This document shows, piece after piece, positions 1-64,000 of a stretch of 64,000 bases of DNA. Under the pieces are notes generated by a model. The model did no database searches, had not been told where the DNA came from, and worked only from the letters and a program-made list of their open reading frames with translations. How positions within the stretch are numbered: position 1 is the first letter of the stretch; the number at the start of each line of letters is the position of its first letter. This DNA comes from Pristiophorus japonicus (Eukaryota): NCBI RefSeq assembly GCF_044704955.1, contig NC_091985.1, positions 89,156,001 to 89,220,000 of the forward strand, written 5' to 3'. A program made the translations under genes and the position numbers.

Positions 1-132
1 TGTGGTTCAGTTGTTTGCCTTGGTGTCTCTTTTTCTTTGGGTGTGGTTGCTGGTATCTCGCCTGGGCTGTCTGTTTTGATTGGTGTGATTGTTGTTGACT
101 CACCTGGGCTGTCTGTTGGGATTGCCCTTTCC

Positions 133-3100
133 TCAGGTTGTTCCCTCTGTCTGTCCACCAGGTGTGGTGCGAGTTCCACATTGTAGTCTGCCTCTGGTTC
201 CACAGTGTTGTTGGTAAATCTGCTTTTGACTTGGTCTACATGCCTCCGGCAGGTTTTGCCATTGTCCATTTTTCCTACCAGTAGCCTGTTTCCTTCCTTG
301 CCTGTTACTGTCCCTGCAAGCCATTTGGGACCCCTGCCATAGTTTAGTACAAACACTTTGTCCCCTATCTCATTCCATCTCCCCCTCGAATTTCTGTCAT
401 GGTACTCAGTCAGCTTACGGCGCTTTGCCTCAACGATTTCGTGCATGTCTGGGAGGATTAATGAGAACCTTGTTTTTAAAGTCCTTTTCATCAACAGTTG
501 CGCGGGGGGGGATCCCAGTCAATGAGTTCGGACGAGATCTGTATGCCAGCAACAGTCGCGACAGGTGACCCTGCAGCGTGGGACCTTGGATTTTAAGCAT
601 GCCTTGTTTAATGATTTGCACTGCTCTCTCTGCCTGGCCGTTGGTGGCCGGCTTGACGTGATTTATGCCGTGGTCAATTATAAAGTCTTGGAATTCTGCG
701 CTGGTGAAGCACGGACCATTGTCACTGAACAATATGTCAGGGATTCCGTCATTGCAAACATGGTTGCGAGGCTCTCCACAGTGGTGGAGGTTGTGCTCGA
801 GTTTAAAATGGTGCATTCTATCCACTTTGAAAATGCATCTATAACTACGAGGAACATTTTGCCCATGAATGGGCCCGCATAGTCTACATTTGGTAGGCCA
901 GGGCCAGGGGCTCAGTGGAGCCTTCCTGGGGGCATTGCTGAGTTGGGCACAAATGGTGCACCTTCGGACGCAGAGCTCCAGGTCCGCGTCAATACCAGGC
1001 CACCAGACGTGGGATCTGGCTATGACCTTCATGAGAACGATCCCCAGGTGCTCGCAGTGGAGCTCCCGGACAAATGCCTCTCTGCCTCGCAGAGGCATGA
1101 CTACTCAGCTGCCCCACATCAGGCAGTCTGCTTGTAGTGATAGCTCATGCATGCGCCTGTGAAAGGGTTTTAATTCCTCAGGGCAGGCATCGCGAGCCTC
1201 TGCCCAGTCACCGGTTAGGAAACATCTTTTTACTAAGGATAACGCGGGGTCGCTGGCCGTCCAGTCTCTGATTTGGCGAGCCGTCATGGGCGAACCTGTG
1301 GACTCAAAGGCATTGATTGCCATGACTATCTCACAGTCCTGTTCGTCAGACCCTTCCGTGGTCGCATGGGGTAGCCTGCTGAGCGCGTCGGCACAGTTGT
1401 CTGGGCCTGGTCTGTGCCTTATGGTATAGTCGTAGGACGCCAGCATGAGTGCCCACCGTTGAATTCGCGCCGAGGCGTTGGCGGTTATTGCCTTGCTCTC
1501 AGATAGGAGGGACGTGAGGGGCTTGTGGTCGGTTTCTAACGTGAACTTGGCCCCGAAAAGGTATTGGTGCATCTTTTTGACACCGTACACGCACGCGAGC
1601 GCCTCCTTCTCTACCATTCCGTACCCGCGCTCCGCCCGCGAAAGTGACCTGGAGGCATAAGCTATGGGTTGTAATTTGCCCGCACTATTGACATGTTGCC
1701 AAACGCACCCGACCCCATATGCTGACGCATTGCATGTGAGAACTAGCTTTTTACCTGGATCAAAGAAAGTCAAAACACTGTTGGAACACAGAAGGTTGCA
1801 TGCCTTATTGAAGGCGGGTTCCTGGGCGTCCCCCCAAAACCAATCGCACCCCTTTCTGAGTAGCATGTGGAGTGGTTCCAGCAGCGTGCTTAAGTTCTGC
1901 ATAAAGTTCCCAAAGTAATTGAGTAGCCCGAGAAAGGCGCGCAGTTCTGAGACATTCCGGGGCCTGGGTGCCAGGCGAATTGCTTCTATTTTGGACTCTG
2001 TTGGGCGGATTCCATCAGCGGCAATCCTTCTGCCCAAAAATTCAACCTCGGGTGCGAGAAACAGGCACTTGGATTTCTTAACTCGTAGGCCTACCCGATC
2101 CAACCACTTTAGTACTTCCTCCAAATTACGGAGATGGGAGTCGGTGTCCCTGCCCGTGATAAGTATGTCGTCTTGAAATACAACCATCCCCGGGATGAAA
2201 TTGAGCAGACTCTCCATGTTGCGCTGGAATATGGCAGCTGCCGACCTGATGCCGAATGGGCATCAATAGTACATGAAAAGGCCTCGATATGTGTTGATGG
2301 TGGTGAGTAGCTTGGATTCCTCGGTCAATTCTTGCGTCGTAAACGCAGATGTGAGGCCTAATTTTGAGAAAAGTTTACCTCCAGCCAATGTGGCAAATAA
2401 GTCATCCGCTCTGGGCAGCAGGTACTGGTCCTGTAGGGAGACTCTGTTTATAGTAGATTTGTAGTCCCCACAGATTCGTACGGATCCATCAGGCTTCATG
2501 ACTGGGACGATGGGACTTGCCCAGTCGCTAAATTTCACAGGTGGTATAATGCCTTCCCGCAGAAGCCTATCTAGTTCGTGTTCAATCTTTTCCCTCATCA
2601 CATAGGGTACAGCTCTGGCCTTGTGATGGACCGGTCTAGCATCCTGTGTGATGTAGATTTTGACTTTGGCCCCTTTGAAAGTGCCCACACCTGGCTGAAA
2701 GAGATGTTCAAATCGCTTTATAACTGTTGAGCAGGAGGTCCGTTCCTCTAATGACATGGCATGGACATCATCCCATTTCCAGTTTAGTTTTACCAGCCAG
2801 CTTCTCCCCAGCAGTGCTGGGGGGTCTCCGGGGACAATCCACAGGGGAAGTCGGTTCACTGTCTCTTTGTGTGTGACAGTGAGCATGGCGCTGTCGAGGA
2901 CTGGTACGATTTCTTTGGTATAGGTCCTTAGTGTGGTGTCGACCCTTGTGAGTTTTGGTCTGTCTCTTTTATGCGGCCACAGTTGTTCAAATTGTTGAGC
3001 GCCCATGAGAGATTGACTCGCTCCCGTATCCAGCTCCATGTTGACAGATATCCCGTTGAGTAGGACCCTCATCATTATAGGAGGCGTCCTGTTGTAGGAG

Positions 3101-3318
3101 CAGCGGCCATTGATCGTGTTGACCCGCTGTACACCGGTGTCCCGGGTACTGTCCCCACCATCTTCTGGTCCGCTTTCCGACCCATCCGATTCGTATACCA
3201 GCCGAGCTGCCGTTTTTTTGCACATGTGGGCCAAATGCCCTGTATATTCACAATTTCTGCAAACAGCTTGCTGAAATCGACATCCCTTGCTGACTGCCCA
3301 CCCCCACACCCCCAGCAC
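133..3318 (-). pseudogene. pol: pol of element 1 (PR-RT-RNaseH-IN), disrupted by stops and frameshifts
   Basis: ORF pieces 2263-3318, 1105-2217, 678-866, 430-1098 and 133-324 carry the successive domains. Confidence 0.9.
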
Positions 3319-4106
3319 AGACCTGTTCCATTGTTCAAAGAGTTTCCAAAGAATGAGCTGCGTCTGGCTGATCTCTCTTGAGCTTCTCTCAGTTTGTAGT
3401 TGATTGCTCTCATTGTGGGTTGATGAGGTGTGAACGGCCGTTCCTGTGGCCCTTGATGGCTTCTGCCTGCAGTCGAGAGCCTGTTCTCCCGGTTTTGTCT
3501 GTGTGTCGGGGTAGCAGCTTGTTTAGTGCTGTGATCTTCTTCTTCCGATATTTCGTTAGTTGTTGTACCTGCATTGTAAATCAACCTCGTTTCTTCTTCC
3601 CCTACCAAGAATGTCTGTGCAACCAGTGCTGCTGCCTCTAAGGTCAGGTTCTTGGTCTCTATGAGCTTTCGGAATATGCCTGCGTGGCCTATTCCTTCAA
3701 TGAAAAAGTCTCTCAGCATTTCTCTCCTCAGTTCATCGGAGAACTCACATAAACTAGCCAACCTCCGAAGTTTCGCCACGAAGTCGGGTATGCTCTGGCC
3801 CACACAGCGTCTGTCATTGTAGAACCTGTGTCTGGCCATGTGTCGGCTGCTCACTGGCTTCAGGTGGTCGCTTACCAGTGTGCTCAATTCTTCAAACGAC
3901 TTGCTTGCTGGTTTCTCGGGTGCCAACAGATCCTTCATTAAAGCGTATGTTTTTGAACCACAGCTGGTCAAGAGATGGACTTTTCTCTTGTCTGCCTTAT
4001 CTTCGCCTAACCAGTGTTTGGTTACAAAGCTTTGCTGGAGCCTTTCTATAAAGACCTCCCAATTGTCTCCCGCATTGTACTTTTCATCTGATCCGTTGTT
4101 CGCCAT
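3075..4106 (-). pseudogene. gag: gag of element 1; frameshift in the Zn-knuckle region (C-rich tract about 3297-3313) separates it from pol
   Basis: Typical Mag-like Gag (WEVFIERL, ARHRFY, LRDFFIEGI). The CCHC knuckle continues in the next frame (CRNCEYTGHLAHMC). Confidence 0.88.
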
Positions 4107-4141
4107 TCTGTGGATTCTGTAATCCCTTAACTCGTCACCAC

Positions 4142-4389
4142 TGTAAAGTCCTGTCCCCTCAGTACAGATTCACACGAGGCATGTAGTGAAGTCAAGGTCA
4201 CTCTGGACCTGCACCTTTATTTCACAGCTCTGGAATGCTGCACTTGCCTGAGACCTGCCCTTATAAACCTGTCTCTTGCAAGTGCACCCCTGGTGGTAAG
4301 GTATGCTGATGGTTACAGGTCATATCTTATTACAGTCATGTATAGCATGTTGGGATACAGTTATATATAATAATGTAAGATACATGACA
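4142..4389 (-). repeat. 5' LTR of Gypsy element 1 (248 bp)
   Basis: Minus strand TGTCATG...CTTTACA with TATA-like TTTATAA and AATAAA; followed after 1 nt by PBS TGGTGACGAG (4140-4131). Confidence 0.88.
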
Positions 4390-5181
4390 GGTATCACTAC
4401 CTTTTATAACTTAATGTAGTCATCTTGCCATTTATAAATGTGTTTCTGTAGTTTTAGCCAGCAATTACCCCTTTCAAACATCCTACCACTGTTTTGCTAC
4501 CCAACAGTAAACACAGTATAGACAGGCTGTAGTTCCACTGGCTTATCTGGAAAGAATACAAATTTGGTAGTATCTATCTTTTTGTGCAAGGGCTAAATTT
4601 CTGACGAAAGATCCATATATACTTTTTACTTTTCAGCATTTGCTATACTATGTATTTCCAGCTGTGAGTTGTGTAGTCCGAGAGGTCAGAAGAATGTGGA
4701 GTTTAGCCGCAGCAGGAGTCCAGCCTCAGAGAGTGTTGAGCCTTGAGGTGCCATTGGGCAAGATTTCTTTTCTGTTTTCCCAAAATGAATACTTCTGTGA
4801 AATAAATAAGGAGACTTTGATTCTTGTAAGAGTTTATGGCTAGTGGGGGTTCAGGCTAACACTATCCATATTTATTAAAGTAAAAACAAAGTGATGGCAG
4901 TGCAGGGAACCCTCATGTTGTGTGTGGCGTGCAATATATAGGCCATCATGAGTTTTCAGTGAATCTAAGGACATCATATTTGCACTATGTGTCAGAAGAT
5001 TGAGTTGCTGAAACAGAGGATCTCTGTGCTCGAGCATTAAGAGGACAAACTCCATAGCATCAGAGAAGACGAGGGGTTTCTGGATCGTGCCCTCCAGAGT
5101 GTAGTTACTGAAGATAATGACTGTGGTCAAAGTGGGGAATGTTATTCACAATGCAACCAGAACTGGTTTCTATACCAGCAT

Positions 5182-5757
5182 GGGGGTGAAATTGGACCCC
5201 ATTGTGCCTATTTTATGGCAAAAAAAAACAATTTTGCTGGGCTATGTCTCACGCCTGAAAGTATTTACAATGCAATATTGCATCAGCTGATATTTTGCCG
5301 GCCACGTCACATTTGCATTAGGCCCTTGCTTATGCTAATGAGGGTCAATTGACTGTTTCACAACCCCACTCCAAAATGAAGCTGTTGGCATGCTCTGCTC
5401 AGTTATTCGGTTTGTTCTGCTGCCTAACCAGCGATCCTTAAAGGGACTAATGCCAACAAAACAGAAAGTTTTTTCTTTTTAACTTAGCTTAATGTGGAGC
5501 CAGGTGATGCAGGAGTGCACCTCCTGGCTCCATAGCAACACCTCGGGCACCGCGGGCCTGCACTTCTTCCATTCACTGTGTCTACCTGTCCGCCCCGCCA
5601 AGGGCTTGCATGAGAGCCACTGCCAGCATCGCAGCCGGCCCACGTGAATCAGGAGTATTGGGATTTGGGATGAGGCTCTGCCCTTCAGTTTCTAGCGCAC
5701 TATCAAACGTGTCATCAATATTGCGCCCGAAAACAGGCCTAAACTAATTTATCCCAC
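5182..5757. mobile_element. Non-autonomous Harbinger-like element (MITE)
   Basis: Degenerate TIRs GGGGGTGAAATT / rc GTGGGATAAATT; flanks CAT/TAT; interrupts the old CR1 sequence. Confidence 0.55.
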
Positions 5758-5856
5758 TATGTTTCTAGTCCAACAAAGAAAGAAGCACTGTTTAAGTTAA
5801 GTGAAGTGCAGCAAATAACGGATGTGAATGTTCGAAAAACAATTGGAAATAGTGAC

Positions 5857-6070
5857 TGTTATGTATTTAACCCTTTGTAACTTGCATTACACCTGACCAC
5901 CAGAGGGCCTACCTGTTGGAGTCCCAAGGGATACCAGCATCCTTTGGGAGCATTGTATATAAGCAGGCCACCCACGAGGTACCTGCACTCTGGAACCTAA
6001 TAAAGGAGCTAAGGTCACACTTGCGCATTACACACCGTACTCAGTCTCACCATTTATTATGAGCATAACA
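5857..6070 (+). repeat. 5' LTR of element 2
   Basis: Direct repeat of 13376-13589 (11 substitutions counted by eye); TATATAA and AATAAA present. Confidence 0.96.
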
Positions 6071-8403
6071 ATTGGCGATGAGGTAATGAACAACCGCGCG
6101 GAAATGCAAAGAACAGTCGGTATCCTGGAGAAGTTCTCAGAAGGGGACGATTGGGAGGCCTTCGTGGACAGACTCGACCAATACTTCATGGCCAACAAGA
6201 TGGAAGGGGACAAGAACACAACCAAACGAAGGGCGATCCTCCGAACTGTCTGTGGGACAACAACCTATGGCCTCATGAAGAATCTCCTAGCCTCGGCTAA
6301 ACCAACAGAGAAATCCTACGAAGAATTGTGTATGCTGGTCCGGGAGCAGCTAAATCCTAAGAAAAGCGTTTTGATGGCGAGATATCGGTTCTACACGTGT
6401 CAACGATCGGAGGGCCAGGAAGTGGCGAGCTATGTCGCCGAACTAAGACATTGTGAGTCTGAGTGATTCCTCGAACAAATGCTCAGAGACTTTTTTGTAC
6501 TGGGCATCGGGCATGAGACAATCCTTCGCAAACTGTTGACTGTAGAAACTCCAAATCTGAGTAAAGCCATAACGATAGCCCAGGCATTTATGTCCACCAG
6601 CGACAACACCAAGCAGATTTCGCAGAACAAAGAAGTTTCAGCCAGTACTGTGCATAAAGTAACTTTGGTTTTGAGCAGAAATGTACATGGCAGTATGTAC
6701 ACACTGGCTGCTGTGGCCCGACCTCAATTGACCCAGAGTCCACCATCATCGATTAATGCGAGGCAGTTAACACCCTGTTGGCGCTGCGGAGGTGATCATT
6801 GGCCCCATCAATGCCACTTTACACACTATGCGTACAATGGTTGCAGAACAATGGGACACCTCCAACGAATGTGCAGACAAGCTGCAAACCCTGCAAACCA
6901 CCAAGTTGCAGAGGAACATCGATCCACAGTGGATCAGACTGAGTTGGAAACTCATATGGAGGAGGCAGAAGTGTACGGGGTATATACATTCATGACGAAA
7001 TGCCCACCAATAATGTTGAAAGTTGAACTGAACAACAGTCCAGTATCTATGGAGCTGGACACGGGGGCAAGTCAGTCCATAATGAGTAAAAAGGCATTTG
7101 ACAGGCTGTGGGGAAAGAAGGCACACAGGCCCAAGCTCAGCCCCATTTACACAAAACTAAGGACTTGCACCAAGGAACTAATCCCTGTAATTGGCAGTGC
7201 TGAAGTCAAAGTCTCCTATGACGGAGCAGTACACGAACTCCTGCTGTGGATTGTGCCAGGGGATGGCCTCACGTTGTTTGGCAGAAGCTGGCTGGGGAAA
7301 ATCCGCTGGAACTGGGACGACATCTGAGCGCTCTCGTCCGTCAACAACGCCCCATGTACCCAGGTTTAAAGCAAGTTCCCATTGTTCTTCGAGCCAGGCA
7401 TTGGAAGCTTCTCGGGGGCGAAAGTGCAGATCCATTTGGTTCCCAGTACACGACCCATCCACCACAAGGCTTGGGCAGTACCGTACATGATGCGTGAAAA
7501 AGTGGAAATTGAGCTGGACAGGCTGCAACGTGAAGGCATCATCACGCTGGTGGAATTCAACGACTGGGCCGGTCTGATTGTCCCGGTACTCAAGGAGGAC
7601 GGTACGGTTAGAATTTGCGGGGACTTTAAATAACGATTAACCGTTTTTCGCTGCAGGACCAGTATCCGCTACCCAAGGCAGACGACCTATTTGTAACCCT
7701 GACTGGAGGGAAGACGTTCACCAAGCTGGACCTGACCTCGTCCTACATGACGCAAGAGCTGGAGGAGTCTTCGAAAGACCTCACCTGCATCAACACACAC
7801 AATGCGCACTGTTTATCTACAACCGGTGCCCGTTCGGGATTGGGTCGGCCGCGGCAATCTTCCAGCGGAACATGGAGAGCCTGCTAAAGTCAGTTCCTTG
7901 CACAGTGGTCTTCCAGGACAACATATTGGTTACAGGTCGGGACACCATGGAGCACTTGAAGAATCTGGAGCAGGTTCTTAGTCAGTTGGATCGCGTGGGG
8001 CTCAGGTTGAAATGCTCGAAGTGTGTTTTCCTGGCACAGGACGTCAAATTCTGAGGAAGGAGAATCGCAGCAGATGGCATCAGACCCACGGACGCCAAGA
8101 CGGAGGCCATCAAGAACGCGCCGCGACCACAGAACGTGATGGAGCTGCGGTCGTTCCTGAGACTCCTTAACTATTTTGGTATTTTCCTACCTGGGTTAAG
8201 CACCCTGCTAGAACCCCTACATGCGGAGACGACTGGGTATGGGGAAATTCACAAGCCGCTGCCTTTAAGAAAGCCAGAAATTTATTGTGTTCTAACAAAC
8301 TGCTTGTCCAGTATAATCCATGTAAACGATTAGTGTTAGCTTGCGATGCGTCGTCATATGGGGTCGGGTGTGTGTTACAACAGGCTATTGATTCGGGGAT
8401 TTT

Positions 8404-11400
8404 AGAACATAAGAACATAAGAATTAGGAACAGGAGTAGGCCATCTAGCCCCTCGAGCCTGCTCTGCCATTCAATAAGATCATGGCTGATCTGGTCGTGG
8501 ACTCAGCTCCACTTACCCGCCCTCTCCCCGTAACCCTTAATTCCCTTATTGCTTAAAAATCTATCTATCTTTGACTTGAAAACATTCAATGAGCCAGCCT
8601 CAACTGCTTCCTTGGGCAGAGAATTCCACAGATTCACCACCCTCTGGGAGAAGAAATTCTTTCTCAACTCGGTTTTAAATTGGCTCCTCCATATTTTGAG
8701 GCTGTGCCCCCTAGTTCTAGTCTCCCCCACCAATAGAAACAACCTCTCTGCCTCTATCTTGTCTATCCCTTTCATGATTTTAAATGTTTCTATAAGATCA
8801 CCCCTCATCCTTCTGAACTCCAAGGAGTAAAGACCCAGTCTACTCAATCTATCATCATAAGTTAACCCCTTCATTTCTCGAATCAGCCTAGTGAATCATC
8901 TCTGTACCCCTTCCAAAGCTAGTATATCCTTCCTTAAGTAAGGTGACCAAAACTGCACGCAGTACTCCAAGTGCGGCCTTACCAATACCTTATACAGTTG
9001 CAGCAACACCTCCCTGCTTTTGTACTCCATCCCTTTCGCAATGAAGGCTAACATTCCATTTGCCTTCCTGATCACCTGCTGCACCTGCAAACCAACCTTT
9101 TGGGATTAATGCACAAGGACCCCCAGGTCCCTCTGCACCACAGCATGTTGTAATTTCTCCCCATTCAAATAATATTCCCTTTTACTGTTTTTTTTCCCAA
9201 GGTGGATGACCTCACACTTTCCGACATTGTATTCCATCTGCCAAACCCTAGCCCATTCGCTTAACCTATCCAAATCTCCTTGTAGCCTCTCTGAGTCCTC
9301 TACACAACCCGCTTTCCCACTAATCTTAGTGTCATCTGCAAATTTTGTTGCACTACACTCTGTCCTCTCCTCTAGGTCATCTATGTATATTGTAAACAGT
9401 TGTGGTCCCAGCACTGATCCCTGTGGCACACCACTAACCACTGATTTCCAACCAGAAAAGGACCCATTTATCCCGACTCTCTGCTTTCTGTTCGCCAGCC
9501 AATTCTCTATCCATGCTAATACATTTCCTCTGACTCAACGTACCTCTATCTTCTGCAGTAACCTTTTGTGTGGCACCTTATCGAATGCCTTTTGGAAATC
9601 TAAATACACCACATCCATCGGTACACCTCTATCCACCATGCTCGTTATATCCTCAAAGAATTCCAGTAAGTTAGTTAAACATGATTTCCCTTTCATGAAC
9701 CCATGCTGCGTCTGCTTGATTGCACTATTCCCATCTAGATGTCCCGCTATTTCTTCCTTAATGATAGTTTCAAGCATTTTCCCCACTACAGATGTTAAAC
9801 TAACCGGCCTATAGTTACTTGCCTTTTGCCTGCCCCCTTTTTTAAACAGAGGCGTTACATTAGCTGCTCTCCAATCCGCTGGTACCTCCCCAGAGTCCGG
9901 AGAATTTTGGTAGATTATAACGAATGCATCTGCTATAACTTCCGCCATCTCTTTTAATACCCTGGGATGCATTTCATCAGGACCAGGGGACTTGTCTACC
10001 TTCAATCCCATTAGTCTGTCCAGCACTACCTCCCTAGTGATAGTGATCATCTCAAGGTCCTCCCTTCCCACATTCCTATGACCAGCAATTTTTGGCATGG
10101 TTTTTGTGTCTTCCACTGTGAAGACGGAAGCAAAATAATTGTTTAAGGTCTCAGCCATTTCCACATTTCCCATTATTAAATCCCCCTTTTCATCTTCTAA
10201 GGGACCAACATTTACTTTAGTCACTCTTTTCCGTTTTATATATCTGTAAAAGCTTTTACTATCTGTTTTTATGTTTTGCGCAAGTTTACCTTCGTAATCT
10301 ATCTTCCCTTTCTTTATTGCTTTTTTAGTCGTTCTTTGCTGTTGCTTAAAATCTTCCCAATCCTCTAGTTTCCCACTAACCTTGGTCACCTTATACGCAT
10401 TGGTCTTTGATTTGATACTTTCCTTTATTTCCTTGGTTATCCACGGCTGGTTATCTCTTCTCTTGCCGCCCTTCTTTTTCACTGGAATATATTTTTGTTG
10501 CGCATTATGAAAGAGCTCCTTAAAAGTCCTCCACTGTTCCTCAATTGTGCCACCGTTTAGTCCTTGTTTCCAGTCTACTTTAGCCAACTCTGCCCTCATA
10601 CCACTGTAGTCCCCTTTGTTTAAGCATAGTACGCTCATTTCTGACACAACTTCCTCATCCTCAATCTGTATTACAAATTCAACCATATTGTGATCACTCA
10701 TTCCGAGAGGATCTTTTACGAGGAGATCGTTTATTTTTCCTGTCTCGTTACACAGGACCAGATCCAAAATGGCTTGCTCCCTTGTAGGCTCTTTTACATA
10801 CTGTTCTAAGAAACAATCCCGTATGCATTCTATGAATTCCTCCTCCAGGCTACCCCCTGCGATTTGATTTGACCAATCGATATGTAGGTTAAAATCCCCC
10901 ATAACTACTGCCGTACCTTTTTCACATGCCTCCATTATTCCCTTGATTATTGCCCGCCCCACCATGAAGTTATTATTTGGGGGCCTATAAACTACGCCGA
11001 CCAGTGACTTTTTCCCCTTACTATCTCTAATCTCCACCCACAATGATTCAACATTTTGTTCATTGGAGCCAATATCATCCCTCACAACTGCCCTGATATC
11101 ATCCCTTATTAACAGAGCTACCCCACCTCCCTTCCCTTCCTGCCTATCTTTCCGAATCGTCAGTTACCCCTGTACGTTTAATTCCCAGTCCTGGCCACCT
11201 TGCAACCATGTTTCTGTAATGGTCACCAAATCATACCCATTTGTAATGATTTGTGCCGTCAACTCATTTACTTTATTTCTAATGCTACGTGCATTTAGGT
11301 AGAGTGTTTTCATCCTAGTTTTTAAACCATGATTTTTAGTTTTTACCCCTCCTGCAGCCCTTTTATATTCAGTGGCCCTTTTTGTTTCTTGCCTTTGGTT

Positions 11401-11627
11401 TCTCTGACCTCCACTTTTACTCATCTCTTTTCTGTCTTTTGTTTTTGTCTCCTTTTTGTTTCCCTCTGTCTCCCTGTATTGGTTCCCATCCCCCTGCCAT
11501 ATTAGTTTAACTCCTCCCCAACAGCACTAGCAAACACTCCCCCTAGGACATTGGTTCCGTTCCTGCCCAAGTGCAGACCGTCCGGTTTGTACTGGTCCCA
11601 CCTCCCCCAGAACCTGTTCCAATTCCA
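8404..11627 (-). mobile_element. Young 5'-truncated CR1 LINE nested in Gypsy-2 RNase H
   Basis: Nearly intact ORF2 (APE: LYLNARS, GDFN, SDH; RT: GVPQGSVLGP, FADD), ORF1 esterase C-terminus (DGLHL), (TTCTTATG)n tail, possible TSD ATTTT (8399-8403 / 11628-11632). Confidence 0.95.
8503..11313 (-). pseudogene. CR1 ORF2 (AP endonuclease + reverse transcriptase), few in-frame stops
   Basis: ORFs 11164-11424, 9535-11085, 9106-9441, 8896-9090 and 8503-8874 are collinear ORF2 segments. Confidence 0.92.
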
Positions 11628-13375
11628 ATTTTGCAACCATTGCGTATGCATCCAAGAGTTTGTCCAAGGCCGAAAGGGCCTACAGCATGGTTGAAAAAGT
11701 GTCTCTGGCGTGTGTTTATGGGGTAAAAAAAAATGCACTGGTAATTATTTGGCCTCAAGTTCAAGCTTGAAACTGACCACAAGCCGCTCATATCGCTGTT
11801 CTCTGAGAGCAAAGGGATTAATACCAATGCCTCTGCCTGCATCCAAAAATGGGCGCTCATGCTGTCGGCATACAATTATGTAATCCACCACAGATCGGGC
11901 ACAGAGAACTGCGCAGATGCTCTCAGTCGGCTACCATTGCCCACCACTGGGGTGGAAATGACACAGCCAGCGGACTTGCTCATGGTCATGGAGGCATTTG
12001 AGAACGAGAAGTCCCCCATTACGCCAGATCAGGACTTGGACCAGCCAGGATTATTTACTGACCTTGGTAAAAAACTGTGTTCTCTATGGGAGCTGGTCCA
12101 GTGTCCCAGTGGAGATGCAGGAAGCGATTAAGCCGTTCCACAGATGCAAAGATGAGTTGTCCCTGCAGGCAGACTGTCTTTTGTGGGGCAATTGCGTGGT
12201 CTTGCCCAAGAAAGGCAGAGACACATTCATTTGCGAACTGCACAACACCCACCCAGTCATCGTAATGATGAAAGCCACAGCCAGATCTCGCGTGTGGTGG
12301 CCTGGCATCGACTCAGATTTAGAGTCATGCGTGCTCCAGTGCAACACTTGCTCTCAGTAGAGCAATGCACCCAGAGAGGCACTGCTAAGTTTGTGGTCGT
12401 GACCATCCAAACCGTGGTCAAGGATCCATGTTGACTATGCGGGCCCATTCCGAGGCAAAATGTTTTTGGTTGTCGTGGATTCTTACTCAAAATGGATTGA
12501 ATGTGCAATAATGTCTGTAAGCACATCCATGGCCATCATTGAAAGCCTACGACCCATGTTTGCCACGCACGGCTTGCCCGATGTCCTAGTCAGTGACAAT
12601 GGGCCGTGCTTCACCAGTTCAAGGAATTCATGACCCGCAACGGGATCAAACATGTCACATCTGCCCCGTTCAAGCCCGCATCCAACGGCCAGGCAGAACG
12701 GGCAGTTCAGACCATCAAGCATAGCTTGAAATGTGTGTCGGAAGGCTCCCTGCAGACCCAGTTGTCCCGAGTGCTGTTCAGCTACCGCACCAGACCCCAC
12801 TCACTCACCGGGATTCCCTCAGCTGAGCTGCTCATGAAAAGGCTGCTTAAAACAAGGCTCTCTTTTGTCCACCCTGATCTCCATGATCACGTGGAGGGCA
12901 AGCCGCATCAACAAAGTATGTACCATGACCGCGCAAATTTGTCACGCGATTTTGAGATCAATGATCCTGTGTTTGTGCTCAATTATGGACATGGTCCCAA
13001 ATGGCTCGCTGGCATGGCCACAGCCAAAGAGGGGACTAGGATGTTTCAGGTCAAACTGACCAATGGACAAACCCACAGAAAACATTTGGACCAAATCAAA
13101 TTGCAGTTCACCAACAGCTACGAACAACCCGAAGAGGATACCACTAACTTTGACCTTCCAACACACACACAAGTGGCAACTGACATCACGGTTGACCACG
13201 AATCCGAACTCATCATCCCCAGCAGCCTGACAAGGCCAGCTGCCCAACAGCCCAGTGAAGAACTGACCAACCCACCCACACCAGCATTTGTACCAAGACG
13301 ATCGACAAGGGAACGCAAAGCCCCAGATCGTCTCACCTTGTAAATAAGTGTACTGTTGACTTCACGGGGGAATGA

Positions 13376-13589
13376 TGTTATGTATTTAACCCTTTGTAAC
13401 TTGCATTACACCTGACCACCAGAGGGCCCACCTGTTGGAGTCCCAAGGGATCCCAGCATCCCTTGGGAGCACAGTATATAAGCAGGTCACCCACGAGGTA
13501 CCTGCACTCTGGAACCTAATAAAGGAGCTAAGGTCACACTTGCTCACTGCACACAGTACTCAGTCTCACCCTTTATTATGAGCATAACA
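13376..13589 (+). repeat. 3' LTR of element 2
   Basis: Preceded by PPT, followed by TSD GTGAC. Confidence 0.96.
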
Positions 13590-13942
13590 GTGACCACAAA
13601 ATAGTTAGGTTCAGTAGACAAGGATAATGAAGAGTGAAAAATAAAAGTATTGGACTGGAAAAAAGGCAAAATTTAACGAAGTAAGAAGGAATCTGGCCCC
13701 CATTAACTGGGCATAAAAGTTAGCAAATTTATCAATCGACCAGTAGTGGGAAATCTTTAAGTATGAGATAAAGTACAAAATAAATATATTCCTATTAGGT
13801 GAAGAATGGATGCATCAAACTATAAAGTTCCATGAATAAGTAGAGTAAAATTAAACTGAAATTCTTAAGGAAGATTTATGATCAAATTATGGCTAACAAT
13901 ACCAAAGATAATCATAAGGAATGTATAAAGTGGAGTAAAGAA

Positions 13943-14345
13943 GGAAAGACTTGCATTTATATAATGCCTTTCATGACCACCGGACGTCTCAAAGCACTTT
14001 ACAGCCAATGAAGTACTTTTGGAGAGTCCCTGGAAGTCCCTGGCCCAAGACCGCCCTAAGTGGAGGCAGTGCATCCGAATGGGTGCTGAGCACCTCGAGT
14101 CTCAACGCCGAGAGCATGCAGAAATCAAGCGCAGACAGCGGAAGGAGCGTGCGGCAAACCAGTCCCACCCACCCCTTCCCTCAATGACTATCTGTCCCAC
14201 TTGTGACAGGGACTGTGGCTCTAGTATTGGACTGTTCAGCAAAAGAACTCACTTCAGGAGTGGAAGCAAGTCTTCCTCGACTCCTAGGGACTGCCTATGA
14301 TGATGATGATTTGGAGAGTAGTCACTGTTGTAATGTGGGAATAGT
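13943..14345 (-). mobile_element. 3' tail of a Deu-type shark SINE, interrupted by RTE
   Basis: Reverse complement of the SINE tail at 45500-45600 (CATTGGCTGTAAAGC.CTTTGAGAC.TCCGGTGGTCATGAAAGGC). Confidence 0.75.
14028..14309 (+). mobile_element. 5'-truncated RTE-clade LINE 3' end
   Basis: WKSLAQDRPKWR...CPTCDRDCGSSIGLFS peptide, (TGA)n tail, 10-bp TSD TTTGGAGAGT (14018-14027 / 14310-14319). Confidence 0.88.
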
Positions 14346-14533
14346 GTATGGAGATAGAAAGGGAAATTAGGTGGGTTAAAACCAAATATGGAAAAAGGCT
14401 AGCAAATAATATAAAAGGAAGGATTTTCTGAAGCATATAAAAAGTAAAAGAATAGCCAAAGAGAGGATGGGACTGATCAGAGGTGATGGAAGAAATCTAA
14501 TTGTAGACGACAAAGGTATGGTGGAGATAATAA

Positions 14534-14676
14534 CAATGTTTCCTATTAGCTGTGCGGAAGTGCAGCTCACTGCAGGTCCCAAGCAGCCGGCGAGCCGGCT
14601 TTTGAATAGAAAAACCACACATGCGTAGAGTTTTGAATTGTCCGCGTGGTCCCCCCAAAAAGTAGAGGGAACATTG
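14534..14676. mobile_element. hAT-like MITE
   Basis: TIRs CAATGTTTCCTATT / rc CAATGTTCCCTCTA; 8-bp flanks GATAATAA / GATATTCA (6 of 8 match). Confidence 0.7.
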
Positions 14677-15658
14677 GATATTCAGTTAATACTTTACATT
14701 GATTTTTATGAAGGATGGTGGGAATGAGAATGGAAATGTGCTAGTGAATATGTAGCAATTGTTAAATAACCACAAAAGAAGAATTGGTCCTGAAAAATAG
14801 CACAACTCAAGATGGATAAATTATCAGCCCCTGGTGGCATGCACTTTACCCTGTTAAAAAAAGTTGAAGGAGAGCTAGCAGAGTCTCTGGCCACAATTTT
14901 TCAATGCTCTTTCAATGTGTAAATTGTGCCGTGGGACTGGAGAGTTGACAAATTTGTTCTCTTGATGGGAGAGAGGGATAAATTCAGCAGCTATAGACCA
15001 ATTCATCTAAAGTCAGTTGTGTAAACATTTTTAGAATGGAGAATTCAAGGTCAAATTAGTGAGTATTTAAAAATGAATAGGTTAATCAAGAACACCCAGC
15101 ATGGATTTATTAAAGGCAAGTATTAATTAACAAATGTAATGGAGTTTCTTTTGAAAAAAATGACCAATTGTGCAGATAAAGGGAATGCGGTAGATGTAGT
15201 GTGTATGGATTTTCAAAAGGTAGCGATGAAGTGTCTTACAAGATACTTGATAGAAATATTTAGGTGTATGGTATAAGATGAAATGTAGCTGCAGGATAGA
15301 AAGTTGATTAACAGTCAGTAAACAAAGAGTTAGGATAAATGAGTCTTGATCAGACAAGTGAAGCGTTGGAAGTGGTGAAGCCCAAGGATCAGTGCTGGGT
15401 CCACTTTTCTTCTCCATATACATAGATTACTTAAACTTGGGCACCCTGTATAGGAATCACAATCCTGAACTTTGCTAAAGATACAAAAGCAGGCGTTTTG
15501 GCAAACAGTGGGGACAACCATAAAAGACTTCAGGAAGACATAGACAGGTGAGTGGAATGGGCAGAGAGGTAGCAGATGAAATTTAATGTAGATAAACGTT
15601 AAGTAATTAATTTTGAAAGTAAATACAAGGAATAGAATTTACACAATTGAAAGATACT

Positions 15659-16272
15659 TGGCTAGAATTTCCTATGGCTTACCGCCCGGTTTCTGGACGG
15701 TATTGGCCATTGTGGGCGCTAATCAGGTAAGCGGAAAATTCCCTACCTGAGTTACGCCGGCGGTTTTGAGGTACCGCTGAGGAGCAGACTGCCGGCGTGC
15801 ACTATCCTGAGATCGCTCTGGCACAATATTTGGGCCAGCGGTGACCCGCAGTTGAGTATGAAAAAAACTGCCCACGAGGATCAGCGGACCTGGCCAGTAG
15901 GTGAGCAGCTCTTCAAGAAAAAGGTTAGTAATTGGTTTTTTACTAATTATTTTTTAAATCTGTTCTTATTTAGTTTAAAAGGGCCTTGGGAAGGTTTTTT
16001 TGATTTTTAGGTGATGTTTTTTTTGAAAAATTATTTTATTGTTTTTCTGCTGCTAGGCCCAACCTACAGCCTCAGGGTAAATTTTTATCGATTTTTTTAT
16101 TTATCGCTCATTTTGTTTAGGAACCGGCCAACTGACCTTAAATTGCACTTTTTCACTCGGCGGATATTTTTATTTTTTGGGAGGGAAGTTTTCGCCAGTG
16201 ATAATCATCCCAATCTTAGCAGTCTTTTGGGCAGCAATCGGGCGCTGGCGGGCTGATAGAAACTTCTAGCCC
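15659..16272. mobile_element. Harbinger-like MITE (GGGCTAGAA TIR family)
   Basis: TIRs (t)GGCTAGAATTTCCTAT / rc GGGCTAGAAGTTTCTAT; 3-bp TSD ACT; CR1 sequence resumes on both sides. Confidence 0.8.
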
Positions 16273-16394
16273 ACTGAAAGATGTGGATGAACAGAGAGAG
16301 AATAAGGTTCAACTGTATAATTCTCTGAAAGTGTGAGTTCAGATAAATAAAGCCATAAAAACACCCAATTATATTTGGGTTTTATCGAGGCATG

Positions 16395-19300
16395 GGGCTA
16401 GAACCTCCACTTTTTTTGCATGCTTAACGCCCACTTAACGCCCATTTTACCGCTGAAATGATATATAACGGCCATATAGCGCCCATTTTGGCACAGAATG
16501 GAAACTGACGGGCTGTTTTAGGAGACTTATCGCCGAGCATTACTTTCCCCATGTGCTTAACGGCGGGAAAAAATATTACCGCCTGCCCACTTTTTGGGGG
16601 CGGAATCAGCAGAATGGGCGAAATCAACACCCATACTTCCTGCGTGGAATTAACGCCGAGATTCAATATGAACTCCCACCCACTGATTTTGTCGTAAAGA
16701 GCATATTTACCCAAACTAGCGGCCATGGAGATCGCCCATAGTCAATTTCACGACCTCGCACGCATATCGGCCAGAATATCGCTCGCTCAAAATATTGCCC
16801 ACAAAAGTGAAACTAACCGGAACGAACGCCAGCGGTGTGGCTGGCATTTGTTAAATCCCACTCTTACGTGAGGAGCTGATATCTGAAAGATTTGTTTGAA
16901 AGAGCGCTGATGTGAGTGACAACGCTGACACACTGCTGTGTGTGTGCAGCTCAGATATCAATGGTGCCCATTACCTTAGTGCCAGTTAAAGTTTACGTTG
17001 ATTGATGTTAAGTTTTATTTAACACTTTCATGGTAAGGAATCACCAGTGTGTAATGGTCCAGCTATCTGAGACAATGCGCAACAAGGTTATGTTCAATGA
17101 CAAAAGTTTAATACCAACATTGGTCTGAAATCATAAGTGCAACAGCCAATAGCACCCAACCCTCGCCCACACCCCACTTTTCACACCATTGACATAAATC
17201 ACATGTTCAACATGTCCAGCAATGCAGAATACAAAGGCAAAGCAGGAGTGTGGTCCCCAGCCCCCATACATTGCAACAAATTGCATACACCCAGATGGAG
17301 ATATAACACAACCATCACCTGCGCACATGCACCTCACTTTCCTTCCCCCCTCTCCTTCTTCTCCCCACCTCTACACCTTCCCCTCCTTGCTCCACTTCGC
17401 CTGGCCGAGGAGCTCCTCAGGTGGTGCCTCATTGGGGGGGATGAAGGCAGATGTGGTGGTCGCACGGGTATGAGAGCGGGGGGTGCCGAGGGGGCAACAT
17501 TCTCTAATGCAGAAGCAGGATCTTGGTCCTTGCTCTCATCTGTCATTGGTGCGGAACCTAGGGGTGGAGTGCCGCGCTCGGGGACCACTGGGAGGCCTCT
17601 GGCAGCCGTGTTCCTGGCTATCGCATCCAGGGCCTCCGCCATGCATTGGAATGTACACGGTCATGGTGGCCAGCTGTCGGGATATGCCCCCCAATGCTTC
17701 GATGAGCCGGTCACCAATGTCTACAGTCCTCCTGGATACCTGTACCATCTCTCCGCTGTCATATCGTGCTTGTGGAACAGACCTGCCGCGTCCATGAAAC
17801 CTCCGCGGGGTCGGCGCCGTCCTGGGGACAAATGTGGTTCCCTGTGGAGAGGTGCTTCCAGAGTGGAGACGGGAATGACCGGAGGACCACTAGATGACCT
17901 TGGGGTGGAATGACTTCTGGAGCGTGGCGATGCAGGTTCTTCGAAGTCCACGCTCTCATCCGTCGAGAACAGACCCAGCGGATTGACGGGCGAGAATCGG
18001 AGTTCCTCAACACCAGATGTAGTAGGATCATCTGCCGACTCCTGCCCCATGCCCTCACCTTCTGGCCTCTGTGGTCTTGCCTGGAGCCGCGCTGCTGGCT
18101 GAGCTGCAAAACACAAATGAGGTTATTAGAGGAGAAGCGGGTGCTAGGGTGACAAGTGCTACACACAGCATATACACGACAAAAGCACCACCGCTCTCAA
18201 AATTACCACAGATATCACATTTCATGACCATCAACACATTGTGCATTGCAATGATTTTCATTAGGCCAGCATTGTTTCTATGACACTTTTAGAAATTATC
18301 TATCATATATGATTGTTCGGTTATGAGTTGGTGTGGCATCTATAGACGTTATATGACGCAATGGTGTAAGCTTTACTCACGTGGCATCACTTCAGAGTCT
18401 GCAGATGAATCTGTGGCTGTCCGTGGGCACCTCACCACGAGTGCGAGCACTCGCTCCTCCATCTCAGTGATGTTGCTGGGGACTGGTGGCCCCTCACCCG
18501 TTCACCTCTGCACGGACTTCATCGTCAATAGCTTCTTCTGTAAAAGGTGACAGGACAACATGGCATGAGATCATTGTGTGATATCATTGCTAGGTACTGT
18601 CACAGAGACTGATACAACACATAACCGACATATGTAATCATGATTATTATGATTATTATCATTCTTTACCTAAAGACGTACACCATGACCGCAGGCTTTG
18701 AGTAAAACATTCCCAGTAAAAATGCAAGACCTCACATCTGCTGATAGTCACTCGTGACTGTTACAAATCAAATTATATAAATTCATAAATACATGTAAAT
18801 CAATATAATACTCTTGCGGATCCCACAAGATCGTTCCATCGTTTGCAGCATTGGTTGCCCTCACACACCTCATTGGTCGCCGACGAGACCACCTCTGCTA
18901 TCTCAGTCCATATCCTCTGGTAGGCCTTTAGGGTGGGCTTCCCACGCCCTCCCTGTGTCAAATCACTCCAGCGTAACTCGACCTCCTGCAGGAGGGAGGC
19001 ATTTGCCTCGTCCGAGAACCTCCTGGCTCTTTTGCGGCCTCCAATGTGCTCCTCTCCCACCTCACTGCTCTCCCCAGCGTCAGATTCCACATCGGCTGTG
19101 ATGCCTCCTCCTCTCTCTCCATTATAGGGCAAATTCGGTCAAATATGTGGCTGGTAACAGCTCATTTTTGTTTGCCTACTTGCTGTGAAGCTCTAAAGTC
19201 TCCCTCCTTCCTCCCAAAGCAGCCATACCACACCCAGACACGCCTTCAGTCCCTCTGAGCTCCCTTTCTGTCTCCTCTTCTGCGCATGTCATGGAGACCC

Positions 19301-19559
19301 TTGACCTCCAGAATCACAGGAATCGAGCGTTGCCATGTCATTGTTAAGGACGGCTACACTTTACGGCAGAAGGTCAAAAAAAATTTAACGCTACCGCCTA
19401 TTTAGTATCGCTCACAGTAACTCCCATTTTCAAAAATGTAAACTAGGTGTTTTGGGAATGGGCGAGAAGCCGGCGATCTGAAAACCCCTTTTTTTAATGC
19501 CCACGCTGGAAATAACGCCCATTTTTAGGCGATAAGCACAAAAGTGGAAGTTCTAGCCC
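16395..19559 (-). mobile_element. PIF/Harbinger-like DNA transposon carrying only a Myb/SANT-like gene
   Basis: About 24-bp TIRs GGGCTAGAAC(C/T)TCCACTTTT..GC, flanks ATG/ATA, subterminal TAACGCCC repeats, internal three-exon Myb-like gene. Confidence 0.88.
17334..19122 (-). pseudogene. Harbinger Myb/SANT-like (trihelix) DNA-binding protein, three exons (about 19122-18812, 18537-18381, 18103-17334)
   Basis: RKRARRFSDEANASLLQEV...IWTEIAEVVS...QCCKRWNDL; GT-AG introns with matching phases 0 and 1; exon 2 reads KKLL..R*TGEGPP..TEMEERVL. One TGA (18504-18502) and frameshifts. Confidence 0.85.
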
Positions 19560-20199
19560 ATAGAGTAAAAAAGTCAAATAATGATAAATGTATACAACAT
19601 TTTGATTGGGGTACTGTGTGCAGTTCTGGGCATCCATGGTATAAAGGAACTTAAAGCCATTGAGAGTATACAATATAGCTTCACCAGGATGATGCCACGG
19701 ATGGAGCAGAGAATAGTAGTACTTCCACAGGAGCACAGTAGGCTATCAGGATATTTCTTAGTGGTTTGTAAAATCATGTAGAGCTTTAATGGAGTCAATT
19801 GGGTAAAACTCTGGTTTTGGTGTCAGTGACAAAGGTCATCAATTTAAAATATCACTCCCAATAGCACTAAGAGAGAGGTTACGCACATAAATGGGGTTTC
19901 CAAAATTGCTCCATGACCTCCCCCAACCTTATGTCTGAAATCTAACCTGTCCTCCACCTCTGGCCCTTTGTGCATCCTCCCTTCCTTTCATCAGTACCTT
20001 CAACCCCCTCAGCCCTACTCTCACTCCGTAACCACTATGGCTCTTCATTTCTCTCTCCATCTTTAAAAGCTTTTACCATATTTTTCTGCGTTACAATCAT
20101 TACCTCACTTCAAAACTAATTCTTTGGCTGTGCAATACACTGGGACATCTTGAGGCTGTGAAATATGCTATTTAAATGAATGTTCTTCCTTTAACATTG

Positions 20200-20850
20200 A
20201 ACTTTGCAGCACAGGAGGTCATTTGGCACATTGTGTCTGCTGGCTCTCTGAAAGTGCTATGCACTTAGTCCCATTCTCCTGCTCTTTCCTTATCCACTCT
20301 CAAAACTTACTTTTTCAAATATTTAGTCACTTCCTTTTCAATAGCTATTATGGATATTGCTTCCACCACTATTTCTGGTAGGCCATTCTAACAATTCTCT
20401 ATGTAAAAAGGTTTCTCCTAACCTGTCCCCTCGATCTTAAATATATGCCCTTTTGTTACTGACTAACTGGCCACTGGAAGTAGATTTCCCCTATTTAGCT
20501 GATAAAAATACCTCAGGATATTGAAAGCCTTTATTAGATCTCCTCTTATTTCTCTCTGTTCCAGTGAAAAAAGCCAAGGTTTCCTCTCATTCCTGGCATC
20601 ATCTCAGTGAATCTCTTCTGTAGCTTTGACATCCTTCCTAAAGTAGGGCACCAAAACGGGACACAACAGAGCTGATTCCACACTCTCAGCAGGTAGCACG
20701 TGACACCAAGTCACAGAGGTGCAGCCCGCAGTTTCCCAGCATGTGCTTCCTGAGAGCACTGCTACCCACTGAGTGTGGAACCAGGCACCATATTCTAATT
20801 GCCGGCTTAGCAATGATTTGTATAGGTCTAGCATTACCTTCATGTTTCTG
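20200..20850 (-). mobile_element. Degenerate CR1 3' fragment
   Basis: LYKSL..RQLEY / PYFRKDVKA peptide and CR1 3' UTR-like sequence. Confidence 0.7.
20669..20788. mobile_element. About 120-bp palindromic MITE inside CR1
   Basis: GCTGATTCCACACTCTCAGCAGGTAGCA vs rc GCCTGGTTCCACACTCAGTGGGTAGCA. Confidence 0.6.
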
Positions 20851-22159
20851 CACTTTATGCCAGTTTTATGTTTTTTTAAACAGGTAATAAATCTGCTCCT
20901 CACATCTCCCCCTAATAGTTGGTTTTAATTTCTATTTTAATCAACAGGACAGTTGGTAGTATGGAGACAAGGCAGAGCAGCCAGAACCACCAGACATCAT
21001 CCTTTGATGTCAGCAGTTACATACCACATTCAGTAATAACATTACCATTTGCAGCAGGATTTTAGTAATACTTTGCCAACCATAATTTTCAGTATTTTTC
21101 TCACAACGTTGTAAGGAAAGCAGAAAGAAAGACTCGTGAGAATATTTAGAAGAAGAAAGCAACTTTCAGATTTCCTTTCCCCCATTCAAAAACACATGAT
21201 TCTGATTATTCTTGTATCCCTTTCAGTTTCTAAGGACCCACCTGTTGTGGCCTCTGCTAACAGTAATGGGTAATAAGACTTCATTGCTTTGTGCCTCTGT
21301 AAACATTGTATTTAATGTGTCAATGGCCTAATAGCAGTTTTGTTACATGCTTACTTCTAATGCTGCTATGATATATTGAATTCAATTAGAACTTAAGCCA
21401 TTGGGGAACATGAGTGCACCATTTTCCTCATCAGAATATGGTTTTAAAAACAGAAACTTGAAATACTGAAACAAAACAGAACAAAAATGTAAAAATGTTG
21501 ACATTATGGTTAATAGGAATCAGGATTTGCTCCCAATTGACAATTTGAAGCTGGGCTGAAGACTGACAGATTGACCTTTGGTCTTCTCCTTCAATCATCC
21601 AGCCTATCTTCAGATCAGCACATAGGCAAGCCCATTATTATTGAATCTGACTTACAATCCTTGCACTTAAATGCTGTTGCTGAACTACAGACATCCATGA
21701 GAGACCTGCACATAAACAGTTCTGATGTGTGAAATTCCATTAGTTATATATCTTTAAAAAGTCTATTCCATAGTCCTCTTTAATAGAAGCCAACAGTAGG
21801 AGATCGCCAACTTCGGTCTATGCTCACAAAAAGGAAATGTTTTCTGCCTGATTTCATAAAATCCACTAAGAATTATTACTAAACCATTCCGAAAGTGCTT
21901 TGTGAATTGGGACTCTCCACCTTAGAGAGAGGAAGAGCACTCAACAATTAGACTGGCACATATGGAAAATTATACTTCATTTATTTTTCATCAACCTTTG
22001 AATTCAAAATAAATACAATAGTGTTTAAAATGTCATGTAAAGGCATTCAAATCATAAAGAGTGAATACACCAGTTTAGATCAGTTACTTTATAAATGTAG
22101 CAGAAAGGTGACAGTTAATATGGTAGCTGTTGGTGGCTGCATAATTTTAACATATTTAT

Positions 22160-22505
22160 GCACATGGCTAAGTGACAGGAAACAGAAAGTAGTGCTGAAA
22201 GGTTGTTTTTCGGACTGTAGGAAGGTATACAGCAGTGTTCCCCAGTGGTCGGTACTAGGAGCACTGCTTTTCTTAATATATAATAATGACTTGGACTTGG
22301 GAGTACAGGGCACAGTTTCAAAATTTGCAGATGACACAAAACTTGGAATTATAGTGAACAGTGAGGAGTAGAGTGATAGACTTCAAGAGAACATAGACAA
22401 GCTGATGGAATGGGCAGACACGTGGCAGATGAAATTAATGCAGAAAACTGTGAAGTGATACATTTTGGTAGGAAGAATGAGGAGGAGCAATATAAACTAA
22501 AGGGT
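22160..22505 (+). mobile_element. CR1 RT fragment
   Basis: WLSDRKQKVV...VPQWSVLG...SKFADDTKLG. Confidence 0.85.
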
Positions 22506-25380
22506 ATGATGTCAGGCTAACTGGTCTATAATTACCCGTTTTCTCACTCCCTTCTTTTTTAAAAAGTGGTGTTACATTAGCTATCCTCCAGTCCATAGAA
22601 ACTGATCCAGAGTCAATAGACTGTTGGAAAATGATCACCAATGCATCCACTATTTCTCGGGCCACTTCCATAAGTACTCTGGGATGCAGACGATCAGGCC
22701 CCGGGGATTTATCGGCCTTCAATCCCATCAATTTCCCTAACACAATTTCCTCCTTCTCACTAGACCCACTGTCCCCTAGGACATTTGGAAGGTTATTTGT
22801 GTCTTCCTTCGTGAAGACAGAACCGAAGTATTTGTTCAATTGATCTGCCATTTCTTTGTTCCACATTATAAATTCACCTGAATCCGACTGCAAGGGACCT
22901 ACATTTGTCTTCACTAATCTTTTTCTCTTCACATATTTATAGAAGCTTTTGCAGTCAGTTTTTATGCTCCCTGCAAGCTTCCTCTCGTACTCTATTTTCC
23001 CCCTTGTCCTCCTCTGTTGAATTCTAAATTTCTACCAGTCCTCAGGTTTGTTACTTTTTCTAGCCAATTTCTATGCCTCTTCCTTGGTTTTAACATTATC
23101 CTTAATTTCCCTTGTTAGCCACGGTTGAACCACCTTCCCCGTTTTATTTTTACTACAGACAGGGATGTACAATTGCTGAAGTTCATCCATGTGATCTTTA
23201 AATGTTTGCCATTGCTTATCCACCGTCAACCTTTTAAGTATCATTCGCCAGTCTATTCTAGCCAATTCATGCCTCATACCGTCGAAGTTACCTTTCCTTA
23301 AGTTCAGGACCCTAGTTTCCAAATTAACTGTGTCATTCTCCATCTTAATAAAGAATTCTACAAAATTATGGTCAGTCTTCCCCAAGGGGCCTCGCACAAT
23401 AAGATTGCTAATTAGTCCCTTCTCATTACACATCACCCAGTCTAGGATGGCCAGCTCTCTGCTAGGTTCCTCGACATATTGGTCTCGAAAACCATCCCTA
23501 ATAAACTCCAGGAAATCCTCCTCCACCGCATTGCTACCAGTTTGGTTAGCCCAATCAATATGTAGATTAAAGTCACCCATGATAACTGCTGTACCTTTAT
23601 TGCACACATCCCTTATTTCTTGTTTGATGCTGTCCCCAACCTCACCACTACTATTTGGTGGTCTGTACACAATTCCCACTAGCGTTTTTTGCCCCTTGGT
23701 ATTCCGTAGCTCCATCCATACCGATTCCACATCATTCAGGCTAATGTCCCTCCTTACTATTGCATTAATTTCCTCTTTAACCAGTAACACCACCCCACCT
23801 CCTTTTCCTCTCTAAATGCTGAATACCCCTGGATGTTGAGTTCCCAGCCTTGGTCACCCTGGAGCCATGTCTCTGTGATGCCAATTACATCATATCCGTT
23901 AACTGCTATCTGCGCAGTTAATTCGTCCACCTTATACCGAATACTCCTCGCATTGAGGCACAGAGTCTTCAGGTTGTCTTTTTAACACACTTTGCCCCTT
24001 TAGAATTTTGCTGTAATGTGGCCCTTTTTGTTTTTTGCCTTGAGTTTCTCTGCTCTCCACTTTTACTATTCTCCTTTCTATCTTTTGCTTCTGCCTCCAT
24101 TTTATTTTCCTCTGTCTCCCTGCATAGGTTCCCATCCCCCTGCCATGTTAGTTTAACCCCTCCCCAACAGCACTAGAAAACACTCCCCTGAGAACATTGG
24201 TTCCAGTCCTGCCCAGGTGCAGACCGTCCAGTTTGTACTGGCCCCACCTCCCCCAGAACCGGTTCCAATGTCCCAGGAATTTGAATCCCTCCCTTTTGCA
24301 CCACTTCTCAAGCCACGTATTCATCTGGGCTATCCTGCAATTCCTACTCTGACTAGCACGTGGCACTGGTAGCAATCCTGAGATTACTACTTTTCAGGTC
24401 CTACTTTTTAAATTTAGCTCCTAGCTCCCTAAATTCGTCTTGTAGGACCTCATCCCATTTTTTACCTATATCGTTGGTACCTATGTGCACCACGACAACT
24501 GGCTGTTCACCCTCCCTTTTCAGAATGTCCTGCACCCGCTCCGAGACATCCTTGACCCTTGCATCCTGGGGTCCCGGTTGCAGCTGCAGAAATGCCTATC
24601 TATTCCCCTTACAATCGAATCCCCTACCACTATCGCTCTCCCACTGTTTTTCCTATCCTCCTGTGCAGCAGAGCCACCCACGGTGCCATGAACTTGGCTG
24701 CTGCTGCCCTCCCCTGATGAGTCATCCCCCTCAACAGTACCCAAAAGCGGTGTATCTGCTTTGCAGGGGTGTGATCGCAGGGGACTCCTGCACTACCTTC
24801 CTGTTGGTCACCCATTTACTATCTGGCTGTATACCCTTTACCTGCGGTAAGACCAACTCACTAAACGTGCTATTCACGTCATTCTCAGCATCGTGGATGC
24901 TCCAGAGTGAATCCACCCGCAGCTCCAGTGCCGCAATGCGGTCCGTCAGGAGCTGGAGGCGGATGCACTTCCCACATAGTACAGGAGGAGCATATGAACT
25001 CATTGAATGGCGGTGCAGGCTAGAAGGGCCGAATGGCCTACTCCTGCACCTATTTTCTATGTTTCTATGTTTCTATAACACGTGTCCGAGCTGCCCTGCC
25101 ATGACTTAACCCTTAGATTAACTTAATTTGGCAACAACAATGCTAAATGTTACTTACTGATATAGAAAAGAAAAAGAAAAACTACTCCCCAATCACCAGC
25201 CAATCACTTACCCCCTTGGCTGTGACGTCACCTTTCCATTTCTTTCTACTTTTTTTTTGCCTTCTCTCCCCACTGCAGCTGCACCGGCTGGGCCTTTATA
25301 GAGGCCTCACCAACGCCCCGAACTCCTGCTGCCGCTGGGCCTTTAAAGGCCGCTCCACACACCTTGAACTCCCGCCTCAT
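22506..25380 (-). mobile_element. CR1 LINE 5' half (5' UTR, ORF1 with Zn finger/leucine zipper and SGNH esterase, ORF2 EN to start of RT)
   Basis: CGKCIRLQLLTDRIAALE, AIVVGDSIVRG, DGLHL; EN GIVYRPPN / GDFN; NYRPVSLTS. Confidence 0.9.
24994..25076 (+). mobile_element. Tiny CR1 3' tail inserted antisense into CR1 ORF1
   Basis: GAATGGCGGTGCAGGCT.GAAGGGCCGAATGGCCTACTCCTGCACC followed by (TTCTATGT)n. Confidence 0.8.
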
Positions 25381-27570
25381 GAGCCAAAGCCAGCTCACTC
25401 CTATCACTCTGCTGGAGAGCAACTTGCTGAATATCAGTGATGCATTGTAAAGCCAAGGATGAGATATCTGCCATCCTGTTTAAGGCAGCAGACATCTCCA
25501 GCACGGCCGTTGTCATGGCCTGTATAGACTCATTTGAGAGTCTGCTCGAAGCTCCATGGCAGACATTTTCACAATTATCTACAGCACCAATCCACTACTG
25601 TTGGGAGTTGGACTCCTCCATCCTCTCCACTATTGTGAAAGAGTGTGCGTGGTACATCTCAGTATCTCGCAAATTTGCTGCTGTACCTCTATCATTCTCC
25701 TCTCAACGATGGCCCCCATGGTTCAACATCTGAGTCCAGCTATGCAGAGCTTGGAGAGGATTGTGCCCCCCGACATGGACTCTCTCTCCACAGTTGTCCC
25801 TGCCACCAGTGTCTGCACGTGCACACTTGTGAATTGTGAATCACCCATCGAAAATTCCAACTAACTCTCTAACTGCACCCACTAAAATCTGCACACATTG
25901 TGATGGTACACACTCGTAAGGAATGAGGTCCTCTGAGGAAAATCGTTGTCATGCATGTCTACAGACTCTTACTCTATGCGTGAAGGCCCTGGAAGACAAA
26001 AGAAAGGGATATCAATTAGTCCTGACAAAGGACCGATCTTGACAATCGCCATACTCAGGCCATTCATAGTTGAGCTATTGATGAAAAAAATCAGCATGTG
26101 TGTCGGAGATATTTATAATTCCCAGTCTCTCTATCTCCAATTGACCGGGACACAGATGTGCCACTTTTCTCCATGGTCTCCTCGTCTGCATCTGTGAGCT
26201 GCACAATTTGAGGTGGGCCACCGCCAATCCTCTCCCTCTCCCTTGCGTTTTGTGCTCTCTTATCTAATCCGCATATAAACCCCACCCCCCCCCCCCATCC
26301 CATTTCGGGACCCACATTTGCATTAATGTTGGGGCCATTGCTAGGGACTTCCACTGATATTGTGGAAAAGCAGTTTCACCCTAGCAACTGAAATTGCAGC
26401 CCAGTATCATTACTACACGAGTGCATGTGCCTTTTTAATTCGTGCAGGTAACAGATTTCACTTAATATTTAACTTTTTCCGAATCCAAAGGAAATTAGTC
26501 GTTTTCTACGTAATGCAGATATGTTTCGGAACCATTAGATAAGTCAGTTTGCAGCTGTGGCTTGTGTCTGGAGCAATTTTATTTCAAGGTTTAATTTGTT
26601 GAGAGGTTTATTCTATACAAATTTTAATATCAGCAGAATGCTAATAAGTTTGAATGGCATCTTAATATCCTTTCTTGTAATTTGACAAAGTTAACCAGTT
26701 AACTGAACATTGATTCCAAAATACATTGTTCAAACATAACTAAGCTGAATTAATTACTTTCTGTATATTTCTTGTAATTTAATGTTACCTAGAATTTTCA
26801 ATTGCATAATTTACTGATTTTATTTGAGCTGTCATTATATGAGATTGGGACAGTTCATCGGAAATCAAAGCCTTTCATTCCAAATATTCAAATTGTATCT
26901 GATACAGCCAAGAACGAAACGACCAAATGATATAATAGTTTTGTGCAAAGGTTATCTTGGTACGCCGAAACCAGTCAATGAAACCTTGCATCAGCTTTTC
27001 AATAAGGACAAGACATGAAACAAAGCGAATCAAATTAGTCGTAATAAATTGATCCCAAAACATAACTGTAATATCTGTAGTACTGGTAATGTCTGCCTGC
27101 TTCCCGACTTCATATTCAAATGTTTAGAAAGTCACAAGCTACACAACAAATTATTGTTCTTCTAGGTCACCTTTTGATCAAATGATTATAACGAAGCTGC
27201 TGATTGTTGTGGCAGGCCGTTAGTACGATGCTGCCATGCCTTAGTATTTATTAGCCAATAATTAAAGGTCCATAACCATTCAAGCAGATGATGTAGAACT
27301 ACAAATAGGGTGTAAAGAAATATTGCTATACTAATTATCTCATGTACAGATTTTATTGGGTGACGTTATTATTGATAAGCTGACTCCTAATTGGAATTCA
27401 GTCTAGTGTAAAGTGGGCACTCAGTATCATCCATAGTTGATTACAAATGCAATTGGAAAAAAAAAATTATTAAAGAGGGCATCATTTTAAATAATTCTGC
27501 AATGAATCGTGCTTGCAGCAGCTGTCTTTGTTAGCTTGCTGGTATGTTTTAAAATAAGACCAGGAGACAG

Positions 27571-28201
27571 TGGCCTGAAAATTCACGAGGCCCCGCTCCA
27601 TTAGCATAACTTATGCAGGCAAAGTCGAACCATCGCACGACCTCACACACAGCCAGAGAACCCCGAGACTCAAAACAAAATGCTTTTTTTGAAAATAAAA
27701 CTCTTTGTCTCACAGCCACTTCAACTAGAGAAGGTAATCAGTCCCCTCTGGGATCAAATATCTTACTCTGGCAAAGGTTTGGGCCCTTGAGAAGGCTTCA
27801 AAGGGACTCAGACCAGGTCTCAACGAGCATTTATTTCCCTGAGGCCTTTAAAGAGTTAAAGGTAGGAATTTCCCAGGGAACCCCGAAAACTCCCCTGACA
27901 CCCCCATTAATGTAGGGGGTGGGCAGATCTGCTCACAGCCCTCCAACCTCCTCCCTCCCCACCGGCCCCACCTCTGACCCCCGTCTGAAATTGAAAGGTC
28001 AGGTTCAAAAGGGGCTGAGCCGGAATCTGGTCCATATTCCACCCGCTCTGGCAAAAATATGATGTATGTCCTCTCGAGCTCCAAGAGTTTCAGGGCCAAT
28101 GTTTCTGTCTCTGTTCTTACTAAACTGGTTGTTGACACTTAACGGTCATGAACAGCTTATTACTGCTATACACATCACAGGCGAGAGTGAAATTCAGGCC
28201 A
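27571..28201. mobile_element. Harbinger-like MITE
   Basis: TIRs TGGCCTGAAAATTCAC / rc TGGCCTGAATTTCAC; perfect TSD CAG. Confidence 0.75.
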
Positions 28202-29102
28202 CAGCAATTGGATCCAAATGAAATTATTATTGAAATATCATAAACCGTGAATTATTACTGGAACATAAAAGTTCAAATGCTGAAATTCTGAATCATTAAT
28301 ATGGGATGATATAATTGTTTGTTCAATTCCAGTCAGCTTGTTGGTAATGACCCTGATAGATTGTAAATGTTAGAGTTGTAGGAAAGGGAACATCTTAAGA
28401 TGTGTGAAATGTTAGAATGTTCGAACCCATACCATGACAATTGCAATTTTTTTTGTCTCTTCCACTCCTGAAGGTACTGCCTTCTTCTGGGCATGCTCCA
28501 CATGCTCCAGTTGTCCTCTGGTACCTTATACTAGTGATTATTCTTTATGTATGGGATAGACAGACAGGGTCTATAAGCTATTTTTCCATGGGGGCATCAC
28601 AGCAATGTCTGATCTTGTCCCCTTGCAACATTCGCACATATAGGCCAGAATTTTGCCGGTGGCCAGAGGACAGGATGGGTGGCGGGTCAGCTGTTAAATT
28701 TAAAATGATTGACAGCACGTCGGGAACCCGCTGTCAACCCTCTGCCCCGCTACTTTCCCAGATGTCGAGACCATCATCGCTGAACAGACCCGACATGCAA
28801 CGGCAGGGGAGGCAATTCACATCATTATCACCTTGTTAAGAGGCTATTAAAAATAATTTTGAGCTGAACTTACCATCTTACCAGGTTATCCACAAGGTTT
28901 ACACAACTCAGGGATCACATCAGGTAAGGACATCAGGAGTTATGTGATCATGAATTCATTTCTTTACTTGACAGCTGTAAATGTGCTATAAAAGCTCCCA
29001 TCTCACAGCTGTTCACTTTCCAAGATCAAAAGCTGTTGCTTACTGCATTTGGAAGACAGATTGAGCTTTATGCAGCTTGCAAGTGTTTGGAGTAAACTCT
29101 CT

Positions 29103-30545
29103 ATCATAGAAACAAAGAAAATAGGTGCAGGAGTAGGTCATTTGGCCCTTCGAGTCTGCACCGCCATTCAATGAGTTCATGGTTGAACATGCAACTTCAG
29201 TACCCCATTCCTGTTTTCTCGCCATACCCCTTGATCCCCCTAGTAGTAAGGACTACATCTAACTCCTTTTTGAATATATTTAGTGAATTGGCCTCAACAA
29301 CTTTCTGTGGTAGAGAATTCCACAGGTTCACCACTCTGGGTGAAAAAGTTTCTCCTCATCTCGGTCCTAAATGGCTTACCCCTTATCCTTAGACTGTGAT
29401 CCCTGGTTCTGGACTTCCCCAACATTGGGAACATTCTTCCTGCATCTAACCTGTCTAAACCCATCAGAATTTTAAACGTTTCTATGAGATCCCTTCTCAT
29501 TCTTCTGAACTCCAGTGAATACAAGCCCAGTTGATCCAGTCTTTCTTGATATGTCAGTCCCGCCATCCCGGGAATCAGTCTGGTGAACCTTCGCTGCACT
29601 CCCTCAATAGCAAGAGTGTCCTTCCTCAAGTTAGGAGACCAAAACTGTACACAATATTCCAGGTGTGGCCTCACCAAGGCCCTGTACAACTGTAGTAACA
29701 CCTCCCTGCCCCTGTACTCAAATCCCCTCGCTATGAAGGCCAACATGCCATTTGCTTTCTTAACCGCCTGCTGTACCTGCATGCCAACCTTCAATGACTG
29801 ATGTACCATGACACCCAGGTCTCGTTGCACCTCCCCTTTTCCTAATCTGAAAGCATTCAGATAATCGTCTGTCTCTCTTTTTACCACCAAAGTGGATAAC
29901 CTCACATTTATCCACATTATTCTGCATCTGCCATGCATTTGCCCACTCACCTAACCTATCCAAGTCACTCTGCAGCCTCATAGCATCCTCCTCGCAGCTC
30001 ACACTGCCACCCAACTTAGTGTCATCCACAAATTTGGAGATACTACATTTAATCCCCTCGTCTAAATCATTAATGTACAATGTAAACAGCTGGGGCCCCA
30101 GCACAGAACCTTGCGGTACCCAGCACTAGTCACTGCCTGCCATTCTGAAAAGTACCCATTTACTCCTACTCTTTGCTTCCTGTCTGCCAACCAGTTCTCA
30201 ATCCACGTCAGCACACTACCCCCAATCCCATGTGCTTTAACTTTGCACATTAATCTCTTGTGTGGGACCTTGTCGAAAGCCTTCTGAAAGTCCAAATACA
30301 CCACATCAACTGGTTCTCCCTTGTCCACTCTACTGGAAACATCCTCAAAAAATTCCAGAAGATTTGTCAAGCGTGATTTCCCTTTCACAAATCCATGCTG
30401 ACTTGGACCTATCATGTCAGCTCTTTCCAAATGCGCTGCTATGACATCCTTAATAATTGATTCCATCATTTTACCCACTACTGATGTCAGGCTGACCAGT
30501 CTATAATTCCCTGTTTTCTCTCTCCCTCCTTTTTTAAAAAGTGTC
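29103..30545 (-). mobile_element. 5'-truncated CR1 LINE
   Basis: RT motifs ([36 protein letters not shown]) and (TTCTATG)-type tail. Confidence 0.93.
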
Positions 30546-31336
30546 ACCTCATTGGAACAACCTATCTTACTACTGACAGATCACATCTGTCATCTCAAAC
30601 TCACCTACCATCTATTACGTTAGCATTGGTGCCCTCAAAACTATCTCACTTTGGTCCTCAAAATCCCACCACGATCAGCCCCAATACCAGCAGCACCAGA
30701 CACACCAGCAGCACCAACAACAACATCAAGTTTCTCCGCAATCAACTGATGCTGCACAGGACACAGGACATCAGCACCCGAGCACATTACTGTCCGGGAC
30801 GCCAGGGATGGCCTCACCATGGCCAGATTTACTTCACTTGATACTGTACACCCTGACTGCCACATGATGTGCCAGGCTGGCATCACCCCACATCATCTCT
30901 AGAAAGCATCCCCTGCGATGACCAAGCCATTTCTTTCACATCATCACCATTGTGGGGGTTACCGATATGTCTCATCATTCACTGCAACTCACTAAACCAC
31001 TTCCAAAGGTGCACACAAAGCTGTTCAACAATGCAAGGGTGTTGAAAATAAAGATTTCAATGTTTGACAGAAAATTAACAGAAACTTTACATGAATATTG
31101 GCTTTAGACCCAAGTGCCTACCCTTGTGTGTTGTTAGTTGGTATGATTGAACTAGGATGAGGGTGAGTGTGAGGGGTGGCTCGTGAGATGGGGAAGTGAT
31201 AATGTAGATAGAGGGATGGGTGGAGTTACAAAGTAAGTTGGTGTGAGTAAGGATGTGCAGGAGTAGGGTAGGGAAGGCAGAGTGATGGGGATGTGATGAG
31301 TGACACAGCAGGATGAGATTGAGTGTGGCTTTGCAG

Positions 31337-31533
31337 TAACATTTCGTGATTCACTGAGATTGTTGAAAGATTTTCACCCTGCTTGTGTCCTCCTGTGCAA
31401 TGTGCAACCAGGCTGCGTTCATCTCCTGGGGAGGTCTCTTCCACCCATTGGAAGGGAAGGGGACCTCATTGTGTGCTGTGACTCCCTCCATAAGCATATG
31501 GAGGGAGTCATGGGAGAGCCTGGGTGCTGCCAT
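31337..31533 (-). pseudogene. Second Myb/SANT-like remnant
   Basis: MAAPRLSHDSLHMLMEGV...KRPPQEMNAAWLHIAQE..SR, then frameshifted FNNL..SR followed by GT; same architecture as exon 1 at 18812-19122. Confidence 0.65.
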
Positions 31534-31789
31534 GCACCTTTGTGCTGTGATTGTCAGTGTTTGCAACACCTCAATGCTGTAGAACACTGACAGCACACTG
31601 TCAACTAAATGTGGACATGGTCCCTTTAAGGAAACTGGCTGATGACGTATCATCAGACCACTTCCTTCAATTGGGCCAGGAAACGTGCTGGATGGGCCTA
31701 ATCAGTATAAAATCATTTCTACACATCGGTCTGGAGCCAGCAGCGGGGTCAGGACATGCCACCGACCCTAGCTGCCCTGAACCCGCCGA

Positions 31790-32545
31790 ATCATAGAATG
31801 GTTACAGCACAGAAGAAGGCCATTCGGCCCTTCAAGCCCATGCTGACTCTCAACTATTCCCACTCCCATGCCCTTTCCCCATAGCCCTGCAAATATTTTT
31901 CCTTCAAATACTTATCTAACTCCCTTTTGAAAGATAAGATTGAGTCTGCCTCCACCAACCTTTCAGGCCGTGCATTCCAGAACCCAACCACTCGCTGCGT
32001 AAAAAGGATTTTTCTTTTGGTTACTCTGCCAATCACCTTAAATCTGTGTCCTCTGGTTCTCGACCCTTCTGCCAATGGGAACAATTTATCTCTATCCACT
32101 CTGTCCAGACCCCTCATGATTTTGAATATCTCTATCAAATCTCCTCTCTGCTCTAAGGAGAACACTCCAGCTTCTCCAGTCTATCCATGTAACTGAAATC
32201 TCTCATTCCTGGAATCATTCTCATAAATCTTTCTGCGCATTATCTAAGGCCTTCTCATCCTTCCTAAATTGCGGTGCCTAGAATTGGACACAATACTCCA
32301 GTTGGGGCTGAACCAGTGTTTACTACAGGTTCACCATAATTTCCACTTTTATATTCCATATTTATGAAGCCCAGATTCCATATTTATGAAGCCCAGGATC
32401 CCATAAGCCTTTTTAACTGCTTTCTCAATGTGCCCTGCCGCCTTCAACGATTTGTGCACACATACCCCCTGGTCTCTCTGTTCGTGCACCCTGTTTAGGA
32501 TTTACCATTTAATTTATATGTCCTCTCCTCATTCTTTCTACCAAA
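31790..32545 (-). mobile_element. CR1 3' fragment
   Basis: RGDLIEIFKIMRG...TRGHRFK...FTQRVV and tail. Confidence 0.88.
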
Positions 32546-32639
32546 ATGACTCAGTGGACTCTGGAAAAAAAATGCACTTCTGCAAAATTGTGTTGCCCTC
32601 TCACATTGGTGGTAAAAGTGATTAAATCAATGAGGGACA

Positions 32640-33075
32640 TTGAGTTATGTGGCGAGACTAGAGAAGCTGAGATTTTTCTCCTTAGAGCAGAGAAGGTAAA
32701 GGGCGATTTAATAGAGGTGTTCAAAATCATGAGGGGTTTTGATAGAGAAAATGGGGAGCAACAGTTTCCACTGGCAGGGCAGTCTGTATTCAGAGGACAC
32801 CGATTTATAATAATTAGCAAAAGGACCACAGGAAAGATGAGAAGAATTTTTTTGCACAATGAATTGTTATGATCTGGAATGCACTGCCTGAAAGGTTGGT
32901 TGTAACAGCATCAGTCGTAACTTTCATTTGGCAATTGGATATATACTTGAAAAGGAAGAATTTTCAGGACCAGACAAGGGAGTGGGACCAATTGGATAGC
33001 TCTTCTAAAGAGCCAGCACAGGCATGATGAATCGAATGGCCTCCTTCTGTGCTCTATGATTATATGATTCTATGA
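32640..33075 (+). mobile_element. CR1 3' fragment
   Basis: GDLIEVFKIMRGFDR; (TTCTATGA)n tail. Confidence 0.85.
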
Positions 33076-33474
33076 TTGGCTTGGAATATTTAGATTGCTT
33101 TCCAGTTCTGTTAGATGATTTGTACATCAAATCAAGAAATAACTAACTCAGTTTGGCAAAATTATTTAATGTCCTATCTGAAATATGAATTTGAACTGTG
33201 ACATTAAATAACATTGCCAAGCTGGGTTGGTTATTTTATTTCTTGATTTAATGTATAAATCATATGAAAGAACTGGAAAGCAATCTGAACATTCCTTGTA
33301 CTGCAGTGAAAGTGAACACTAGTCCATCACTGAGATATATTAATTATTGGGGTCAATTTTCCAGTAAATTTTACAATTAGGGCTCCCACTACGCATTAGT
33401 CCGGAGACCATTATTACACAGATAAGTGTACCGACCCCACTTAATTTTGTGGGATCAGCTTCATTAACATATTG

Positions 33475-34093
33475 ACCCAGAATTTGCAGTCGGAGGCTTC
33501 CCGCGGGCGGATGCCTCCAACCGCAACAATTTCTACGAAAGTATCTGTTGTTCCCGGAGTTTCGGAGACTTCTGGTCCTGGGCCTCCATGCGAAGGCCTG
33601 CATAGAGGCTCATGTATCCCAGCAACCTATGCACTTCGTTCACATCACTGGGATCAGGTGGGCCAGCCCAACTCTCTCATAAGTATGAATGGGAATACTC
33701 CTCCAAAACACACAAGCACTTAAGATAATTTTTTTGAAAAATCACATTTAAAATTAATCAAAATGGAATTTAATTATTGAAAACAAAAATGTATTTAATT
33801 TTTTTTTTACATATTTTAAAGGGTCTAAAAATAAATTTAACCTTATTTAAAAGGATTTTAAATGTTTAAATTATTGAAAAAAGTTTATTATTCTGTGTTT
33901 TAAAAGTCTTACGCTGATAAAAGCAGGCCTTACGCCTCTCTACCCACGGAGGCCCTTCAGTTTTGGAGGCAGGCGACCGTTTGACAGATCACAAGTTCCG
34001 GATCACTTCGTATGCCTAAACCCAGAACCTGTGGGGCCCCTATGGGCACGTGTGCACCTCGTACGCACCCGTGGGGTGCGTGAATTCAGGCCC
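33475..34093. mobile_element. Probable degenerate non-autonomous DNA transposon
   Basis: CpG-rich ends, AT-rich core, TIR-like GACCCAGAATTT / rc GGGCCTGAATTC. Confidence 0.4.
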
Positions 34094-34137
34094 AATCTGG
34101 ACAATATCCTGGACCAGAATTTGGGAGCTCACCAGTG

Positions 34138-35860
34138 GGAGGCTGCGGGCGGGGGGGAGAGAGAGGCAGCGGGCGAGGGAGAGAGAGGCAGCGGGCGAGG
34201 GAGAGAGAGGCAGCGGGCGGAGAGAGAGGCTGCAGGCGAGGGAGAGAGAGAGGCAGCGGGCGAAGGAGAGAGAGGCAGCGGGCGAAGGAGAGAGAGGCAG
34301 CGGGCGGAGAGAGAGGCTGCAGGCGGAGAGAGAGGCTGCAGGCGAGGGAGAGAGAGAGGCAGCGGGCGAGGGAGAGAGAGGCTGCGGGCGAGGGAGAGAG
34401 AGAGGCAGCGGGCGAGGGAGAGAGAGGCAGCGGGCGAGGGAGAGAGAGGCTGCGGGCGAGGGAGAGAGAGGCAGCGGGCGAGGGAGAGAGAGGCTGCGGG
34501 CGAGGGAGAGAGAGGCAGCGGGCGAGGGAGAGAGAGGCTGCGGGCGAGGGAGAGAGAGGCTGCGGGCGAGGGAGAGAGAGAGGCAGCGGGCGAGGGAGAG
34601 AGAGGCTGCGGGCGAGGGAGAGAGAGAGGCAGCGGGCGAGGGAGAGAGAGGCAGCGGGCGAGGGAGAGAGAGGCAGCGGGCGAGGGAGAGAGAGGCAGCG
34701 GGCGAGGGAGAGAGAGGCTGCGGGCGAGGGAGAGAGAGAGGCAGCGGGCGAGGGAGAGAGAGGCTGCGGGCGAGGGAGAGAGAGGCAGCGGGCGAGGGAG
34801 AGAAAAGCAGCGGGCGGAGAGAGAGGCTGCAGGCGAGGGAGAGAGAGAGGCAGCGGGCGAGGGAGAGAGAGGCTGCGGGCGAGGGAGAGAGAGGCTGCGG
34901 GCGAGGGAGAGAAAGGCAGCGGGCGGGAGGGAGAGAGAGGCAGCGGGCGGGGGGAGAGAAAAGCAGCGGGCGAGGGAGAGAAAGGCAGCGGGCGGGAGGG
35001 AGAGTGAGGCTGCAGGCGAGGGAGAGAGAGGCAGCGGGCGAGGGAGAGAAAGGCAGCGGGGGGGAGAGAGAGGCAGCGGGCGAGGGAGAGAAAGGCAGCG
35101 GGCGGGAGGGAGAGAGAGGCTGCAGGCGAGGGAGAGAGAGGCAGCGGGCGAGGGAGAGAAAGGTAGCGGGCGGGAGGGAGAGAGAGGCAGCGGGCGGGGG
35201 GAGAGAGAGGCAGCGGGCGAGGGAGAGAAAGGCAGCGGGAGGGAGAGAGAGGCAGCGGGCGAGGGAGAGAAAGGCAGCGGGGGGGAGAGAGAGGCAGCGG
35301 GTGGGGGGAGAGAGAGGCAGCGGGCGAGGGAGAGAAAGGCAGCGGGAGGGAGAGAGAGGCAGCGGGCGAGGGAGAGAAAGGCAGCGGGGGGGAGAGAGAG
35401 GCAGCGGGTGGGGGGAGAGAGAGGCAGCGGGTGGGGGGAGAGAGAGGCAGCGGGCGAGGGAGAGAAAGGCAGCGGGGGGGGGAGAGAGGCAGCGGGCGGG
35501 GGGAGAGAGAGGCAGCGGGCGAGGGAGAGAAAGGCAGCGGGGGGGGGAGAGAGGCAGCGGGCGGGGGGAGAGAGAGGCAGCGGGCGAGGGAGAGAAAGGC
35601 AGCGGGAGGGAGAGAGAGGCAGCGGGCGAGGGAGAGAAAGGCAGCGGGGGGGAGAGAGAGGCAGCGGGTGGGGGGAGAGAGAGGCAGCGGGCGAGGGAGA
35701 GAAAGGCAGCGGGGGGGGGAGAGAGGCAGCGGGCGGGGGGAGAGAGAGGCGGCGCGCGAGGGAGAGAAAGGCAGCGGGCGGGGGGGAGAGAGAGGTTGCA
35801 GGCGGGGGGGGAGAGAGAGGCAGCGGGGGGGAGAGAGAGGCAGCGGGTGGCAGAGAGAGA
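34138..35860 (+). repeat. Minisatellite, about 22-bp unit GGC(A/T)GCGGGCGAGGGAGAGAGA (roughly 75-80 copies)
   Basis: Directly visible tandem array with unit variants. Confidence 0.97.
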
Positions 35861-36510
35861 GAGAGAGACACTGGGACCGAGGGGGGAAAGAGACATAGGG
35901 GGCCGGGGGAGAGAGACACAGGTGGAGAAGGAGAGAGAGAGACACAGGGGCGTGGAGAGAGAGAGACATGTGGGGAGGGGGAGAGAGAGACACGGGGGGG
36001 GAGAGACACGGGGGGTGTGAAGAGAGAGAGACACGGGGGGGATGGAGAGAGAGACACGAGGGGGGGAGAGACACGGGATGTGTGAAGAGAGAGAGACACG
36101 GGGGAGAGAAAGACACGAGGGAGAGAGAAAGACACGGTGGGGGGAGAGCGAGAGAGAGACACGGGGGGGTGGCAGAGAGAGAGACACAGGGGATGTAAGA
36201 GAGAGAGACATGGGGGGAGCGATAGACACTGTGTGGGGGGAGAGAGAGACAGGAGGGGGATAAGAAAGAGAGACACGGGGTGGGTAAGGGAGAGAAACAC
36301 AGGGGGGGAGAGAGAGACAGGAGGGGGATAAGAAAGAGAGACACGGGGTGGGGGTGGGTAAGAGAGAGAGACACGGGGGGCGGAGAGAGAGACAGGAGGG
36401 AGGGAGAGAGAGAGACACGAGAGAGGGAGAAAGAGAGAGTCACGAGGTGGGTGAGAGAGAGAGAGAGATACGGCGGGGGGGAGAGAGAGGAAGCAGGAGA
36501 GGGGAGAGAG
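35861..36510 (+). repeat. Degenerate GA-rich repeat (GAGAGAGACACGGGGG-like)
   Basis: Purine-rich continuation of the minisatellite. Confidence 0.9.
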
Positions 36511-36689
36511 GGAATTCAGGGAAGACGGATCACGTTCTTCCAACTCCCTCCTTATTTCTCAGAATGCTCGGTGCATGTGTTACAAGGGATAACATTGGAG
36601 TGGATAAAACCCAGAATTCACGACACTGTTATTATTCGCTTCATACCCAATAAACCTGTTAACAATCCGTGACCCACACTCAATGCCTC

Positions 36690-37010
36690 ATCTATGGCGT
36701 GAGGGGGCGGGAGCACTTGCATTGGGATAATGGACTTTGGTTGGGGGAGGCAGCACTTGCGCTGGGGTTAGGGACTTGGGTTGGAACTTGGGAGGCTTTT
36801 GCTGGGTTGGTTGAGATCTATCCTCTCTGGCTTCTGAAGTCAAAATGGATTGAATTACAATTTGCAAAGTTAGTCAGAATTAGGGCTGTGCAGTTCCAGT
36901 TACACATTCCAGAGAAACTTCAGGGTGTGGCTTATCCTCTAAGGGTATAATCAGCAATCGGTCATGTGATAATGGAAAGCCAATCAAAGACAATGCGGCC
37001 ATTTTGGTAG
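36690..37010. promoter_or_regulatory. Promoter-like motif cluster
   Basis: GC box GGGGGCGGGA (about 36702), ATTGG (36721), GTCATGTGA (36961), GCCAATCA (36978), YY1-like GCGGCCATTTTG (about 36995). Confidence 0.35.
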
Positions 37011-37340
37011 TACAAATAAGCGTGTCCTACATTTAATATGTACTTCATAGACCGTAGAGCTCTTTGAGACATCCGTTGATCGTGAAAGGCGCTTTTTAAA
37101 TCCAAGTCTTTCTTTCTTTAGCCTTTTCTGAGGTTATTTGGGTAACAAAAATCCCCGATAAAACCCAGTAGCTCATTAAGTAATTAACCCTGCAAACAGA
37201 GGAGGTAATTTTGACTTTGGGTGGCCGTGTAAAACCGACAATATCGATTCACCCGTTATATATCACTCCTGATTTTCATTTCCATTGAAGTGGCACAAGG
37301 GGTATTTTACCAGGATGTAACTGAATTGCTGCATCAGAAA

Positions 37341-37436
37341 TAAAAACAGAAAATACCAGAAATCTCAATGGGTCAGGCAGCATCTGTAAAGAGCAACAGA
37401 GTTAACGTTTCGGGTCGATGACCCTTCATCAGCACC
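37341..37436 (-). mobile_element. Penelope-like terminal repeat fragment with minimal hammerhead motif
   Basis: Homologous to 57215-57300 and 51546-51632; minus strand CTGATGA-A-GGGTC-ATC-GACCC-GAAACGTT-AACT. Confidence 0.75.
37400..37436 (-). ncRNA. Minimal type I hammerhead ribozyme motif
   Basis: Core, stem II and palindromic stem III (ACGT) intact; stem I has a mismatch next to the core. Confidence 0.6.
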
Positions 37437-38109
37437 TGCATCTGCACCTGAAAGTTAGTTATGTGGAATGTCAAACCAATAGCCTGTTCCATTGTTTGAC
37501 CATGTCTTTCGTTGTAGAATGATATAGCATCAAACTATAACTACAACTTTACCAAGAAATAGAATCCGAAATGGCAAAAGTCTTCCTGTTTGCCCAAGGT
37601 GCAGAACATTTAATGGAGGTCATTTCCAAATGACTTGGTCAACAGCCTTTCATATTATAGATTGAGATTAACAACCAAATGTTTTATCTTTGGAAGAAAC
37701 TAAAGAGGAATTTTGTCTTTCAGTCCTTGTTAAGGCGCTGTGGCTGTGTTTAACAATATCAATGTGGCTTTGCTGTGACTTCTCCACACTTGCAATCTTT
37801 TTCACAGATTGTTGGAGGGGGCACTTAGTTCTGGTGGCTGGATGCCCAGTAAGTAATATTTTGGATTTTTGCCTGTTTTTCTTAAAGTTATTTATACTTT
37901 CTCTTTTTTTGCAGATAATCAGCTGTCAATACTGGACACATCCAAGGTGTGAGATTTTCAGTTGCAAGAGTCCACTTGTGTAAGAAGATAACTGTAGCTA
38001 AAAGCAGCAACTGCATCTGTCACATCTGTCACATGTGCTGCAGGGGATGGCCAAGTGATAATAATGCACTCTTCATTCCTCCTCCCTTTTGCCCTATTTT
38101 CCATAGAAA

Positions 38110-38560
38110 TTGACAGTACAAAAGGAAGCCATTTGGCCCGTTGTCTACTGCACCAGATCCTTACTGAGCAATCCAAAACTGCACTCTCCCTGTATATTTC
38201 TGTGCTTCAAATGTTTACCTTCTATTACCTTTAAAGCTGCAATGATCTTTGCCTCAACTATTCCCTGCAGCAAATCATTCCATGCTATGACAGCACTCTG
38301 GGGATTATTTTCCACAGCAGCATCATGGTTCTTCCACTGAAGGTACAGCGGACAAGCAGGAAAACCCCCACGGAAATTCACCTCCTCTGTATAAAGACAA
38401 TTCTTCTCGCCTCTCTCGTCAGTTTCTTACTGGCAATTTCAACTTGATCTTTGATTTCCCCAAGCAGAGGAAATAGCATTTCCCTCTTCATCTCATCAGC
38501 ATCCTTCATAATTTTGAAAAACTCTATTAAATCCCCGAATAGTCTTCTCTGCTCCAGTGG
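38110..38560 (-). mobile_element. Old CR1 3' fragment
   Basis: Degenerate CR1 3'-end similarity (AWNDLLQGIVEA; GCCATTTGGCCC tail). Confidence 0.55.
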
Positions 38561-40381
38561 AAATCCGAGGGCATGTATTCACTTATGGTAGGATTGGCCC
38601 AGCCAGGATCCTGCGCCAATGATCCTGGCAGGCTTTGAGGTCAGAGTGAGGATCTCTGTTTAGCATGAGAATGTCAGGTGCCTTTACCACTCGGGGCACG
38701 TCTAGGGCAGCACCATGCTTGAGGCTCTGGAATAGCCATGGAAGAGTACCTGGATGGGGTTGCTAGATTCCCCCTCCTGAAGATCTTGAACCACACTATC
38801 ATTTAACTAGATATTGGGTAGTTAAAAGTGGGTACAGTAGTGCAACAAGTAACTAGTGCAGTGAGATCTGTTTATAGAAATGACTGATGAGGCTAAACCC
38901 AAGAGAATGTTCAGCACAAAACCCCAAAATGTATAACACATACCAAGTACTGTAACCTTAATGCATCAATGTGCTTCTCCCATATTCACTATGTAATCCA
39001 AATGTCCAATTCAAAATACACATGAACATATACTCTTGAAAATATAATCAATAAACTTTCAAAAAATCACAACACTTACCAGGAAATTGAACAAATGGTT
39101 GTATTTTACAACAGACATTTTCAGAACACAAAGCACCAGGGAGATGATCGTAACCTGCAGGATTGACATTGAAACAGCATCAATATAGTTTTACCTTTTT
39201 TTACACATTGAGATTCATTGTAAAAATATCAATATTTAAGGAATAGGTAAAAACACACACATATATTAATATAAACATTTTCCTTTTTATTTTCCAAAAG
39301 TAAATTTTTACCTTTACCTTCTTCATGTTAATTTTTCCCTTATTTTAAGTATCAGACCCTCCCCATTCACTCAACTCCCAGGACTCTGTCATTCAGTAAT
39401 TTAGTGATCGAAGATCTGAGACAGGTCATATTGAATCATCTGCCAATTTTCCTACTCTTCCTAAGAAGAAGTGTCTCACCTCCACAAGGTGCAAGAATTG
39501 TAGATGTAGGTGTAATTCCGAATATTATATAACTCAACTCAGTCCACCACTGTGCTATCTTTAAATTGTTTTACATTTTAAATTAATTTCTAGATTGTTT
39601 TGAAGGAAATTCACTGATCATTGGAGTAAATGAATACTCATCACAGTGGCCATTCAGTCCTGGAGAATGGATTTTTTTTTTTACTTGTTGCTCGAATGTC
39701 AGCATCAATCATTCCCACATTATGAATCACACATTATGAATCACACAGGTTAAGCTTAAAACTCTCTCTAGATTGTCCCAACAATAACTTAAACAAAACT
39801 TTGGAAGAGCACTTCTGACAGTACCAACATGATATTTTCATTTCCTTCACTGACAATTCCCACGGCATGTCTGAGTGATATTGGCCAATTAGTGTTGAGT
39901 TATGAGCAGTCTATTTTCCCCTCTGAATGCTCTAATGAGGTGCGGTCACAGAACAAAATGTACTCCAAATAGTAATTCCCCTTGTGGTTTGCAACAAATG
40001 CTTGGAGCGAGTAACACCAGCTAAAAGGTGGTTTTAAAAAAGAGCAAGTATATACGAACATACGAACAATGATGGACCGGAAAAGGCTTCTGGTCCAGCC
40101 TGTCCCACCCAATTGCGATACCTTGTGTATCACAATACATACACTTTCCATCCTACCTGAAACCATATGATCTCCTGGGAGAGGCAAAAAAACAGATTAA
40201 AAATCCAAATTAATTTGGGGATAAACTCCAACTCCCTTACGAGATCAAAACTAGTCCAGGCTCTATAACAACAGCACCCTAGTACTTCTGAAGAATAGTT
40301 TGAGGATGCATGGCCCTGATACTGATGGAGAGAGGAGATAATGAAAATGCAAATGTTCCCAAAGGACCCGAGGAGCATTCT

Positions 40382-41911
40382 ACATAAGAACATAAGAAAT
40401 AGGAGCAGGAGAAGGCCATTTGGTTACTCGAGCCTGCTCTGCCATTCATTAAGATCATGGCTGATCTGATCCTGGCCTCAACTCCACTTCCCCGCCCGCT
40501 CCCCATTACCCTTGACTCACTTATCATTCAAAAATCTGTCTATCGCCTCCTTAAAGCTCCATTCAAAGACCCAGCCTCCATAGCTCTCTGGGGTAAAGAA
40601 TTCCAAAGATTCATGACCCTCTGAGAGAAGATATTCCTCCACATTTCTGTTTTAAATGGGCAACGCCTTATTCTGAAACTATGCCCCCTAGTTCTAGATT
40701 CCCCCATGAGGGGAAACATCTTCTCTGTATCTACCCTGTCAAGCCATTATATGTTTCAATAAAATCACCTCTCATTCTTCGAAACTCCAAGGAGTATAGG
40801 CCCAACCTGCTCAACCTTTCTTCATATGCCAACCCCTTCATCTCAGGAATCAACCTCGTGAACCATCTCTAAAGTGCCTCCAATGCAAGTATATCCCTCC
40901 TTAAATAAGGAGACCAAAACTGTACGCAGTACTCTAGGTGTGGTCTTACCAACGCCTTGTACAGTTGGAGCAGGACTACCCGACTTTTATACTCCATCCC
41001 CCTTGCAATAAAGGCCAGCATTCTATTTGCCTTCCTGATTACTTGCTGTATCTGCATACTAACTTTTTGCTTCTCATGCACAAGAACCCCCAAATCCCTC
41101 TGTGCCGCAGCATTTTGTGATCTCTCCCCATTTAAATAATAATTTGCTTTTTTATTTTTCCTACCAAAGTGAATAACCTCACACTTACCCATATTATACT
41201 CCATCTGCCAAATTTCTGTCCTATCTATACTGAGCCTATCTATATCTCTTTGTAGATACTTTGCTTCCTCCTCACAACTTGCTTTCCCACCTATCTTTGT
41301 ATCATCAGCAAATTTGGCTACATTACACTCGGTCCCTTCATCCGAAACATTAATATAAATTGTAAATAGTTGAGGTCCCAGCACTGATCCCTGTGGCACC
41401 CCACTAGTTACTGTTTGCCAGCCTGAAAATGACCCATTTATCCCGATTCTCTGTTTTCTGTTCGTTAGCCAATCCTCTATCCACGCTAACATATTACCCC
41501 CAACCCCGTGAGCTCTTATCTTGTGCAGTAACCTTTTGTCAGGCACCTTATCGAATGCTTTCTGGAAATCCAAATATACAACATCAACTGGTTCTCCTTT
41601 ATCCACTCTGCTCGTTACATCCTAAAGAATTCCAGCAAATTTGGCAAACATGATTTCCTTTTCATAAAACCATGCTGACTCTGCTTGACTGCATTATGAT
41701 TTTCTAAATGTCCTGCTATTACTTCCTTAATGTTGGACTCCAACATTTTCCCAATGACAGATGTTAAGCTAGCTGGTCTATAGTTTCCTGCTTTCTGTCT
41801 CCCTACTTTCTTAAATAGAGGTGTTACATTTGCAGTTTTCCAGTCCACTGGGACCTCTCCAGAATTCAGAGAATTCTGGTAGATTACAACCAATGCATCC
41901 ACTATCTCCAT
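40382..41911 (-). mobile_element. 5'-truncated CR1 LINE
   Basis: 245-aa RT ORF 40869-41606; (TTCTTATG)n tail. Confidence 0.94.
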
Positions 41912-42712
41912 CTTGTCCGCTCGTTAGTTTTTGTCAGCAATTGGCAATTGCAGAAGCAGGTATTCATGAGCATACATAGATGATTGACGGTAAGCTCAAA
42001 GGTTGATTTAACTAATTCGGTCACCTTGTTCAAACAGATTGAAATTACGATAGCATTGAATTCCCATGTAGTTCACCACTGCTGGGTCTGCATGTAAGGT
42101 TTTATTATCACGAGTAACAGGCATACACAAGTGTCACTGATGACATGTGATACTGATTTCCTGAGATAAACTTACCTCCACTATCCCACTCTTGCTGGAC
42201 CCATCACCTGCTGCTTGCAAATACCAGGAGAGGGGGCAGCCAGGTTACTGGCTTGCTCCCTCCCATATACCTCCCATATAGCTCTGTTCACGCAACTCCC
42301 TGGGACTGCCAAGTAAAGCTTTGCGGTGGTAAAGCCCCACAGTTGCCTAATTGAAGGAGAGGGCCTTATAACCACATCTTATCCCTCCATTTAGCCCCCA
42401 GGGTCTTGGCCAAGGCCGAGGGAGATTTGCTGAAGTATTTGGAGCTCTCCTGTCTCTTTAACCTGGCTCCCTGCTACTGTTCTCTCTGTAAGGGCTCACC
42501 CAAATCTCAGAGGAAATACTTACACTGTGGTTCAGCTTACATTGCTACAGTGATTTAAGGTATTTTTTTCATTCCTAAATTAATAGCGGGGATGGGGTGC
42601 GACTGGACTGTTTTTTTTGCTTTCTGACGATTATGAGAAATGTTTTTCAGCTTGCCAATCTTGATGGCTGGCCCTCCAAAATAACCTCTTGTCCTTTTTA
42701 ACTATTGGCTCA

Positions 42713-43736
42713 GATAGAAACATAGAAACATAGAAAATAGGTGCAGGAGTAGGCCATTCGGCCCTTCGAGCCTGCACTGCCATTCAATGAGTTCATGGCT
42801 GAACATGCAACTTCAGTACCCCATTCCTGCTTTCTCGCCATACCCCTTGATCCCCCTAGTAGTAAGGACTACATCTAACTCCTTTTTGAATATATTTAGT
42901 GAATTGGCCTCAACAACTTTCTGTGGTAGAGAATTCCACAGGTTCACCACTCTCTGGGTGAAAAAGTTTCTCCTCATCTCGGTCCTAAATGGCTTACCCC
43001 TTATCCTTAGACTGTGACCCCTGGTTCTGGACTTCCCAAACATTGGGAACATTCTTCCTGCATCTAACCTGTCTAAACCCATCAGAATTTTAAACGTTTC
43101 TATGCGATCCCCTCTCATTCTTCTGAACTCCAGTGAATACAAGCCCAGTTGATCCAGTCTTTCTTGATATGTCAGTTCCGCCATCCCGGGAATCAGTCTG
43201 GTGAACCTTCGCTGCACTCCCTCAATAGCAAGAATGTCCTTCCTCAGGTTAGGAGACCAAAACTGTACACAATACTCCAGGTGTGGCTTCACCAAGGCCC
43301 TGTACAACTGTAGTAACACCTCCCTGCCCCTGTACTCAAATCCCCTCGCTATGAAGGCCAACATGCCATTTGCTTTTTTAACCGCCTGCTGTACCTGCAT
43401 GCCAACCTTCAATGACTGATGTAACATGACACCCAGGTCTCGTTGCACCTCCCCTTTTCCTAATCTGTCACCATTCAGATAATAGTCTGTCTCTCTGTTT
43501 TTACCACCAAAGTGGATAACCTCACATTTATCCACATTATACTTCATCTGCCATGCATTTGCCCACTCACCTAACCTATCCAAGTCACTCTGTAGCCTCA
43601 TAGCATCTTCCTCGCAGCTCACACTGCCACCCAGCTTAGTGTCATCCGCAAATTTGGAGATACTACATTTAATCCCCTCATCTAAATCATTAATGCACAA
43701 TGTAAACAGCTGGGGCCCCAGCACAGAACCTTCCGG
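42713..43736 (-). mobile_element. Young 5'-truncated CR1 LINE with open ORF2 C-terminal 303 aa
   Basis: ORF 42813-43724; (TTCTATGT)n tail; same subfamily as 29103-30545. Confidence 0.95.
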
Positions 43737-45167
43737 TTACTTACAGGGGGATGTGGGGAAGGCCGAAAAACCAAACCAGGCCGGGGACGCAGATGCCCTG
43801 CTGAACTTAGCAACAGACCACATTATAAATTTTTGTTCCATTTCCCGCCTGACATCTGTCCAAATTGACAACCTAGCTGGCAGCTGGGTAGAAACACCAG
43901 CGGAAAGAGGCTGCAGCCTGTGACACTTGTGGATGGTGCCAGCAATCGGGCGGGGAGATCAGTAAATGTGGCAGGGGTGGGCGGGGGGGGTGATCGGGAG
44001 AGGGGAGAGATGTGCCACGAACATTAGAGGGGCAGTGGGGGAGCCGCCTTGCGTGGCCAGCAGATGCCACCTCCCTTTCACTGCCAGGTCTCCTGACGGC
44101 TGAGAAACTCACACAGAAGCAGTGAATTTTAAATCGTGCTCCCAATTGTTAATTAAGTGTCCCGCCTCTCCACGGCAGAATACTCGGACGCCACGCTATC
44201 CATGCGTGCGCGACGTATCGGGGACCTGTTCCCTGAATTTAAGTACTTAACCCTCCTGGCATGGGGGAGGGGGTGGCGTTAATATCAAGGTCCTGCTTTA
44301 GAGGGAGGTGAACAGTATTTCTTGCCCATTAATTGTAAATTTTACCCCCTAAAATGTGCATTTAATAAAAACAAATCATTTTTTTAAATATGAAGAACAC
44401 CAGAAAAGGTTAATGTTAGTGAAGAATCACGGCTGCTTCCCAAGGTCTTCTATCTGAGTGTTGAAAAATGCACCAAAAAGTGCAATAAAGTTCCTGGGAA
44501 GCTTGGACCCAAACCCCTTGGGAAATACATTTTACACCATCAAAGCTCACCTCCCCCTTCACAAATGTTGAAATCCACCACTGCAAAATGTTAACATTTG
44601 TGTACTTTAGATTTTTTCCCCCTATATTACATCTGATGTATTATTGGGTATAATTCCAGCTTAAGTCATTACTAATTCATGTCCCACAGCAGTCACACTA
44701 TAACGACAATCCCCACCACTTGTACCATCCATGCTAATCATGGACAACTGCCTATATGGCACTAACCATTTGTCATTCCCATTGAATCCAATTATAAAAG
44801 GCATTGCTTGTAACATGTTAAACTTACCGGCTACTGTGGGTAAATGAGAGGTGGAAGCTTTGTCATCTCAATGTTCACAAGTTACCACCAGCCCTTTTTA
44901 ATGCTTTTGAATTGATTAGCTTTATAACAAAAGCAAGAAAAACTTATTGAATCACTCCGATGTATTGTAGCAGCAGATCAAGGCTGCGGAGGATTCTGGA
45001 GCTCGAGGGAGAATCACAATGATCCAGAGATGGAGACCTGGAGAAAATCCAAGATTTAGCTTTTTTTATACAAGAAAAGACATGCATTTATATTGTGTAT
45101 TTTACGGCCTCGGACATCACAAAGCTAATTAAGTACATTTTAAGTATAGTCACTGTTATAATTGTCA

Positions 45168-45600
45168 GCTGTGGCTCAGTGGGTAGTACTCTCACTTCTA
45201 AGTCAGAAGGTTGTGGGTTCAAGTCCCACCTCCAGGGACTTAAACATAAAAAAAAATCTAAGTTAACACTCCACTGCAGTGCTGTTGGAGGTGCTGTCTT
45301 TCGGATGAGACATTACACTGTGGCCCAGTCTGCTCTCGCAAAGGGACGTAAAAGATCCCATGGCACTATTTTGAAGAAGAGCAGGGGAGTTATCCCCAGT
45401 GTCCTGGCCAATATTTATCCCTCAATCCAAAAAAACAGATCATTGTCATAATGCTGTTTGTGGGAGCATGCTTGTGTGCAAATTGGCTGCTGCTTTTCCT
45501 ACATTACAACAGTGACTACACTCCAAAAGTACTTCATTGGCTGTAAAGCACTTTGAGACATCCGGTGGTCATGAAAGGCACTATATAAATTCAAATCTTT
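45168..45600 (+). mobile_element. tRNA-derived Deu-domain SINE (SacSINE1/AmnSINE1-like)
   Basis: A box TGGCTCAGTGG, B box GGTTCAAGTCC, Deu-like core GTAAAAGATCCCATGGCACTATT..GAAGAGCAGGGGAGTT..GTGTCCTGGCCAATATT, LINE-like tail. Confidence 0.85.
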
Positions 45601-45627
45601 CTAATATAGGAAACACAGCAGCTCATT

Positions 45628-46536
45628 TAAGCTGTAAGGAGGACACTAAGAGGCTGCAGAGTGACTTGGACAGGTTAGGTGAATGGGCAACTGCATGGCA
45701 GATGGAGTATAATGTGGATAAATGTGAGGTTATTCACTTTAGGGGCAAAAACATGAAGGCAGAATATTATCTAAATGGCGGCAGATTAGGAAAAGGGGAG
45801 GTGTAACGAGACCTGAGTGTCATGGTACATCAGTCATTGAAAGTTGGCATGCAGGTACAGCAGGTGGTGAAGAAGGCAAATGGTATGTTGGCCTTCATAG
45901 CTAGGGGAATTGAGTATAGGAGCAGGGAGGTCTTACTGCAGTTGTACAGGGCCTTGGTGAGGCCTCACCTGAAATATTGTGTTCAGTTTTGGTCCCCTAA
46001 TCTGAGGAAGGATGTTCTTGCTATTGAGGAAGTGCAGTGAAGGTTCACCAGACTGATTCCCGGGATGGCTGGACTGACATATGAGGGGAGACTGGATCGA
46101 CTGGGTCTTTATTCACTGGAGTTTAGAAGAATGAGAGGGGATCTCATAGAAACATATAAAATTCTGACGGGACTGGACAGGTTAGATGCAGGAAGAATGT
46201 TCCCGATGTTGGGGAAGTCCAGAACCAGGGGACACAGTGTAAGGATAAGGGGTAAGCCATTTAGGACTGAGATGAGGAGAAACTTCATCACTCAGAGAGT
46301 TGTTAACCTGTGGAATTCCCTACCGCAGAGAGTTGTTGATGCCAGTTTGTTAGATATATTCAAAAGGTAGTTAGATATGGCCCTTATGGCTAAAGGGATC
46401 AAGGGGTATGGAGAGAAAGCAGGAAAGGGGTACTGAGGTGGATGATCAGCCATGATCTTATTGAATGGCGGTGCAGGCTCGAAGGGCTGAATGGTCCACT
46501 CCTGCACCTATTTTCTATGTTTCTATGTTTCTATGT
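45628..46536 (+). mobile_element. 5'-truncated CR1 LINE
   Basis: RT C-terminal ORFs and (TTCTATGT)3 tail. Confidence 0.94.
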
Positions 46537-46540
46537 GTAT

Positions 46541-46860
46541 GGTTCCACAAACAGCAATGAGATGATGACCACATAATCTGTTTTAGTGATGTTGGTTGAG
46601 GGATAAATATTGACCAGAACACTGGTGAGAACTCCCCAGTTCTTCTTTGAAATAGTGCCATGGAATCTTTTATATCCTTCTGAAAGGGCAGCCAGAGCCT
46701 CGGTTTAACCACTCATCTGAAAGACAGCACCTCTGACAGTGCAGCACTGAATCGATTGTCAGACTAGAATTTATGCACAAGTCCCTGGAGTGTGACTTTA
46801 ACCCACTACTGACTGACTCAGGAGATGAGAGTGCACCCCAATGAGTCATGGCTGCCACTT
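46541..46860 (-). mobile_element. Deu-domain SINE, 3'-truncated
   Basis: Reverse complement homologous to 45168-45465. Confidence 0.8.
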
Positions 46861-46885
46861 ATAGCAAGCAAACTGTGCTAACACC

Positions 46886-47144
46886 TGTCATGTTTGTAAC
46901 CTCACATAACTGTAACCTTTATGTAACAACACTGTACACTGTATACACCTGAGAAATGCACACCTTGACCACAGGGGGTGAACATGTGGGAGACACTCCT
47001 CCCTTGGTCATCCAGGTATATAAAGGGAGGTCCCACGCAGGGTCATCACTTCTTGGTCCTGCGAATAAAGGTTCAGGTCACAGAGTGATCTTGTCTCCAG
47101 TATGTGCCTCGTGTTGATTTGCTGTAGTGTGTAAGGACTTAACA
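46886..47144 (+). repeat. 5' LTR of element 3
   Basis: TGTCATG..TTAACA; 8 substitutions vs 3' LTR counted by eye. Confidence 0.96.
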
Positions 47145-47181
47145 TTTGGCGACGAGAAACGGGAATCAACGACTCAAGAGA

Positions 47182-50100
47182 ATGGTCACCGGTAGCACGG
47201 AGGAACAGTACTGTGTTGGTGAGGACTGGGACGATTTCATTGAGAGGCTCCAGCAGAGCTTTGTCACGAAGGACTGGCTGAGAGCGGCAGTGGCTGACAA
47301 GCGAAGGGCGCATCTACTGACCAGATGTGGACCAAAGACGTACGCGCTGATGAAAGACCTGCTCGCACCCGAGAAGCCGGTGGACAAGACCTTCGAGGAG
47401 CTCAGCAAACTGATTGGTGAGCACCTCAAACCGGCGAGTAGCATACACATGACCCGACACCGATTCTATATGCACTGACGTCGGGAAGGGCAGAGTATAC
47501 CGGACTTCGTTGCGGACCTTCGGCGCTTGGCCAGCCCCTGTAAGTTCACAGACGCCTGCAGTGGGGAGATGTTACAGGATTTTGTCATTGAGGGCATTGG
47601 TCATGCCGGGATATTTAGGAAGCTAATTGAGACCAAGGGCTTGACCTTGGAAGCAAACCGGCGTCGATGGCTTAAACCTTCATGGGATGGGAGGAGGAAA
47701 CCAAGATCATATACGCGCGCAACTCTGCTCCCAATGTGGTGATGGAGCAGGAAGTTAACATGGTAAACGCGACTCAGAACCCCGCAGGCAGGCAAGGGCA
47801 ATTCGACACCAACCAGGCAGTAACAGACTCTAGGGTGGGTCCGCAACAGAGACAATGGCAGGTTAAACGGACATTTACACCATCACAAGGGACAATACAT
47901 CCCGGGATGGGACCATTGACACCCACAAAGTGCTCAAGAGTAATCAAACAGACAATCAGAGAGGAATGCCTGGTAACAGCCCTTTTGTTCACAACAATCT
48001 CAGCTCATGCTGGAGGTGCGGGGGCAAACATGCTGTGAAGACCTGCCGGTTTCAACAATTCATCTGCAGAAATTGTAAATTAGTGAACATTTAGCCAGGA
48101 GGTGCAGGAAGCCCGCAGTAAGGCTGGTTTATGAAGCGGATGAACCACAAAACGGGACTGCAAGGCAGGGGTATGCCTGGGACACAGCAATGGATGCTGA
48201 AGTTCAGCGGGTTCAGGTGGCAAACATCCACAGCTCATACACAAAAACACCACCTATGATGATGAGAGTACTGTTAAACGGCATCCCGGTACACATGGAG
48301 CTGGACACAGGAGCCAGCCAGTCACTTATGAGTGTCCAACAATTCGAGAAACTGTGGCGACTCAGAGCTAGCAGACCCAAACTAGAATGCATTGACACGC
48401 AATTCCGGACGTACACCAAAGAGATCATCCCAGTGCTAGGCAATGCAATGTTGGTGGTCACACATAATGGATCTCAGAACCGGCTGCCACTCGGGATTGT
48501 CCCGGGAAATGGTCCCGTGCTTTTGGGGAGGAGCTGGCTAGCCGAGATGAACTGGAAATGGGGGGATGTGCACGCCATTTCATCTGTGGAGCGAAGTTCA
48601 TGCTCACAGGTTCTACTAAAGTTCGAGTCATTATTTCAACCTGGCGTCGGGGCTTTCAAAGGCACCAAAGTAAGGATACGCATCACCCCGGACGCCACAC
48701 CAGTGCACCACAAAGCCAGAGCTGTCGAGTATGTGATGCAGGAGAAAATTGAGAGTGAGTTGGAGGTTGCTAAGAGAGGGCATAATTTTGCCTGTTGAAT
48801 TCAGTGACTGGGCAAGCCCCATCGTCCCTGTTCTAAAAACAGATGGCTCGGTCAGGACCTGTGGCAACTACAAGGCTACCATCAACTGAGTGTCCCTTCA
48901 GGACCAATACCCGCTTCCGAGAGTGGAGGATCTTTTTGCCATGCTGGCAGGCGGCAAGCTGTTCACCAAGTTGGACCTCACTTCGGCCTACATGACCCAG
49001 GAACTGGTCGAAGAATCCAAGCTACTGACCACCATCACCACACACAAAGGGCTGTTTGTCTACAATAGGTGTCCGTTTGGCATTCGTTCAGCAGCCGCTA
49101 TTTTTCAGAGGAACATGGAAAGCCTGCTAAAATTCATCCCCGGGACAATCGTATTTCAGGATGACATCCTTATCACAGGTCGAGACACCGAGGAACACCT
49201 CCACAACAGCTATCGATGCCTTTGACAGTGCAGGCTCCCCCACCACAGCCCACCAGATCAAAACCTGAACAAACAGAGATCCACTCCTATCTCTGATTAA
49301 GAAATCTGTCCTGACTGGGGATTGGGCGCCCGCACACGGAGCTTGCCCTGAAGAGGTCAGACCGTTTCACAGACGGATGGATGAATCTCCATCCAAGCCG
49401 ACTGCCTACTATGGGCACCCAGGCATCGTGCTTATGAAGGCCATTGCCCGGTCACATGTATGGTGGCCAGGAATTGATGCAGATCTGGAACACTGTGCTG
49501 GGCAATGCCCCCAGGGAGGCTCCACTCAGCCTGTGGCCCTGGCCCACCAAGCCATGGTCACGTATTCACGTAGACTACGCGGGTCCGTTCATGGGAAAAA
49601 TGTTCCTCATTGTTGTTGACGCGTACTCGAAATGGATCGAGTGCATCATATTGAATTCGTGCACGACATCCACCACAGTGGAGAGTCTGCGTGCGGTCTT
49701 TGTGACCCAAGGCTTGCCGGACATCCTAGTTAGCGACAATGGCCCTTGTTTCACTAGCTATGAATTCCGGGAGTTCATGTCGGTAATGGCATCAAACATG
49801 TCAGGACAGCGCCGTTCAAGCCGGCTTCCAATGGCCAGGCATAACGTGCGGTTCAAATCATAAAGCAAGGTATGCTCCGGATTCAAGGACCCTCCTTTCA
49901 ATACCGTCTATCGCGCCTCCTACTGGCCTACAGGTCCCGACTGCACTCGCTCATGGGAGTCCCGCCAGCGGAACTACTCATGAAACGTACACTTAAAACT
50001 CGGCTGTCCCTCATTCATCCAGTCTTGTCAGACATTGTTGAGGGCAAGCGCCAGTCCCAAAATGAGTGCCACGACCGTAACTCAAAGGGAAGATGGATAG

Positions 50101-50480
50101 AAATCGATGGCCCTGTATTTGTTCTTAATCACGCTGTGGGGCCCAAGTGGCTCGAGGGTACTGTAATTGGTAAAGAGGGGAATAGGGTCATAGTGGTCAG
50201 ACTTAACAATGGACAGATATGCCGCAAGCATCTGGACCAAGTAAAAAAAAGGTTCAGCATGGACACTGAGGAACCTGAGGAAAATCATAAGATGCTGCCC
50301 ACACCACTGCCAGAGAACGAGCAACAAGAACCGTCAGCAGCATGCACAGTCCCTGCGGTCAGCCCGGACAGGCCGGAATCACCACAGGTGACAAAGACGC
50401 ATGCCAAGGCTCAACAACCAGAGCCCCAACTGCGGCGCTCCACGAAAAAGCGTCGACTGCCTGAAAGATTCAATCTTTGA
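47182..50480 (+). pseudogene. gag-pol: gag-pol of element 3, RNase H deleted
   Basis: Gag (EDWDDFIERL), PR ELDTGAS, RT FQDDIL, then jumps to pre-integrase; IN HVDYAGP, SDNGPCF. Confidence 0.92.
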
Positions 50481-50504
50481 CCCAAAGACATTGGGGGGAG
50501 ATGA

Positions 50505-50763
50505 TGTCATGTTTGTAACCTCACATTACTGTAACCTTTATGTAACAACACTGTACACTGTATACACCTGAGTAATGCACACCTTGACCACAGGGGGTGA
50601 ACTTGTGGGAGACACTCCTCACCTGGTCATCCAGGTATATAAAGGGAGGTCCCACGCAGGGTCAGCACTTCTTGGTCCTGTGAATAAAGGTTCAGGTCAC
50701 AGAGTGACCTTGTCTCCAGTATGTGCCTCGTGTTGATTTGCTGTAGTGTGTAAGGACTTAACA
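50505..50763 (+). repeat. 3' LTR of element 3
   Basis: Direct repeat of 46886-47144. Confidence 0.96.
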
Positions 50764-51545
50764 ACACCAACGTGCCTGCTTTAAGCAGTGGAGTCTGTAA
50801 TACTTTTTGGATGTCATAAGCGAGGCCAATGGCTTTCAGTTTTCACAGGGGAAAAAAAATGTATTGTAAAATGAAATCCCTAAACAGTAATATAAATCCT
50901 GAAATCCAACATAATAAAAATACATTTGACTTAATATTTTAACTTTGAAACTGTGGCTTTGGTCATAAGCCTTCATGCTAGAATGTTTTTCGGCTGTATG
51001 TTATTTTTTGGCCTGCTGTAGCTTTTCTGAAGCTCTTTATCAGCTTTTCCAAGTGTTGTAGGTTAGCATGCATGGCGACTGGTCTGTTGGACTTGTGAAA
51101 TAAAACTTGTAATGCTTTTATTTAATTTGGTGACCCAAAATGGCAAAGAACAAGTTTAAAAAATAAAGTAGGCAACAGTCAACTCACTTCAACAGAAATG
51201 GTTGATATTTGGTAGACAACCTTTGGATTAACTAGTGCATTTTTGCCTCATTTTTACCTGGCAAATTGTCCAGGGTCAGATAAATTGACAAAATTTGGCT
51301 GTGGTCCCACCTGCTTTTAGGGGCTTGGATGAAGGGGGATTGGAAAATGGCTGCTGCAACTGGAAGTGATGCCTGAAGCAGCTTAAAGGAGTAGGCAACC
51401 TTGAAGAATCACAATATATTGGTACTTCCAAGAACAATGTGTAAAAAAAAATCTACTTCTGTGAAAATCTCAGTCGGTCGTCCTATCTATTAATCCAAGT
51501 GACTGCATATTTGAGCATTCTACATATCCCCTAACAACACTGAAC

Positions 51546-51632
51546 ATGACAAAGGGTCACAGACCTGAAACGTTAACTCTGTTTCTCTCCACAGATGCTG
51601 CTTGACATGCTGAGTATTTCCAGCATTTTCTG
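51546..51632 (+). mobile_element. Penelope-like terminal repeat fragment, degenerate hammerhead
   Basis: GGTCACAGACCTGAAACGTTAACTCTGTTTCTCTCCACAGATGCTG; CTGANGA box mutated to ATGACAA. Confidence 0.7.
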
Positions 51633-51869
51633 TTAACGTTGAGCATGTGTTGTGTATAGGTGTCAGTAATGACCAGTGCTGCTGAGATGTTAATGTGATG
51701 CCCTCCCGATTTTTCATTTCACCTGCTCCTGTACCACTGCAAAATTGATCAGCAAAGAAGAAAATCCTGCCTGCATAAACTCAGCTCACACATGAAAAAT
51801 GGTTACTTAGGCAAGATATCAACTGACATTTGTGGAACCACGTCCTCGCAAGCAGTCAATACCTTCAGA

Positions 51870-51960
51870 TGTGGAGTGGTCGTGTTACTGGACTAGTAAT
51901 CCAAAGAATGTGAGTTCAAATCCCACCATGGCAGTTTGAGAATTTAAATCTATTTTTTTT
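51870..51960 (+). mobile_element. tRNA-derived SINE head
   Basis: TTACTGGACTAGTAATCCA...GAGTTCAAATCCC (B box); joins the family seen at 60440-60740. Confidence 0.55.
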
Positions 51961-51962
51961 TA

Positions 51963-52462
51963 ATCACCATCTACATGGCACAAGTCAGGAGTGTGATGGA
52001 ATACTCTCAACTTGCCTAGATGAGTGCAGCTCCCACAACACTCAAGAAGCTCGACATCATCCAGGACAAAACTGTGCACTTGATCGGCACTTCATCCACT
52101 TGTCTAAACATCTACTCCCTCCACCACCAGAGTATCGTGGCTTCAGTGTATACTATCTGCAGAATGCACTGCAGCAACTCGCTAAGGCTTCTTCAGTAGC
52201 ACCTCTCAAAGCTGTGCCCTCCACCACCTAGAAGAAAAAGGGCAGCAGGCACATGGCAACGTCATCACCTCCAGATTCCCCTCTGAGTTGGATATCACCA
52301 TTCCTTCATCATCCCTGGCTCAAAATCCTGGTACTCCTTACCTAACGGTATTGTGGGAATACCTTCACCACACAGACTGCAGCGGTTCAAGATGAAGGCA
52401 ACTAGGTATGAGCAACAACTGGCGGTCTAATCAGCGACGCCCATATCGTGAGAATTAATAAA
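51963..52462 (+). mobile_element. L2-like LINE 3' fragment
   Basis: TIY.AQVRSVMEYS.LA.MSAAPTTLKKLDIIQDK; tail CAGCGACGCCCATATC.TGAGAATTAATAAAA. Confidence 0.75.
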
Positions 52463-55400
52463 ACAGAAAGGGGAAGCATTAGTTACTAAAAGGGAGAATG
52501 ATGCATTTCTGCTGCTATATGAACAAAGCAGCTGGAAATATATGTAAAATTGAACGTATTTAAAATACATTTCATGTCAAGCTGTCAGACTCACTGAGTT
52601 CTTTTCCACATTCAAACATATTGTATTGCCTAGTCGTTGACTAATTTGCTGTCAGTGCTCAGAAAAAGGGATTCTGATAAGCATTTTACAAGTCTGGATA
52701 GTTACCATACAATCCACTCACTTCAAAAAGTCTCATTTAAATAAAAACAAAGCTTTTACTGTCTAACCTCTAGTCAAAGCATTGCACAAAATTTCAGGAA
52801 ATATCTTAGTGCACACAGGCTAAAAGCGGATCGTTTACTCACAGCTGGCACTTCACAGCTTAAGGATATTCCAATGTCACCTCATGTATTTGTATTCTGT
52901 AAACTGGGTACGTTGTATACATGTAAGTGATGCAGAATCTGCCATTCCCTGTATAGTACAGCGTATTTCAAATGGGTACATCAGCCATACAAATGATAGA
53001 TCTTCTTTACAAGGGATGTGCATCTCTGTGCAATACATTTGTAATACTGTATGTGCATGTTGCTGGAAGCAGTGTTAATGTTGGCACTTGTTAATGAAAT
53101 GGCTATTGTAAGCTGCTGTTTGCAGTGTTTCCAATACCTCATAGACTAGGAAAAGCCTGTATGTATCTGATGTGGATAGACTAATTTGCGACCCGGAAAT
53201 GTAAAGTCTCATTGGTTTGTGTGATTTACCTGTTCTTCGTAAAAGATGGCTGATGAGTAATTTTTTATGGTCAGGAGGCATAAATGACGTAAACATTTCT
53301 CACTTTGTCTAACATATGCGATTAAAATTTTTAACACTTAAATATGCCTTTTCCCTACTTATCATTGCTGACTTGCTGACTGGTTTAATATTTCATTGCA
53401 AAAAGCCTTCAGGACTGGACTATAGCTATTGAAATCACTCAAAACACCCAGCATAGCCTGCTATAGCTGGAGCAGTGTCTGCTCAGCAATAACATAATCT
53501 GACAAACTATGCTGTCACAGTAATAAATGCATAGTTCAACAAAAATGCACGAGTGCCTATCTACACCCAGTCACAGACATACAAACTATTTCACTAGCAT
53601 TAATAATGCAGACTTAGCAAAGATAAGATGATGGCAGTTCTCCAATTCCATTTGCTTTGGCATTCAGGATGAAGGTTTTTAAATTTGGTTTACTGTAGAC
53701 AGTCTGTTAATATTTTCAGCTACCCTTTTCCTTCACCTCAAGGCTTCATGAATAAACATGATCGAAAATATTCTCTTTCTGAGACGGCAACACTCAGGCA
53801 CATCTAACAACAGTTCTGCTCATTGTCTGTACATTCGCCAGACCTTGAAATTACATTGTGGAATACTAGAGTACAAATACTTAAATTGATTAACATCTAC
53901 ATCAAAATAGCAGACAAAGAACATATGAACATATTAATTATTTGTATGCTAGCATCCCACAGCATAAGTTCAAGGCTAAAGGGGTTTCATTTATCTGAAA
54001 TAAATGGCTTAACTTAACAACTATTTTAAAATAGAAGAGCAATGAATTTTACACAAGGTCATTAAATGATGTGTAGCAGAGGAAATCAAAGCCTGAGGTG
54101 AAGGAATACTATTCTTTAAGTCATTGAGATTCATATCACCTGTTGTTTGAGTGAACAACAAAACAAGCTGAAATTAAGTAAGTAAAAATGTTATAATAAT
54201 CAAATATAGCAGCACTGGAATATTGAAGTACAATCTGATTGGAAAATAAAAAGAATTGGAAAATCACATCTTATAGTGGTCAGTCATAGAACTGCATCAA
54301 CAGTAGGCTATGGCAGTGAGGATGAAGGTTTTTAAATCTGGTTTATTGTAGACAGTCTGTTAATATTTTCAGTTAATGTCTCTTAAGAGACATTTTTTGA
54401 ATTGAAAATGATTACCGGTTCAGTTGTATGTCCTAAATCTTGAAAGCAAATAGATAACCATGACCAGATTATTCATTCTATTCACATTAATGGGAGATGG
54501 TTCTGCACATGTATTTAAATTAGGTTAATCTTTATGATCATTGCTAATAATGCATCAAAATTAGTAGTTGTTTGACAACACATATGAAAGTTTACAATTT
54601 CAGATGGTCCTGTTGACTGGAAACACATTGAGTTATGATCAACAGAACACAGCGGTTTATTTTGCTTATACCACTGCTTCCTGAAAAATATTCTATTTAC
54701 TCAATACATTTAATTCATCTTTTAAAGAATTTAAATTAATTTTTTACATAAAATGTTTGCTTAATTTGGGCAGAATTACTAGTGTGATTATGGTGAAAGT
54801 TTGTAGATTATATACATCATACTGTTTTGTGAAAAGTCTGACATCAGCAGACAAACCTGTAAGAAAATTAATTTATCCTCAAACAATGTTTTATCATTAA
54901 AAAATATCAGGACACACAGTAAAAGAGGATGTTTAAAACAATATTAAACCAGAACTATAGGCAAGCACAAAAGTGATCTTGACAGCATCATGGCTGCTAA
55001 CTAGAAGAGATAACAGGGAGTCCCTATATCCCTGTTTAACAGCTCACAGTCATTTTGATATGCACCTATCTAGTTATATAAATCTTGTGTACTCATGCAT
55101 TTCCTGTCTAACTACCTGTTGACATGATTTTTGGTCATGCTTTTATGTCAGGATTTAACTTTGAAATGGTCTATGAAAATATTTAGGATGGAAATCCTGT
55201 ACATAAAGTTACCTTAATGATGCAGTTGCAATGCCTGACCTGTAGGTACTTCCATGGAGAAGGTTCGGAAATCTCTCTCCCAACTGTTGTCATCTTGTAT
55301 ATTTTTTTAAAACTTTGATTCATCAACTGACTATGGGCAATACCGATTTACTAGTAATATCTTAAAAGTCTTGTACATAGCACATAGTTCTTGTGTCACA

Positions 55401-55573
55401 CTTTCTGTAACAGTTTCCCATCAAAATGTCCTCATCGTACCTGTTTGATAACAGCCCTTTGTTATAAAATAGTGTATCCTCAAACTCACGGTGAGCCTGT
55501 CATGATTAGTAATAGATTAAAAGTTTTATGTGTGTGTGCACTATCAGAAATTGTAACACGTATTTATTTTTAG

Positions 55574-55910
55574 GAATGTTTCCACTTGTGGAGACGAGCA
55601 TAACTAGAGCCCATGAATATGTCACCAAGAAAGCCAATAGGGAATTCAGAAGAAACTTCTTTACCCAAAGAGTGGTGAGAATGTGGAACTCGCTACCACA
55701 GGGAGTGGTTGACGTGAATAGTATAGATGTATTTAAGGGGAGACTAGACAAGCATATGAGGGAGAAGGGAATAGAGGGTTATGCTGATAGATTTAGATGA
55801 GGAAAGATGGGAGGAGGCTCGAGTGGTGCATAAACGCCGGCATGGACTGGTTGGGCCGAATGGCCTGTTTCTGTGCCGTATATCCTATGTAATCCTATAT
55901 AATCCTATGT
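55574..55910 (+). mobile_element. CR1 3' fragment
   Basis: RRNFFTQRVVRMWNSLP; (ATCCTATGTA)-like tail. Confidence 0.88.
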
Positions 55911-56939
55911 ACTTCTTGTAACACTATTCCTATCACAATTTTGTCATACTATTTGTGTAACACTTCATGTTATGTTTGAATTTTTTTATTTAGCTTGAAA
56001 TGTTCTATTTATTACTCTGAGCTGTGATTGACTCTTCATAGCTGCCTCTCGAAGTGAAGGGATGCTGAGGCACTAATCCATTCATTATACTTACCTGTGA
56101 ATGGCTGATTCATCGCATGTAAGTTACCTCCAGACCGGCCCTCCATACTGAATCTTTAATGATAGTTTTTTTTTCAGTAAACAGAACCTTTATGCGTACT
56201 CCCCAAGTTAGGAAATTGGCAAAGTAACAGGTATTTTGCAAATTAATGTCTCTAAGAAAATGATTGCCTAAAAATTAAGTCGGATGTGAAAATAAGTAAG
56301 CATGTGAGTGGGCATATGTGCATTTGCTTCTGTATGTAAGCACCTGTACATATACAAATGCAAAAATAGACAGCAAGTTGTGATATTCTGAAAAGTAAAC
56401 TGCTAAGTGATTTCAGGCAATCTAACAGGGCTACCAAAGGGAGGTCTTTGCCTACATAACAACAGTGAGTACACTTTAAAACTGTTTCATTGGCTGTGAA
56501 GCACGTCAGGATGTCCTGAGGACAAGAAAGGTGTTATATAAATGCAAATTATATTTCTTCTTTATTTTTTACTTCTATCCATTTTGATTCTTTCTTAACA
56601 CAACGCTCCAAGGTATCCTTATGTTCTAGCACTGTAATAGAATCTTTCACAAACAGTGTCACTCCGTTATGTTGTTTTCCCCCTCCTTCTCTCTACTGAA
56701 ATGTTAAACCCGGAATATTAAGTTCACAGTCCTGTTCAAACCTAAGTTACATGTCTGTTATGAGTGCTTTTAACTCTTCAGTTTTCTTTTCAATGTTTTT
56801 GCATTCACTTGAGATACTACTCATTTATCCTTACTCACTTTGCTGGTTTTCAGATTTAATTTTTCATATCCCTTGCCACTTCTAGAAGTGTTTTTATTTC
56901 TCTACCTCGTGACCTCTTTATTTTCCCAATTCTTCTCCT

Positions 56940-57300
56940 AAACACTCCTTCCAGGTGAAACAACAATTTACTACACTGTATTCACTGCTCACAATGCAGT
57001 CTCCTCTACCTTGGGGAGATCAAACGCAGAACTCTTGTGTTTCTTTACCTGTCCCATTACCACCCCCTTTTGCCTCGCACCATCATTCCTTTTGTCATTT
57101 AATCTCTCCTGCCTTCCACCCTATCACAGACCTTCCCCTTTTGTTCTATCCTCCCCTCCCCCCTTTTCCCTGCCTCTGTACTTGCTTAAAAACCTGTTAA
57201 ATTTCTAACTTCTTCCAGTTCTGATGAAAGGTCACCGACCTGAAACATTAACTTTGTTTTTCTCTCCACAGATGCCACCTGACCTGCTGAGTATTTCCAA
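56940..57300 (+). mobile_element. Penelope-like element 3' remnant (GIY-YIG fragment, pyrimidine-rich UTR, hammerhead)
   Basis: FQVKQQF...CIHCSQCSLLYLGEIKRR (GIY-YIG-like), then the hammerhead motif at 57217-57253. Confidence 0.75.
57217..57253 (+). ncRNA. Minimal type I hammerhead ribozyme motif
   Basis: AGTT-CTGATGA-A-AGGTC-ACC-GACCT-GAAA-CATT-AACT: stem I AGTT/AACT, stem II 5 bp, core boxes intact; stem III palindrome ACGT mutated to ACAT. Confidence 0.6.
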
Positions 57301-57319
57301 AATGATCTGTTGATATGAA

Positions 57320-58240
57320 AGTCACCACTACAGGTTGATAAGGCTGTGAAAAATGCGAATAGAATTCTAGGTTTTATCTCAAGTGGTTTTTGGCACCACA
57401 TTATAGGAAGGATATTGAAGGTACAACAAAGATTCGCTACGGTGCTAATTGATATAAGGAAATACAAATATGAAGGGAGACTTACAAAATTGGGTCATTT
57501 TTTGTTAGAACAACACAGATGACAAGGTAATATAACTGAAGTGTTTAAAAATATGAAAAGGATAGCTCATACAAACTGTTTCCAATAGTTAAAGAGGTCA
57601 AAATTAGTGAACATAGATCCAGGATTAAGTACAAGAGGGCGTATTTTCTGGTTTTTTGTGCTCTGTTTTTCGCCCCGGAAGGACGGCAATGGTGGCTGTG
57701 AGATCTTCTGGGTGGGCAGTCAGCCTCCAGAGGCCCGCCGGGGTTTTCAGGGCCAGTTTTGCGGCGACGCAGAGCAGTACCACCCGGAAGAGCTGCGCCG
57801 CACTTTTTGAGTCCTGCCCGACACCTCCCTTAGTGCTGCGCCCCAGACACAGGGCCCAACTGCACAATGTCGCTGACTGAGGCACAAACTGTTCCCGGGT
57901 TCAAACTTTACCGCCCCGCTGTCATTATCACCCCGAAATCATCAAAGCCGAAAATCCAGCCCTTAAGAGATTTAGAACTGAGGACAGGAGAAACTTCTTC
58001 ACGCAGTTACTTGTGTGGCTGTGTAATTCACTTCCAGGGTTAGTGGTTGAGTCAGAAACTATATCAACATTCAAGATTAGATTGGATAGATGGAGGAAGG
58101 AAAGGGGATGGAGTGATATGGGAACAGGGTGGTTAAATATGATTGGAACTATTTGCTCTCATGGAGGGTAAATGCCGACACGGACTGGTTAGGCTGAAGG
58201 GCCTGTTTCTGTGTTGTAACTTCTATGTATGTCTATGAAT
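57320..58240 (+). mobile_element. Old CR1 3' fragment with nested MITE
   Basis: KAVKNANRILGFI, RRNFFTQ, and CR1 tail (TTCTATGT). Confidence 0.8.
57637..57962. mobile_element. Harbinger-like MITE
   Basis: CpG-rich insert with ends GGGCGTATTTTCTGG / rc GGGCTGGATTTTCGG; TSD not clear. Confidence 0.55.
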
Positions 58241-58499
58241 ATGTTGCAGATACAGACGGCTCTGCTTGTGTGCCAGAAATAGCATGTTCCCATTCTGCTG
58301 TAAGAATGCAGACTTGAGGATATAGTTTGACGAATAGCAGATGCTGCCAAGGGACTAGCAATAATTTTGAGAAACAATTATCTGTCCCTGTGCTTTTTGT
58401 ATGAATGGAGGTCAAGTCTTGATTACAGTCACATATCTATGTGTGCCCATACCATTGTACAACTGAGAGGTCCCGGAATTTATGCTTGAGGTTGCCCCT

Positions 58500-59845
58500 A
58501 ATGAGCTGCACTCATCCAGGCAAGTGTAGAGTATTCCATCACACTCCTGACTTGTGCCTTGTAGATGATGGAAGGGCTTTGGGGAGTCAGGAGGTGAGAC
58601 ACTCACCACAGAATACCCAACCTCTGAACTGCTCTTGTTGCCACAGTATTTTTGTGGCTGGTCCAATTAAGTTTCTGATCAATGGTGACCCCCCAGGATG
58701 TTGATGGTGGGGGATTCGGTGATGGTAATGCCATTGAATGTCAATGGGCAGTGGTTAGACTTTCGCTTGGAAATGGTCATTTCCTGGCTTTTTGTACGAC
58801 GCAAATGTTACTTGCCATTTATCAGCCCAAGCCTGAATGTTGTCCAGGTCTTGCTGCATGTGGGCATGGACTGCTTTATTATCTGTGGTGTTGTGAATTG
58901 AACTGAACACTGTGCAGTCATCAGCGAATATCCCCACTTCTGACTTTATGATGGAGGGAAGGTCATTGATGAAGCAGCTGAAGATGGTTGGGTCTAGGAC
59001 ACCGCCCTGAGGAACTCCTGCAGCGATGTCCTGGGGCTGTGATGATTGACCTCCAACCACCACAACCATCTTCCTTTGGGCTAGGTATGACTCCAGCCAG
59101 TGGAGAGTTTTCCCCCGATTCCCATTGGCTTCAGTTTTACTAGGACTCGTTGATACCACACTCGATCAAATACTGCCTTGATACCTCTCACCTCGCCTCT
59201 GAAATTCAGCTCTTTTGTCCATGTTTGGACGAAGGCTGTAATGAGGTCTGGAGCCGAGTGGTCCTGGCAGAATCCAAACTGGGCATCGGTGAGCAGGTTA
59301 TTGGTAAGTGCTGCTTGATAGCACTGTCAACAACACCTTTGCTGATGATTGAGAGTAGACTGATGGGGCGGTAATTGGCCAGATTGAATTTGTCCTGCTT
59401 TTTGTGGACAGGACATACCTGTGCAGTTTTCCACATTGTCGGATAGATGCCAATGTTGTAGCTGTACTGCAACAGTTTGGCTAGAAGCACAGCTAGTTCT
59501 GGAGCACAAGTCTTCAGCATGACAGCCGGGATGTTGTCGGGGCTCATAGCCTTTGCTGTTTCTTGATATCACGGGGCGTGAATTGAATTGGCTGAAGACT
59601 GGCTTCTGTGATGGTGGGGACCTCTGGAGGAAGTCGATGTGGATCATCCACTCGGCACTTCTGGCTGAAGATTGTTGCAAATGCTTCAGCCTTGTCTTTT
59701 GCACTAATGTACTGGGCTCCGCCATCATTGAGAATTGGGATATTCATGGAGCCTCCTCCTCCTGTTAGTTGTTTAATGGTCCGCCACCATTCATGAATGG
59801 ATGTGGCAGGACTGCAGATCTTTGATCTGATCCGTTGATTGTGGT
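58500..59845 (-). mobile_element. L2-like LINE RT fragment
   Basis: NYRPISLLS, GVPQGGVL, IFADD; same family as 51963-52462. Confidence 0.85.
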
Positions 59846-60439
59846 ATCTACTCGATTGAATCCTTAATTAGATCACCCCTCAACCTTCTAAACTCAAGGA
59901 ATGCAAGCCAAATTTATGTAACCTGTCCTCATAATATAACCTTTTAATCCCGGTATCATTCTGGTTTGAATCTGAAGAAAGTGTAAATCAGTGTGACAAT
60001 TAATGTATTGTGATTATTATTGCACTAGCCAGAGCATTGCTGTCTCCATAACTGTCAACATTACCTCAGATACTCTACTATTTCCCAATCTACAATGTCC
60101 ATAATGCAAAATACCTTGCTGGCTGATGATGAAAAGGTAGACTGAATACTTTCATGTCGTCAGCTCTGTCTGTATAAGGCTAGTTAGTGAGCAAGCTTTC
60201 TCAGCTGCTAATAAGGATGTCTTCCTCTTTTATCCTGATATAATAGTTGAGAAATATCCTCATTATCCCTCTTTTGCACTTCATTTACAGTATGCTACTA
60301 ACTAGATTCAAGTTAAGAATATTCTTGTGTGAAACCATTTAGGCAAACATGGCTGAGATTCCCAACCTCCTTGGGCATATATTTCTATCAACATAAGATA
60401 ATAGTCACTTACCCACATATAGTAATGTCAAGTCATTTT

Positions 60440-60740
60440 TTTTTTATTTATTCATTCCCAGGATGTGGACATCACCGGCAAGGCTAACATTTATTGCCCT
60501 TTCCTATACAACTGTGGCTTGCTAGGCAATTTCAGAGGGTAGTTAAGAGTCAATCACTGTGGGTCTGGAGTCACATATAGACCAGACCGGGTAAGGACAG
60601 CAGATTTCCTTCCCTAAATGACATTAGTGAACCAGATGGATTTTTACAACAATCCATTAGTTTCATGGTCACCATTACTAATACAAGTTTTTTAATTCCA
60701 GATTTATTTAATTAACTGTATTTAAATTCCCCAGCTGCCA
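60440..60740 (-). mobile_element. SINE sharing its 3' tail with the L2-like LINE (SlmI-like body)
   Basis: Minus strand CTGGTTCACTAATGTC.TTTAGGGAAGGAAATCTGC.GTCCTTACCCGGTCTGG...GGGCAATAAATG...GAATGAATAA. Confidence 0.65.
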
Positions 60741-63335
60741 TAAGAACACAAGAACACAAGAAATAGGAGCAGGAGTAGGCCATTTGGCCCCTCGAGCCTG
60801 CTCCGCTATTCAATATGATCATGGCTGATCTGATCTTGGCCTCAACTCCACTTCCCCGCCCACTCCCCATAACACTTGATTCCCTTATCATTCAAAAATC
60901 TGTCTATCTTAAATATATTCAATGACCCAGCCTCCACAGCTCTCTGGGGTAGAGAATTCCAAAGATTCACAAACATCTGAGAGAAGAAATTCCTCCTCAT
61001 CTCCGTTTTAAATGGGCGACACCTTATTCTGAAAATATGCCCCCTAGTTCTAGATTCCCCCATGAGGGGAAACATGCTCTCTACCCTGTCAAGCCCCCCT
61101 CAGAATCTTATATGTCTCAATAAGATCACCTCTCATTCTTCTAAACTCCAATGAGTATAGGCCCAACCTGCTCAACCTTTCCTCATAAGACAACCCCTTC
61201 ATCTCAGGAATCAACCTAGTGAACCTTCTCTGAACTGCCTCCAATGCAAGTATATCCTTCCTTAAATAAGGAGACCAAAACTGTACACAGTACTCCAGGT
61301 GTGGTCTTACACAGTTGTAGCAAGACTTCCCTACTTTTATACTCCATCCCCCTTGCAATAAAGGCCAACATTCCATTTGCCTTGATAATTACTTGTTGTA
61401 CCTGCATGCTAACTTTTTGTGTTTCATATACAAGGACCCCCAGACCCCTATGAACCACAGCATTTTATAGTCTCTCTCCATTTAAATAATAATTTGATTT
61501 TTTACTCTTCCTACCAAAGTGGATAACCTCATATTTTCCACATTATACACACTCTGCCAAATTTTTACCCACTCACTTAATCTATCGATATCCCTTTGCA
61601 GATTATTTGTGTCCTCCTCACAACTTGCTTTCCCACCTATCTTTGTATCATCAGCAAATTTGCCTACAGTGCACTCGGTCCCTTCATCCAAGTCATTAAT
61701 ACAGATTGTAAATAGTTGAGGCCCCAGCACTGATACCTGTGGCATCCCACTAGTTATAGTTTGCCAACCTGAAAATAACCCATTTATCCTGACTCTCTGT
61801 TTTCTGTTAGTTAGTCAATCCTCTATCCATGCTAATATGTTACCCCCAACCCTGTGAACTTTTATCTTGTGCAGTAACCTTTTATGTGGCACCTTATCGA
61901 ATGCCTTCTGAAAATCCAAATACACCACATCCACTGGTTCCCCTTTATCCACCCTGCTCATTACATCCTCAAAGAACTCTAGCAAATTTGTAAAACATGA
62001 TTTCCTTTTCATAAAACCACGCTGACTATGTTGGATTGTATTATGATTTTCTAAATGTCCTGTTACTGCTTCCTTAATAATGGACTCCAGCAGTTTCCCA
62101 CTGTGAGATGTTCAACTAACTGGTCTGTAGTTTCCTGCTTTCTGTCTCTGGGCTAGAGTTTCCTCTCAAACTGTCCACTTACCGCCTATTTACTGCCCAG
62201 AAATTCAAGTTTCCTCTCAACCGCCCATTTACCACCCACTTACCGCCTGGCAGTAAATTCCACAGTCATTACCGTCGGGCAATATTCGATACTGTCTGCC
62301 CATATATTACCGCCCAAATACCACCCAAAATGGAAGTTTCAGCTTTTAAGATCCGTTTACCACCGGACCTTAATACTGCCCTGAAAAAGCAGGTCTTACT
62401 GGATCTTAAGTGAGCGGTATGGACACAGATCTAACAGGTTTGTTTGATATTACACAGATCTTTATAGTTCTCCACAGTTTGATGTATTTTTAAATGGTTT
62501 GTAGTATTTTCTAGTGTTAGGCAATAACATAAATGGTCTAATAAAGCCTTATTTACTTCTTTAGTCTCTCTCACTCACTAGTCTCACTCACATTAGTCTC
62601 ACTCTCCCACCCCCCAGTCTTTCTCCCCCTACCCCCAGTCTCTCTCCCCTCCAGTCTCTTCCCCCCCCCCAGTCTTTCCTCCCCCTAGTCTCTCCTCCCC
62701 CCAGTCTCTCTCACCCCCCCCACTCTACCCCCACCAGTGATTACCCCCCCCCCATCCACAGCGATCTCTCTTCCCACCCCCCCACCACCCCAGCAATCTC
62801 ACTCTTCCCCCCACCCCCCTCCACCTCGCCCCAACGCGATCTCAGGCCGGCAGTCTCTGGCCTCTCGTCGGTGCCTCTCGGTGATGCGAAGCATGACAGC
62901 CGCAGCACATGTGCACAACTTGGGAGCCAAAGATTCTCGAGTCGATAGGCCTCCTCTGTCGCACAACGCCCGCTCCACTTCGCTCCCGCACCGCTCCGCC
63001 GCCGCCGACATGGAGAACCCGAAAACCACAGGAGCGCGCACCAGCAGCATTTCAGTGGTTGAAAAAGACGCAAGCGCCGGAACACCGCTAAGGATCGGGC
63101 GGGGGAAATTTAAATGGAAAATCCAGCCCTCTCTCCCTTCTTGAATAGGGGCGTTACATTTGCAGTTTTCCAATCCGCTGGGACATCTACAGAATCCAGT
63201 GAATTTTGGTAGTTTGCAACCAATGCATCCACTATCTCTGTAGCCACTTCTTTTAAGAATCTAGGAGGCAGGCCATCAGGTCCAGGATACTTGTCTACCT
63301 TTAGTCCCATTAGTTTGCCTAGTACTTTTTCTTGA
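60740..63335 (-). mobile_element. 5'-truncated CR1 LINE with nested Harbinger-like element
   Basis: RT ORFs 63110-63346, 61815-62012, 61482-61745, 60842-61075; tail at 60740. Confidence 0.92.
62150..63129. mobile_element. Harbinger-like non-autonomous element
   Basis: TIRs GGGCTAGAGTTTCC / rc GGGCTGGATTTTCC; perfect TSD TCT; about 10 subterminal TTACCGCCC-like repeats; C-rich internal tract. Confidence 0.85.
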
Positions 63336-63369
63336 GTGAACATCACTTATGTGCCAATGGCAAGGGGAT

Positions 63370-64000
63370 GGGAGGCAGAGGGAAGTAAAAAGGGGGCAGA
63401 AGCAAAAGGTAGGAAGAAGAAAAACAAGAGTGGAGGGCAGAGAAATCAAGGGCAAAAATCAAAAAGGGCCACATTACAACATAATTCTAAAAGGACAAAG
63501 AATGTTAAAAAAACAAGCCTGCATCAATGCGAGGAGCATTCGTAATAAAGTGGATGAATTAACTGCGCAGATAGCTGCTAACGGATATGATGTAATTGAG
63601 ATTACGGAGACATGGCTCCAGGGTAACTAAGACTGGGAACTCAACATCCAGGGGTATTCAATATTCAAGAAGGATAGACAGGAAGGAAAAGGAGGTGGGG
63701 TAGCGTTAATGGTTAAAGAGGAGAGTAACGCAATAGTAAGGAAGGACATTAGCCTAGATGATGTGGAATCTATATGGGTAGAAAACGTTAGTGGGAGTTG
63801 TGTACAGACCACCAAACAGTAGTAGGGAGGTTGGGGATAGCATCAAACAGGAAATTAGGCACGTGTGCAATAAAGGTACAGCAGATATCATAGGCGACTT
63901 TAATAGACATATAGATTGGGCTAACCAAACTGGTAGTAGTATTGTGGAGGAGGATTTCCTGGAGTGTATAAGGGATGGTTTTCTAGACCAATATGTCAAG
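63370..64000 (+). mobile_element. CR1 inter-ORF region and ORF2 endonuclease, continues beyond window
   Basis: NARSIRNKVDEL, ITETWL, VYRPPN, GDFN. Confidence 0.9.

Follow-up and report, generated by a model that had tools for sequence, protein, structure and literature searches.

A dead Myb-only Harbinger copy in Pristiophorus japonicus and its probable membership of a split, mutually complementing transposon system

The analysed window (64,000 nucleotides of Pristiophorus japonicus DNA; contig NC_091985.1, positions 89,156,001 to 89,220,000) contains a 3,165 bp Harbinger-type element, at window positions 16395–19559, with a dead three-exon Myb/SANT gene. Judged from sequence comparisons across the genome, this copy is a dead member of a Myb-only family (family B) that, rather more probably than otherwise, formed a split system with a transposase-only family (family C), each complementing the other. 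Movement of Harbinger elements requires both proteins, of which the Myb-like one binds the subterminal motif, binds the transposase and carries it into the nucleus (PMC9710019, PMC13668399). The interest lies in the family history more than in the dead window copy: the genome would be a fossil record of such a split at thousands of copies, with the parent, a dead-enzyme intermediate, both halves, double-deletion recombinants and ordered ends.

Structure of the window copy and of family B

The features of the window copy are given below, with the evidence for each in brackets.

16392..16394, unstranded: left target-site copy ATG (flank letters and family survey of target-site duplications, TSDs)
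16395..16414, + strand: left terminal inverted repeat (TIR) with late-type core, GGGCTAGAACCTCC... (TIR comparison across the family)
16415..16859, + strand: left subterminal region with repeats of TAACGCCCA/TATCGCCCA (repeat search and motif maps)
16859..16860, unstranded: deletion junction common to family B (alignment to parent A; 3,131 genome matches, control 0)
16861..16899, + strand: transposase remnant, last 12 codons and stop (reading frame 0 and alignment)
16900..17333, unstranded: former convergent 3' UTR region of both genes (ATTAAA on the minus strand at 17107–17112)
17334..18103, − strand: exon 3 of the Myb-like gene, frameshifted in the window copy (alignment to family majority)
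18104..18380, − strand: intron 2, phase 1, GT-AG (alignment; joins in contigs of run X1)
18381..18537, − strand: exon 2, with an in-frame TGA in the window copy (alignment to family majority)
18538..18811, − strand: intron 1, phase 0, GT-AG, with a 4-bp deletion beside the donor in the window copy (alignment)
18812..19122, − strand: exon 1, Myb/SANT domain, with a 1-bp deletion near 19095 in the window copy (Pfam PF13873)
19123..19539, − strand: Myb gene 5' region together with the right subterminal region, which carries CGCCCA motifs (motif maps)
19540..19559, − strand: right TIR (TIR comparison)
19560..19562, unstranded: right target-site copy ATA, differing from the left one by a single letter (flank letters)

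Most of this layout had been proposed in the initial annotation. TIRs are present, but the 24 bp given for them was slightly too long: they are 20 nt, with 95% complementarity between 16395–16414 and 19540–19559. The 3-bp flanks, ATG on the left and ATA on the right with one mismatch between the copies, were confirmed in the window, and 3-bp TSDs were found across the clade. The three exons coincide exactly with those of the family majority, including GT-AG sites and intron phases 0 and 1, and the ATTAAA motif is present as a candidate poly(A) signal. A transposase ORF had been described as missing; tblastn with a family transposase indeed gave no match in the window, but the last 12 codons and the stop are left at 16861–16899. 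The predicted Myb/SANT domain also passes its profile, exon 1 scoring 23.8 bits against Pfam PF13873 (Myb_DNA-bind_5; cut-off 21.7, E 4.4e-5). The product of exon 3 comprises a Pro/Ser-rich linker, a conserved helical segment and a basic C-terminal tail. The TAACGCCCA/TATCGCCCA repeats of the left subterminal region are likely, as predicted from Harbinger3_DR (summary in PMC9710019), to be Myb binding sites.

The window copy is dead, as had been proposed from its TGA and frameshifts; comparison with the family majority, from which it differs at 162 of 3,161 aligned sites, confirmed these lesions. One stop (the TGA in exon 2) and three frameshifts (a 1-bp deletion near 19095, a 13-bp deletion near 17857 and a 1-bp insertion near 17645) disrupt the Myb gene, together with an in-frame 9-bp deletion near 17547 and the 4-bp deletion beside the intron 1 donor. 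Contigs of run X1, the kind of which is not on record, join 18103 to 18380–18383 and so skip intron 2, with exon 3 letters abutting 18381. These joins are consistent with splicing in some family members and uninformative on the window copy; among the matches listed in the same contigs there was no exact intron 1 join. A domesticated gene of the HARBI1/NAIF1 or ALP1/ALP2 type would be an intact single-copy gene without TIRs, whereas this one occurs in thousands of copies with TIRs and is broken in the window.

A whole-element search of the genome (5.9 Gb) recovered colinear copies at 84–90% identity on many contigs, with the same structure and flanks of their own, a pattern that the initial annotation had proposed to look for. 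A 24-mer across the family B deletion junction gave 3,131 matches (control 0), at a sensitivity of 15 of 19 known family B copies. A deletion private to the window copy, which the initial annotation had set against its own reading, is thus ruled out, since thousands of copies share the deletion at distinct TSDs. Among the first 30 B-junction loci (here and below, motif samples were not drawn at random: they comprise the exact matches that come first on contig C1), 20 run on into the Myb gene, four also lack Myb and six are truncated. The family B majority, built from 19 near-full-length copies, has an open three-exon Myb frame of 419 aa; each of the 41 copies examined contains stops or frame-breaking deletions.

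Perfect 3-bp TSDs flank 26 of the 51 two-ended elements of the clade and a further 14 have one mismatch (shuffled mean 5.0). The perfect TSDs (ATG 5, CAT 5, ATA 5, TAT 3, ATT 3, TAA 2, AAT 1, TGA 1, TTA 1) are of the ATR/YAT type, with a RAGAC-type flank favoured before the site. They depart from the TWA target site of the narrow-sense PIF/Harbinger group and are also unlike the CWG, TNA and ANT sites given for other PHIS groups in PMC4482050. Family B has TIRs, a 3-bp TSD and a Myb/SANT-like gene, as do PIF/Harbinger (PHIS) elements, and lacks the DDE transposase gene of an autonomous element. It has the features of a solo-ORF Harbinger, namely a shared deletion, distinct insertion sites and an intact Myb ORF in the majority.

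Related families, the dead transposase of family A and the history of the ends

Several related families were distinguished. Family D (4.6 kb, motif count 1,890) has two genes, a Myb gene and a normal transposase (GAIDCTH, LGDKGY, IVEKT); D, E, F and G all have the two-gene layout with a live transposase. Family A (4.57 kb, motif count 2,931) also has two genes and is the direct parent of family B, which equals A minus about 1.35 kb, that is, the transposase 5' region and the gene except its last 12 codons. B2 is a second deletion family from A with a different junction. Family C (3.1 kb) has a live-type transposase and lacks Myb exons 1 and 2 and most of exon 3; it supplies the transposase-only elements with the same ends for which the initial annotation had proposed a search. 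The C junction has 6,505 genome matches. Among 35 such loci, the transposase core is readable in 24 (none with the A-type Gln), both genes are missing in three and eight are truncated. The A/B-type Myb motif has 7,261 matches; 40 loci picked by it comprise 21 B, 11 A, two B2 and six unassigned elements. Double-deletion recombinants combine a left half from B with a right end from C. The transposases of families A, C and D match PF13359. A protein search with a family transposase gave two matches, the nearest being a sawshark protein annotated 'putative nuclease HARBI1' (51%). The clade has its TIR start and the ATCGCCCA motif in common with families E/F, and CGCCCA likewise occurs both in the B/C clade and in E/F.

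Two candidate interpretations were rejected. In C the start of the Myb gene is fused in frame to the C-terminal tail, which could have encoded a mini-protein, but a poly-C frame shift in the mid and late C majorities leaves a retained helper peptide unsupported. Stepwise derivation of B via B2 was dropped because early B is joined in the tree by one copy of A and not by B2, so that two independent deletions fit better.

The transposase of family A, on alignment, has lost two of its three catalytic residues (D to Q and E to Q) with the frame open. This state of the direct parent had not been anticipated by the initial annotation. In 30 A loci the first Asp of the DDE triad is Q in 28, a stop in one and E in one, and the Glu is Q in 23, H in five and a stop in two; at the same two positions, 30 C/D loci have D in 28 and E in 25. 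The residues were assigned from the Pfam DDE_Tnp_4 match, invariance in live families, D-35-E spacing and established knowledge. An AlphaFold model built for a C transposase reached a mean pLDDT of 51, and less than 50 in the catalytic core, which is too poor to support the assignment; a sequence search identified no solved relative.

Core residues were defined as the 55 positions that do not vary in any of four live reference sets. Of the 28 among them that are polar or glycine, early A had changed seven (D178Q, N204K, H227D, D228E, G256R, E290Q and G294T), versus none of the 27 that are hydrophobic (Fisher p=0.010). Late C had changed at one of the 55, and the catalytic residues of C are retained along its whole ladder. 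After inactivation, another 57 or so changes were fixed in the A lineage along with an in-frame deletion of 6 nt, none of them introducing a stop or frameshift (P=0.016, given the private disruption rate); dN/dS of the dead A transposase relative to private variants was 0.64, which is marginal (p=0.07). The A transposase looks like a pseudo-enzyme whose fold was maintained.

A tree of 129 transposase copies places C in one clade (support 95.6) and A in another (100), each a ladder of nested shared variants. The tree of the Myb region, built from 86 copies, has B and B2 nested within the latest part of the A ladder. These comparisons show, at the level of sequence, that B descends from late A and C from D. 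Explaining the ladder as a recombination artefact was rejected, as the nesting of shared variants extends over the entire gene instead of falling into blocks; codons of late C match A at seven of 63. Terminal branches of the transposase tree (0.035–0.045; D not separated from late C or A) are uninformative, so that the order of D before B rests on the end sequences and on the Myb-region tree, where branch lengths are 0.0525 for D, 0.0457 for A and 0.0394 for B.

The TIR core changed in the order CTTTC, TTTTC, TTTTA, ACCTC, both in C and from A to B. The ancestral-type CTTTC core is found in D and in the outgroups E/F, and later cores were absent from the D copies in the samples studied. The left end of the latest C has 33 differences to B and 80 to early C, the right end of C3 has eight to late A and 19 to mid C, and the subterminal regions of C converged on A/B and not on E/F; the internal 3' UTR stays lineage-specific in C versus A/B. 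The alignments show that ends were exchanged between A/B and C.

Selection, the late phase and competing explanations

Selection was assessed from 'lineage' changes, defined by a threshold of 6–8 copies that was the analyst's choice, with CpG sites left out. In the shared-variant and selection tests, a single copy stood for each of two pairs of duplicates, and private insertions were left out of the private disruption rate. The source frames appear to have stayed open above the expectation from that rate, significantly so for the C transposase (P=0.013), the combined A and B Myb gene (P=0.008) and, as given above, the dead A transposase, each with no lineage-level stop or frameshift; the frame test for the B Myb gene alone gave P=0.096. 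Relative to private variants, dN/dS was 0.87 for the A and B Myb gene together and, for the C transposase, 1.03 overall, with 0.68 within aa 61–335 (p=0.17); between the A and B Myb majorities it was 0.82. Corrected dN/dS was not significantly below 1 for any gene examined. Of the initial proposal of an intact consensus Myb ORF with dN/dS below 1, the intact ORF held in the majority, but the ratio did not reach significance (B Myb 0.72 relative to private variants, p=0.24). An earlier test of singleton versus shared variants (p<0.01) was dropped, because recurrent transitions inflate synonymous counts, and was replaced by the corrected test.

Autonomous copies of the late phase were sought by motif. 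The late-transposase motif has 5,335 matches; of 30 such loci, 27 have the C junction, three are truncated and none has Myb. The late TIR has 3,652 genome matches, and the first 30 loci comprise 11 B, one double deletion, four B2, eight with a live-type transposase, two A and four others. All 14 late-TIR elements with a live transposase that were traced to their right part are C. Altogether, none of 41 informative live-transposase loci of the latest phase carries Myb, which bounds live two-gene copies at about 7% in these samples. Only two matches, versus 3,652, pair the late core with subterminal sequence of the E/F type; by this count, the autonomous E/F sister families did not take up the late TIR.

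We propose the following sequence of events. B arose from A by one 1.35-kb deletion when the A transposase was already dead. That transposase may have been retained for a while in folded form, unable to cut, before deletions removed it on at least two occasions (in B and in B2). After D waned, the C and A/B lineages would each have provided the subunit missing in the other, B being moved by the C transposase and C in turn using Myb protein from A and B; the two-gene parent was likely no longer jumping by the time B and C would have moved each other. From the shared ends, their joint changes and the coexistence of the two families with no autonomous element sampled, we infer that the C transposase and A/B Myb protein probably formed the working complex on both kinds of element. 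Selection on genes used in trans might operate, we speculate, if few unsilenced copies are active per germline and are themselves preferred substrates. The initial suggestion of a semi-autonomous split two-component family is supported in this form, whereas supply in trans is still a matter of inference, and published work on sea kraits and on a nematode has already put the idea forward. By their gene content, B is unable to cut and C is unable to supply a Myb domain. A fuller version, in which the system is a bipartite transposon with an extinct two-gene ancestor and two interdependent single-gene lineages with co-evolving ends, one of which formerly carried a selectively dismantled pseudo-transposase kept as a non-cutting subunit or regulator, is held tentatively, as a possibility with the odds against it.

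That B and C were instead plain internal-deletion derivatives moved by autonomous D or E/F, their genes mere undecayed baggage, we regard as unlikely. Live two-gene families do exist (D, with its motif count of 1,890, and E, F and G), E/F share the TIR start and subterminal motif, the B Myb dN/dS is near 1, copy ages overlap, and elements without both genes spread as well (four of 30 B-junction and three of 35 C-junction loci). Yet B and late C together left the ancestral TIR that D, E and F retained, none of the 41 late loci is a live two-gene copy, some 60 lineage changes per gene brought no stop or frameshift, and C kept its catalytic residues throughout. The dependence may also have run one way, with A/B needing the C transposase, C taking Myb protein from any source (E, F or residual D) and B Myb serving B itself; this we consider quite improbable. 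The TIR data tie B to the C transposase and say little on the source of Myb for C, the CGCCCA motif occurs in E/F too, and the A/B Myb frame appears to have been kept open. A/B-type Myb copies nevertheless outnumber D-type copies (7,261 versus 1,890), C converged on A/B at its subterminal regions and not on E/F, and a trans-acting B Myb protein would also reach the ends of C, where the same motifs are found. That the window copy derives from an autonomous element by a deletion of its own, or that its gene model is a chance reading, is extremely improbable given the 3,131 copies of the junction (control 0), the intact 419-aa majority ORF, the Pfam match and the contigs of run X1 (kind not on record) that join exon 2 to exon 3.

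Several observations weigh against the split reading. Corrected dN/dS is not significantly below 1 for any gene, the frame test falls short of significance for B Myb alone, terminal branches of the transposase tree do not order the families, and the late samples would allow up to about 7% two-gene copies. E/F, which share the TIR start and ATCGCCCA, could also have supplied Myb protein to C. The reading is drawn from sequences, and none of 41 B copies is intact.

Significance and comparison with known systems

The families open several questions to testing: how a trans-acting gene is kept intact by selection within one host, whether transposase and TIRs co-evolve when they belong to different elements, and whether a mobile element can make use of a catalytically dead transposase before any host adopts it. 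Plant ALP1/ALP2 are domesticated dead Harbinger transposases that kept the fold, lost the catalytic acids and have a Myb-like partner; they are single-copy host genes without TIRs. Family A, in contrast, was mobile, with about 3,000 copies with TSDs, and its dead gene was later deleted. If the bipartite reading were true, A would represent a mobile precursor state of domesticated pairs of dead transposase and Myb protein, and catalytic death could precede domestication.

In the main text of openly accessible literature, we found no mobile Harbinger with a dead transposase and no co-evolving ends in single-gene lineages; within the same scope, no test for missing autonomous copies or for mutual complementation in Harbingers was found. 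These families may have been described before.

Autonomous elements of the Harbinger3_DR type, as described in PMC9710019 and PMC9179366, have two convergent genes (DDE_Tnp_4 of about 400 aa and Myb-like of about 420 aa), TIRs starting with GGG, a 3-bp TSD and subterminal repeats. Families D, E, F and G have this layout, from which B differs in lacking the transposase, C in lacking the Myb domain and A in lacking the catalytic residues.

The Myb-only Harbinger layout itself is already known (PMC8437027, PMC13668399). Harbinger-Snek of sea kraits (Laticauda) resembles the present case as a vertebrate Harbinger with multi-copy single-gene variants of both kinds, transposase-only and DNA-binding-only, for which 2,263 intact and 452 copies, respectively, are given in L. 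colubrina (PMC8437027). In sea kraits complete elements remain common, with 269 intact copies, whereas no live two-gene copy was present in our late samples; the variants are described as possibly non-autonomous deletions, and the word 'purifying' is absent from the main text of that paper (PMC8437027). Unlike what is described for Harbinger-Snek (PMC8437027), the families studied here form separate long-lived lineages with co-evolving ends and passed through a dead-transposase stage before the Myb-only form. Harbinger-1M_cIno and Harbinger-2M_cIno of Caenorhabditis inopinata likewise acquired a split architecture through internal deletion, with a MADF-only expansion for which a DDE-only locus is the proposed source of transposase in trans; the authors of that 2026 paper term the supply in trans hypothetical (PMC13668399). 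The counts given there are 19 MADF-only and five DDE-only elements, with no DDE-only expansion and a TWA TSD (PMC13668399), whereas here both halves number in the thousands, the TSD is of the ATR/YAT type and the Myb-only family descends from a parent with a dead transposase.

Rates of change in the element lineages

The backbones of family A (two genes, catalytically dead transposase), family B (Myb-only) and family C (transposase-only) are long, at 0.09–0.14 substitutions per site, whereas the terminal branches are similarly short for copies of every stage (0.035–0.045). The active lineages therefore changed much faster than inserted copies aged. Residues 1–60 of the family C transposase evolved rapidly between the early and late stages, with 13 non-synonymous and 2 synonymous changes, during the same period in which the TIR core changed. 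This N-terminal change may reflect co-adaptation, either with the altered ends or with the Myb partner supplied by A/B.

Divergence was also compared within the Myb gene (window 17334–19122, minus strand), using values that are not corrected for CpG. Between A and B the introns differ by 2.2–2.4% and the synonymous exon sites by 4%; between A/B and family D (two genes, live transposase) the corresponding values are 7–9% and 19–22%. Both introns are thus less diverged than synonymous exon sites between these families.

Neighbouring repeats in the window

The repeats surrounding the Myb-only copy at 16395–19559 are listed below. The retroelement pieces were labelled from motifs, and the frames in the LTR-type pieces are presumably gag, RT and integrase-like.

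Repeats in the window
about 1–4200, 5960–7640, 12000–13590 and 48000–50500: decayed, presumed LTR-retrotransposon-like pieces
about 9500–11200, 22400–23800, 29300–30600 and 40900–43700: pieces that we take to be LINE-like RT and endonuclease
15659–16272: 614 bp element whose ends (TGGCTAGAATTTCC / GAAACTTCTAGCCC) resemble those of Harbingers, flanked by a perfect TSD (ACT/ACT)
26157–26297: piece of a different Harbinger, weakly similar to Myb exon 2 (E 2e-4)
34000–36500: purine-rich simple repeat

The 614 bp element lies 122 bp to the left of the Myb-only copy. It gave no BLAST match to families A–D and is likely to represent a MITE family of its own.

Reduced and altered elements elsewhere

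A single element with the late TIR (loci L394 / L354, contig G000:C1, near 96.24 Mb) carries a longer deletion; of the Myb gene it retains exon 1 alone, the DNA-binding domain.

Two intact Harbinger transposase frames of 391 and 415 residues (loci L032 and L040, respectively) lie on opposite strands at about 13.83 and 13.84 Mb of contig G000:C2. No Myb match was found in 8 kb of sequence surrounding L032. The two loci are about 94% alike in DNA, and in both the first catalytic Asp is replaced by Ala; they are a candidate pair of domesticated dead transposases.
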